A stretch of DNA of 64,000 bases from Flectonema sp. DT1601 (taxonomy: Eukaryota): the NCBI GenBank assembly GCA_964019425.1, contig OZ025798.1, positions 806,001-870,000 of the forward strand, in the 5' to 3' direction. The translations under genes and the position numbers were made by a program. Under the pieces are notes generated by a model. The model was not told where the DNA came from, made no database searches, and saw only the letters and a program-made list of their open reading frames with translations. Positions 1 to 64,000 of the stretch are shown one piece after another (the first letter of the stretch is position 1; each line of letters opens with the position of its first letter).

Positions 1-860
1 TGCTAGCTAGCTGCTAGCTAACTAGCTAAGTTATTCGTTCTCTTTGTAGTAGAAACATCGAACTCACACTCGTCGTTTCACTGGACTCGAGTTTGAAACT
101 GATGTGACGTCCCTTCTTCATAATTCTATCATCTCATCGCATCTCTCTACAGTTATAACCAGCTTTCAGCAATTAATAACCAGAAAAAAATATATTATTT
201 ATTGTACCTGCGATGATGTTTTCTGGCTTTTCATAGTATCAGTCGGCTTCCGTTCAGCTGATCGATCGTTCGTTCTTTGACAAAAGAAAGTTGCATTGCG
301 CATCTCGCACTGGGATTTCCCCCTTTTACACTACTTTGATTCGTTTATTTTATTTTTAATTTTTATTCAGGTTTCTCATATCGAGTATTGTACTTTAATC
401 AGCCGTGTTACTAACAGAAGACTGGGCTTTGGAGGAAGCTGATGCAAGCCTACTTGGCGGCGTCGTAGTTTTTTTTATACCTGTTTTATCGTGTTACATC
501 ATTATTCTTTCATTTATTTATTTATTTATTTATTTCTACTTTCGTGGCTTCCCTGACTTCGATAAATAAATAATGAATAATTTCTAACTTTTTACGTTAA
601 TAGCAAAATGGAAATTGCCACTCTTATTATCTTGGAAAGAATTTTTCTTTTCATTCACCTACCTGGGAACTGTTAACCAGATGTAGATGTGGTCAGTCAA
701 GATTTCTCTGAGTCTTCACAGCACTCTTGGGTGACGATCTTATCTGATCTCCTTCACATTTTTTTTTGTGTGATGCAAGTGAAACAAAAAACTTAGTTTT
801 GGGCAGCGTGCTTATAATTCTGATTTAGGAAAATGGTTCTTTTTTTTTTTTTTTTTTTTT

Positions 861-1010
861 TTGCACCGACAAAGTCGGAGAAAAAAAACTATTCAGATTT
901 AAGAGCCGTTTTTATTTATTATATCAAAATGTTATCTATTTCCCCCGTGCGCCAGTAATACTGTCTGCGATCAACAAAAATATATATATGAAGGCTTTAT
1001 CTGAATGGTT
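861..1010. repeat. dispersed repeat, copy 1 (hairpin ccgac-aaa-gtcgg), flanked by poly-T
   Basis: Collinear blocks shared with 49360-49482: tgcaccgacaaagtcgg, aaactattcagat, gccgttttatttatt, tatttccccgtgcgccag, aaggctt, gaatggtttt. Confidence 0.8.
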
Positions 1011-1337
1011 TTTTTTTTTCTTTTTAAAAATTAATTATTACACGCAAACAAAGCCAAACTAGTTTTTTTTTCCTGTCGTTTGACATTTGATGTCAACCAA
1101 CAGTTTCACAGCTTATGAAAACACACAATTCAAAATGTCTCTTTTCTTGTCCGAACTGACAGAACCACAATGTCATTACAATGTTGTTAATACTTTACAA
1201 CGTAGATAATTAGATAAGGAATTATCACCCTAAATTCTTACAACCACCTGACTGGTATACCAACTTTCTTTATTGGCATTTGTGTTCCTGTTTTTTTTTT
1301 GCTATGTGAAAAGTGTCATTATTAGCTCGCCTAGAAA

Positions 1338-1369
<32 letters not shown>

Positions 1370-1459
1370 CCCCCCCCTTTTTTCTTTTTTCCTTTCTTTT
1401 TGTTGTTTTTTTTCTAAAGAAGAATATTCGCAACAAGACTTTGTAAACACCAACACAAT

Positions 1460-2560
1460 ATGACTCTCGCAGATCGCATTAAGACTAGACTTGACGGAGC
1501 AAAAGTTTCAATTGCTAACTCGCCATCTTATCACACGACTTTATCAGAGCTAATGGCTTTCATGGTTAAAGAAGGGAAGACAAAAGAGGTAATCGGTAAC
1601 GAGTTTGACAAATATATCCGCGCTGGTACCTTTGAGGCATTTTATCAGATGTCGACTGAGGAAGCAGCGAATGAGGCTGGGGGTGTTAGTATTCCATCTG
1701 GCAATAAGAAAAAGAATAACAAAAAGAAGAAGGAACAACAACCACAGCAGCAGCAACAACAACAACAACAACAGCAACAACAGCAGAAAAAGAACACGGC
1801 AGGTCAGAAAATCTTTCATCAAACTGCCGGGGGAGGTGTAGCTCAAGGAAATCAAAAAATATTTCAAAAAGCTGGAAAGGGTGCAGGTAGAGGAGGAGGT
1901 CGTGGAACTGTTATAACTTCTTCAACAACTGATTTGAGTAAGATTGAGAACAGAGTCATCGGAAAGGGAAGAGGTGTCGACCCTCGTACTGCAGGAGTCA
2001 ACATCCCAACCTCTCAAATATCATCACCGGTACTTCCAAACTCAAGATATTCACCAGTTGGTGGAACTACTCCTGGTAGAGGAAGAGGTGGTGTCGTTCC
2101 AAAGGTTGCCACCGGTCAAGTTCCAAGACTTCCAAAAACTCAGAGAATTCCAACACCTGGAGCACGTGGCCCTACTGCTGCCCGTCCAACTATCGGCAGC
2201 AACAACGCCCCCGCCAACAGTAGTAACAATGTCGAACTCCAGAAGGTAAAGGCACAGCTAGCCCGCCAACAACAACAAAATGTTATCCAACAACAACAAC
2301 TCGCTTCTGCCCAACAGCAGCTCCTTCAGCAGCAGATGCTATTCCAACAGCAGCAGGCAGCACAACAACAAGTTCCAATTCAGATTGGCATTCCTGCAGC
2401 TCAGCAACAAGCACTCATTCAGCAACACAACGCTCTGCAACAAGCACAACAGCAGCTGGCGGCACTGCAACAGCAGCAAGCAGCCATCGAGCAGGCTCAG
2501 CAGCAGGCAGCGGCTCAGCAGCAAGCGCAGGTACAGCAAGCAGCTCACCATCAGCAGCAT

Positions 2561-2593
<33 letters not shown>

Positions 2594-2833
2594 GCAGCAC
2601 AACAACAGCAACAACAGCAGCAGGCAGCACAGCAACAGCAGGCAGCGCAGCAGCAACAAGCCCAGTTGCATGCCCAGCAGCTTCAGCAACAGCAACTCCA
2701 GCAACAGGCTCAACAGCAGCAGGCTCAACAACAGGCTCAGCAGCAGGCTCAACAGCAAGCACAGCAACAGGCCCAACAGCAGGCTCTCTTGCAGCTTGCA
2801 CAGACTCAGGGAATGCCACAACTTTTGGGATAG
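1460..2833 (+). CDS. Gln-rich, RGG-containing protein; N-terminus resembles a PWI-like (Nab2/ZC3H14-type) domain
   Basis: 457-aa ORF. Helical N-terminus (LSELMAFMVKEGKTKEVIGNEFDKYI), several GRG/RGG repeats, long CAG/CAA-encoded polyQ tail. The domain call is by eye only. Confidence 0.75.
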
Positions 2834-3724
2834 TTAGTTGAGAAAAAAGTACGACAAAGAAAAATGAACAGATAGCAAAAAGATTTGGACTTGTCACTTT
2901 TTATTTGTTTCATTAATAATGCGACGATTGCCTGTATGAGCCCTGAGTGTTTGTTTTCCTCCTTCAGTTTTTTCCCCCATTTTTTCAGACTGACAAGAAC
3001 TTACTTCCTTTCCTTATCCCTGATTAGCTAGATTTCCTTTTTTTTTACGGAAATTTGAAAAAAAAAAAAAAAAAAAAAACGGTTCATCATATTCGCCAGA
3101 AGGATGCGTGTCCTAACTACAGTCCTTTATGAAATTGGTACTTTTAGCCGTTAAAACTACAACTCGGCAACGCTTTATTTATAAGCACGTGTTTCTTGGC
3201 GATAGTACGTCGTCTTCTCTTCTCTTCTCTTTTTCATTTTTTTCTTCTTTTGAATTGTTCTTCAAGTGAGCACACTTGATGCTACGATTCTAACACACAA
3301 ACAAGAAAAAAAGAAGAAGAAGAGGAAGAGGAAAATATGTATTCGGCATTTCTTGTTGAAGTTCTCTGTTTTGTTTTTTTCTAGCATTGTTCGGGGGTCT
3401 GGATTTTTGTTACTTATTGTGGCACTTGATCACAAAGTTTTGTAGTTATCTTGAGATTATTGATTGGGTAATACAACAGGCAATTCTTACGCAAGCGTTC
3501 CATTAGTGAGACTGAAATAGAAATAGTGAAAAGGAAAAAAAAAAAAAGAAAGAAGAAAAAAAAAAAAAACGAAACAGAACAAAACAAAACAAAAAAGGAT
3601 AAAGAAAAGCAGAATTGACACGGAACAGTGTGCCAGCATGGCATTATTTCTTTTTTTAATTAGCGTTTTTTTTTTTTTTTTTTTTTAAAATTTCGTTAAC
3701 ACAACAGGCAACAGAGGCAATCTA

Positions 3725-5878
3725 ATGTTTGGCCGTGTTGGAAATTTAATTCGAGGGGTCGGTACCCCAAAACGTAAAAGAGACAAAAAACAAGACTCTG
3801 AATCACCCAAAGACGCTGGGAAGATAGGACTGGGATTCGAGGTAATGGAAGGAGCAATGCAAAAAAAACTCCAAAAAGGAGTAAAATACAACATGAAAGT
3901 ACTAATTAGAGGTGAGAGACGAAGCGGTAAGAGCAGCCTACTCCGACGACTACAAGGAAAGTATCACGACGAAGGCTACAATCAAACACCACAGTTAAAC
4001 GCGGCAACCGTACATTGGTGTTCAGAATTCACTCAAGACCCTGTTAAGGTAGAAGTTTGGGATGTTGTTGACAGTGGCTTTATAACACAAGAGCTTGAAG
4101 ACCATCATAACTCCCTCAACGCCCCTCCAGGCATAGAAGTTCAAGTTTCCGATGCAAGCAACGTCAACGTCTACAGAGATGCACATTGTGTGATTTTCAT
4201 GATCGATGCAACTAAAAAAGACGCCTTAACCTATTTAGCAACTCAACTACCAAAAGTACCACAAAATGTTGTTATCTTGGTTTTGCGTAATAAATGTGAT
4301 CTTGTAGACGACATTGTTATATCTGAAAAAGACATCTCAAAAATATTACAACAACATCAACGAACAACGACACAATTTTTATCAGAAATTTGTGGTAGTG
4401 GAAAGATACCAGATAAATATTCCATAGCACCTCATTGTATTAATTCTAGTATGGTAAATTGTTATGGAATCAAGAATTTATATTCATATTTAAATATTCC
4501 ATTTCAGAAGTTGAGATGTGAAATATTTGAAGAGACTTTCAGACAACTTTGGTCAAGCTCTCAAAACCACATCTCAGACGTTAAAGAAATGGAACGCCCA
4601 TACCCTGAGTACGAAGCTTGGTTGATCGAACAAAGTCAAAAGAACCAGCAAGAATCTAAGAAATCACCCGTCGAAGACGAGGTAAAACCGCCTCTAGCTC
4701 CGAAAAGCGAAGGGCTTTTAGTTGAGAATACAACTGAGTCTCCACAGCCTGAGTATAATGGTAAAAAAAATAATCTATCCTTTAAACATCAAGGATCGTT
4801 TAATCTGAATGCCATCGATGAGGGGTTCTTCGATGACGTTTCTGATGATGAAGAAAACGAACAACAGAACCGTCCTCGTTCATCAGCCGATTCTGAAGAC
4901 CTAATCGCTGCTGTTGCTATCCAAAGGGGATCTCGTAGAGACGCACAAGATGATGACTGTAGTCGATCTTCATCGGATAATCATGGAGTCCAACCTGCTT
5001 CTGATTCTGAGTCTGAATCCGTCGAGGAAATTAAAATTAATTTTGGACCCGTTATAAAAAAAGAATCAAAAACACGATCCAAAATTGAAGACGACGAAGG
5101 AGAAAAGCGCATTCGCATTGCCAACGCAAAAACACAATCAGCAACGGAGCTGTGGAACGATGCTATAAAGAAAGATAAAAAAGCAGAAGCGGAGAAGGAA
5201 GAAGAGTTTGCGAGACAAATTGATATCGGTGGAATAGATGAGAGCTTCTTTGATGAGGATGAGGATGATGATGATAACGATGATGATAACGATAAGGAAG
5301 ACAATACGAATGACGACATAGAAATCGTATCACATCCAAAAGATGCCTGCGACAAATCGGAGTCACCAGAACATACCAGCTCAGAAGTTCCACAATCTGA
5401 ACAACAACAACAACAACAGCAACAACAACAACAACCACCACCACCACCACCACAAGAAGTAGAAAAGGAAAAAGAAGAAGAAGAAGAGGAACTTCCAATT
5501 GGAATGGAACCGGACCAGTCACAAGACGCTTTCGATTTCAAACCAAAACCCGAACCGACTCCTAGAGAGACATCCGTCTCTGCTGAGGCACTCCACGCAG
5601 TTCAGCAACTAATGCAAAACATGCAAACACAACAAGAACCTGAACTTGCTGAAGACACAACTCACAGTCGTCGTCGTAGAAAGGAAGCCAAAGAATCGAC
5701 AGACGACAAGAAGGAAAAAAGAAGAAGAAGACGCAAAGATGGTGACGAGGTGGATGCACCTCCCAAAGAGAAAAAAGAGAAGAAAGAGAAAAAAGACAAA
5801 CGAAGACGCAGACGGGAAGAACCCGATGTTAAAGAGGAAGAAGAAGAACCAGTCACACATGAAGAACGATCACAATGA
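3725..5878 (+). CDS. RABL6: Rab-like protein 6 (RBEL1/PARF family GTPase-like)
   Basis: KGVKYNMKVLIRGERRSGKSSLLRRLQG, VKVEVWDVVD, VLRNKCD and YLNIPF match the RABL6 family; acidic and Lys/Arg-rich C-terminal tail. Confidence 0.85.
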   Translation: MFGRVGNLIRGVGTPKRKRDKKQDSESPKDAGKIGLGFEVMEGAMQKKLQKGVKYNMKVLIRGERRSGKSSLLRRLQGKYHDEGYNQTPQLNAATVHWCSEFTQDPVKVEVWDVVDSGFITQELEDHHNSLNAPPGIEVQVSDASNVNVYRDAHCVIFMIDATKKDALTYLATQLPKVPQNVVILVLRNKCDLVDDIVISEKDISKILQQHQRTTTQFLSEICGSGKIPDKYSIAPHCINSSMVNCYGIKNLYSYLNIPFQKLRCEIFEETFRQLWSSSQNHISDVKEMERPYPEYEAWLIEQSQKNQQESKKSPVEDEVKPPLAPKSEGLLVENTTESPQPEYNGKKNNLSFKHQGSFNLNAIDEGFFDDVSDDEENEQQNRPRSSADSEDLIAAVAIQRGSRRDAQDDDCSRSSSDNHGVQPASDSESESVEEIKINFGPVIKKESKTRSKIEDDEGEKRIRIANAKTQSATELWNDAIKKDKKAEAEKEEEFARQIDIGGIDESFFDEDEDDDDNDDDNDKEDNTNDDIEIVSHPKDACDKSESPEHTSSEVPQSEQQQQQQQQQQQPPPPPPQEVEKEKEEEEEELPIGMEPDQSQDAFDFKPKPEPTPRETSVSAEALHAVQQLMQNMQTQQEPELAEDTTHSRRRRKEAKESTDDKKEKRRRRRKDGDEVDAPPKEKKEKKEKKDKRRRRREEPDVKEEEEEPVTHEERSQ

Positions 5879-6805
5879 GGAACTTCATGACCACTGTTGT
5901 CCTTCTGCTAACGCTTGACTCCACCCAATAGAATAGTATCTTGGAGTGTTGTGGCATTTCCCGATTTTTTGTTTTATAAATTTCCCTTAAGGGATCAAAA
6001 AAACCCGTTTAAGAGTATCTTACTTTCTATGTTGTCCCCTTGTATAGGTGTACAGCAGATGAAGAAGACACAGAGAAGGTAAAACTCGGTTATTCTAATT
6101 TATTTTTGTTCCGTCAGTTGACCGGGTGCCTGTCCCTTGCTTTAAAATCCTTTTTGTTTAAGTTGTTTTAATTCATTCCACCTGACTTGGTGCTTCGTTG
6201 ATGATTTTCTTTTTTTCTTTTTTTCCATTTTCCCTTTACGTTATTCTGCTTGGCATACCTATCCACTTTAATTTCTTTGAAAGACTTTTTTTTATTTTAT
6301 TTTATTTTGTTTCGTTTTCGTACGTATGTTACCTCGTTGTTTATTCCTTGTGTGGGAATAGCGTGCAGGTGGAAAATTAAAAAAAAATAATACGAGAATC
6401 ATAAATCCAGCAAAAGATTTTGCAAAGCATCCACCCGGAACCGTGTGTTCTTTATTGTGGGGGTTTTTTTTTCCCCAAGGAAAAAAAAAAAAAAAAGAGA
6501 GAGAAAAAGAGGAGAGCCACCAAACAATACTGCTGTTTTAAAGAAAAAAAAAACTTTTGAAAGTGTTCCATTTTTGTTCTTGAAATCGACCTACGCTGGC
6601 TCAACCGAAATTAAATAGTAGCCACTTACTCTTTGTCTGATAAGCAGCCTTTTGCTGATATGTTTTTTTTTTTTTTTTTTTTCACGAGATACGAAACAAA
6701 AGCTATTCGGAATTATTTTATTTAACAAAACAGACTTGGAGTGTATAATATTTTTAGAAACAAAACCAAAAAAACAAACATGAAACACGCCTAAAAATAA
6801 TAATA

Positions 6806-7918
6806 ATGAACACTAATGGTGAATCTGTAAGGATGTTACTTGATGAATGCTATGATCAACTTTCTGAACTACTTCTGTCTGAGTCGTGTGATGTTAGTGA
6901 TGAAGAGCAAGAGAGGATTCAACGGTTGCTTGAGAGTAGAGGAAAGGGTACGAACTTATTAAAGGTTCGAGAATTTTCAAAAAAAATCATCAATCCGTCG
7001 GACAATAACAAATCAAACAATCTAATAATGAAATATTTATCAAATGATGTTCACGTTAAACTAAGTCGTGGGGTTACCTACCCATCTGATATCGGTGTTT
7101 TTGCTATTCACACAATTGAAGCAGGTGTAGTTGTAGATAGAATCCCAAGGCTATTTTTAAAACAACTTGGCTACACTACAGATGATTCAGGTACTCTACC
7201 AATGTCGTACATATCAAAAGAACAATTATTGTGTCTTCCGAAAACTGTTAGTAATTATTTATCTGAATTACAGAATCTGGAGACGCTCACTGACGGATCA
7301 CTAAAACAGACTCTCGTACTTCCTTTCTTAGGTCCAAATGCCTTCATTGGTTTCTGTCAATGGGTAAGACCCACACGCCATGGTAGAGTAACAGCTAAAC
7401 TAAGCAACGGAGACAGTGAAGAGATTGCTTATAATTTAAAAATTGAAACGACTGTTCCAGTAGCTCAAGGAGAAGAACTCGCTGTTTTATATGATAATCC
7501 AGAGTTTTGGCCTCAACTACTCAGTAATGAGGCTGAAGTGTTACCACTAATGATTTCTGATATCCCACTTCCTTACATTAATTTAAATGGAATGTACTAT
7601 CATTGTGGGAATAATACTTTTGGTCCATTTTATCGACTTTCTGGGGAATCGTCGAATGGTTTTCCACAATCAGTTTGGTTATCTCGTATTCACGATGGAC
7701 GTTGGGCATTTTGTTTAGATAACGACTTTTCGACTATAGCATTACTTCAATACCAGTCTGAGTGTTTGCCATGTGTTTCTGATGCTAAGTCATGGCTACT
7801 ACAATCAAACTCACCTACTCGACGAAAACGCGCAAAACTTGATAGCGGCGACGTCGTTTTGTCCTTTACTACAATACCTTTAGAAAAACAAGACTTAAAT
7901 GATGTACACATTTCTTAA
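6806..7918 (+). CDS. hypothetical protein with degenerate SET-like domain
   Basis: 370-aa ORF. IGVFAIHTIEAG and VAQGEELAVLY resemble SET-domain N- and C-terminal motifs, but there is no NHxC motif. Confidence 0.6.
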   Translation: MNTNGESVRMLLDECYDQLSELLLSESCDVSDEEQERIQRLLESRGKGTNLLKVREFSKKIINPSDNNKSNNLIMKYLSNDVHVKLSRGVTYPSDIGVFAIHTIEAGVVVDRIPRLFLKQLGYTTDDSGTLPMSYISKEQLLCLPKTVSNYLSELQNLETLTDGSLKQTLVLPFLGPNAFIGFCQWVRPTRHGRVTAKLSNGDSEEIAYNLKIETTVPVAQGEELAVLYDNPEFWPQLLSNEAEVLPLMISDIPLPYINLNGMYYHCGNNTFGPFYRLSGESSNGFPQSVWLSRIHDGRWAFCLDNDFSTIALLQYQSECLPCVSDAKSWLLQSNSPTRRKRAKLDSGDVVLSFTTIPLEKQDLNDVHIS

Positions 7919-8156
7919 GTAGTCGATTCCGACAATTCTCTTTTTTTTCTTCATAAACACCAAAGTCCAACTTAGTTTGCGCTGCTTAGGCGCTGGAAAG
8001 AAAAAAAAAAAAAAAAAAAAAAGAAGATATTTTTCTTGTTTTGTGTGTGTTTCTGATAGAATAGTCGAAAGTAGTCGTCAATGATTGTTTTGTATAAACC
8101 TTTTTTTTTTCCCTCTTCCCCCCTTCTCTTACTATTTTCTTAGTTACTATTTTTAA

Positions 8157-8591
8157 ATGAACGGGAATGAAGAAATCATTTATGAGCCAGTGCAGTACCA
8201 ACCGAGAGGACGGGCTGGTCCTCTTCTTGCTTATCGCGTAAGAACAGGCGCAGTCACAGACTGGGATAAAAACAACAACTCAATCTTAGATAGAAGAAAT
8301 ACTGATCAACCTCCCATAAGCAATTCAGAATTGATAGAAAAATATACCAACACAGCTTCTCAGATTGGTTGGCTCGCTCGATCATCATCATACAACAAAT
8401 TAAATCCATCAGATGTTAATCTGGCTTCACTTGCTAATAGGCTCACATCGTTACTGACGATATATAACTTGACTTCGGATGAAAAAAAGGATCTCATTTC
8501 CTTATGTAACAATGCTCTTGGTTCTGTATTAAATATCTCATCTAAACTTTATGAGATGAAACTGAAGAATAATGAACTAAGAGGACAGTAA
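8157..8591 (+). CDS. hypothetical protein (144 aa)
   Basis: ATG-TAA ORF with coding-like composition between AT-rich spacers. Confidence 0.6.
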   Translation: MNGNEEIIYEPVQYQPRGRAGPLLAYRVRTGAVTDWDKNNNSILDRRNTDQPPISNSELIEKYTNTASQIGWLARSSSYNKLNPSDVNLASLANRLTSLLTIYNLTSDEKKDLISLCNNALGSVLNISSKLYEMKLKNNELRGQ

Positions 8592-8827
8592 CTCTTTTTC
8601 TGATTTTTTTCCTTTTTTTTTTTTTTTTTTTTTTTTCCCTATTGCACGCATACTCTAGAAGTGTACATGTCACATTGTTGTATCTTGTTGTGGTGTTTTT
8701 TTTTTTTTTTGTTAATTTTTCCGAACCGAGGAATGTGGTCTTGGTTGAGTGATTAAAAAAAAAAAAAAAAAAAAAAGAAATAACTTCCCACCATTTTTTT
8801 CTTGAAAGTAATCAATAATAATAAAAA

Positions 8828-10199
8828 ATGCTGGAGCGAGACATAGGAACCCACTTCGTTCAGAAGTACTATACGACTTATGCGAGTAATCCAGTTGACT
8901 TGGCGATTATGTATTCTAAAGGCTCTGTATTCGCTCATTGTGAAGCAGGTCAGCCATTAGAATTCACTGAAGGAAGAGAAGCGATTCATAATATACTTGC
9001 TGAAGAAACAGAAGCTAACAGGAAGTTTGAACTCATAAACATTGACTGCATACCTTCAATGAATCAATCTATACTTGTCTTAGTTCAAGGAATGATGCTC
9101 ACAAAGGATGCTTCTAGAGGTTTCTCACACACTTTCTTATTGGGAAAAAACGTCGCTGATCAGGCCTACTACATCCACAATGATGTTATGAGAATCTGTG
9201 AGCCTCTCGATGAGGATAACAGTGAGGAAGAGGAAGAAGAAGAAGAGAACAACAGCGAACTGCAGTGCTTTATTGACGCTAATGCGATGCTTCCAAAAAT
9301 CGACGATGTCGTGACTCCTCCTTCAAGGCCTTCTCAACCTCCAAGGCGCACACCTGAAAAGCAAAAAGTACAGCAGCAAACTTCTAGAAACGAGACAAAG
9401 CAAAGGCCATCTAAGCCTGCAGCACCAGTCTCTGCCCCAGGTCCAGCTGTTAAGAGTTCCTGGGCTACTATCGCTAGTAGTAGTTCAGTAATCAAATCAA
9501 CTGGTCCAGTCCAGCGTATCAGCGGAGGAACTGTTTTGGGAGGAACCAAGAAGCCTGTTAACAAGAAACGTAACTCTGAAGAACGCCCTGGACGTGCCGC
9601 CCGTCCAGCAAAACCAGCCGCAGAGGCTGAAAAACGACCAAAACCTGCTTCGAAGAGAAGCACCTCTCAGAGTGCTGTTAATTACAATTATCATTCGATT
9701 TATGTAACTGGACTTCCACAACACTTTAAGGAGTCAGATATCGAAGCGGCTTTTAGTAAGTTTGGAGATATTAAGGGAAAGACTCTTCAGGTATGATTCT
9801 GATCCTCTCTTCTGCTCTCATTCTAATATTTGATAATCATTTACTCAATAATCAAACAGGACATCCCTCAAGCTCGCGGAGGCAAACGTTGCTTCGTAGA
9901 CTACGCCGGAAAGACATCGGTTGAAAGAGCAATGAAAGAAGGAGTATGTTGTTCTTCTGTAGTTGTTTGTAGTGAGTTTATGTTGGGCTGCTTAAAGCAA
10001 AACAAAACAAACAGGTTGTTTTTGGAGGTAACACATTAACAATTCAAGAACGCAAGCCCCCTAGTGAGAGAACAAAGCCTGAGGAAACAACTAAAAAGGT
10101 TTGTCGCCCAAAAAAAAAAAAATTTCTCCCCAAAAAAAAAAAAAAAACCCCCATTTCTTACGATACATCAAACAAACTAACAAACAGCCCTCAAAGTAA
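8828..10199 (+). CDS. G3BP/Rasputin-like NTF2 + RRM protein; exons 8828-9790, 9860-9943, 10015-10098, 10188-10199
   Basis: NTF2 domain (IGTHFVQKYY...FSHTFLL...YYIHNDVMR) and RRM start (SIYVTGLP...FSKFGDI). Three GT-AG introns restore the rest of the RRM in frame (DIPQARGGKRCFVDY...VVFGGNTLTIQERKP). Confidence 0.85.
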
Positions 10200-10476
10200 G
10201 GAATGAGGTGATCGGGGCGATAAATCAACAAATCAGCATCGAATCATTCACTCACTTTAGATTATCATTCTGTCAGACCAACAATCGTAGAAACGTGAAT
10301 CCTTTGTTACGGATATGTGTTCTTATTGTGTCTTGTGTTTTTATTATTTTATAAGTTACCTTCTCTACAGGATGGAGGGGCGTCGCACATTTACGTTTTC
10401 TTAACGCTGTTTGATAATTACCCTTCTGGCATAGATTTCTTTTCAAACAGAAAACACAAAACACTTACACTAAAAT

Positions 10477-10818
10477 ATGTCATACGGTTCCTGGGGTCGA
10501 AATGACTTCGATCCCCACCCACATTTAAGTGGTGAGTTTGACGGAGCAGCATTACTGTACAATCCTGGAGGTCTTTCTACCGGACATTCATCGTCACCAC
10601 TGGCACTACCAAATGCTCCAGGTAAGATTACAGTAGCGAAGTTAGAGGTTTGTTTTTTTATTATATTTGTAATTATGTTGATTAACTACATGATTTTAAA
10701 TGATTAAAAAAAATCAAAAAAAAAAAAAAAATAGGTAACACCCCTTCCAAAAAAATCTAACCTTCATGTTCCAAAGGGGCCTGTGGGAGGAGGTGCACCA
10801 TTGCCTCACTCTGGCTAG
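10477..10818 (+). CDS. small Pro/Gly-rich hypothetical protein; exons 10477-10647, 10735-10818
   Basis: GAG|gtttgt ... aaatag|GTA splicing gives an in-frame C-terminus VTPLPKKSNLHVPKGPVGGGAPLPHSG*. Confidence 0.55.
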
Positions 10819-10967
10819 CCTTAGTTGCCCTTGGAATTTACACGAAAACACTTGATTATAAACTGTAGTAGTAATTTTAAAAAAAAAAAAAAAAATTCGT
10901 CTGCGGGTTCTTTTTTCCCCATAAAAAGTGAATTATTAAAAACTTATTATTTCAATAGCCATCCAAT

Positions 10968-12125
10968 ATGGGACACGATGATATACCCATATACGAAGCA
11001 AAAGATGAGATGCGTTGGATACTTAACAAGTTTCCAGAGGCCAAGTCGGAATTAAAGCACATGATATGTGAACTAGACAGAGGTGAGAGTGTTGTGTTGT
11101 GCAACGTACGAGACTTAGAAAGCAGATTTCGATTAACAAAAGTATTCAACAGCTTACGACTTGAGGCGGCTGAACGTAAGGGAGGCGACAAGTCATTTCG
11201 TCGCAATAAGATGTCAGTTGTGAATCTGAGAAAGAGTTTTTCTGAAATACTTGGAATCACTCAGGTAGACTATGAGAGTGACTCGAGCAGCAGCAGCTCC
11301 AGCAGCGATCGGAAGAAGAAGAAGAAGAAGAAGTCAAAAAAGTCGAAAAAATCATCGAAAAAAAAGAAGAAAGACAAGAAGAAGAAGAAAAAGAAGAAGC
11401 GTCGCCGCAGCACAAGCAGCAGCTCTGACGAAAGCGACCAATCTGAAATTAAACGAACAAACCCAGTAAACACTGCGCCTGTTTGTGATGCTCAACAGGT
11501 TCTTCAAGAAAAGCCAGTGCAAGCTCCGGTAGCAGCACCTCAAAACATCTCAGCCCCTGACAGCGACAGTGACGATGATTTCGGACCGCAAATGTCTTTC
11601 AAGCAGCTGGTCGGCGAACAGGCAGCTGCGAATTATCAGGAACCTGCCATCATACGTTCTGCTAAACAAAAAGAGAAACAACGTGACCCTCAAGCTAATT
11701 GGATAATGCAACCTCCGCAAGTTGGATCACAATTAGGTTCGATAATTAACTCAGCTGAGTCTGAAGAAGCTAGAGCTGCTTGGATGGCAACACCAGAGGA
11801 GAGGTTTTCAGAGGAAGGAAAGCAAAAGCGGGCAAGAGAACGCGCTCAACGTGAAGCTATTGAGAATCTCGCTCAACAAAGACAAGATAATGTGAACAAT
11901 AAGAACTTAGCACAGTATGAATCTTCTTCATCATCTCGTGGTAAGTCACTAATGGAAATTCACCAAGAAATTCACGTTAATGATCCAAAGCCAGCAGCGT
12001 GGGACAGAGAACGTGACTTCGACAGCGGAAAGGTTGACACAAAACGATTAATGGAAAATGTTGCAAACCCTGGCGCAAGGTTAAGATCTAGATTCGCACA
12101 AGGAAAAGAACACTTCCTTCAATAA
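10968..12125 (+). CDS. DUF3752/GPALPP1-like protein with Ser/Lys-rich region
   Basis: DSDDDFGP, AWMATP, RGKSLMEIHQ, WDRERDF and LRSRF motifs are typical of the DUF3752 C-terminus. Confidence 0.7.
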   Translation: MGHDDIPIYEAKDEMRWILNKFPEAKSELKHMICELDRGESVVLCNVRDLESRFRLTKVFNSLRLEAAERKGGDKSFRRNKMSVVNLRKSFSEILGITQVDYESDSSSSSSSSDRKKKKKKKSKKSKKSSKKKKKDKKKKKKKKRRRSTSSSSDESDQSEIKRTNPVNTAPVCDAQQVLQEKPVQAPVAAPQNISAPDSDSDDDFGPQMSFKQLVGEQAAANYQEPAIIRSAKQKEKQRDPQANWIMQPPQVGSQLGSIINSAESEEARAAWMATPEERFSEEGKQKRARERAQREAIENLAQQRQDNVNNKNLAQYESSSSSRGKSLMEIHQEIHVNDPKPAAWDRERDFDSGKVDTKRLMENVANPGARLRSRFAQGKEHFLQ

Positions 12126-12423
12126 TACTTCGTCTCTATATTATTATCATTATTCTAACCTTTTTATTAAATACTGATACTGCAGTGAGCAAATGTTCTG
12201 TTGCGGGAAAAAAAAAAAAAAAAAAAGGAAATCAAGTCCACAAAACTATTGTATTCGCTACATTGACAGTCACGCTTGTGTGTACCAATTCTTTTTGAGT
12301 CATACGCACAGTTTATTTTATTGAATTCATATTCTTGTTTAATTAAAACAACCAATCAATCAAAAGAATCAGCGTGTTATTAATTTTTCCACACCCATAG
12401 GGAGGTTACCCCCCCCCTCAGCA

Positions 12424-13332
12424 ATGAACCACATCATCACAAGAGTGAAGGAACACTTAAAGTACACATCTGTGGTAACTGCTGTAGTAAGTATCGCGGG
12501 ATGGGTATTTATAATAATAGTAGCAAGCTCTAGGTTATCACTGTGGGTTGATAGTGATAAAGGCTGTGGAATTTATGGTTGTAGTGGATGTTGCGCAGTA
12601 CCATATTATGGAACATGTGGGTATTACGATATTGACTACAGCATAACTAGTTCTGATATAAATAGTGATACAACTTGGAGGAGGTCAATGTCTCAGTTCT
12701 GTGAGTCATCAATTTGTGAATCATGCACTAACACTCCCTGTACATCTTTTCGTAGACTTTATAAAGCAACTGGTGTTTTAATGACTATACTTTTAGTCTT
12801 ATCTTCACTTGATGTGTTTAGTCAGCTGATTCAACTATTTCATGGTGATTACTTATCCAGTAAGATAAACGTAGTTACGATAAATAATTTTGGAGTACTA
12901 AGAATTTTTTTAATTATGATATTCTCACTTGCTATCATCATCTGTGTTAGTGTTTTATACGCACATGATTGGGAGTGTGATCAGTCAACTCCATCAGAGT
13001 GTTCTGGACTAAGTGATTGGAATCCTGTTCAGTCGAGACCAGATTGTCAGGTAGATAAGGAACACTCATTGGGATTTGGAGTAATATTATTAGCTGTTTG
13101 TGTATTATTGTATTCGAGTATCTTATATCTAGCTAAGAAGGCGCTTCTGGTATCGCGAGAGGATGCTATCGAACAGTCAAAGAGAGTTAGGCTTCAAGAA
13201 GCCTTACTTCCGGAACCATCACCACTACCTAACTTTTCAACACCTCAAGTCAGACAACAGAGTTATACTAACTATAGCGTAGCAAGTCATTATCCTGGAG
13301 TTATGCATCCTACGGAACCTGTCTTTCGTTGA
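12424..13332 (+). CDS. 4-TM membrane protein with Cys-rich loops (claudin/amastin-like topology); possible readthrough to 13479
   Basis: Four hydrophobic segments and two Cys-rich loops; the Pro/Ser-rich tail continues in frame past the TGA. Confidence 0.75.
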   Translation: MNHIITRVKEHLKYTSVVTAVVSIAGWVFIIIVASSRLSLWVDSDKGCGIYGCSGCCAVPYYGTCGYYDIDYSITSSDINSDTTWRRSMSQFCESSICESCTNTPCTSFRRLYKATGVLMTILLVLSSLDVFSQLIQLFHGDYLSSKINVVTINNFGVLRIFLIMIFSLAIIICVSVLYAHDWECDQSTPSECSGLSDWNPVQSRPDCQVDKEHSLGFGVILLAVCVLLYSSILYLAKKALLVSREDAIEQSKRVRLQEALLPEPSPLPNFSTPQVRQQSYTNYSVASHYPGVMHPTEPVFR

Positions 13333-13771
13333 CTCCCGGCTGCTAAACGTGGTGATGGTTCTCCGCTGATCAGTCCAACGCGACCAAAGTCAGCGATGAC
13401 TCCAAACATTCGCTTTGTTGAATCCCCACAATATGCTGCTCCGTTACCATCGGGTGGTGATGTCGTTTCTGTTGGATGAAAACACATCAGATGCCTGCCT
13501 AACCCTACCAAACAAAAAACATGTTATAGCATTGCTGCAATTAGAGCTATTGATTGGCTACGTTCATTTCTTTCTAAGAAATTTAGAAGACGAGTGTTTT
13601 TTAAACAACCTTAAACACTCGTCCCCCTGTAATAGATTTCTTCGATTGCGGTAGATTTGGTTTTCTCAAAATAGAATTTGTTTCTATGATATAATTTTTA
13701 TCTTTTTGTCAGCTCGGGGTGGGTCGAAGCCAACGGGCAGAAAGTGGCTACACATTTCATAATAGACGAAC

Positions 13772-15507
13772 ATGGCTCATGAGAAAAAAGAGAAGAAAGA
13801 AAAGAAAGAGCACAAACACGAGCATGTGAGTGGAGAAGATGACTCTTGGAGTTTTGATTCCAAGCGCTTTCGAGGTCCAAAAAGGTTTGCATTTCGTTTC
13901 TGTTCTTGCTTTTAATCTTTTCTTTATTGTCTTTTCACATAACAAAAACACAGCAACAAGGACTTCCCTGCAGCACTATTCCACTACGTGAAGAGCGGTC
14001 TACCAAAAGATGTGTCACCTGAAGTTTTAACAGAGACAGCAGTTGACTTATCAGATGAGCGTGTAATGAGGTATTCATATTTACTAATCCCTGTTGCATA
14101 CCTCTCATGGTTATTATAATCAAAACAACAAACAACACACAGATACTATGACATCAACTTTGGCGGCACAGAGTTTGCGATTCCAAAGGAAGACGTCCTC
14201 TCAGGTTGGATTGCCCATCTCCATAAGCGTGCTAAGAAAGATAAGAAGTATGCTTTTATTCTTTTTGACTTGCGGGGATCAGTCTGCATTAAGAATAGCA
14301 AAACAAACTAAACAACAGGAAAAAGCGGCGGGAAAAAAGTGATGAGGCAGGTGCGGCCTCTCCTAAAAGTGAGTCTGACAAGAGTGACAAGAATGGAAAA
14401 GGAAGTCCTCCGAGAGAGGAGGAGAGTCCACCGAAGGAGCAGCTGCCGGTGAGATCAAAAAGTGGAAGTAGTTTAAAGAAAAGTAGTTTTGTAAAACAAG
14501 ATGTTGGTCCTGTTAGATTAGCACCTGCAGCAGTAGCAATAGCTAACGGACATATCTCTCATATGTCTGCTCATTCACTAGACTTTGAGCTTTCAGAATC
14601 AGTTGTATCACAAAGACGATCAACAATACTTGATGCTGCTGATAATGAATTAGTTGAAACAGGTTCTCTATCTTCAAGAGACTCAAAGGAAAGTTCTCTT
14701 CATAGGATTGCTTCAAGTAATGCGACAAGTCAGAATCAGAGTTTTAAATTACAACCTATCGCTAGTGGTTCTGCATGGGGGGGTTCTTTAGGAGAGAAAT
14801 CTCCGCTGTCGTCTGCTCCTCCCACTCCGATTTTTAAGGAAAACACGAGTTCCGCACCACCAACACCTACCACAGCTCCTCACAAAGAAATGCATGCAGC
14901 AAAGGGTGTGACAGGTTCGGGTCCTGGTGTCAGGGCACCAGCTGGGAGGGGTGCAGCACCACCTAAACCCCCGACTATTATAAAGGAAACTAGTGCTGCT
15001 ATTGTTATTGAACACACGGTTAAGAAATCTCAAAAAGAAGCGAAGGACGTTATTTCACTCTTCAGCCACCAACGAATCCTCACAAGCGGATGCCAAGCTT
15101 TATCGTTTGAGGACAGAACATTCAGATGTCATTACGACCTACAAGTTCTAAGCAATATGAGTTCTATACGTGTAACCTTCTACTCGGCTGGTTTATTTGT
15201 ATATTCAGCTAGCTCAGTTATAGACCTAAGTGGGAAAGCAATAGCGTCGTTGTACTGGACTTTTGGTAGGCCTTCTGAGACACTTCCTGATGATGTGCTT
15301 CGTAGTCTTGAGTCGTATGATTTTTGGACAACGGAAGCACTTGCTTCTGATCATCACATGCTGCACCTTTTAGTGGGCAGTAAGTCTGATAAGGTAACAG
15401 TCTTATTCTCAAAAGGATATATTGGTTCATACTCTTGCTATATTTCTGGAAAGAAATGCCACACTTATGAAATACTAACGCCTAAACACGTGTATCAAAA
15501 ACGCTGA
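13772..15507 (+). CDS. hypothetical protein; exons 13772-13884, 13954-14070, 14143-14247, 14319-15507
   Basis: MAHEKKEKKE... joins through three phase-compatible GT-AG introns into ORF 14449-15507. A pyrimidine-tract AG lies upstream at 13712. Confidence 0.75.
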
Positions 15508-16021
15508 AAAAAAAAGAAAAAATAATAATAAATAGATTTATATTTCTTCCCATACACTTCATCTGTTTCTTATCTCGGTAAAGAAGTGAATGATTTTTGT
15601 TGTCCTTCGATTTTGTTTCTTATGTTGAGTTTTTAAGGCATTTTTTTTTGTTGTGCAAGAGTAGTAAGAAGTGCTTGTTTATTTTAGAATAAAAGAAAAA
15701 CAAAGAAGGAAAAAAAAAAAAAAAAAAAAAAAAAAATTAGATATGATTATCGTTGAGAAATAGTTTTTATTGTAAGTCTGTCCCGCCTTTTTTTTCTCTT
15801 TTCCCTCTCTATTTTTTTTCTTTTTTTTCTTTTTTTTTACTTCCTATTGTTAAAAAAATAGAACAACGATTCTTGTCCCTACCCACCTGCAACAAATGAT
15901 ATTGATATCTATCTGGGGGGTTACTTCTTTGATAATCTCGTAAGTTAGGTTCTGCGACAGCAAAATTGCTGTGAGTGTGGTAACAGACTCCAGAGCTTCG
16001 TCCGCCTTTTTTTTTTTTTTT

Positions 16022-16085
<64 letters not shown>
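16022..16085. repeat. (TTG)n microsatellite, about 21 units
   Basis: Perfect gtt/ttg tandem run following a poly-T tract. Confidence 0.95.
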
Positions 16086-16618
16086 CGCTTCTGTCCTGTT
16101 TTATATTGTTTTGAGTGAGCAGGGTTGGTTATTTTTTTCTTCATTTTCTTGCCGGATTTGATTTTTTCTTTGAGTTTTGGTGAGTACAATTTTAGACGTG
16201 TTGCGTGTCGCACGGAAAAAAATAATAAAATGTTCTCGTTTTTTTTTCCCCCAATCCTTTATTGCAAATTAATAACGCAAAAAGGGGAAACGAAATGGAA
16301 AAATTAAAAAAAAAAATAGAAAAGAGAGTAGTGTCGGGATGACGTTCTATCCAGTAAGGCAAGACACCTACGGCGCTTGTTCCTACGAGTTTCTTGTCCT
16401 TTTGCAGTGTCTAATGTGACAGCATTTTGTTCAGTTGCTGAGACAGTCCTAACAACCGGCTTGGAAAATTTTGAAATTCGTTTCCTTTCCTTTTCACCAG
16501 CATCTACATGAATTATTTTATATATAAAGTAGTTGTCTGACAATTGTTGCAGGGTAAGGTGTGTTGAAAAAAATTCTTTTATCTTTTTTTTAAAAAGGGG
16601 GGGAAAAAAAAAAAAAAT

Positions 16619-17368
16619 ATGGAAGCTGTGAAGAGAAAGTGGGGACAGAAAGAAGAAGAAGACAATCGCGACAATATACATGATGATAAGGTTAGTGATT
16701 TGATAAGGCTTCTTAAGGATGTTGGTTGGAAAGCTATCCTTCATAAAGAATCAAAGAAATGGTATTTCAAAGAATTGGAACGTTTCGTAGCAGCAGAACG
16801 AGATCAGGCAACAGTAATACCTGAAAGTAAGAAAGTCTTCCACGCTTTTGACGTAACTCCCCTTAGGAAGGTAAAGGTTGTAATTATTGGTCAATTCCCT
16901 GGCTCAAAAGGAATGTGTTTTATGGATGATTACCAAACAGAAACTACAACACTACTACTCGAAGAACTCAATAGAGATATTCCTTTAGAAGAAAAACGAA
17001 AGCATTCACCATCACCCAGTACTTACATAGATTCATGGGCAAAACAAGGAGTGCTATTCTTATCATCATCCTTAACAGGAAGGGAACAGGACCCAACTGC
17101 TCATGAGAAGTGTGGTTGGCAATTATTTACAGACTCAATTCTTATGACTATTAATGCACAAAAGAGACCGGTGGTGTTCATGTTGTGGGGTGGGTTTGCT
17201 TCTAAGAAAGCGAATCTTATTGATAATTGCCTTCATTCAAAGGTTTGCTCACCGTTTCCATCTAAACTAACTCGAAAAAAATGGCTTGGATCGAAACCGT
17301 TTTCTAAGTGTAATAGCTTACTGAAATCACATGGACGTAGGGAAATAAACTGGCGCTCAGTCGGGTAG
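16619..17368 (+). CDS. family-1 uracil-DNA glycosylase homolog with substituted catalytic motifs
   Basis: W..IL..E..K.YFKEL..FV..ER, VKVVIIGQ, WAKQGVLFL, H...GWQLFTD, VVFMLWG and KPFSKCN...INW match the UNG fold. Confidence 0.85.
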   Translation: MEAVKRKWGQKEEEDNRDNIHDDKVSDLIRLLKDVGWKAILHKESKKWYFKELERFVAAERDQATVIPESKKVFHAFDVTPLRKVKVVIIGQFPGSKGMCFMDDYQTETTTLLLEELNRDIPLEEKRKHSPSPSTYIDSWAKQGVLFLSSSLTGREQDPTAHEKCGWQLFTDSILMTINAQKRPVVFMLWGGFASKKANLIDNCLHSKVCSPFPSKLTRKKWLGSKPFSKCNSLLKSHGRREINWRSVG

Positions 17369-18186
17369 TGTTCCTCATATTTAAGAGGGTCGTAACAATG
17401 TGAAATACTCCGTTCGTTCTATTCTTTTTTAAAATTATTATTATTTTTTTTTCCTTTTTTTTTTTTTTTTTTTTTTGTTTGACCAATCTATAGTCTTTCA
17501 CAGGTTGATTGACTGCTTAAGATGTGCTGCCATTAATTGGCAGAAATAAATTGCGGAAGTTTTTTGATTCTTCCAGAAGCAAGGCATCCATTGCCAACAA
17601 CAGAGAATGAGGACAAGAGACTGAAATCAAACATGAGATTCTGTTCCATTTTTTTCTCCTTATCGTTATATGATTATTTTATTTTTCGTTCTCTTGGCTG
17701 TTTATTTTCCTTTTGATCCTCATAGCTTGTTGTGCAAAAAATGATACCTTGAAAAGTAAAAAAACGGACCAACATTTTGGTACAGATTGAGTGCACAATG
17801 CTGCACTGCTTATGCTTATCTGTTGACCTCAGTGTCTCTTTGTAAGAATATATTTTAGTACTAAGTTTGACGCTTCTGTTTTCCTGAAAATTAAAATGGA
17901 ATGGAATGGAAAAAAAAAAAAAAAGAAAAAAAACACACAGACAAAACCTATCTGCAAAAAATCGTGGCCTCTTTTAAGTACCCACGAGAGCCTTACTTTT
18001 TTATACGAACTAGCTTGCTGATTATTTATTTATTTATTCTTGTCGTTATTTTTAGAACATCTTTTTTATATTCAGCAACCCCACAATGTAGTCCAGCACT
18101 CAATTGACATCTTCGTTTTAGCAGCCCTCTTGAGGTAGTTGATTTAGTTTTTCATCAGAAGCAGAAGTAAAAAAAAAAAAAAAAAA

Positions 18187-20106
18187 ATGACGACAGTAGC
18201 TATGGAAAATGCGCAGTTTGAAAAATGCGCAGTCGCAGCAAAGTATGAGTATTTTAGCAAATTGGAGAAAATAAAAATAGGTACATGGCAACTTGATGAA
18301 GCAGAGGTTCCTATTTCAGCGATTACGGGTATGTCCAATTCAACAGACGGAAAGAGTGATAAAAGCATAGAACTCAGTATGGAATCTCTCTCCGGATCAC
18401 CAAAGCCATCAGTCTTCGAAACGGTTATAATGGGTACTCTAAAATGTCATAACACAATAGAAAATTACAAAGCGGTCAACTGGACAGAAGTCCTCCATAC
18501 CGAAGGCGATAAGAAATGGCAACTAATTAAGTCTGGTGAATGGCTTGAGGATCCAAATGCTCTATTTAGTTTTAAAATTGAATGTTTCGCTGATATAAAA
18601 GTACACAAATTTTATTGGAAAGTCTGTAATCCGATGTTGTTCCCGACGTCACTGGTACAGCGAAACGGAGATATAAAAAAAGCGACTTCACTACTGACTA
18701 TGGAGGAGGGAGAGAAATTAGAAAAAAGAGATTTAAAATGTCCGGTATTCGCAATGAAAGAAGGGAATCCAATCATGTTATCAGAACTAAACCCGACAGA
18801 CTCTACTGACATCTCCTTAGGTAAGATTTTAATTGTAGTTTATGACCCTTGTAGTAGTAGCACTCGTCAAGGTTGGACAGTAAGAAACGTTATATTCGCT
18901 CTTTGTTATCATTTTAAAATAAAAACCGTCTCAATCCTTGGACTGAGGAGTATTCTATCAAGTTCTCTAGTTCTCAACTATCATTGTCAAATACCTGATG
19001 AGCCGGAAGCAACATGGATTCGAATGGCTGGATCTCTTCAACAACAAGAAACAGACTTATCTAGATTTATGGATGATAAACTTTTAGCTGAGGAAAGCGC
19101 AAAGTTAAACTTAAGTCTTATGAAATGGAGAATGGTTCCTGATCTTCCTTTAGATTCAATCGCAAAGAAGAAATGTCTTCTTGTTGGATCCGGTACTCTT
19201 GGTTGTGGTGTTGCTCGTAACTTAATGAAATGGGGAATATTCGACATCACATTTATCGACAGAGGGATTGTTTCATTTAGTAATCCTGTGAGACAAAACC
19301 TCTTCACTCATGCTGATGCTGTTGCGAGAACCAACAAAGCCGTGGCAGCTGCAGCTGCCTGCAAACTGATCTACCCTTTAGCGAAGACTAAAGCGGTAGA
19401 CATGGCAGTTCCAATGCCTGGCCACCCAGTTAGCGATAAACAAAAAGATGAAATTGCTGAAAATATCGACAAGTTCGATCGCCTTGTAGCACAACACGAT
19501 GCTGTCTTTCTGCTTACAGACAGCAGAGAAGCTCGGTGGTTGCCAACGATGGTTGCAACACGACATAATAAGATAGCTATTAATTCCGCACTTGGTTTTG
19601 ATAATTATGTTGCAATGCGTCATGGGAGTACAGCCAAACACCCAAATAACAACAACCGCGTCAGTTGCTACTTCTGTCAAGATATAACAGAGCCAACAGA
19701 TACTCTTAAGGATCGTACTCTAGACCAGCAATGCACTGTAACAAGACCAGGTATTAGTGATATCGCTGCGGCTAATGCTGTTGAACTTTTTATTTCAACC
19801 ATCACTCATCATCATGGTTATGAAGCAAATCAAGCTGAGTCTGGCATGCTTGGATCTTGTCCTCATCAAGTTCGTGGAAGTATGCAGGACTTTGTTCAGC
19901 GACCAATATACGGAATGAATTATGATGCCTGTATTGGTTGTTCACCAAAAATAATATCAGAATATGAAAAAAGAGGATCAGAATTCGTTATCGAAGTTCT
20001 ACGCGACCCGACCGTACTTCCCAAACTGACGGGTCTCCAAGAGTCTCTCGATGCTGTGAGAGACGCAGATTTTGAAATGCCCTCAGACTGCAGTGAGGAA
20101 GACTAA
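18187..20106 (+). CDS. ATG7: ubiquitin-like modifier-activating enzyme ATG7
   Basis: LNLSLMKWRMVPDL, GSGTLGCGVAR, VSFSNPVRQ, LTDSREARWLP, CYFC, DRTLDQQCTVTRPG (catalytic Cys), PHQVRG. Confidence 0.95.
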   Translation: MTTVAMENAQFEKCAVAAKYEYFSKLEKIKIGTWQLDEAEVPISAITGMSNSTDGKSDKSIELSMESLSGSPKPSVFETVIMGTLKCHNTIENYKAVNWTEVLHTEGDKKWQLIKSGEWLEDPNALFSFKIECFADIKVHKFYWKVCNPMLFPTSLVQRNGDIKKATSLLTMEEGEKLEKRDLKCPVFAMKEGNPIMLSELNPTDSTDISLGKILIVVYDPCSSSTRQGWTVRNVIFALCYHFKIKTVSILGLRSILSSSLVLNYHCQIPDEPEATWIRMAGSLQQQETDLSRFMDDKLLAEESAKLNLSLMKWRMVPDLPLDSIAKKKCLLVGSGTLGCGVARNLMKWGIFDITFIDRGIVSFSNPVRQNLFTHADAVARTNKAVAAAAACKLIYPLAKTKAVDMAVPMPGHPVSDKQKDEIAENIDKFDRLVAQHDAVFLLTDSREARWLPTMVATRHNKIAINSALGFDNYVAMRHGSTAKHPNNNNRVSCYFCQDITEPTDTLKDRTLDQQCTVTRPGISDIAAANAVELFISTITHHHGYEANQAESGMLGSCPHQVRGSMQDFVQRPIYGMNYDACIGCSPKIISEYEKRGSEFVIEVLRDPTVLPKLTGLQESLDAVRDADFEMPSDCSEED

Positions 20107-21095
20107 ACCTAACAACCGTGTTTCATGGTAATAACATCATTATAAAAAAAAATAAATAAAAGCTTCGTGCTTTTTTATGTAAATACACTAACCCGCCCGC
20201 AATGATGTTCTTTACTAATAAAAAAAGGGGAGACGCTCTCTTTCTTCGCTCAATATGATTTAGGTGATACTTTATTGCCAATGAGATATTTCCTTTTTGT
20301 AATCCCCCAGAGTTCCATTTTTCTTCCCCCTTGTAATTTTCTTTTTGCGAATTTTGGTGCGTGGAGTTATTATTGTTTTCACGTTGTCAAAGGTCCGTCG
20401 CAATTATGACCTTAAACTAACTGTCATCTTACCTCGATCCTTTTATTTTCGTTTCTTGCTGAGTTATATGGCTGTGTGCTGCCTAATTTTTATAAAGCTT
20501 GTCGGTAAGCCCACAGTACAATAATACTGCTTTGGACAACTGGGGGGTGAACGATCCTTGGTACTGTTCCTTTCTTTTGATGATTCCGATTTGTCAAAAA
20601 ACTGAAATGAATACTCCAGAACTTACTGATGAGGTCCCTAAGATGGACAAGTAGTATAAGTTTGTGGCTTCTGAAACTGCGTATTCTACAAGTGTTTTAT
20701 GGAACAGCAGAGCAATGTGTTTTTATAACTTTTTTTTAATTTTTTTTATATTTTCAAGGGCGAAACTCTATTCCCAGGCAAACTGATGCCGAAAGTGCCA
20801 ATTGGGGCCTTTCATCAGTTTGGGAATAGAGCTTTGCCCATATTTTAAATTAGTGCACTTTTTTATTTGAACTTGTATTCTAACTTGTTATTTTTTAATT
20901 TCGTTTTCCTCTAAGTAGTGTTCTCGCACTTTGGTTAATAATTTCTTGTTAAAGGGAAGATGAGATAACAATTATTATTCACCCTTCCCCTTGTTTTTAA
21001 TACCCCAAAGTTGTTACTGTTTTTACATTGTCAAAGTTTCACCCTCTTTTTCTTTTTCAGACTTTCCCTTTCCAGTCGGAAAGGGGTCGTTCAGA

Positions 21096-22247
21096 ATGCC
21101 GGTGTTGCATCCGAATAGCAGGGTTTTGCAGGTACCACGAGGAGAGACACCCCGTGAGAGGACTGGTGTTAGAAAATATGGAGCTCCTTGTAGTGAAAGT
21201 GGAATGAAGATTACAAGTGCAGGACTAACTCATATAAGTGATCACAGTAATCGTTATGTAAGAAGTAAGAGTGCTGTTCAAACCAATCGAAGATCAATAA
21301 ACGGCATGTCATTCTCAGGAGGTGAAAGAGAAGAAGACATTTCAAGAAGATGTCGTCGATCGGTTGAAGGTCGCAATAATAACATCACATCCTCTAATGA
21401 AGAAATATTCGTTCCTCAAAAGAGGTGTTACCCAACTCGATCGATAAGTCTTCCCAAAGTATCACCTTACGAATTGTCAAGACAACAACATCCAAATAAA
21501 TACTTCGACAACGTTAAACAACTACAAGAAGACTTATACAGCTCTAGAGACAGTTGCTGTGGTAGTGTCAGTACTTATGATGATTTGGGGAGACACAAGC
21601 CACAGCTGAGACAATTTAATATCAAGTCAACGATTACTACTGAGATGCAACAACCTAAACCTCAACTACCTCATAGAAGTACTAGAAAGGCTAGTAATTT
21701 ATCATTACTACACTACAATGAAGACCCTGTAGAACAAATCGTATCATCACCAGTCAGATCTATAAGTGTCTCGAGTAAGAATCCTATCTTACAAGATGAT
21801 TGGAGTGATGAAGATGATGATGATCGTCCAGTATCGAGAAGAGGGAGAAGTATCACGCAAGACTACGAACCACCAACATGGATGAGAGAAGGCACTGCTT
21901 ACAATAATCCAATGGGGGCGGGTAGTCGGAAAAAGAAGGTTGTCGCGGAAGAGTTTGTTCCATACCACCCACCTGAGCAACGGATCCGTCAAAATAGATC
22001 GAAGTCAGCTCGTCCACAGCCGTGGTTGCAGTCGGCTGGTATTCAGTCTGCTTTTGAAGCGACAGCTGATCAATATATTCAGAGTCCTGTTCATGTTGCT
22101 CGACGTCGGAGTTATTCAGTTTTAAATAAAAAAATAAATTCTTATTCTCAATCACAACCATCTCCAGAACATCGACCCCGAACTGCAAAGCGACTCGCAC
22201 ATCCATTAGGGGGACCTCCGTCATTCGCTTCTTTCGCGGGTTGGTAG
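21096..22247 (+). CDS. hypothetical Ser/Arg/Pro-rich protein (ATG at 21096)
   Basis: Long ORF; the first ATG follows pyrimidine-tract AGs at about 21060 and 21075. Confidence 0.7.
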   Translation: MPVLHPNSRVLQVPRGETPRERTGVRKYGAPCSESGMKITSAGLTHISDHSNRYVRSKSAVQTNRRSINGMSFSGGEREEDISRRCRRSVEGRNNNITSSNEEIFVPQKRCYPTRSISLPKVSPYELSRQQHPNKYFDNVKQLQEDLYSSRDSCCGSVSTYDDLGRHKPQLRQFNIKSTITTEMQQPKPQLPHRSTRKASNLSLLHYNEDPVEQIVSSPVRSISVSSKNPILQDDWSDEDDDDRPVSRRGRSITQDYEPPTWMREGTAYNNPMGAGSRKKKVVAEEFVPYHPPEQRIRQNRSKSARPQPWLQSAGIQSAFEATADQYIQSPVHVARRRSYSVLNKKINSYSQSQPSPEHRPRTAKRLAHPLGGPPSFASFAGW

Positions 22248-22559
22248 TACTCCCACCACCCGTTGGTGATTACCAACCAGCATCTCTTCTTCTAGCTTTG
22301 TACTGATCCACGATGGGATAATCCCGTTATTAATAAATATTGTAATTAGGCTCTGAAAATGATCCTCAGAGCTTTGTGTATCAAAGAAGAACATTCGGTA
22401 TTCTATTCTTAGTAGAAAAAGTGTTTGTTCCTTCAGTCCCCTGTTTCTTTCATTTTATTGTACATTTCATTTGGTTTTTTTGTAGTGGTGTTTATTTTTA
22501 ATTTTTTTTAAATTTTTAAATTATTTTTTCAAAAGAAATATTTCAAAACAAACAACAAA

Positions 22560-23003
22560 ATGTGGAGAATAGCAAGAAGAAACACATTCAGCAGGTGGTG
22601 CACTACAAAGGCAAGCACCTTATCAGTTAAAGAGAGAGGGTTCAAACGTGAAGAAAAAGAATGGGAAGAAGTAGATGCGACAATCGACATGAGGCCACCA
22701 CTAGCAGAAGAACATTTTGAAGTCAATGTTGAGATAGCAAGGAAGAGATTAATGTACCAATCAAGCAAGAGAGGTATGTTAGAGATGGATGCTATCTTAG
22801 GTAAGTACGCAAGTGAAAACATCCTAAACTGGGATATGAACCAGCTGAAAGAATGGCATAACATACTTAGAGAATACGACATCAATCTTTATGCTTGGTT
22901 AGTCAAAAAGAGTGATTTAGACGGACTTCCTGAAAATCTAAAAAACTCATCCCTCTACACTGATCTAACATTATATGTCAATGAGCGTTACTCTTTTGAG
23001 TGA
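22560..23003 (+). CDS. SDHAF2: succinate dehydrogenase assembly factor 2 (Sdh5, flavinator)
   Basis: RKRLMYQSSKRGMLEMDAILG (RGxxE motif), D..LYAWL, and an Arg-rich mitochondrial-type presequence. Confidence 0.92.
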   Translation: MWRIARRNTFSRWCTTKASTLSVKERGFKREEKEWEEVDATIDMRPPLAEEHFEVNVEIARKRLMYQSSKRGMLEMDAILGKYASENILNWDMNQLKEWHNILREYDINLYAWLVKKSDLDGLPENLKNSSLYTDLTLYVNERYSFE

Positions 23004-23711
23004 TTTATTTTTTTTTAAAAAAAAATAATAAAAGAGTGGGTCCTGAGAGTTAGTTTGCGAATTTTATATGAATTTCTGTTTTTTTTCACCCTACTTCACC
23101 CAACAGATGAACAGATTTATAATAATAAAATAAAACATTATGGGAGCTGATATCTACCTCGCTGTGGGAATTCCTTGTGGATGTTATTGTGTTTTTGTTG
23201 TCTGTTTGATAACAGCAGTAGTCAATGAGTGGGTTTAAGGCAACTAACGCAGAGAACGGCAAGTAGATTGCAGTACGATTTTATATTTCTTTTTGAAGTC
23301 GTTGGTTCCATCAAATTGATGTATGCAGGCGTTGCTTGATCCACCTTCACTGAATACTAAAATAACAAAACTGTAAGCTATCTGTTGTCATTGATGATAT
23401 ACGTATTACACTAACGTATGTCACGTTGTGGTAGTCACGATCGATTTCATGCCCCCCCTTTTTGCCTTCCATCTCTGCTATTTGATTACACAAATAAAAG
23501 TCTTGAATTACACCGAATAGAGATTCCTTATTATTTTTTTTTTTTTTTTTTCACTTTTGCGTTCCTAGGAGTAATAATTTGCTAAAGAACGTACGTGTTT
23601 GAGTAATGTGTTTGTTTTTATGAAACATTTTTATTGTGAGATCTAAATTTCGAGTTCTATTTTTCTTTTTTCTCCTACTTTACTTAGGTAACTCTCTAAA
23701 TAAAAAAAACA

Positions 23712-24137
23712 ATGTCTCACTTTTTACTAAAAGTGATTATATCTTTAATGACAATTGTGTTTTCAGCTGAAGCCCTTTCAGCCAGATGGACACAACACGA
23801 TGTTCCAAAGGGAGGATTTTCAAAAAGGGGGCGAGAAGAAGCAGCAAGAAAGGAAGGTAGAAAATACTCAGATCCCTATGAAAACTCTGGAGGTGGATAT
23901 GGCAACGTAGCAGTTGATCCAAGGGTATCTTACTTGTTTATGGCTGTTGCGTTTATAGCTTACCTATTCATGAGTGGATGGTTAATAGAGATAGAAGTTC
24001 GCATCAGAAGTTTTTTCGAACACCGTCGAAGACAACAGCATCGGTCATCAGCTAGACCAGCAACTTCACAATCATCTACACCTGTTATTGACGAGTCCCT
24101 TCGTCGGGCACGTATAGCCAGGTTCGCTGCTGACTAA
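23712..24137 (+). CDS. small single-pass membrane protein with signal peptide
   Basis: Hydrophobic N-terminus, one TM (VSYLFMAVAFIAYLFMSGWLI), C-terminal ESLRRARIARF. Confidence 0.7.
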   Translation: MSHFLLKVIISLMTIVFSAEALSARWTQHDVPKGGFSKRGREEAARKEGRKYSDPYENSGGGYGNVAVDPRVSYLFMAVAFIAYLFMSGWLIEIEVRIRSFFEHRRRQQHRSSARPATSQSSTPVIDESLRRARIARFAAD

Positions 24138-24252
24138 GTTGACGGCAAGTGAGACTTTCTTTCATAACTTTCCGTATTATATAATTGGTGTTTTATGTTA
24201 AATTGTATTTATGATGTTAATCAGAAATATTTCTTCCTTTCAGATATCTAAG

Positions 24253-27133
24253 ATGCCGAGTAGTAAATCATCTTCTTCGAGCTCATCGGAGAGGAACTTC
24301 TCAGATGATGCGTGGAACAACCATTTGGAGCCAGCGGGTTCCTCCCTCCTGATCGCAGCGGGAGTGTTCATCTTGTTGAGCATAGCCACCACCTCCCTTT
24401 GCCTCGCTGCCCACTTCACTGATGATTTCCAGAGAATCGATGAGTACAACCCAAAGTTCTTGACCCTTTCCCAAAGATACTTCGACGGAGTGAAGGACCC
24501 GTTCATTATCTGGGACAGAAACAACAACAACACCTGCAGCTTCCTCACTATGCTCAGAGAAGCTGGAAACCTCACCGCGTGGCAGGCAGCAGAACGTGCC
24601 CAGGGAAGACCAATCATCACCTACCCATTCTGCTCATTCCACATTCCGTACACAGCAATCTGGGGAGCAATGGCCTCATCTTTGTTCGGTCTTGCCGCCG
24701 TTTGCTTCTACGCCATGAACGTTATGTCGAAGCCAAGAGGTACCGATGAGATGCACGACATCGCCAACAAGATCCATATCTCTGCCCTTGAGTTTTTGAA
24801 CCAGGAGTACACTTGGTTAGCCCCATTCGTCTTCCTTCTGTTCTGCTTCCTCCTTATCGCCATTGACGGACAGGACAACTCATGGGTTCCAGCGTCATCA
24901 GTTTCCTTCTTGTTTGGAGCCTTCCTCTCCGCTTCATGTGGATACATGGGAATGCATCTTGCCACCCAGGGTAACTGCCGTACCGCCGCCGCCTGTTTCT
25001 CATCAAAGGACCAGGGACTTGAGGAGGGTCTTGCCGTTGCGTTCCGTACCGGAGCCTGCATGGGTATCGGTGTTGTTTCATGCGGTGTCCTCGGACTCAC
25101 CCTTTCATACGCGATCTTCGGAAACGTTCAGTCCCTCGGAGGATTCGGTTTCGGAGCAAGTGCCGTCGCTCTCTTCGCTCGTGTCGGAGGAGGTATCTAC
25201 ACCAAGGCTGCTGACGTTGGAGCTGATTTGTGTGGAAAGGTTGACCACTCGCTCGCTGAGGACTCTCCAAAGAACCCTGCCACCATTGCTGACTGTGTTG
25301 GTGACAACGTTGGTGACGTTGCCGGTATGGGAGCTGACTTGTTCGAGTCATACGTCGGTTCGATCGTTGCCGCTGCCGTCTTGGGAGCTGGTGAATTCGG
25401 AGAGAAGGGAGTTGCTCTTCCATTTTACATTGCCATGATCGGTCTCGTTGTTTCCGTGTTCGGAACCCTCGGAATCAGAGTTTCAAAGGGAGCTAACGGT
25501 AAGGCCACTCTTGACCAGCTTCTTGCCGCAATGAGACTCAACATCATCGTGTCAGGTCTCTTCATTGTTGCCGGATGTGTCATCTTGTGTGTGTTCTTGT
25601 TCAGAGCTGAGAGAGACGAACTTGAGGACTTGTTCGACACCCCATGGAGACAGAAGGAACCTGGTGCAAGACTTTTGGGATGCATCGTTGTCGGTCTCGT
25701 TGTTGGTATCTTGATCGGACTTGCCACCGAGCACTTCACCTCCCACACTGAGGAACCAACCCAGTCGATCGGCCGGGCCACCGCCTTCGGACCAGGACCA
25801 GTCATCATCCAGGGTCTTGGACAGGGAATGTACTCCACCGTCATTCCATTGATCTTGATCGTCGCCGCTGTCCTCGGAGCGTTCTACCTCGCTGGATTCT
25901 ACGGAACTGCCATCACCTGTGTTGGTATGCTTTCAACCCTCGGAGTCACCATGTCTACTGATGCCTACGGACCAGTCTCTGACAACGCCGGAGGAATTGC
26001 TGAGATGGCTGAGCTTCCAGAATGGGTTCGTGAATACACTGATCAGCTTGATGCTTTGGGTAACACCACCGCTGCCACCGGAAAGGGATTCGCCAACGGA
26101 TCCGCTGTGTTGTCTGCCCTTTCATTGTTGATTGCCTTCGCCAGAATTGCCGAGATCGAGGAAGTCAACTTGTTGAGACCTGTTGTCGTCATCGGAGTCC
26201 TCATCGGATCACTGCTTCCATACGTCTTCGGAGCCATGACCATGCTTTCCGTCAACAAGGCCGCTCAGGAGATGATGTTCGAAGTCAGAAGACAATTCAA
26301 GGCCAACCCAAAGCTTCTCACTGACAAGCACTCGAGACCTGACTACAAGAAGTGTATCGAGATCTCCTGCAAGTCTTCCTTGAGAGAGATGGTTCTTCCA
26401 GGTGTTCTCGCCACCTTCTCACCGCTCGTTATCGGATTCATCTTCGGATCCCACGCTTTGGTTGGTCTCCTTGTCGGAGCGATTGCATCAGGATACCTTC
26501 AGGGAGTCATGATGTCGAACACTGGAGGAGCATGGGACAACGCCAAGAAGTGGATTGAGGCCGGAGAGTTCAAGATCAAGGGAGTTCCCCAGGGTAAGGG
26601 AACTGACTGCCACAAGGCGGCCGTCTGTGGTGACACTGTCGGAGATCCATTCAAGGACACCTCTGGACCTGCCTTGAACATCTTGATTAAGTTGATGACG
26701 AGATTCGCATTCGTGTGCGCTCCATTGTTCGCTGAAGACTGGGAATTCTGGTGGGTTGGTCTCATCCTTCTCGGAGGATCCATCGTCTTGGTCATCATCC
26801 TCAAGTTCACCATCCTTGTTGAGGATGATAAGGCGGAGGACGATGATGATGATGATGAGCCAAGCGCAAACTCCCCTGATAAGGTGTGTATTTTATTATG
26901 TTTTGATTAAAGGGATAAGAAATATACTAAGTTAGTTTTAGTATTTTAATTATATACAAAAGATTATTAATGGGAATACTAATTCACTCCAAATATAAAT
27001 TTCGTGCTCTTTTTGAGAGCAGACTTACACACATAGTAAGACAAGAGTGTTTGATAAGATTTGATATAAAATAAAAAAGTAATAATTATAACAGGACGAC
27101 GGAGAAGGCGAAAAGGGATTAATGACAAAGTAA
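24253..27133 (+). CDS. membrane pyrophosphatase copy 1 (type A; K+-dependent, Na+-PPase signature); exons 24253-26883, 27095-27133
   Basis: [15 protein letters not shown], Dx[22 protein letters not shown] and [10 protein letters not shown] motifs; terminal GT-AG intron; last exon [12 protein letters not shown]. Confidence 0.92.
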
Positions 27134-27534
27134 GTAATTAAACGTGTCAGGAACTTGTAATCCGAAGTATATTTGTTAACTTAAATTTGAAGATGCCAAA
27201 GCCGTTAGCAAATGCAAAAAGAAAAATAATTTCAATTAAATAGCTGCACCACTTGTTCACTTCCCACCCTTTCCCTTCCCTCCTTCACATTCCCAACCTC
27301 TGTTATTCACACAACTTGGCTTCGCGCCCCCTCACACACCCACACTTTGCTTTTATTTTAAACAAATCATTTGTCTCCCTTCCCTGCCCGGCTTGTGAGC
27401 TTACTGGGTGCCATGAAAGCGTCAAAACCCCTCTTTGCATCAGACGCTTGACTGTGCACAACTGCCCGGTATGCGACTCTGGAATATGGGTGAGTTTGTT
27501 TCTTATATTAATTCACCCTCATCAGATATCTAAG

Positions 27535-30314
27535 ATGCCGAGTAGTAAATCATCTTCTTCGAGCTCATCGGAGAGGAACTTCTCAGATGATGCGTGGAAC
27601 AACCATTTGGAGCCAGCGGGTTCCTCCCTCCTGATCGCAGCGGGAGTGTTCATCTTGTTGAGCATAGCCACCACCTCCCTTTGCCTCGCTGCCCACTTCA
27701 CTGATGACTTCCAGAGAATCGATGAGTACAACCCAAAGTTCTTGACTCTTTCCCAAAGATACTTCGACGGAGTGAAGGACCCGTTCATTATCTGGGACAG
27801 AAACAACAACAACACCTGCAGCTTCCTCACTATGCTCAGAGAAGCTGGAAACCTCACCGCGTGGCAGGCAGCAGAACGTGCCCAGGGAAGACCAATCATC
27901 ACCTACCCATTCTGCTCATTCCACATTCCGTACACAGCAATCTGGGGAGCAATGGCCTCATCTTTGTTCGGTCTTGCCGCCGTTTGCTTCTACGCCATGA
28001 ACGTTATGTCGAAGCCAAGAGGTACCGATGAGATGCACGACATCGCCAACAAGATCCATATCTCTGCCCTTGAGTTTTTGAACCAGGAGTACACTTGGTT
28101 AGCCCCATTCGTCTTCCTTCTGTTCTGCTTCCTCCTTATCGCCATTGACGGACAGGACAACTCATGGGTTCCAGCGTCATCAGTTTCCTTCTTGTTTGGA
28201 GCCTTCCTCTCCGCTTCATGTGGATACATGGGAATGCATCTTGCCACCCAGGGTAACTGCCGTACCGCCGCCGCCTGTTTCTCATCAAAGGACCAGGGAC
28301 TTGAGGAGGGTCTTGCCGTTGCGTTCCGTACCGGAGCCTGCATGGGTATCGGTGTTGTTTCATGCGGTGTCCTCGGACTCACCCTTTCATACGCGATCTT
28401 CGGAAACGTTCAATCCCTTGGAGGATTCGGTTTCGGAGCAAGTGCCGTTGCCCTCTTCGCTCGTGTCGGAGGAGGTATCTACACCAAGGCTGCTGACGTT
28501 GGAGCTGATTTGTGTGGAAAGGTTGACCACTCGCTCGCTGAGGACTCCCCAAAGAACCCTGCCACCATTGCTGACTGTGTTGGTGACAACGTTGGTGACG
28601 TTGCCGGTATGGGAGCTGACTTGTTCGAGTCATACGTCGGTTCGATTGTTGCCGCTGCCGTCTTGGGAGCTGGTGAATTTGGAGAGAAGGGAGTTGCTCT
28701 TCCATTTTACATTGCCATGATCGGTCTCGTTGTTTCCGTGTTCGGAACCCTCGGAATCAGAGTTTCAAAGGGAGCTAACGGTAAGGCCACTCTTGACCAG
28801 CTTCTTGCCGCAATGAGACTCAACATCATCGTGTCAGGTCTCTTCATTGTTGCTGGATGTGTCATCTTGTGTGTGTTCTTGTTCAGAGCTGAGAGAGACG
28901 AACTTGAGGACTTGTTCGACACCCCATGGAGACAGAAGGAACCTGGTGCAAGACTTTTGGGATGCATCGTTGTCGGTCTCGTTGTTGGTATCCTGATCGG
29001 ACTTGCCACCGAGCACTTCACCTCCCACACTGAGGAACCAACCCAGTCGATCGGCCGGGCCACCGCCTTCGGACCAGGACCAGTCATCATCCAGGGTCTT
29101 GGACAGGGAATGTACTCCACCGTCATTCCATTGATCTTGATCGTCGCCGCTGTCCTCGGAGCGTTCTACCTCGCTGGATTCTACGGAACTGCCATCACCT
29201 GTGTTGGTATGCTTTCAACCCTCGGAGTCACCATGTCTACTGATGCCTACGGACCAGTCTCTGACAACGCCGGAGGAATTGCTGAGATGGCTGAGCTTCC
29301 AGAATGGGTTCGTGAATACACTGATCAGCTTGATGCTTTGGGTAACACCACCGCTGCCACCGGAAAGGGATTCGCCAACGGATCCGCTGTGTTGTCTGCC
29401 CTTTCATTGTTGATTGCCTTCGCCAGAATTGCCGAGATCGAGGAAGTCAACTTGTTGAGACCTGTTGTCGTCATCGGAGTCCTCATCGGATCGCTGCTTC
29501 CATACGTCTTCGGAGCCATGACCATGCTTTCCGTCAACAAGGCCGCTCAGGAGATGATGTTCGAAGTCAGAAGACAATTCAAGGCCAACCCAAAGCTTCT
29601 CACTGACAAGCACTCGAGACCTGACTACAAGAAGTGTATCGAGATCTCCTGCAAGTCTTCCTTGAGAGAGATGGTTCTTCCAGGTGTTCTCGCCACCTTC
29701 TCACCGCTCGTTATCGGATTCATCTTCGGATCCCACGCTTTGGTTGGTCTCCTTGTCGGAGCGATTGCATCAGGATACCTTCAGGGAGTCATGATGTCGA
29801 ACACTGGAGGAGCATGGGACAACGCCAAGAAGTGGATTGAGGCCGGAGAGTTCAAGATCAAGGGAGTTCCCCAGGGTAAGGGAACTGACTGCCACAAGGC
29901 GGCCGTCTGTGGTGACACTGTCGGAGATCCATTCAAGGACACCTCTGGACCTGCCTTGAACATCTTGATTAAGTTGATGACGAGATTCGCATTCGTGTGC
30001 GCTCCATTGTTCGCTGAAGACTGGGAATTCTGGTGGGTTGGTCTCATCCTTCTCGGAGGATCCATTGTCTTGGTCATCATCCTCAAGTTCACCATCCTTG
30101 TTGAGGATGATAAGGCGGAGGACGATGATGATGAGCCAAGCGAAACCTCCCCTGACGCAGTTGTATGTACTTTATTATGTAAGAATTGAAATGGAAGTTA
30201 ATTATCTTATTATTTTTGATTAGGAGGGTTAAGAAGTTTCATCTCTTCTGTCTCACGTTTCTATTGTACTGCATTACAAATATAAAAAAATAATAACAAC
30301 AACAGGATGCCTAA
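27535..30314 (+). CDS. membrane pyrophosphatase copy 2 (type A); exons 27535-30162, 30306-30314
   Basis: Near-identical to copy 1; GTT|gtatgt...caacag|GATGCCTAA. Confidence 0.92.
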
Positions 30315-30839
30315 GATTTTATAAGTTATTATAGTACTTCGTGTTGTATAAATGTGTTTTTTGTGCCGACTTCTATGGATTGTCGGGCCACTTATTCATA
30401 TTTCGTTTTTGTAGCTCATGTTTAGTCAAAAATCTGTTACTTGTCCTCATTTCACTCCTTCCTGTCCCATCCTCCCTATTCCCTTTTCATGGTGGGTGTT
30501 TCTGACTCCCTCCTTGAAACTGTTCCCGTGGCTTGATATCTATTACCTATGGTGTTATGAGATTACAATGCCCCCGTATGAAAACGAACTTTCAGTTTGA
30601 AAAAAAAAAAAAACGAAATAAAACTCCAGCTCAGCACTTGCTGAGTTGCTGGTGAAGATCATCCTTTGTATTGTCTCCCTTGTTGTGAGAACTATTCGAA
30701 AATTGTTTTGTTCACTTGGTTAGACTTGTTCTCATATTACAGAATAATATTGTGTTATGTGGTAGTCATCAAGCTGATTATCTTTTGAGTAGTTTTTGTT
30801 TGTAATTATTAATTAATTCACCCTCATCAGATACCTAAG

Positions 30840-33594
30840 ATGCCGAGTAGTAAATCATCTTCTTCGAGCTCATCGGAGAGGAACTTCTCAGATGATGCGT
30901 GGAACAACCATTTGGAGCCAGCGGGTTCCTCCCTCCTGATCGCAGCGGGAGTGTTCATCTTGTTGAGCATAGCCACCACCTCCCTTTGCCTCGCTGCCCA
31001 CTTCACTGATGACTTCCAGAGAATCGATGAGTACAACCCAAAGTTCTTGACCCTTTCCCAAAGATACTTCGACGGAGTGAAGGACCCGTTCATTATCTGG
31101 GACAGAAACAACAACAACACCTGCAGCTTCCTCACTATGCTCAGAGAAGCTGGAAACCTCACCGCGTGGCAGGCAGCAGAACGTGCCCAGGGAAGACCAA
31201 TCATCACCTACCCATTCTGCTCATTCCACATTCCGTACACAGCAATCTGGGGAGCAATGGCCTCATCTTTGTTCGGTCTTGCCGCCGTTTGCTTCTACGC
31301 CATGAACGTTATGTCGAAGCCAAGAGGTACCGATGAGATGCACGACATCGCCAACAAGATCCATATCTCTGCCCTTGAGTTCTTGAACCAGGAGTACACT
31401 TGGTTAGCCCCATTCGTCTTCCTTCTGTTCTGCTTCCTCCTTATCGCCATTGACGGACAGGACAACTCATGGGTTCCAGCGTCATCGGTTTCTTTCTTGT
31501 TTGGAGCCTTCCTCTCCGCTTCGTGTGGATACATGGGAATGCATCTTGCCACCCAGGGTAACTGCCGTACCGCCGCCGCCTGTTTCTCATCAAAGGACCA
31601 GGGACTTGAGGAGGGTCTTGCTGTTGCGTTCCGTACCGGAGCCTGCATGGGTATCGGTGTTGTTTCATGCGGTGTCCTCGGACTCACCCTTTCATACGCG
31701 ATCTTCGGAAACGTTCAGTCCCTCGGAGGATTCGGTTTTGGAGCAAGTGCCGTCGCCCTCTTCGCTCGTGTCGGAGGAGGTATCTACACCAAGGCTGCTG
31801 ACGTTGGAGCTGATTTGTGTGGAAAGGTTGACCACTCGCTCGCTGAGGACTCCCCAAAGAACCCTGCCACCATTGCTGACTGTGTTGGTGACAACGTTGG
31901 TGACGTTGCCGGTATGGGAGCTGACTTGTTCGAGTCATACGTCGGTTCGATTGTTGCCGCTGCCGTCTTGGGAGCTGGTGAATTTGGAGAGAAGGGAGTT
32001 GCTCTTCCATTTTACATTGCCATGATCGGTCTCGTTGTTTCCGTGTTCGGAACCCTCGGAATCAGAGTTTCAAAGGGAGCTAACGGTAAGGCCACTCTTG
32101 ACCAGCTTCTTGCCGCAATGAGACTCAACATCATCGTGTCAGGTCTCTTCATTGTTGCTGGATGTGTCATCTTGTGTGTGTTCTTGTTCAGAGCTGAGAG
32201 AGACGAACTTGAGGACTTGTTCGACACCCCATGGAGACAGAAGGAACCTGGTGCAAGACTTTTGGGATGCATCGTTGTCGGTCTCGTTGTTGGTATCCTG
32301 ATCGGACTTGCCACCGAGCACTTCACCTCCCACACTGAGGAACCAACCCAGTCGATCGGCCGGGCCACCGCCTTCGGACCAGGACCAGTCATCATCCAGG
32401 GTCTTGGACAGGGAATGTACTCCACCGTCATTCCATTGATCTTGATCGTCGCCGCTGTCCTCGGAGCGTTCTACCTCGCTGGATTCTACGGAACTGCCAT
32501 CACCTGTGTTGGTATGCTTTCAACCCTCGGAGTCACCATGTCTACTGATGCCTACGGACCAGTCTCTGACAACGCCGGAGGAATTGCTGAGATGGCTGAG
32601 CTTCCAGAATGGGTTCGTGAATACACTGATCAGCTTGATGCTTTGGGTAACACCACCGCTGCCACCGGAAAGGGATTCGCCAACGGATCCGCTGTGTTGT
32701 CTGCCCTTTCATTGTTGATTGCCTTCGCCAGAATTGCCGAGATCGAGGAAGTCAACTTGTTGAGACCTGTTGTCGTCATCGGAGTCCTCATCGGATCGCT
32801 GCTTCCATACGTCTTCGGAGCCATGACCATGCTTTCCGTCAACAAGGCCGCTCAGGAGATGATGTTCGAAGTCAGAAGACAATTCAAGGCCAACCCAAAG
32901 CTTCTCACTGACAAGCACTCGAGACCTGACTACAAGAAGTGTATCGAGATCTCCTGCAAGTCTTCCTTGAGAGAGATGGTTCTTCCAGGTGTTCTCGCCA
33001 CCTTCTCACCGCTCGTTATCGGATTCATCTTCGGATCCCACGCTTTGGTTGGTCTCCTTGTCGGAGCGATTGCATCAGGATACCTTCAGGGAGTCATGAT
33101 GTCGAACACTGGAGGAGCATGGGACAACGCCAAGAAGTGGATTGAGGCCGGAGAGTTCAAGATCAAGGGAGTTCCCCAGGGTAAGGGAACTGACTGCCAC
33201 AAGGCGGCCGTCTGTGGTGACACTGTCGGAGATCCATTCAAGGACACCTCTGGACCTGCCTTGAACATCTTGATTAAGTTGATGACGAGATTCGCATTCG
33301 TGTGCGCTCCATTGTTCGCTGAAGACTGGGAATTCTGGTGGGTTGGTCTCATCCTTCTCGGAGGATCCATTGTCTTGGTCATCATCCTCAAGTTCACCAT
33401 CCTTGTTGAGGATGATAAGGCGGAGGACGATGATGATGAGCCAAGTGAAACCTCCCCTGACGCAGTTGTATGTTTTTAATTTTGTAAGCGTGACTAGGGT
33501 ATTTCATGCAAAATAAATAAAAAAGAATCTTAAAGTTAATAAACCTTGTTTCTGTTATAAGAATCACTTCAAATAATAAACAAAACAGAACTAA
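30840..33594 (+). CDS. membrane pyrophosphatase copy 3 (type A); exons 30840-33467, 33589-33594
   Basis: Near-identical to copy 2; GTT|gtatgt...aaacag|AACTAA. Confidence 0.92.
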
Positions 33595-34192
33595 AAGATT
33601 GATTGAAATTCTGCTACTTGTAATTAACTAGCGAGTAGTATACTGACTTGCTGACTAGCTGGATTAACCAATCGTACCATGACTTATTCGTTTCTATTTT
33701 ATTCTGTTTTCTACTTATGCCCTCCCCAACTCCGTGTATTAAAGACCTTGGATTTGATCTGCTATGAAGCATTAAGTCACCTCCGGTGGGTCGGTTTAAT
33801 GACTTGCGGACCAATAGGAAGGTAGCCCTAAATCTCACCTCTTCCCCATCAACTTTGTATTGTCATAACGTTACTTAGCAAAAGTTCAGTAATGTCGACT
33901 TCGTGCCCGCTCCCCTTCCAAAGAAGAAAAAAAAAGAAAAAGAAAAGGAAAAGCATCAAACGGCATAGCTCCTAGCCAGTCATCACTCTTGATTTCAACT
34001 AGAACGATCACACTCAGGAATTAGATTGTTGCTTCGACTAAAAGTTACGAGTCAACAACTATTTTCTGAGGGAGTTCGCGATGATTAGGCTAGGAGTTCT
34101 TGCAACCTTTCATTGATTTTCATTTGTTCTGCTTTGTGAATGTTTTGTGGGTTCTTCGCTTAAGTTTCTCTCACTGTCAGCTATCTGTTAAA

Positions 34193-37026
34193 ATGGGTGC
34201 CACCAAGGCCGCTAAAAAGAAGTTGCAGGAATCCAAGACGGAGATGGAGGAGCAACCAGAAGTTGTCGCAACTGAGGATGTTCCAGTTGTTGACACCAAG
34301 AAGGTCGCAGAGGAAGAGGAGGAGGAGGAGGAAGAGAGAGTCTTTGCTGACGATGCCTGGAACAACCACACTGAGCCAGCAGGAGCCTCGCTGTACGTTG
34401 CTGGAGTCATCTTCCTTCTTCTGTCATGTGGTGCCCTTGCCCTGTGCTTGCTTGCGCACTTCACTGATGACTTCCAGAGAATCGATGAGTACCACCCATC
34501 ATTCTTGACCCTTTCCCAAAGACACTTCGACGGAGTGAAGGACCCGTTCATTATCTGGGAGAGAAACAACAACTTCACCTGCACCTTCTTGACCCGTTTG
34601 AGAGAGAACAATGCCCTTACAACTTGGCACGCAACTGAAGAGCGCAATGGAAGACCAATCATCACCTACCCATTCTGCTCATTCCACGTTCCGTACACAG
34701 CAATCTGGGGAGCGATGGCCTCGGGTCTGTTCGGTCTTGCCGCCGTTTGCTACTACGCCGTGAACGTTATGTCGAAGCCAAGAGGTACCGATGAGATGCA
34801 CGACATCGCCAACAAGATCCACATCTCCGCCCTCGACTTCTTAAACCAGGAGTACTTCTGGTTGGCCCCATTCGTTGTGTTGTTGTTCTCCTTCTTGTAC
34901 GTCGCCATTGACGGACAGGACAACTCATGGGTTCCAGCGTCATCGGTTTCCTTCTTGTTTGGAGCCTTCCTCTCCGCTTCATGTGGATACATGGGAATGC
35001 ATCTTGCCACCCAGGGTAACTGCCGTACCGCCGCCGCCTGTTTCTCATCAAAGGACCAGGGACTTGAGGAGGGTCTTGCTGTTGCGTTCCGTACCGGAGC
35101 CTGCATGGGTATCGGTGTTGTTTCATGCGGTGTCCTCGGACTTGCCCTTTCATACTCGATCTTCGGAAACGTTCAATCCCTTGGAGGATTCGGTTTCGGA
35201 GCAAGTGCCGTCGCTCTCTTCGCTCGTGTCGGAGGAGGTATCTACACCAAGGCTGCTGACGTTGGAGCTGATTTGTGTGGAAAGGTTGACAACTCGCTCG
35301 CTGAGGACTCCCCAAAGAACCCTGCCACCATTGCTGACTGTGTTGGTGACAACGTTGGTGACGTTGCCGGTATGGGAGCTGACTTGTTCGAGTCATACGT
35401 CGGTTCGATTGTTGCCGCTGCCGTCTTGGGAGCCGGTGAATTCGGAGAGAAGGGAGTTGCTCTTCCATTTTACATTGCCATGATCGGTCTCGTTGTTTCC
35501 GTGTTCGGAACCCTTGGAATCAGAGTTTCAAAGGGAGTTGACGGTAAGGCCACTCTTGACCAGCTTCTTGCCGCAATGAGACTCAACATCATCGTGTCAG
35601 GTCTCTTCATTGTTGCCGGATGTGTCATCTTGTGTGTGTTCTTGTTCAGAGCTGAGAGAGACGAACTTGAGGACTTGTTCGACACCCCATGGAGACAGAA
35701 GGAACCTGGTGCAAGACTTTTGGGATGCATCGTTGTCGGTCTCGTTGTTGGTATCCTGATCGGACTTGCCACCGAGCACTTCACCTCCCACACTGAGGAA
35801 CCAACCCAGTCGATCGGCCGGGCCACCGCCTTCGGACCAGGACCAGTTATCATCCAGGGTCTTGGACAGGGAATGTACTCCACCGTCATTCCATTGATCT
35901 TGATCGTCGCCGCTGTCTTGGGAGCGTTCTACCTCGCTGGATTCTACGGAACTGCCATCGCCTGTGTTGGTATGCTTTCAACCCTCGGAGTCACCATGTC
36001 TACTGATGCCTACGGACCAGTCTCTGACAACGCCGGAGGAATTGCTGAGATGGCTGAGCTTCCAGAATGGGTTCGTGAATACACTGATCAGCTTGATGCT
36101 TTGGGTAACACCACCGCTGCCACCGGAAAGGGATTCGCCAACGGATCCGCTGTGTTGTCCGCCATCTCGTTGTTGATTGCCTTCGCCAGAATTGCCGAGA
36201 TCGAATCCGTTGACTTGTTGAGACCTGTCGTAGTTGTTGGAGTCCTCATCGGATCGCTGCTTCCATACGTCTTCGGAGCCATGACCATGCTTTCCGTCAA
36301 CAAGGCCGCTCAGGAGATGATGTTTGAAGTCAGAAGACAATTCAAGGCCAACCCAAGGCTTCTCACTGACAAGCACTCGAGACCTGACTACAAGAAGTGC
36401 ATTGACATCTCCTGCAAGTCTTCTTTGAGAGAGATGGTTCTTCCAGGTATCCTCGCCACCTTCTCACCGCTCGTTATCGGATTCATCTTCGGATCCCACG
36501 CTTTGGTTGGTCTCCTTGTCGGAGCGATTGCATCAGGATACCTTCAGGGAGTCATGATGTCGAACACTGGAGGAGCATGGGACAACGCCAAGAAGTGGAT
36601 TGAGGCCGGAGAGTTCAGGATCAAGGGATTTTCCCAGGGTAAGGGAACTGACTGCCACAAGGCCGCCGTCTGTGGTGACACTGTCGGAGATCCATTCAAG
36701 GACACCTCTGGACCTGCCTTGAACATCTTGATTAAGTTGATGACCAGATTCTCCTTCGTATGCGCTCCATTGTTCGCTGACGACTGGGAATACTGGTGGG
36801 TTGGTCTCATCCTTCTCGGAGGATCTTCCCTCTTGGTCATCATCCTCAAGTTCACTCTTCTTAACGATACCGAACCAAAGGAAGATGATGAAGAGACTGG
36901 TCCTGACTCTGAGGTATGTTAAGTTTATTATTTACTCCAACGATGTATATCATTGAGTGAAAACTTAGATATGACATCAACATTATTCACTACGTAATAC
37001 TTAGAATAATTAAACAGGACGCATAG
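34193..37026 (+). CDS. membrane pyrophosphatase copy 4 (type B, long acidic N-terminus); exons 34193-36913, 37018-37026
   Basis: Same motifs; starts [10 protein letters not shown] after ctgtcag; GAG|gtatgt...aaacag|GACGCATAG. Confidence 0.92.
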
Positions 37027-37627
37027 GAAGCGAATTACTTCAGAAAGCTACATGATGCATAATATTGTAGCTGATTGACTTAGACCAATATTGGTAGTAG
37101 GTATTGTATTGATTGATGTGAGGTGCAAAACTTTCTGATTGTATAGTGATTATGCAAACCCACTTCTTTGTGCTGTAGTTGTACTTTATGTTTCCTTCAC
37201 AATGTCAACGATGACAATCTCTCTCTACTCATTCCCCTTCTCAACTCATCACCGCGTTATGTTTATCATGTGTTTGCTGTGTTTTTAGTATCGACCCCCG
37301 CCCGTCTGCGTTTATTATGTCTCCTTCCATGTCATTGGATTGCACCTCATTAATCGTCCCGACCCACATCCGATACAGAAATAAATAGTAGTCACACAGT
37401 TCGAATATTAATTTAGTTGTATTCGGATGATTTATAATTGCGATACCACAATTGATTACAATATCTTAATCAGGTCACGTGATGTTTAAGTTCTTGTTGA
37501 TTTAGTGAGTTGCGATGTTGGCTACTAGATAGCTGTTAAGTCACTTTTAGTATAAAGGTTTACAGATTACTTGTAATATTCATATATTTATATTCACACA
37601 CTTCCCCCATCATAGTATCTACGTATT

Positions 37628-40369
37628 ATGACTGCAAAAGATAAGAACGACAGCTCGTCAAGCTCGAGCGACGAGGAAAGAGTCTTTGCTGACGATGCCT
37701 GGAACAACCACACTGAGCCAGCAGGAGCCTCGCTGTACGTTGCTGGAGTCATCTTCCTTCTTCTGTCATGTGGTGCCCTTGCTCTGTGCTTGCTTGCGCA
37801 CTTCACTGATGACTTCCAGAGAATCGATGAGTACCACCCATCATTCTTGACCCTTTCCCAAAGACACTTCGACGGAGTGAAGGACCCGTTCATTATCTGG
37901 GAGAGAAACAACAACTTCACCTGCACCTTCTTGACCCGTTTGAGAGAGAACAATGCCCTTACAACTTGGCACGCAACTGAAGAGCGCAATGGAAGACCAA
38001 TCATCACCTACCCATTCTGCTCATTCCACGTTCCGTACACAGCAATCTGGGGAGCGATGGCCTCGGGTCTGTTCGGTCTTGCCGCCGTTTGCTACTACGC
38101 CGTGAACGTTATGTCGAAGCCAAGAGGTACCGATGAGATGCACGACATCGCCAACAAGATCCACATCTCCGCCCTCGACTTCTTGAACCAGGAGTACTTC
38201 TGGTTGGCCCCATTCGTTGTGTTGTTGTTCTCCTTCTTGTACGTCGCCATTGACGGACAGGACAACTCATGGGTTCCAGCGTCATCGGTTTCCTTCTTGT
38301 TTGGAGCCTTCCTCTCCGCTTCATGTGGATACATGGGAATGCATCTTGCCACCCAGGGTAACTGCCGTACCGCCGCCGCCTGTTTCTCATCAAAGGACCA
38401 GGGACTTGAGGAGGGTCTTGCTGTTGCGTTCCGTACCGGAGCCTGCATGGGTATCGGTGTTGTTTCATGCGGTGTCCTCGGACTTGCCCTTTCATACTCG
38501 ATCTTCGGAAACGTTCAATCCCTTGGAGGATTCGGTTTCGGTGCAAGTGCCGTCGCCCTCTTCGCTCGTGTCGGAGGAGGTATCTACACCAAGGCTGCTG
38601 ACGTTGGAGCTGATTTGTGTGGAAAGGTTGACAACTCGCTCGCTGAGGACTCTCCAAAGAACCCTGCCACCATTGCTGACTGTGTTGGTGACAACGTTGG
38701 TGACGTTGCCGGTATGGGAGCTGACTTGTTCGAGTCATACGTCGGTTCGATCGTTGCAGCTGCCGTCTTGGGAGCCGGTGAATTCGGAGAGAAGGGAGTT
38801 GCTCTTCCATTTTACATTGCCATGATCGGTCTCGTTGTTTCCGTGTTCGGAACCCTCGGAATCAGAGTTTCAAAGGGAGTTGACGGTAAGGCCACTCTTG
38901 ACCAGCTTCTTGCCGCAATGAGACTCAACATCATCGTGTCAGGTCTCTTCATTGTTGCCGGATGTGTCATCTTGTGTGTGTTCTTGTTCAGAGCTGAGAG
39001 AGACGAACTTGAGGACTTGTTCGACACTCCATGGAGACAGAAGGAACCTGGTGCAAGACTTTTGGGATGCATCGTTGTCGGTCTCGTTGTTGGTATCCTG
39101 ATCGGACTTGCCACCGAGCACTTCACCTCCCACACTGAGGAACCAACCCAGTCGATCGGCCGGGCCACCGCCTTCGGACCAGGACCAGTCATCATCCAGG
39201 GTCTTGGACAGGGAATGTACTCCACCGTCATTCCATTGATCTTGATCGTCGCCGCTGTCTTGGGAGCGTTCTACCTCGCTGGATTCTACGGAACTGCCAT
39301 CGCCTGTGTTGGTATGCTTTCAACCCTCGGAGTCACCATGTCTACTGATGCCTACGGACCAGTCTCTGACAACGCCGGAGGAATTGCTGAGATGGCTGAG
39401 CTTCCAGAATGGGTTCGTGAATACACTGATCAGCTTGATGCTTTGGGTAACACCACCGCTGCCACCGGAAAGGGATTCGCCAACGGATCCGCTGTGTTGT
39501 CCGCCATCTCGTTGTTGATTGCCTTCGCCAGAATTGCCGAGATCGAATCCGTTGACTTGTTGAGACCTGTCGTAGTTGTTGGAGTCCTCATCGGATCGCT
39601 GCTTCCATACGTCTTCGGAGCCATGACCATGCTTTCCGTCAACAAGGCCGCTCAGGAGATGATGTTTGAAGTCAGAAGACAATTCAAGGCCAACCCAAGG
39701 CTTCTCACTGACAAGCACTCGAGACCTGACTACAAGAAGTGCATTGACATCTCCTGCAAGTCTTCTTTGAGAGAGATGGTTCTTCCAGGTATCCTCGCCA
39801 CCTTCTCACCGCTCGTTATCGGATTCATCTTCGGATCCCACGCTTTGGTTGGTCTCCTTGTCGGAGCGATTGCATCAGGATACCTTCAGGGAGTCATGAT
39901 GTCGAACACTGGAGGAGCATGGGACAACGCCAAGAAGTGGATTGAGGCCGGAGAGTTCAGGATCAAGGGATTTTCCCAGGGTAAGGGAACTGACTGCCAC
40001 AAGGCCGCCGTCTGTGGTGACACTGTCGGAGATCCATTCAAGGACACCTCTGGACCTGCCTTGAACATCTTGATTAAGTTGATGACCAGATTCTCCTTCG
40101 TATGCGCTCCATTGTTCGCTGACGACTGGGAATACTGGTGGGTTGGTCTCATCCTTCTCGGAGGATCTTCCCTCTTGGTCATCATCCTCAAGTTCACTCT
40201 TCTTAACGATACCGAACCAAAGGAAGATGATGAAGAGACTGGTCCTGACTCTGAGGTATGTTAGTTTTAGTTATTTATTTTCTTTGTGATATTACAAAGT
40301 TTCAAATAACTTAAAGGACGTTGTTCCTTAGTCCGATACTTAGAAAATAAAAAAAAACAGGACAAGTAG
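37628..40369 (+). CDS. membrane pyrophosphatase copy 5 (type B, short N-terminus); exons 37628-40255, 40361-40369
   Basis: Same motifs; GAG|gtatgt...aaacag|GACAAGTAG. Confidence 0.92.
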
Positions 40370-40902
40370 ATATTCACAACAACACCATCAAACGAACCTG
40401 TTGGTTAACGCTATATTGGGTATCACTTTTTGAGTAACTTATTGTGATTGCCTTTATTTTATATTTTTGTTCTTCTCTCCGCTTCTTTGTTGAAATTCCT
40501 CCCCCAAAAAGTGTTTGACATTGTTATGGTCGGCAGGTATATGCTGGGTAAACAGAGTCAACTTCATCATACTGTGTATTCATTATCTTTTATTCTCTTT
40601 TTTTGTATTCCATTATAATTCGGAGACCCTCAATCATCCTTCCGCTATGCTGCGTATTATCGCAACTCTCCTCCAGATTGTAATTGGAATAATTAAGTTC
40701 GGTAGACTTTCGTTTTTCTAGCCAAATTTATTTGGATATAAAAATGTGAAGTTAGTTTCATTTGATCATTTGTTTTATGTTGTTGTTTGCTTCATTTACT
40801 GGGAGGTTTTTGCAACCTTTCATTGATTTTCATTTGTTCTGCTTTGTGAATGTTTTGTGGGTTCTTCGCTTAAGTTTCTCTCACTGTCAGCTATCTGTTA
40901 AA

Positions 40903-43701
40903 ATGGGTGCCACCAAGGCCGCTAAAAAGAAGTTGCAGGAATCCAAGACGGAGATGGAGGAGCAACCAGAAGTTGTCGCAACTGAGGATGTTCCAGTTGT
41001 TGACACCAAGAAGGTCGCAGAGGAAGAGGAGGAGGAGGAGGAAGAGAGAGTCTTTGCTGACGATGCCTGGAACAACCACACTGAGCCAGCAGGAGCCTCG
41101 CTGTACGTTGCTGGAGTCATCTTCCTTCTTCTGTCATGTGGTGCCCTTGCCCTGTGCTTGCTTGCGCACTTCACTGATGACTTCCAGAGAATCGATGAGT
41201 ACCACCCATCATTCTTGACCCTTTCCCAAAGACACTTCGACGGAGTGAAGGACCCGTTCATTATCTGGGAGAGAAACAACAACTTCACTTGCACCTTCTT
41301 GACCCGTTTGAGAGAGAACAATGCCCTTACAACTTGGCACGCAACTGAAGAGCGCAATGGAAGACCAATCATCACCTACCCATTCTGCTCATTCCACGTT
41401 CCGTACACAGCAATCTGGGGAGCGATGGCCTCGGGTCTGTTCGGTCTTGCCGCCGTTTGCTACTACGCCGTGAACGTTATGTCGAAGCCAAGAGGTACCG
41501 ATGAGATGCACGACATCGCCAACAAGATCCACATCTCCGCCCTCGACTTCTTGAACCAGGAGTACTTCTGGTTGGCCCCATTCGTTGTGTTGTTGTTCTC
41601 CTTCTTGTACGTCGCCATTGACGGACAGGACAACTCATGGGTTCCAGCGTCATCGGTTTCCTTCTTGTTTGGAGCCTTCCTCTCCGCTTCATGTGGATAC
41701 ATGGGAATGCATCTTGCCACCCAGGGTAACTGCCGTACCGCCGCCGCCTGTTTCTCATCAAAGGACCAGGGACTTGAGGAGGGTCTTGCTGTTGCGTTCC
41801 GTACCGGAGCCTGCATGGGTATCGGTGTTGTTTCATGCGGTGTCCTCGGACTTGCCCTTTCATACTCGATCTTCGGAAACGTTCAATCCCTTGGAGGATT
41901 CGGTTTCGGAGCAAGTGCCGTTGCCCTCTTCGCTCGTGTCGGAGGAGGTATCTACACCAAGGCTGCTGACGTTGGAGCTGATTTGTGTGGAAAGGTTGAC
42001 AACTCGCTCGCTGAGGACTCTCCAAAGAACCCTGCCACCATTGCTGACTGTGTTGGTGACAACGTTGGTGACGTTGCCGGTATGGGAGCTGACTTGTTCG
42101 AGTCATACGTCGGTTCGATCGTTGCAGCTGCCGTCTTGGGAGCCGGTGAATTCGGAGAGAAGGGAGTTGCTCTTCCATTTTACATTGCCATGATCGGTCT
42201 CGTTGTTTCCGTGTTCGGAACCCTCGGAATCAGAGTTTCAAAGGGAGTTGACGGTAAGGCCACTCTTGACCAGCTTCTTGCCGCAATGAGACTCAACATC
42301 ATCGTGTCAGGTCTCTTCATTGTTGCTGGATGTGTCATCTTGTGTGTGTTCTTGTTCAGAGCTGAGAGAGACGAACTTGAGGACTTGTTCGACACTCCAT
42401 GGAGACAGAAGGAACCTGGTGCAAGACTTTTGGGATGCATCGTTGTCGGTCTCGTTGTTGGTATCTTGATCGGACTTGCCACCGAGCACTTCACCTCCCA
42501 CACTGAGGAACCAACCCAGTCGATCGGCCGGGCCACCGCCTTCGGACCAGGACCAGTCATCATCCAGGGTCTTGGACAGGGAATGTACTCCACCGTCATT
42601 CCATTGATCTTGATCGTCGCCGCTGTCTTGGGAGCGTTCTACCTCGCTGGATTCTACGGAACTGCCATCGCCTGTGTTGGTATGCTTTCAACCCTCGGAG
42701 TCACCATGTCTACTGATGCCTACGGACCAGTCTCTGACAACGCCGGAGGAATTGCTGAGATGGCTGAGCTTCCAGAATGGGTTCGTGAATACACTGATCA
42801 GCTTGATGCTTTGGGTAACACCACCGCTGCCACCGGAAAGGGATTCGCCAACGGATCCGCTGTGTTGTCCGCCATCTCGTTGTTGATTGCCTTCGCCAGA
42901 ATTGCCGAGATCGAATCCGTTGACTTGTTGAGACCTGTCGTAGTTGTTGGAGTCCTCATCGGATCGCTGCTTCCATACGTCTTCGGAGCCATGACCATGC
43001 TTTCCGTCAACAAGGCCGCTCAGGAGATGATGTTTGAAGTCAGAAGACAATTCAAGGCCAACCCAAGGCTTCTCACTGACAAGCACTCGAGACCTGACTA
43101 CAAGAAGTGCATTGACATCTCCTGCAAATCTTCTTTGAGAGAGATGGTTCTTCCAGGTATCCTCGCCACCTTCTCACCGCTCGTTATCGGATTCATCTTC
43201 GGATCCCACGCTTTGGTTGGTCTCCTTGTCGGAGCGATTGCATCAGGATACCTTCAGGGAGTCATGATGTCGAACACTGGAGGAGCATGGGACAACGCCA
43301 AGAAGTGGATTGAGGCCGGAGAGTTCAGGATCAAGGGATTTTCCCAGGGTAAGGGAACTGACTGCCACAAGGCGGCCGTCTGTGGTGACACTGTCGGAGA
43401 TCCATTCAAGGACACCTCTGGACCTGCCTTGAACATCTTGATTAAGTTGATGACCAGATTCTCCTTCGTATGCGCTCCATTGTTCGCTGACGACTGGGAA
43501 TACTGGTGGGTTGGTCTCATCCTTCTCGGAGGATCTTCCCTCTTGGTCATCATCCTCAAGTTCACTCTTCTTAACGATACCGAACCAAAGGAAGATGATG
43601 AAGAGACTGGTCCTGACTCTGAGGTATGTTAGTTTTGAGTGATAAGAATTATTGAATGCTCGTTAAAAATCTAATAAAAACTAAATATAAAACAGGACTA
43701 G
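40903..43701 (+). CDS. membrane pyrophosphatase copy 6 (type B, long N-terminus); exons 40903-43623, 43696-43701
   Basis: Same protein as copy 4 apart from the terminal exon; GAG|gtatgt...aaacag|GACTAG. Confidence 0.92.
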
Positions 43702-44425
43702 AAGTTCTTACCTGTAATACGAAAGTATGTTTTGTGACGTAGTTGCGTTTCTTTTTTATTATTAATTGAATTGTATTTTTCAATCTATGTAAAGGAAACA
43801 ATCGAAAAAAAAAAAAAAATAATCAAAAAAGATCCTCAAATGAAAGAGAAAATTAAAAAGAAATTGTTGATCACTATTACTATGTTTGTGTAGGCGTCCT
43901 CCCTTCCTGTTCCACTTCCCGAATTCGTTTATTTATGTATGAGATGGCGACCCATTGTTCTTGTCTGTTGGTGTAGTTGTGCGTCGATTACTATTCAAGA
44001 TGTGGTTAAATTACCTATCTTTGTATCGATTCACAAGGTTTCCGATAAACATCTGTCCAACTCAAAAAAAAAAAAAAAAAAAGAAATGACAAAACAATAG
44101 ATAAGGTTGATGAGATCTTTTGTTACCCCCGCTCTTCCCAAGGAAAAAAACAGAAACGAACTTGTACAGCAAGTACGTGGCACGTTAAAACGATATGCTA
44201 CCCTATTCCAAATCCGACGCCGACCCGCCACCCCATCCGAGCTTTTATTTTTTTTTTGTTTTCCTTTGGATTTGGTCAACAATAAAAAACTACAATGGTT
44301 CCGTATGACCTTTTATTTACAGGTGCTGTTGATAAATGGAATTGTACTGCTGAAGCATTTATTCTTCTCGATGTGTTTAATTAAACATTCCTTTCTTTAT
44401 TACAATCAGGGATCGAACCCGCAAA

Positions 44426-45497
44426 ATGGACGGGGAAAACTCTTTGAACATGTCCCTCGATGAGATAATACAGAGTGAGAAACCGATATTTTCAGCACCT
44501 GTTGCTGTCGGAAGAGGAGCCAAGGGAAGAGGAGCTGGGTACGGAGGCAAAATAGGAGGTAGAGGTGGGGGTGCGTTCGACAGAGGAAGTGGCGGGATAC
44601 TGATGGGCACAGCACCGCAAGTAGGAATGCAATTCGGTAACGGTTTCGCTGCACCTCCGGCAATGATCACACCTGTTGGAATGCAGCTTCCTCAAAATCA
44701 AATGCAGCTGCTGCCGAGACTCCCGAACATGAATAACACTAATGTTGGAATGCTATCTACCCCTTCAGCAACACCTGACCTTTTAGCTACTTCTTTACTT
44801 CAGCAAACAGCACAAGTTGCTGCTACAATTAGTAAATTAGGTGGAAATCATGCAGCACTAGCTACCTTTAATAATTCTATACCCGGCCTTGCTAACGCTG
44901 GGTCTGGTGAAGTCCTAATGAGTAATGCTATGGACATATCTCGTATGGTGTCACAGATGGCTGATAATACGTTGAGTAATATGCCTGTTGCTGATTCAGC
45001 TAGTCCGCCATCAGGATTAGTTAGTGATCAGAACTTTTCAGGATTGGGGAAAGCTAATGTAGCTGATGGCTCTAAGCCATCGTTTGTTAAGAGAGGTAAT
45101 TATGTTGAGAAATTATCGCTAAAGAGATCAAAAGAATCGGCAAACCCTCTCACATTCACATTTCAGAGTAATAAGCAACGTATTGATACTGCTTCTCAGC
45201 TTAGAAAACTTCAACGGCAAAAGGTGATGGATCAAAGCAGGGGTGCTGAACGCACTATTTTACAACCGCAAAACTCATTTCCTCTGAACCCTCCAACAGC
45301 TCCTCCTCAGAGACTTGCTGATCCTGAAAGAGTTAAGAATGTTAGGCTTGGAAAGGTTTTTTCATTTTTTTTTTTTTTTTTTAAAAATATATTTATTATG
45401 ATTTATAGAAATCAAACAAAAACACTAAAACCAGACTTCGATGAAATTGAAAGATCGCTTCGACATGATGGCTGGCATAGAGAGAAAACTTGGCTAA
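44426..45497 (+). CDS. RGG protein with UAP56-binding-like motif (ALYREF/UIF/CHTOP-like export adaptor); exons 44426-45355, 45435-45497
   Basis: N-terminal LNMSLDEII (UBM-like) and GRG/RGG repeats. The spliced C-terminus TSMKLKDRF resembles the 'MSLNERF'-type motif. Confidence 0.6.
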
Positions 45498-46044
45498 CCT
45501 GAAGACTGCTGACGGTGGTAATAAAAGGAAGCATCAATACCAAACTTTCGATACGAATGTGTGCTATATCAATGCGATGGACGAATAGTAATTAGCAGGT
45601 TGCCAAACATGTTCACTAACTACGGTAACTTTTAAGTCTAAAATGCTGTTGCAAATATTTTTTTTTGTTCCCCTTTTTTTTTGTATCTCTTTTTTTTTGT
45701 TTTTCGTTTTTTGAAATAAAAAAGAACAGATAAGCGGAATACATAGGGGGCAGCATTGAGGAATAAAAAATACTATATTCGACAAGACAAAATGAAGTGG
45801 GGAAAAAAAAAAAAAAAAAAAAAAAAACGACGGCAGTCTATTGTTGGGCTTCTTACAAAAGCAAGTGAATTACTCTCACTCGGAAGTGCTTTGAGCCTTA
45901 TTGGAAAAAAAAAAAAAAAAAGAGAATCTATTTTCTTAAATCAGACAATCAGTATCGAATATGGTATATTATTTTTGGTTGGCAATTTATTGTTTTTCGT
46001 TTTGTGAAAGAAATTATTATTATTTTTAACATTTCAGCAATGAA

Positions 46045-46869
46045 ATGAGCCAAACCACCAGTCAACGAAGTAGACTAGTAGGAGACGAGGTATCCGTCCA
46101 CGACATCGACACTGGGAGAAGATGCAAAGTCGTTTTAAAGAAAGGAGTTGATGGAATAACAGTCGCGAAATTAAAATCTAATCTTGAAGGACACTTTGGA
46201 GTACCAGCCAGGGACCAAGTGCTGACAATAAGTGGGGAAGAGTTACGGAATTCGAATAGAGGTAGAGAAGCTGGATTGTATCCAGGGTGCTCCGTTGATC
46301 TCAGAAGAGTTGGGAGTATGTCTCTGAAGGAAAATAGCGCCGAGCATTATCACCATCACCATCACCATCACCATCACCATCACCAGCATCATCAAGATCA
46401 TGATTACCATCATCACCATCAAGAACATCACCAACACCATCATCACCCCCAAGATCATCACCAGGATCATTATCAAGGTAACTTTGTTCATTCAGAAATA
46501 GATGAGAGACCTGTTTCTGTCCAATCTGCTACTCATTCACATCATTCAATAGAAGACTATCGCTATTGTAGTTGTCGGAACTGTCATCTCAAACCAAAAC
46601 AGTCAGAACCACCTGCAGCTCACAAAGTACTTTTTAAACAAAATAAAACATGTTTTCAACAAAGTGACTACACTCAACGGGATAAAGAACTCGAAAAACT
46701 TAACCATCTCCAATCAGCATACACAGATCTCGTTAAGAAACAACAATGGGTTCTTGAAGGCGATTCTTTTAATGGAGGACAGGCAGGATTAATGTCACAA
46801 GCAGCTGCATATAAAGCTGGAACTCATCCACATGGACTTGGTGTTGCCCACATGAGGCGTACATACTAA
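46045..46869 (+). CDS. ubiquitin-like N-terminal domain + poly-His region protein
   Basis: TVAKLKSNLEGHFGVPARDQVL...G..L is a UBL pattern; about 45-aa His-rich tract; CSCRNCH. Confidence 0.7.
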   Translation: MSQTTSQRSRLVGDEVSVHDIDTGRRCKVVLKKGVDGITVAKLKSNLEGHFGVPARDQVLTISGEELRNSNRGREAGLYPGCSVDLRRVGSMSLKENSAEHYHHHHHHHHHHHQHHQDHDYHHHHQEHHQHHHHPQDHHQDHYQGNFVHSEIDERPVSVQSATHSHHSIEDYRYCSCRNCHLKPKQSEPPAAHKVLFKQNKTCFQQSDYTQRDKELEKLNHLQSAYTDLVKKQQWVLEGDSFNGGQAGLMSQAAAYKAGTHPHGLGVAHMRRTY

Positions 46870-46909
46870 ATAGGTTGAGTAGTACTTTACTTTATATCCC
46901 CTCACTATC

Positions 46910-47150
46910 GTTCGATGGGTCTTTCGCCCCTATACCCAGCTTTGACGAACGGACCTCCAGCAGAGTTTCCCACGGCTTCGTCCTAAGAAGGCATACTTCA
47001 GCCTAGTGTACTTTACCTCATTCTTTTTCAATAAATCGGGATCTGTCTGTGCTGCACCCCCAGGGGTTGGCACATAGGGTCACTTTCAGTGCGGCTTATG
47101 GGTTTGACACCCTAAACCTTGCACTCTTGATAAACTCGTTGTGTTTCGTC
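46910..47150 (-). pseudogene. degenerate fragment of eukaryotic LSU (28S) rRNA, antisense to the + strand
   Basis: The + strand reads ttcgatgggtctttcgcccctatacccagctttgacgaa, cctccagcagagtttcc, ggcatacttca and tcactttca...tatgggtttgacacc...aactcgttgtgtttc. These are collinear with the reverse complement of the conserved LSU core, with internal deletions. Confidence 0.75.
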
Positions 47151-47509
47151 TTTTGCGTGAATATACCTAGCCTCTTGTTATAAAAATTGTATTTTAGAGT
47201 CTGAAGTTTTTTTTTTTTTTTTTCCCCTTCCTCCGTCGGAGTTTTAATCTTTTTAAACAATTCTTTTTCAATCCAGTAATCAAATAGTATTCAATATGAT
47301 CTACGCAAGGTAATTATTATATGGTTTGTACTAATGTTCTTCTTTTTTTTAATATATAAGATCGCTTTTCTTGTATTAAACCATAGGATGTTATCGTTTT
47401 TAGTAGTCATGGCACGCGACACTTGTACTTCTGTTTACGTAGAAGTCTTGTTTTGATGTTTCTCGTAGTGTTTTTATATTACCTAATTCTGACTACAGCA
47501 CAGGTTAGA

Positions 47510-48838
47510 ATGAATGAGTCTCGAGGGAGCTTATCGTACAGTAGAGGATTGACTATCGAGATGTCGGATTCTCGTCTTCGAGACAGACAACCAGCTACAC
47601 CAGTTTGTACTCCTCTAGATCTGGGTCAGGGTGGTTTTCCGTCTGGTACTCCATTTTCACCAGCACCATCACCAGTAGCATCAGCAACTCACGGTACTAA
47701 GAAATATGTTGGTAAGAAATTCGGTTTGGGTACGACAGTTAGACAATTCACACCTTCTGATGTAATGACACTCGACAGTAATCCTTTTAGTCAAGGATCA
47801 GATTCTGATGAGTATATTGGTCACACATTTCCTATAGGGTCTGGAACTATACCTATTGCTGTACAAGATTTTAACCAACAGCAGGCTACTGTTGCTGCTC
47901 TGGTTGAACATGAATTAAACAGCTCGTGTTCAACTAGTACTCAGGATGCATCTGTGAGGAATAAAATTCAAATTATGAACTTAAAATTAGTTGCGACACT
48001 TGAACGGGAGTCGGTTTCGAGGCATCGGCTTATGCGATACAATTCATGGATGGTTTATGCGGCGGGGAAAAAGAAAAGAAGAAGGGGCTCGATCTCTCTC
48101 TCATCACTTTCATCGACTGGTATTTCTTCCTCATCTTCTATTCGATATCATCAACGACATCGAAAACTACAGATGACGGCCCTCGCTGCACTCGAACGTA
48201 TGCGTAATACTCGTATCCGAGAGCAATTCTACGCTCGTTGGAAAATCTGGGTCTTCATGTGCCGCTCTAACTTTGACACGACCAGAAAAGCGTACTCATC
48301 GCCTATTAAAAAAACAGATTTGGGGAGGCCACCAAAACCCCAGCAGCCTCATATAGTTGACACCACGAGTCCTGTTGGTCCTTTTATAAGAACTGCAACA
48401 AGTGAATCTCCAACACGTGGAAGTCCTCAGAGAGTTGTCACAGATGAGGAGGTCACTGATAGAGTTGAGCAGCTGTTGAGACAAGCAAGGTTAAGAGTTG
48501 CTGGTGGAGGAAGACCACCACCAATGTCACCTCCAGTAAATCATCACATTGATTTCAATCAGAATAAACATCCTCCGATAGCTGCAATTACAGCAGTGTC
48601 TCAACTTGGACGATCTCTAGCTCCGAAATATGAAAGTTCGTTATCGACTTCGGGCACCCGAACTGCTCTTATTGATAATGCAAAGAAATACCCTTCAAAG
48701 TCTAGTTCTACACTGAGTGCTAAGTACCGCAGAGCGACTATAGACAACACGGAAGAAGAGGAACATCCAGTCTTTATTACTGATGTTTACAGAGCTCGTG
48801 CGGCTGCTTCTTATGATCCGGAAGTACTACTGTTGTGA
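47510..48838 (+). CDS. hypothetical Ser/Pro-rich protein (ATG at 47510)
   Basis: Long ORF; first ATG lies downstream of cag acceptor-like sites. Confidence 0.7.
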   Translation: MNESRGSLSYSRGLTIEMSDSRLRDRQPATPVCTPLDLGQGGFPSGTPFSPAPSPVASATHGTKKYVGKKFGLGTTVRQFTPSDVMTLDSNPFSQGSDSDEYIGHTFPIGSGTIPIAVQDFNQQQATVAALVEHELNSSCSTSTQDASVRNKIQIMNLKLVATLERESVSRHRLMRYNSWMVYAAGKKKRRRGSISLSSLSSTGISSSSSIRYHQRHRKLQMTALAALERMRNTRIREQFYARWKIWVFMCRSNFDTTRKAYSSPIKKTDLGRPPKPQQPHIVDTTSPVGPFIRTATSESPTRGSPQRVVTDEEVTDRVEQLLRQARLRVAGGGRPPPMSPPVNHHIDFNQNKHPPIAAITAVSQLGRSLAPKYESSLSTSGTRTALIDNAKKYPSKSSSTLSAKYRRATIDNTEEEEHPVFITDVYRARAAASYDPEVLLL

Positions 48839-49359
48839 AGATCTTGTTCTTGAGCTGTCTTCTGATCCTTTGCATTTATGGGATCAAGATGTAGTCATGA
48901 AGTCAATAATGCATAATGTTTCGTTATGCTAACCTGTAGGATTATATTTTCCATCTGCGGGTATCATTCCAACTTATCTTAGGTTTCTTTTTTTAAATAT
49001 TATTTTAGTTCCTTCACCCCCTGCTCTCTATATTTTTGTGTCGTGCACCATAGCTTCCAAGCTGTCAAGGATGATGTGAACCAAGCTGTTAACCATCCAA
49101 GCTGTTAAGGATAATGCGTGTACCTCCTTTGCAGAAATTTCTAATTTCTTGTACTCCGCTTCATCTTTTTTTTATTGTGTGAAAGCAATTATTAATTATT
49201 ACTTTGCCTGAGTATTGTTTGAAGTGTGTTTCGTCTTGTTTTATCAACCAGGCTGCCGATATTTTGTTTTATTTTATTTTATTTTATTTGTCCCAGAGAC
49301 CTCTCCGCTAGGTGTAGCTTATCGCCTGTGCTGTTTTTTTTTTTTTATTTTTTTTTTAT

Positions 49360-49482
49360 TTGCACCGACAAAGTCGGTGAAGAAACTATTCAGATAGCCG
49401 TTTTATTTATTTATGTAATGTTATATTTCCCCGTGCGCCAGAAGAATTATTGTGATCAAAATATTAAGGCTTATGAATGGTT
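49360..49482. repeat. dispersed repeat, copy 2
   Basis: Same ordered blocks as 861-1010; hairpin caccgac-aaa-gtcggtg. Confidence 0.8.
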
Positions 49483-50034
49483 TTTTTTTTTTTTTTTTTT
49501 TTTTGTTATTTCTTTTCTTACACCTAGACCCAGTTATGTTTTTTTTCTCTCTGTGAATGTGAGTCCAGTTGGGAAGTAAAATTGAAATTACTTTTTTTGT
49601 TGTTAATCTGCTCAATAAACTCTCTTTTGTAATTTTTTTTTTTTTTTTTTTTTTTTTTAAATAATAATTGTGTTGCCCTGCAGTGATCGAATTCGCTTGG
49701 GAGATTCCACACGGTACGCTGATGATGACTAGAATATTGTTATTTTTTTTTATTTTTTTTTTTTGGTTAGAGATGCTAACATACCTGTCTTCTTCTTCTT
49801 TTTTTTTTTTTTTGCTCCTTTTTTTTGTAGTGTGTCAGATATCGCTTTATGTATTTTTTATTATTGTCATTCAGGTAATTATCGATGTTAAGCAAATCGT
49901 ACTTATTCATACCCAAGAACACCACCAGAAGCAGTAAAGTTATGATTCGATGAAGAAACTCTACAATGGCGGTGGTGGTGAGTCACGTGTTTTTATTCTA
50001 GAAAACGTCGAGAACAAAAAAAAAAAAAAAAAAA

Positions 50035-51495
50035 ATGTCATTCTTCACGAGAGGTTCTCATACTCTGTCAATCCCTTTTGCGATGCACAAGCAAAACAGA
50101 GAGCGACTGTGCAAGGCGATGAGCTCAAAGAAGAAATCATTTGTACTATTAAAAGGAATGGAATATATTCCACTTCATGACACGGATGTATCATGGCACG
50201 ACAATGATACAAAACAAGAAAGTAATTTCCAATGGTTATTCGGAGTTAAGGAGACTGACGTACTCGGTGCTATCGACCTTTCAACAACAGCATCGTATTT
50301 ATTCATACCAAGAACACCAGAAGCAGTAAAGTTTGTATTGGTCGCAAGAGATATTGATTATTTTTTAAAGACCTACGAAGTAGACCACGTCCACTACATT
50401 GACGAGGTTAAAACTGTTCTTCAAGAATCCAAAGCAGAAAGTTTACTGACACTAAGTGGCGTTAACCCAAACAGTGGACTTGAACCAGCCCAACCAACTT
50501 TTGAAGGAATCGACTCATTCACGATAGAACCCAGCAATGAGTTTTATCGAACGATTACTGAACTGAGACTGTTAAAGAGTGATGAAGAGATGAAGATTAT
50601 GCAATTCGTCAACGACATATCATCTCTAGCTCATGTTAAAGTTCATAGAGAAGCTCAGCGTGAGGATCGCCGAATGCAATATCACGCAGAAGCTGAGTTT
50701 AGATATCAATCGTTCCTGAGAGGTTGTGCACGTACTGGTTATGGTTGTATTGGTGCTTCAGGATCTCACAATGCTACACTTCACTATTTAGAAAATTTTG
50801 AAAAAGTCGCTCCAGGTGATCTTCGTCTCCTCGACATGGGTGCTGAGTACCACGGCTACACTGCTGATATTACCTGTACCTTCCCTGTTAATCCGAAATT
50901 CTCAAAAGAGCAAGCTGCTATTTACAACATCGTTCTCAGTGGTGTTAATGCTGTTGAAGAAAATATTAAACCAGGAAAGTGTTGGATAGAACTCCATAAA
51001 TTATCAGAGAGAGTAATGCTTCAAGGATTAATAGACTACGGAATGATCAGCGGGGATATTGAAGAGATGATTGAAAAAGACTTAATGGCTACCTTTATGC
51101 CTCATGGATTAGGTCATACTCTGGGATTAGACGTTCATGACGTCGCGGGTTACCTTCCTGGTGAGGACAGATCATGTTTAGCTAAGGCGAAACCTTATCC
51201 GGTTACGCAGAATTTACGTCTTGGTCGTCCTCTGCAGCATCGAATGGTGGTGACGGTGGAACCTGGTATCTACTTTATACCAATGTTACTTGATAACCTT
51301 TCAGCTGATAAAGCAAAATTTGTTAATATTGAAATGGCAAAGTCTCACATTCAATCTGTTGGAGGTGTTCGTATCGAAGACAACGTCTTCGTATCTGAAA
51401 CCGGATGTCGGGTTCTAACCAACGTCCCTCGAACTGTAAAAGAAATCGAGGATGTCATTGCCGGAGGTGAATGGGAGATCACAGCAGCTATCTAA
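50035..51495 (+). CDS. PEPD: Xaa-Pro dipeptidase (prolidase, peptidase M24B)
   Basis: QESNFQWLFGV, LLDMGAEYHGYTADITCTFP, PHGLGHTLGLDVHDV, TVEPGIYF, GGVRIEDN, LTNVPRT; metal ligands intact. Confidence 0.93.
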   Translation: MSFFTRGSHTLSIPFAMHKQNRERLCKAMSSKKKSFVLLKGMEYIPLHDTDVSWHDNDTKQESNFQWLFGVKETDVLGAIDLSTTASYLFIPRTPEAVKFVLVARDIDYFLKTYEVDHVHYIDEVKTVLQESKAESLLTLSGVNPNSGLEPAQPTFEGIDSFTIEPSNEFYRTITELRLLKSDEEMKIMQFVNDISSLAHVKVHREAQREDRRMQYHAEAEFRYQSFLRGCARTGYGCIGASGSHNATLHYLENFEKVAPGDLRLLDMGAEYHGYTADITCTFPVNPKFSKEQAAIYNIVLSGVNAVEENIKPGKCWIELHKLSERVMLQGLIDYGMISGDIEEMIEKDLMATFMPHGLGHTLGLDVHDVAGYLPGEDRSCLAKAKPYPVTQNLRLGRPLQHRMVVTVEPGIYFIPMLLDNLSADKAKFVNIEMAKSHIQSVGGVRIEDNVFVSETGCRVLTNVPRTVKEIEDVIAGGEWEITAAI

Positions 51496-51774
51496 CATCA
51501 GTCTGTCTTCACAAACCAAGTGTCTTGAAGTGTGGCAAGTAAGTTATTACCTCGTACGCAACTCACCCGATTTACTTATTCGCAGGTCAATTTTCAACCG
51601 AGTGGCATATTCTTCATCTTAGTAACGTACACTCACAAACTAATTCTTTTGAGCTTTTTTTTTTTTTTTTTGGTTGTTTATTTTCGTGGGGGAATTATTT
51701 TTCAATAAGTACTCACTCTTCATTCAAAAAAACCTTTTTCAGAAATCAAAAAAAAGGGAAATAAGAATAAGAAG

Positions 51775-53697
51775 ATGGGCACTCTGTTGTATGCCACTAT
51801 GTTGGCGATATTTTTTGTTGGGTGCAGCGGTGGAACCTTCACAATCGAAAATGATAAATTTATAATGAACGGGAAGAACTTTCAAATAATGTCCGGCAGC
51901 TTTCACTATTCTCGAATTCCATCAGCTGGTTGGGATGATCGATTAAAGAGATTAGCAGCAATGGGTATGAATACTATTCAGACATATGTTCCATGGAACT
52001 GGCATGAAAATACTGAAGGAACCTTTGACTTTGAAGGTGACAGAGACTTGTCACAGTTCCTAACTCTCTGTAAGCAAAACAACCTTACCATTCTACTGGG
52101 GGCAGGTCCCTATATTGGAGGTGATTGGGAGTTCGGAGGACTACCATGGTGGCTCTTAAGGGACGGTAGTTTAAATATCCGAACATACGTATCCTCATTC
52201 ACAAATCTTGTGAGCAAATATCTAACGAAGGTCCACAGCATAATAAAACCACATCTTATTGAGAATGGTGGAAACATTATTATGGTTCAAATAGAGTGTG
52301 AATTCGGATCATTTGGGGACGTCGTAGTAAATCCAAAAGACTTGCAGTACATGGAATACCTTGTCAATGAGACAAGACATAATCTTGGTGATAATGTTAT
52401 CTTATACACAACTGATATAGAAATCAGCGGATCAACATCAGTAAACATGAAAAAGGGATCTCTAAAAGGTAGTGACGTAATCACATTAGGAGAACACGGC
52501 TCATCAATCGGTTTTGTTACATCGTGTTTAGCTCAGTCAACTATGAATGATGATGGTAAGAATCCTTGCATGGATTCACAATATGCTACTGGTGGTGCTT
52601 CATTTTGGGGTCAACCCGTTGTAAACACATCCACTTCAAGTATTGTTTCAGGTATTAGCAAAGCATTAAAGAACGGTGACTCGTTTAACCTTTATATGGG
52701 ATTTGGTGGTACCAATGTTGGCTGGTATGCGGGAGCTACTGGAGCACAGTCGAACTACACACCATACACTACTTCTTACGACTATGATTCCCCAGTATCA
52801 GAGAATGGTGATCATGGATTTGGTATTGATGGAAAAGACAAGTTTTCAGCTATTCTAAACGTAACATCCATGTACTATCAGGGTACTATTCCCCCAGAAC
52901 CTGAATTTGAAAATCGTATTGGCTTTGGGACCATAACATTAACAGAAGAATCACTACTGCTATCATCAAACAGTCTGGAAGTTCTAACAAAGTGGAATGG
53001 TGGTCCTAAAGTGATACCGTCAAATACACTTATCCCGATGGAATTTTTTAACCAATCATTTGGTTCTATTTTATACCGAGCCACAGCAAGGGCAACTGGC
53101 GACACAATGTCGTTTGGGTATCCCAGTGATGTTGCTACCGTGTTTGTTGGAAGTCAGCGTCAGGGATCGTTTTTTAGATCGACTTTCAGTGGATCCTTTA
53201 CACTAAGAAATCCTGTACAGCTTGGTGAGACGGTTGATATATTAGTAGAAGCAATGGGTCGGATTGATTCAGGTGGCAGTATGATTGATCGAAAGGGACT
53301 GGCTTCTGATGTCCTTCTCAATCAATCTCCACTGTCAACCAATTGGAGTGTTTACAACCTGCAACTATCATTCTCAGACATTGAGCTTATGACATTTTCA
53401 CCTGTTTCTGATGCGAAACCATCAGAAACTTTTTCTCCTACAGTTTATAAAGGTTTTTTTACCATTCCATCAACTGTAACGTCTTGTTACGTTGAAACAA
53501 CGTCATTCACTAAAGGCGTCGTTTGGATAAATGGAAATAATGTAGGAAGGTACTGGAATAACATGGGACCTCAACAACGAATATATATTTACAAGTCTCT
53601 ACTACATGTTGGAAATAATTCCATTCATGTCTTAGAATACGATTCACACAAAGGAACTGATGTGAACTTCGCAACCCAACCAAAGTGGGGAGCATAA
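51775..53697 (+). CDS. secreted GH35 beta-galactosidase homolog, divergent, nucleophile Glu replaced by Gln
   Basis: Signal peptide; SGSFHYSR, TYVPWNWHE, FNLYMGFGGTN, TSYDYDSP and NVGRYW..GPQ motifs. Confidence 0.9.
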   Translation: MGTLLYATMLAIFFVGCSGGTFTIENDKFIMNGKNFQIMSGSFHYSRIPSAGWDDRLKRLAAMGMNTIQTYVPWNWHENTEGTFDFEGDRDLSQFLTLCKQNNLTILLGAGPYIGGDWEFGGLPWWLLRDGSLNIRTYVSSFTNLVSKYLTKVHSIIKPHLIENGGNIIMVQIECEFGSFGDVVVNPKDLQYMEYLVNETRHNLGDNVILYTTDIEISGSTSVNMKKGSLKGSDVITLGEHGSSIGFVTSCLAQSTMNDDGKNPCMDSQYATGGASFWGQPVVNTSTSSIVSGISKALKNGDSFNLYMGFGGTNVGWYAGATGAQSNYTPYTTSYDYDSPVSENGDHGFGIDGKDKFSAILNVTSMYYQGTIPPEPEFENRIGFGTITLTEESLLLSSNSLEVLTKWNGGPKVIPSNTLIPMEFFNQSFGSILYRATARATGDTMSFGYPSDVATVFVGSQRQGSFFRSTFSGSFTLRNPVQLGETVDILVEAMGRIDSGGSMIDRKGLASDVLLNQSPLSTNWSVYNLQLSFSDIELMTFSPVSDAKPSETFSPTVYKGFFTIPSTVTSCYVETTSFTKGVVWINGNNVGRYWNNMGPQQRIYIYKSLLHVGNNSIHVLEYDSHKGTDVNFATQPKWGA

Positions 53698-54131
53698 CAT
53701 GGTACGTTGAAGTTGTTTTCTGCATAGTTCAGTAAATCGAGTGGCGTGTTATTTATTTATTTATTTATTTATTTTATGGAATATGGTAGAGGACATTTAT
53801 CGACTTTACCATGTGATAATATGCAGTCGAAAAAGTGTGTTTAACAATTATTTTGACTGCATGTTGTACTTACATCTGTTTTGGTTCTTTTTTTAATGGT
53901 GAACTAGTTTGCCACGTTTCCAGTGAAACTCTTGATGTGGATTCGCTCCGATAGTAAGATCCGTAGAAACGAGTGGAATTATTTTAATTTTTAGTAAAAG
54001 GATGCATGTACTCAACACAAAGAGAGCATGGGCTCGTGTAACCTTACCATCTGCGTAGCTGATGACACCTTTTGGTATTTTGAAAAAAAAAACTTTTTTG
54101 TTTTTTCCACTCAGTAGATAACATTGACAAT

Positions 54132-56038
54132 ATGCTTCGGTTTGGTCTTGCAGCACTCTTAGTTGCAGGTTGCAGTGCAACAAACACATTTACTGTTGAG
54201 AACGATCAGTTTGTGAAGGATGGTGAGAACTTTCAAATAATGTCCGGCAGCTTTCACTATTCTCGAATTCCATCAGCTGGTTGGGATGATCGATTAAAGA
54301 GATTAGCAGCAATGGGTATGAATACTATTCAGACATATGTTCCATGGAACTGGCATGAAAATACTGAAGGAACCTTTGACTTTGAAGGTGACAGAGACTT
54401 GTCACAGTTCTTAACTCTCTGTAAGCAAAACAACTTAAATGTTCTTCTCCGTGCCGGACCATACATGTGTGGTGAATGGGAGTTCGGAGGACTGCCATGG
54501 TGGCTTCTGAAGAACAGCAGCTTAGAGGTGAGAACTTACAGCCCGACATATATTCCTGCTGTAGACAGATACTTAACAAAGCTACACAGTGTTTTGAAAC
54601 CTCACTTATACGTAAATGGTGGAAGTATTCTTATGGTCCAAATTGAAAACGAATACGGTTCTTTTGGAGACGTTTCAAAAAACCCAAATGACCTGAAGTA
54701 CATGCATCACTTAGTTAACCTTACAAAGCAAAACCTTGGTAATGAAGTAACTCTTTACACTACTGATGGTAACTCTACTAGTTATATGTCTAAGGGATCT
54801 CTAAATGGTGATCTTGTTATCACTCTTGGAGATCACGGACCAGGTGACTTCACTCCATCATGCAATGCTCAGGCAACGATGAACCCTAAGGGAAAGAATC
54901 CTTGCATGGACACGGAATTCTACACAGGTTGGTTAACTCATTGGGTGAACACATGGCAAACACATCAACAAAGGACGTAGCAAACAGTCTTGACTCAGCG
55001 TTAAAGAGTGGATTCTCGTTCAACTTGTACATGGGATTTGGAGGTACTAACTGGGGTTGGTTTGCAGGAGCAAACGGAGGAGGTGCAAGTTACGCGCCAC
55101 ACATCACATCGTACGACTACGACAGTCCAATCTCTGAAAATGGAGATCACGGATTCGGTAGTGACAACTTGGATAAGTACGAAGCCATTCTTGCGGTTGC
55201 TTCAAAGTACTACAAAGGATCGATCCCTCCAGAGCCACCTGCACCAAAGAGACTTGCATACGGAAAGGTTACTCTAAGTCAGCAGGCGTCCCTCTTGTCT
55301 GCATCAAGTTTAGATACTTTAACAAAATGGAATGGAGGAGTTAAGAGTCAATCTCAAGCAACTCCAATTGCAATGGAGTACTTCAACCAGTCATTTGGAT
55401 CTATAATGTACAGATGTACTTCTGCTGCTGCTGGAAATACATTACAAGTAGCTGGATACCCAAAGGATAGAGCAATCGTATTTGTGAACGGGAAGCGTCA
55501 GGGTGACTTCTACAGACCAAGTTTCAAGGGATCGATTACTTTATTGGAAGGAATTAGAGTCGGTGACACTGTTGATATTCTTGTTGAAGCCATGGGTCGT
55601 CTTAATTACGGAAGAGGAATGATTGATCGTAAGGGTCTTCCTTTTGCTGTATCTGTCAGCAACAAGCCAATCACAACTTCAGGTTGGAAAGTATTTAACC
55701 TTCAGTTGGATGCATCTGATGTGAATGGTCTTAACTTTTCATCATCTGTTTCTGAAGTTTCTGCTTCTATATTTAGTCCGACAGTCTTCAAGGGAACAGT
55801 GAACATTCCATCAGTAACTTCTTGTTATATCGAAACTACTTCATTCACAAAGGGTTCAATCTGGATTAACGGCAATAACATTGGAAGATACTGGAACAGC
55901 AAGGGACCACAACTAAGCATTTACATCCATGAGTCGATGCTTAAGGTTGGGGAAAACTCGATTCTCGTGTTGGAGTATGATTCGAACACTGGGACTGATG
56001 TCACATTCACTAACTTCCCTCGTTGGGGAACTCACTAA
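54132..56038 (+). pseudogene. GH35 beta-galactosidase copy 2, frameshifted at 54943-54945 (or a sequencing error)
   Basis: Split ORFs 54132-54980 and 54902-56038; cattgggtgaa here versus cattggggtgaa in the intact copy 3. Confidence 0.75.
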
Positions 56039-56727
56039 AAAAATGAAAAAAACCATCGGGTTTAAATCGATAAACCTGCGTGCGTGTTAATGACAGCGAG
56101 AAAAAACAGCTGCTAACAACTTTTTTTTTTCCTCCGAAAATAGAAATATTACTTTCGAGAAGAATAAAACAAACGTGTTTCCAATTAATGCGATTCGATA
56201 CAATCGTTCATGTGTTGATTTCCGATGTTTCTGTTTATTGAAGAAATCAATCTCCGTAGTTCATGTATTCTTGACGATATGTGCGAAGAGAATAAAGAAA
56301 TGAAAGGGGAAAGCGAAAAAAAAAAGATAAAGAAATTCGGGGTACCAGAATATCCACAACAAATGTGGACGCGTTCGTACCCAATGTGTGTGTTATTTTC
56401 TTTTCTCTCTTTTTGTTTATTGACTGATATAAGACTCGCGTGCCAATGCCGACTGCATGTTGTACTTACATCTGTTTTTTTTCTTTTTTTAATGGTGAAC
56501 TAGTTTGCCACGTCTCCATTGAAACTCTTGATGTGGATTCGCTCCGATAGTAAGATCCGTAGAAACGAGTGGAATTATTTTAATTTTTAGTAAAAGGATG
56601 CATGTACTCAACACAAAGAGAGCATGGGCTCGTGTAACCTTACCATCTGCGTAGCTGATGACACCTTTTGGTATTTTGAAAAAAAAAACTTTTTTGTTTT
56701 TTCCACTCAGTAGATAACATTGACAAT

Positions 56728-58635
56728 ATGCTTCGGTTTGGTCTTGCAGCACTCTTAGTTGCAGGTTGCAGTGCAACAAACACATTTACTGTTGAGAACG
56801 ATCAGTTTGTGAAGGATGGTGAGAACTTTCAAATAATGTCCGGCAGCTTTCACTATTCTCGAATTCCATCAGCTGGTTGGGATGATCGATTAAAGAGATT
56901 AGCAGCAATGGGTATGAATACTATTCAGACATATGTTCCATGGAACTGGCATGAAAATACTGAAGGAACCTTTGACTTTGAAGGTGACAGAGACTTGTCA
57001 CAGTTCTTAACTCTCTGTAAGCAAAACAACTTAAATGTTCTTCTCCGTGCCGGACCATACATGTGTGGTGAATGGGAGTTCGGAGGACTGCCATGGTGGC
57101 TTCTGAAGAACAGCAGCTTAGAGGTGAGAACTTACAGCCCGACATATATTCCTGCTGTAGACAGATACTTAACAAAGCTACACAGTGTTTTGAAACCTCA
57201 CTTATACGTAAATGGTGGAAGTATTCTTATGGTCCAAATTGAAAACGAATACGGTTCTTTTGGAGACGTTTCAACAAACCCAAATGACCTGAAGTACATG
57301 CATCACTTAGTTAACCTTACAAAGCAAAACCTTGGTAATGAAGTAACTCTTTACACTACTGATGGTGGCTCTACTGGTTTTATGTCTAAGGGATCTCTAA
57401 ATGGTGATCTTGTTATCACTCTTGGAGATCACGGACCAGGTGACTTCACTCCATCATGCAATGCTCAGGCAACGATGAACCCTAAGGGAAAGAATCCTTG
57501 CATGGACACGGAATTCTACACAGGTTGGTTAACTCATTGGGGTGAACACATGGCAAACACATCAACAAAGGACGTAGCAAACAGTCTTGACTCAGCGTTA
57601 AAGAGTGGATTCTCGTTCAACTTGTACATGGGATTTGGAGGTACTAACTGGGGTTGGTTTGCAGGAGCAAACGGAGGAGGTGCAAGTTACGCGCCACACA
57701 TCACATCGTACGACTACGACAGTCCAATCTCTGAAAATGGAGATCACGGATTCGGTAGTGACAACTTGGATAAGTACGAAGCCATTCTTGCGGTTGCTTC
57801 AAAGTACTACAAAGGATCGATCCCTCCAGAGCCACCTGCACCAAAGAGACTTGCATACGGAAAGGTTACTCTAAGTCAGCAGGCGTCCCTCTTGTCTGCA
57901 TCAAGTTTAGATACTTTAACAAAATGGAATGGAGGAGTTAAGAGTCAATCTCAAGCAACTCCAATTGCAATGGAGTACTTCAACCAGTCATTTGGATCTA
58001 TAATGTACAGATGTACTTCTGCAGCTGCTGGAAATACATTACAAGTAGCTGGATACCCAAAGGATAGAGCAATCGTATTTGTGAACGGGAAGCGTCAGGG
58101 TGACTTCTACAGACCAAGTTTCAAGGGATCGATTACTTTATTGGAAGGAATTAGAGTCGGTGACACTGTTGATATTCTTGTTGAAGCCATGGGTCGTCTT
58201 AATTACGGAAGAGGAATGATTGATCGTAAGGGTCTTCCTTTTGCTGTATCTGTCAGCAACAAGCCAATCACAACTTCAGGTTGGAAAGTATTTAACCTTC
58301 AGTTGGATGCATCTGATGTGAATGGTCTTAACTTTTCATCATCTGTTTCTGAAGTTTCTGCTTCTGTATTTAGTCCGACAGTCTTCAAGGGAACAGTGAA
58401 CATTCCATCAGTAACTTCTTGTTATATCGAAACTACTTCATTCACAAAGGGTTCAATCTGGATTAACGGCAATAACATTGGAAGATACTGGAACAGCAAG
58501 GGACCACAACTAAGCATTTACATCCATGAGTCGATGCTTAAGGTTGGGGAAAACTCGATTCTCGTGTTGGAGTATGATTCGAACACTGGGACTGATGTCA
58601 CATTCACTAACTTCCCTCGTTGGGGAACTCACTAA
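56728..58635 (+). CDS. secreted GH35 beta-galactosidase (GLB1-like), intact catalytic residues
   Basis: LRAGPYMCGEWEFGG, QIENEYG (acid/base), MDTEFYTGW (nucleophile), TSYDYD. Confidence 0.93.
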   Translation: MLRFGLAALLVAGCSATNTFTVENDQFVKDGENFQIMSGSFHYSRIPSAGWDDRLKRLAAMGMNTIQTYVPWNWHENTEGTFDFEGDRDLSQFLTLCKQNNLNVLLRAGPYMCGEWEFGGLPWWLLKNSSLEVRTYSPTYIPAVDRYLTKLHSVLKPHLYVNGGSILMVQIENEYGSFGDVSTNPNDLKYMHHLVNLTKQNLGNEVTLYTTDGGSTGFMSKGSLNGDLVITLGDHGPGDFTPSCNAQATMNPKGKNPCMDTEFYTGWLTHWGEHMANTSTKDVANSLDSALKSGFSFNLYMGFGGTNWGWFAGANGGGASYAPHITSYDYDSPISENGDHGFGSDNLDKYEAILAVASKYYKGSIPPEPPAPKRLAYGKVTLSQQASLLSASSLDTLTKWNGGVKSQSQATPIAMEYFNQSFGSIMYRCTSAAAGNTLQVAGYPKDRAIVFVNGKRQGDFYRPSFKGSITLLEGIRVGDTVDILVEAMGRLNYGRGMIDRKGLPFAVSVSNKPITTSGWKVFNLQLDASDVNGLNFSSSVSEVSASVFSPTVFKGTVNIPSVTSCYIETTSFTKGSIWINGNNIGRYWNSKGPQLSIYIHESMLKVGENSILVLEYDSNTGTDVTFTNFPRWGTH

Positions 58636-59152
58636 AAAATGAAAAAAAACCATCGGGTTTAAATCGATAAACCTGCGTGCATGTTAATAGCAGCGAGAAA
58701 AAACAGCTGCTAGCAACTTTTTTTTTGCCTCCGAAAATAGAAATATTACTTTTGAGAAGAATAAAACAAACGTGTTTCCAATTAATGCGATTCGATACAA
58801 TCGTTCATGTGTTAATTTCCGATGTTTCTGTTTATTGAAGAAATCAATCTCCGTAGTTCATGTATTCTTGACGATATGTGCGAAGAGAATAAAGAAATGA
58901 AAGGGGAAAGCGAAAAAAAAAAGATAAAGAAATTCGGGGTACCAGAATATCCACAACAAATGTGGACGCGTTCGTACCCAATGTGTGTGTTATTTTCTTT
59001 TCTCTCTTTTTGTTTATTGACTGATATAAAACTCGCGCATGCCAATGCCGAGAAAATCTGTTTTCTTAAAAAAAAAAAAAAAAAAAAAGACGACACATTT
59101 TTTTTTAAATTTTTTTATTTTTTTTTCCACACAGCCTCCCCATTTAACAAAA

Positions 59153-62100
59153 ATGGCGGCAAGAACAAGAGAACGAGCACAATCGTTCATTCAAGACGCG
59201 AAGGATGGAGGCGCAAAGGGTAAAGAAGAAGAGAGTCTTCAAAGATGCATGGTCTTTGCAAGATTAAGACCAACAAAAGCTGGAGACATTGACAAGAAAG
59301 AAGGAACTTACAAATTAGTTCACATGAATAAGAAGATTATTCGCTTGGGTGCCGAAGACGATGAATGTGCTAAACAATATAATTTTGATGGTACATTCAA
59401 TCCAGAATGCACACAAGAAGAAGTTTTTCAAATAGTTGCGAAACCTTCTATCGAACACGTCTTAAAAGGGTACACAGCTGCGATTATGGCATACGGGCAA
59501 ACCGGTACTGGAAAGAGTTTCACTATGTCAAACATGAAACCTGGACAGGAAGGTGTTATTCCGAGGTCGGCGGGTTATTTGTTTGATCTGATTGAACAAG
59601 ACACGAAATCAAAATATACTTTATCAGCTCACTTTGTTCAAATCTACCGTGATACCCTTTCAGATCTAATGACAGAAGAAAGTACAACAAAAACAGACAT
59701 TCATTACACTCCTCAAAGCGGTGTTGAAATTACTAATGCAGCAAAGACACCAATCACTAATAAACAAGATTTCTTAGATATGTATCAAACAGGTGATGTC
59801 AGACGTGTCGTAAGAGCTACTAAAATGAACCCAGAATCATCTCGTGGACACACAGCTTTGGTATTATATGTTTGTGTGGAACCAACTGATCCAGACAACA
59901 TGAACTGTGCGACGAAAGGTAAGATTACTTTTATTGATTTAGCGGGATACGAAAGATTTGAAAAAACTGGTTTAAAAGATCCGATTCATAAAGATGAAGC
60001 GAAAAAGATCAACGCCTCTCTACTATCCTTGGGTACGGTCGTGACAGCGCTCTCAGAAAATCTATCTCATATTCCCTGGAGAAATAGTAAGTTAACCAGA
60101 CTGCTGCAAGATTCTATTGGTGGAAAATCAAGAAGTACTATTATGATTACTGTCGGACCATCTTCTTCTCATAATCACGAGACTACTAACTCTTTAGACT
60201 TTGGTAACAGAGCCATGGCTGTAAAGGTTTCAGCAGGATTAAAACAAGAAACTGATTTTAAGAAGTTAGCTGCCAAGCTTCAAGAACTCCTCGATGAGAA
60301 GGAAGAGAAGATATCAAAACTAGAAGTAGCAGCAAAGGTCCGCGAGGCAGAACGTGCTGAACGCGACCGAAGACAAAAGATGGACCTCGCCAGACTACGT
60401 GGAAGACATCAAGAAGAACTCACTAATATAATGAATAATGGAGCTACTCCTGAAGCAATTCAAGCTTTACTAAAACAACACGAAGTAGAAGATGAAAACA
60501 TGGAAGAAATGCAAGTCGGAGAAAGAGAACTCGATGAAGAACGTCACGAAGAAGAAGAGAGAGAACTAGTCGCTGAAATAGAAGCCGAACACAGAGTACG
60601 AGCTCAATCAATGAAGAGAGAAGGATTTGAATCAAAACAAAAAGAATTAGACGCAGCCTACGCGTTAATAGCCCAGCTAAGAGGAGCATCTGGTGGCGAC
60701 ACTGATAATATCGCAAAGGAAATTGCGGAACTTGCTGGCGTGAACCCCGAAGATGCTGCTGCTGCAGCCAGTCCAAAAACCGTAACCTCAGCTGAGGTTG
60801 GAATCCTCCGCCGAGAAGCTGATCAACTCCGATTGGAGTGTGAAACTGAAAAGCAAAATGCTGAGGAGAAGGTTGAAAAAGCTAAAAACGCACTAAAGAA
60901 ATGCGCTGGACTACTGAAAGAGGAAAGAGAAAAGAACAAACGCCTATCCGAAGAAAGTGTCAAGGCAGAAGAGCTGGAAAAGCTTCAAGGTGAAATCGAG
61001 GAAATGAAAAACTCAAAACAACTCGTAACCGAACATCGTGACGAACTTCAAGAAAAGTTAGAGAAAAGTAGAAACTCACAATCTAAGCTGATGATGGATA
61101 AGAAAGAAGTTGTAAAACAAAAAGAGGAATTGGAATCCAACTACAAACAGCAACTGGTAGACTCAACTCTAAAACAGACCGTCTTGGACCAAACACTCAC
61201 AGACATCAATTCCCAAATAGAAGATTTACAAAAACAAATTCAAACTTTGACAGCACAACTCGAAGAAGCAAACGCTGCTAAGGAAGGTATGGCTGTCACT
61301 GATCTTTTCTTTTTTAATAAATTTGTACGACGTCCGGTTCTTTTTTTTATTTATTTATTTTTTTAAAAAATTATATTTTTTGTTTCTTAAATAAGTTTTA
61401 TCATATTCCCACTCCCCAACACCTAACAAACCAAACGCATTCTAGGACTTGAGAAAACAATCACCGATAAAGAGAGTGAACTTACAATATCTGTTGCGGC
61501 TTTAGAAGAAGCTCTCAGCAAATTAACTGCGAACGAATCAAGTCTTACCGAAGAACAAGAATCACGCAGAAAGAGAGAACGAGAGCTGGAAAAGGCAGTA
61601 GAGCAATGCAGAGACGAAACCCGTGACATTGAAAAGAGTCTTCAAAAAGAGGTATGATTCTCGATCACTCTTTTCAAAAAATGAAATCAACACAAACCAA
61701 CATCAACACATACACAGATTGAAGATATCCAAATTTCATGTTCCGGTGAAACTCAGACTTTGAAAGATAAACTGGAAGACCTTCGAAAGTCACTTGAGGG
61801 AACAGAAACTGGTATGTACTTTTTTTGAACCCTGTAACTCTGAATTAAAAAAAAAGTGAAGAAAAAATCGACAAAGAATGACGAAAAAATGGAAAAAAAA
61901 ATAAAAAATTGACCAACGAAAAGAAAGAAGAAAGAAAAAAAGAAGATTATGAGACAAACTACAACACATTCCAACCCTATAGAGAAAGGAGAGCTCGGGA
62001 TTGCTGTTGTGCAGTTACGTTCTGCATTGGAAGAGTCCAACTCTAATCTAGCTGAAGGAGAAAAGCGAGTCAGAGAATTAGTTGAAGGTATGCATCCTAT

Positions 62101-64000
62101 CTCTTTATGTCATCTGCTATAATTATAATTATCTGAAATCGTTTTTTAAATTAAATTAATTTTTCCCAACAGAACTTGACAGTGAGAAAGCAACAGTCAC
62201 CGATTTATCCTCAAAGCTCCACCAACAACGAGAAAACACAATAGTCACTCAAAAAGCTGCTGCGGAAAAGCAAGAAGAAAACGTAGCTCAGGTTTTAGGC
62301 ATCACATTGGAGTTGGGAATTAAAACAAAAACGATAAGCGATTTGGAAGATAAATTAAAGATTCTCGAAGACGATTTGAATGAAGAGATTGAAAGACTTC
62401 GAAAAAAGAACTCACAACTTGAAGAAGACTGCTCCCTTCAAAATAAAGACAGCACTGCAGCTTTTGATGAATTAAAATTACAACGTGACTCTGACCGCGA
62501 AGCACACGACTCCCAACTACAACAGCTAAAGAGTGAACAAACTGCTAAGATCAAATCCATTGAGGAGTCTTGTTCTGAACAGGTTACGGAATTACAAAGA
62601 CAACTCTCTGAAGTAGAAGAACAACTAAAAGTATCTCAAGAAAGTATCACCTCAGCTTCTGAATTACAAATTACGACATCTCAACAGCTGACAGAACTCA
62701 CTGAGAGTTCTGCTGCAACTCTAGCGGCATCAGAAGAACAACAGTCGTCTCTCAAAGATCAGATTGAACAGCTTGAATCTCAACTATCTCAACAAAAAGA
62801 TGAAACTCAAAAAGAACTCAACGACGCAACAGAACAACAAGACACTATTAAACAACAAGTTACTGAGGTTGAGCAAAAACTCTCCGAGTCTGAAGAACAA
62901 TACGCAACGTTGAAGTCAGAGTACAGTCAGCTTGAATCGCGTTTGGATGAGCAGGCCGCTTCCGCTGCAGATGGTTTGTGCGTTTCTTCTCTGGGGAATT
63001 GTGTAATATCAAAAGGAAAAAAAAGAAAGAAAAAAAAAATGAAACGAAAATAAATAAAGACAAGAGCATCACTGTGCGGCAGAGAATGAAAAAAAAAAAA
63101 AAAAAACCAAAAAAAAAAAAAAAAAAAAACGAGACAATAACTTTGCTAGCCTTCACTGCCTTAATAAAATACAACCGCAGAGAGAGGCCAACTCGACGAA
63201 AGCATTCAAGCACATCAGCAACGTGAATCAGAGTTGGAAGAAACTATTAAGTATGTTATTAGTTTTTATTGTTAAGATATATAATCCATGAATCATCTGG
63301 GAGACAATATCAACACAGGAATCACAAGACGAACGAGGAACAATTAACTTCTAAAATTGAAACCCTCGAAGGTCAACTGGCTGAACAACAAGTGGAATCG
63401 ATCGCAAAGAGCGGATTACTCGAAATTAGTATCGCAGATGTTGAATCTAAGAATACGGAATTAGAAAAAAATATTTCTGAACTGACTTTGCAAACTGACC
63501 AACTGACTGCATCAAACGAGGAACTTCAGGGAAAGATTAGGTGTGTACTCATTACTATGTGTTACAATATCTGTTGTAACGATTCTTATTATGAAACAAA
63601 CAAACACAGCGAGTTGGAAGCATCCTCGATAGAATTGTCGAGTCAGTTAGAAGCAGCAAATCACAACAACGCCGATGCTGAAGAACGAGCTACGAAGGCT
63701 TCTGAAGCAACGAATGAAACTACAGCGGAGTTAGCAGCCGCCGCTGAATCAATTGCGCAGTTAACTGAAGGTTAGCATTTTACTCTTGTCTAAAATTTTC
63801 AAAAAGAAAGGAAAAAATGGGGAAAAAAAAAAAAAAAAAAGTAATCTCTAAAAAGGTCTCAAAAAAAAGAAAACAATACGCCAGGCTCAAATAAGAAAAT
63901 AAAAATTAAGAAACAAAAGAACGATAAACAAAACCAATATTCATTATAACTAAATAATAAACAAAAAAAACCACAGATCGTGACAAGTTGTTAGCCGAGG
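59153..64000 (+). CDS. kinesin motor protein with long coiled-coil tail, runs off the window; exons 59153-61286, 61446-61651, 61718-61811, 61983-62087, 62173-62973, 63181-63250, 63319-63540, 63610-63770, 63977->64000
   Basis: AYGQTGTGKSFT P-loop, NPESSRGH, FIDLAGYE and HIPWRNSKLTRLLQDS motifs; eight phase-compatible GT-AG introns keep the coiled-coil frame open. Confidence 0.9.

Follow-up and report, generated by a model that had tools for sequence, protein, structure and literature searches.

A tandem array of six membrane pyrophosphatase (mPPase) genes in the diplonemid Flectonema sp. DT1601 (87% to Flectonema neradi), a unicellular predator of the sea, probably encodes a pump of the cell surface, predicted to be stimulated by K+ and to drive Na+ outward with pyrophosphate (PPi) as its source of energy. 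Diplonemids are abundant heterotrophs of the ocean and one species is genetically tractable; together with proteomics of the cell membrane, this makes energisation of a eukaryotic surface by PPi and Na+ directly testable. The idea of a eukaryotic Na+-PPase is not new in itself. Probable Na+-PPases were predicted in 2020 for prasinophytes (Ostreococcus, Bathycoccus) and diatoms (PMC7438732, Fig. 8), a diatom enzyme has its row in a table of PMC3237598, and copies from Diplonema are already named 'putative sodium pump'; the passages of these two papers on the subject make no mention of diplonemids. What is new here is the clustering of the Paradiplonema proteins with the cell membrane, two additional predicted helices, and an unusual gate made of Asn12.54 and Arg or Gln16.54. 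Measurements of Na+ pumping by PPases so far come exclusively from bacteria and archaea, and reviews of 2022–2024 still call these enzymes prokaryotic. Our literature search found no published assay for the algal candidates of 2020, and no published transport assay for any member of the lineage discussed here.

The window, that is, the whole 64-kb stretch analysed, holds six intact, uninterrupted open reading frames (ORFs) on the plus strand, and the copy count refers to this window. They encode two isoform types of one diplonemid mPPase. Type A comprises copy 1 (24253..26910, 885 aa, counted from the ATG that matches copies 2 and 3, a second in-frame ATG lying at 24211), copy 2 (27535..30189, 884 aa) and copy 3 (30840..33479, 879 aa), the last being our query for searches and for the structure model. 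Type B comprises copy 4 (34193..36922, 909 aa, with a long charged N-terminus), copy 5 (37628..40264, 878 aa, with a short one) and copy 6 (40903..43632, 909 aa from the ATG matching copy 4, in a frame open from 40777). All six match NCBIfam NF001960 at about 775 bits, and the two copies scanned with Pfam PF03030 reach an E-value of 1e-236, the profile match scoring 787 bits over positions 2–644 of 645. The array placed by the initial annotation at 24253..43701 is confirmed. A small phase-0 intron, with a GTRTG donor and an A-rich ACAG acceptor, seems to span the ORF stop of copy 1 (26884..27094, plus strand), and the same donor and acceptor pattern marks its putative equivalents in the other copies (30163–30305, 33468–33588, 36914–37017, 40256–40360 and 43624–43695, plus strand).

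Within a type, the coding cores differ at 8–15 of 2508 nucleotides, always silently, while the five spacers are of unequal length (512–713 nt) and alike only over the 44–105 nt adjoining the starts. The amplification that had been proposed is supported, and gene conversion would keep the cores alike. Because the spacers are unrelated and their lengths unequal, an echo of the assembly process can be rejected. Parts of the window are found in seven of 13 listed sequencing runs, always as contigs, and no joint was seen in four runs at 36000–37700; the two runs recorded as RNA share 0.11 and 0.07 of its words. Bacterial contamination is ruled out by eukaryotic neighbours (ATG7, NTF2-RRM, kinesin) and by matching diplonemid transcripts.

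In its predicted structure (copy 3, pLDDT 91), the protein has the mPPase fold with its 16-helix core. Residues 130–835 superimpose on the enzymes of Thermotoga and Vigna with Z-scores of 42–48 and an rmsd of about 2 Å (1.6–2.2 Å over 590–670 residues in the comparison with prokaryotic Na+-PPases). Two further membrane helices are predicted, one N-terminal (residues 30–55, 30927..31004, plus strand), separated from canonical helix 1 by a loop of some 75 residues, and one C-terminal (residues 833–855, 33336..33404, plus strand). A search of the ESM Atlas with residues 15–160 gave no usable match, which speaks neither for novelty nor for absence.

The catalytic machinery is complete. The 12 active-site Asp and Glu residues and the three Lys listed in PMC6882861 are present in all six copies, as are R5.50, D6.50, D11.50, K12.50 and K16.50; the motifs binding Mg and PPi are therefore intact, as first read. 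Each copy also carries the 13-residue motif of helix 6, a second motif of ten residues, and the Na+-type pattern of Glu6.53 (Na+-site position, codon 25345..25347 in copy 1, plus strand), Ala12.46 (K+-dependent type, codon 26071..26073, plus strand), Ser5.43 and Gly6.57, the first two exactly where the initial annotation had put them. The Na+-site set D6.50/E6.53/S6.54/N16.46/K16.50 is complete, and these five residues and S5.43 are invariant in all readable diplonemid and red-algal rows. Position 6.57 is Gly (G369) in place of the Glu of plant-type enzymes, 5.43 is Ser (S303) in place of the Glu of the Flavobacterium type, and 12.46 and 12.49 are Ala (A607 in copy 1, and Ala in all six copies) and Gly, where K+-independent enzymes have Lys and Thr. 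Four signature residues of the dual Na+,H+-PPases of Bacteroides type were reportedly described by Luoto and colleagues (2013); at these positions the Parabacteroides enzyme has T, F, D and M and the diplonemid copies have F, L, G and F, so that none matches, and the absence of the Asp and Met hallmarks noticed earlier is confirmed.

How far such a pattern tells the ion is another matter. A Na+-PPase couples Na+-dependent hydrolysis to Na+ transport, and moves H+ only below 5–10 mM Na+; in the Na+-regulated Na+,H+-PPases, which form a separate clade, H+ transport lasts to higher Na+. The Carboxydothermus-type K+-dependent H+-PPases share the residue signature of the Na+-PPases. Na+-regulated dual enzymes of the Clostridium leptum type are named in PMC11210485, the ion cannot be predicted from any residue pattern across all mPPase subclasses (PMC10897367), and Na+-PPases have turned to H+ pumping several times, once with the Glu kept at 6.53 (PMC6882861).

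The gate itself asks for caution. All six copies have Asn at 12.54 (codon 26095..26097 in copy 1, plus strand), where the mung bean enzyme has Ile545 and nearly all other mPPases have Ile (PMC4814480), and Arg at 16.54 (codon 26701..26703, plus strand), the mung bean Val746, a position non-polar in most mPPases (PMC6882861). The non-polar hydrophobic gate (12.54, 12.64, 16.54, 16.57), described as semi-conserved (PMC6882861) and a trait of mPPases at large rather than a formal mark of the Na+ subfamily, is consequently lacking; at 12.54 (Asn), 16.54 (Arg or Gln) and 16.57 (Phe), these proteins are unlike nearly all others. Asn12.54 occurs in 35 of 35 readable diplonemid proteins and in 12 of 12 of the red-algal group, against one of 450 readable others, which itself groups with red algae; Arg or Gln16.54 is the state of all 34 readable diplonemid proteins and of none of 458 readable others. 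These polar or charged residues, overlooked in the earlier reading, weaken as sequence features the step from signature to ion, and leave room for H+ transport, dual transport or loose coupling. Placed by nature at positions that control coupling, they amount to a natural experiment on a disputed mechanism.

Five trees (238, 74, 32, 32 and 84 rows) agree on where the family belongs; experimentally characterised enzymes are outside them, the subfamily labels in the trees resting on motifs and kinship of genera, with the plant-type clade anchored by named land plants. Diplonemids form a clade (100/100), joined by red algae (100/99; 99 in a quick mixture-model tree), within a eukaryote-rich clade of prasinophytes and stramenopiles (100/98) that includes the published candidate from Bathycoccus and is nested among bacterial enzymes with Glu6.53 and Ala12.46 (99/97). 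The bacterial sister group in the next clade out is of the dual Na+,H+ type (100/98). Approximately unbiased (AU) tests reject separating diplonemids from red algae (p 6e-4), and uniting them with plant-type (p 1.7e-4), candidate Carboxydothermus-type (p 4e-10) or Bacteroidales-type enzymes (p 1.5e-3), or with the nearest bacteria (p 2e-5). In these trees, the diplonemid copies lie outside four groups: the plant type, the E5.43 type, the K+-independent enzymes and the candidate Carboxydothermus type. For the plant type and, by proxy, for the Carboxydothermus type, this agrees with the initial annotation. The E5.43 proteins of Persicobacter lie apart from them, and the Pelosinus/Peptococcaceae group is sister to the K+-independent enzymes, far from diplonemids. 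We take the latter group, from its Ala12.49 and its tree position, to be a candidate for the Carboxydothermus type, the named enzyme being outside the tree. Ala12.49 is the trait used for that type (PMC10897367).

Relatives, also in several copies, occur in at least eight named diplonemid species, which rules out a recent transfer into a single species. The sister position to red algae inside a eukaryotic clade does not support the direct bacterial origin implied at first; nor is uniqueness of the Na+ type among eukaryotes supported, given the red-algal sisters, the broad clade around them and the candidates predicted in PMC7438732 (Fig. 8). The last common gene with red algae points to a transfer between eukaryotes, in either direction, or to heavy loss elsewhere. 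If true, the red-algal sisterhood would be an instance of a primary pump passing from one eukaryote to another.

Comparison with known systems sharpens the picture. The K+-stimulated Na+-PPases of prokaryotes (Thermotoga maritima TmPPase, PDB 4AV3/5LZQ; Methanosarcina mazei; EC 7.2.3.1, KEGG K15987) share the fold, the full catalytic set, E6.53/S6.54/D6.50/K16.50, A12.46/G12.49 and the lack of Glu at 6.57 or 5.43. The diplonemid proteins differ by an identity of only about 41%, by Asn (the common state) instead of Asp at 16.46, by Asn12.54, Arg16.54, Phe16.57 and Cys6.36, by the two predicted helices and the external loop, and by their nuclear genes in six tandem copies. The prasinophyte and diatom enzymes share clade and signature (Bathycoccus at about 50% identity), but in these phototrophs 12.54 is still Ile and 16.54 non-polar, and the additional C-terminal helix is missing. 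The red-algal sisters (Porphyridium aerugineum, Pyropia yezoensis, Timspurckia oligopyrenoides), database entries without function, have both extra helices, Asn12.54 and several helix motifs; at 43–46% identity, they are set apart by two large external insertions, which follow helices 6 and 8, and by having Ala at position 5.40 and Val, Thr or Ser at 16.54. The Diplonema entries are orthologous (66% identity, same gate residues) and occur as several copies whose accession numbers adjoin, on contigs of shared length; their name is automatic only. Plant and trypanosome vacuolar K+-dependent H+-PPases (Vigna radiata VrPPase, PDB 4A01) share the fold, the catalytic centre, A12.46 and N16.46, but carry their Glu at 6.57 rather than 6.53 and form a separate clade. 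Bacteroides vulgatus type Na+,H+-PPases have in common E6.53, A12.46 and a string of ten residues, without any of the four signature positions in the Parabacteroides comparison.

Location at the cell membrane is suggested by a relative. In Paradiplonema papillatum, mass spectrometry detected three proteins with this annotation, and unsupervised K-means placed them in cluster 2, which also contains two alpha entries of the Na+/K+-ATPase, a protein of the Na+:neurotransmitter symporter family and DIPPA_16504, a cell-outline protein validated by tagging (PMC12697944, S1 Data). They were identified by annotation rather than by NCBI accession, and they served as hand-picked cell-membrane markers, so that the label given by the support vector machine (SVM) is circular and only the K-means cluster is independent. 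DeepLoc assigns them to 'Cell membrane|Lysosome/Vacuole', and the main text of that paper, where 'PPase', 'pump' and 'pyrophosphat' have no match, leaves these markers without comment (PMC12697944). The supplements of PMC8611851 gave no match in five files. The Paradiplonema entries listed include no separate vacuolar-type mPPase, and the two soluble PPases among them are placed in glycosome and mitochondrion rather than in the cytosol; a plant-type query returned no diplonemid name among the 120 matches listed, most of them without names.

As an outward Na+ pump, the enzyme would hydrolyse biosynthetic PPi at the cytosolic face and expel one cation per PPi, and the gradient would power uptake coupled to Na+ and help the Na+/K+-ATPase to keep salt in balance, which would save ATP. 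PPi yields 20–25 kJ/mol (PMC11593465), arithmetically about 210–260 mV per charge, which suffices for one Na+ against an assumed ordinary seawater gradient. Rather unlikely, to our mind, is a switch of the diplonemid and red-algal lineage to H+ pumping or Na+,H+ co-pumping with Glu6.53 kept, the polar Asn12.54 and the Arg or Gln16.54 below Lys16.50 changing the ion, a step taken separately by the Carboxydothermus type and by the dual pumps. The near confinement of these residues to the lineage and its long stem branches (0.19–0.33) fit this, and an acidifying role may be vacant in Paradiplonema, although the missing vacuolar enzyme, judged from the table entries listed, counts weakly. The invariant Na+ site, the mismatch at every Bacteroides-type position and the co-fractionation with Na+-handling cell-membrane proteins, not with lysosome clusters, argue the other way.

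The altered gate might also reflect loose coupling or natural uncoupling, in enzymes that would mainly clear cytosolic PPi at the membrane and pump little; neither of the two soluble PPases listed for Paradiplonema is assigned to the cytosol. Mung bean I545A (12.54) and L749A (16.57) hydrolyse PPi normally without pumping and rescue Arabidopsis growth (PMC4814480), and V16.54A is likewise listed as uncoupling (PMC6882861). Yet these data come from Ala substitutions in an H+ enzyme rather than from Asn or Arg in the present context; a pure hydrolase need not keep its ion-gate residues, and six highly biased copies of 16–18 helices are costly next to a small soluble enzyme. We find this improbable, and slightly more so the reading that the enzyme is of Na+ type but sits in internal membranes (those of an endosome, a food vacuole or a compartment of contractile type), where it would sequester Na+ or run backward on inward Na+ flow to make PPi. 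The DeepLoc labels, the imperfect separation of cell membrane from endocytic membranes by differential centrifugation and the reversibility of mPPases (stated in a passage of PMC9408878) suit it; the cluster shared with the Na+/K+-ATPase and the tagged surface protein does not, and reverse operation at 1:1 coupling would need a sodium-motive force above some 210–260 mV. Returning to outward Na+ pumping, we tentatively entertain a broader scenario, doubtful as a whole, in which diplonemids took a Na+-PPase from red algae, gave it an exit gate of Asn and Arg or Gln unique among sampled lineages, and amplified it in tandem as a second, ATP-free Na+ pump of the surface, replacing the vacuolar H+-PPase of the kinetoplastids, to which they are related.

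Codon use, finally, makes it likely that the six genes are strongly expressed. The effective codon number is 35 in the two copies measured, against 44–54 in 12 neighbouring ORFs. The skew towards C- and T-ending codons reported at the outset holds for bias as such and for C (0.41 against 0.12–0.21 in neighbours), not for T (0.24 against 0.25–0.39). Together with the array, this bias would raise the dosage of a slow pump. GC-biased conversion is rejected as its source, because G at four-fold sites stays at 0.08 while C rises to 0.33.

Six open reading frames of 878-951 amino acids each follow one another on the + strand of the window, between positions 24211 and 43632. All six match membrane pyrophosphatase (mPPase) profiles, with about 775 bits for NCBIfam NF001960, and TIGR01104 is passed too. 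The array is real, and the motifs and coordinates of the initial annotation proved exact on rechecking. As the copies pass both profiles, the names of the latter tell nothing about the ion transported. The genes are of two types, copies 1-3 (type A) and 4-6 (type B). Over a core of 836 codons, members of a type show no amino-acid difference and 8-15 nucleotide differences, all silent, whereas the two types differ at 61 amino acids. Residues 19-135 account for 31 of these differences, residues 291-630 for just 5. The intergenic spacers are unrelated, except for 44-105 nt upstream of some starts. Genes so alike, set between spacers so different, suggest that the array is old and that gene conversion has kept its copies similar; they speak against an assembly echo as the source of the copies. 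Transcripts of Flectonema neradi include both N-terminal types.

The effective codon number is 35 in the two copies measured, against 44-54 in 12 neighbours. Of the skew towards C- and T-ending codons noticed initially, the strength relative to neighbouring genes is borne out, but the bias is specific to C, and for this reason selection for translation appears to fit better than GC-biased conversion. Pyrimidine-rich AG sites resembling trans-splice acceptors lie just upstream of the mPPase starts. At the other end, GTRTG stands directly before the ORF stop of each copy, and an A-rich ACAG follows 72-211 nt further on in phase 0, as would fit a small intron at the end of each gene. The acceptor alone is a weak signal (ACAGRA occurs nine times in 4083 nt of spacer), and no spliced joint was seen in four sequencing runs aligned over 36000-37700.

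The closest database match is that of F. neradi (87%), followed by Diplonema japonicum and D. papillatum (66-68%), then by Rhynchopus humris, R. euleeides, Namystynia, Artemidia and an entry prefixed Hpha, read as Hemistasia (56-64%). The host of the window is therefore a diplonemid. Beyond diplonemids come the red algae Porphyridium, Pyropia and Timspurckia, the prasinophytes Bathycoccus, Mantoniella and Chloropicon, and the stramenopiles Vaucheria and Cantina; many further matches are proteins of 730-830 amino acids on short contigs, and the bacterial ones carry the names Dehalococcoidia and SAR202. The helix 6 string DLFES, with the Na+-site glutamate Glu6.53 (numbered helix.position), is present in all of the best 120 matches. 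Several subgroups of the eukaryote-rich clade (protein rows P0026-P0056 and P0209-P0232, with P0211 from Cantina marsupialis) are enzymes of 730-960 amino acids with Glu6.53 and Ala12.46, the latter marking the K+-dependent type. Judged by sequence, this suggests that a Na+-type mPPase is widespread among marine protists and not confined to the prasinophytes and diatoms already in print.

To place these genes, reference groups were chosen for their motifs: among bacteria 80 of 120 loci with Ala12.49, from a plasmid collection 12 of 20 named matches, and from metagenomes 80 of 120 plant-type loci, later anchored by five named plants. Usable protein was obtained from 124 of 252 loci, rows shorter than 640 amino acids and four fragments being dropped; 3 of the 7 'red' and 5 of the 19 'other eukaryote' rows are named. 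Five trees agree on the position of the diplonemids. In a 74-row IQ-TREE analysis (654 columns), diplonemids form a clade (100/100), joined by the red-algal group (100/99; 99 under a mixture model in a quick tree), then by prasinophytes, stramenopiles and unnamed rows (100/98). The whole eukaryote-rich clade sits inside Glu6.53/Ala12.46 bacteria (99/97), in a tree where subfamilies are assigned from motifs and genus kinship, and the Bacteroidales-type comes next out (100/98). Plant-type, E5.43-type, K+-independent and Pelosinus/Peptococcaceae groups all fall elsewhere, with the last two joined at the base of the tree.

Approximately unbiased (AU) tests on 32 rows concur. Two groupings had been set beforehand by the initial annotation, which proposed a Na+-PPase, and the remainder were chosen after the trees. 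Diplonemid genes group neither with plant-type enzymes (p 1.7e-4) nor with the Pelosinus/Peptococcaceae group (p 4e-10), which Ala12.49 and its position make a candidate for the Carboxydothermus-type. Also rejected are diplonemids with the Bacteroidales-type (p 1.5e-3), with the nearest bacteria (p 2e-5) or with other eukaryotes without red algae (p 6e-4), and red algae with prasinophytes (p 3e-3). Ala12.49 has been put forward as a mark of the Carboxydothermus type (PMC10897367). A large Acidimicrobiia and Coriobacteriia group (locus rows L002-L080) has Glu6.53, Ala12.46 and Ala12.49 and branches apart from the candidate Carboxydothermus-type, so that this residue alone is no such mark. At the N-terminus, diplonemid and red-algal proteins alike carry an additional helix with a loop, and their first helix can be aligned; they also share Asn12.54 and a further helix at the C-terminus, this last found in some other eukaryotic rows too. 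These characters stand outside the long-branch argument and back the sisterhood, for which ancient duplication with wide loss may be an alternative to transfer in either direction.

Catalytic, funnel and Na+-site residues are complete in all six copies. The gate side has non-canonical residues at three positions: Asn12.54, Arg16.54 and Phe16.57. Asn12.54 occurs in 35/35 readable diplonemid and 12/12 readable red-group proteins; among 450 other readable proteins a single one has it, and that one falls in the red group. At 16.54, 34/34 readable diplonemid proteins have Arg or Gln, against 0/458 others. In both counts the rows are non-independent, many being near-copies. I12.54, V16.54 and L16.57 are listed in PMC6882861 among sites where alanine uncouples hydrolysis from pumping, and PMC4814480 confirms uncoupling for mung bean I545A (position 12.54) and L749A. 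It is mainly because of these altered positions that the signature should not be equated with function. A model of copy 3, built from a 91-row alignment (mean pLDDT 91), superposes over residues 130-835 on the mPPase structures of Vigna, Thermotoga and Pyrobaculum with Z of 42-48 and an rmsd near 2 A, the next-best structures reaching only Z 7; it does not discriminate the ion. Two hydrophobic helices, predicted at 30-55 and 833-855 (19-residue means 2.3 and 2.7), come on top of the 16 canonical ones, and canonical topology would then leave both termini cytosolic.

Among diplonemid relatives, hemistasiid-type proteins (P0016, P0017, P0019-P0023) fall into two paralogue groups; they have Gln at 16.54 and end in a long coiled-coil-like tail, which the window copies do not have. 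P0208 (D. papillatum KAJ9468941.1) and P0354 represent a paralogue that has diverged and whose accession lies five numbers away from that of an intact copy. It lacks most catalytic residues (the helix 5-6 acidic loop, D11.50, N12.43, K12.50, D15.61, D16.35) and retains the gate glutamate and the complete membrane core; it may be a pseudo-enzyme or serve the dimer as a regulatory subunit.

On balance, we think it probable that the array encodes a K+-stimulated Na+-PPase of the cell membrane. Working beside the Na+/K+-ATPase, it would turn energy from PPi released in biosynthesis into a sodium gradient, to be spent on Na+-coupled uptake and salt balance. D. papillatum has a sodium/glucose cotransporter and a PPi-dependent PFP (PMC8611851). 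With complete Na+-site residues set against an altered gate, a changed ion or a dual pump seems rather unlikely, and loose coupling, which would involve the very positions where alanine uncouples the enzyme, improbable. Operation in an internal membrane, or in reverse, we hold to be very improbable. The part of S1 Data of PMC12697944 that was covered reports three detected mPPase-annotated proteins of Paradiplonema papillatum (DIPPA_04508, 15538 and 15540), with no other mPPase among its 20 'pyrophosphatase' places. Against the vacuolar enzyme of T. brucei they reach E-values (about 1e-149) close to that of the window protein against Vigna (1e-147), so that they likely belong to the same family. 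All three served as hand-picked cell-membrane markers, which makes the supervised cell-membrane label circular. They also share K-means cluster 2 of the same study with two entries for Na+/K+-ATPase alpha, a protein of a Na+-symporter family and DIPPA_16504, the tag of which outlines the cell; the main text does not discuss the mPPase proteins.

The Na+-PPase signature in a eukaryote, as initially reported, is a real feature, but its novelty was partly anticipated: PMC7438732 describes Ostreococcus, Bathycoccus and diatoms as having probable Na+-PPase orthologues, whose validation was 'under study'. The proposal is repeated in PMC8034386, and PMC3237598 gives diatoms a single table row, while PMC11593465 and PMC9408878 treat Na+ transport as prokaryotic. 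In the literature covered, mostly the text of open-access papers, we found no assay of any eukaryotic Na+-PPase and no discussion of where the diplonemid/red-algal clade came from, of its gate or of the clade itself. Apparently new with respect to that literature are the amplification across diplonemids, the co-fractionation with surface proteins, the sister relation to red algae and the altered gate. Through them, an existing question can be tested in a protist that is tractable.

The neighbours of the array are eukaryotic: ATG7, NTF2-RRM, a Roc GTPase, kinesin and GH35 beta-galactosidases. Nearly all long ORFs lie on a single strand, and Pfam-recognised genes of the window (1-64000) are all on the + strand, like euglenozoan polycistronic clusters. 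ATG7 lies upstream of the array between a protein of the uracil-DNA glycosylase superfamily (16619-17368) and an Sdh5 flavinylation factor (22560-23003), neither of which shows an evident link to the array. A 717-residue protein (3725-5878) combines a Roc/Ras-like GTPase domain with a low-complexity C-terminus. The GH35 genes form a tandem of three (51775-58635), the middle one frameshifted into overlapping ORFs (54132-54980 and 54953-56038), with a 3' part identical to the third copy over 300 nt: it may be either a sequence error or a pseudogene.
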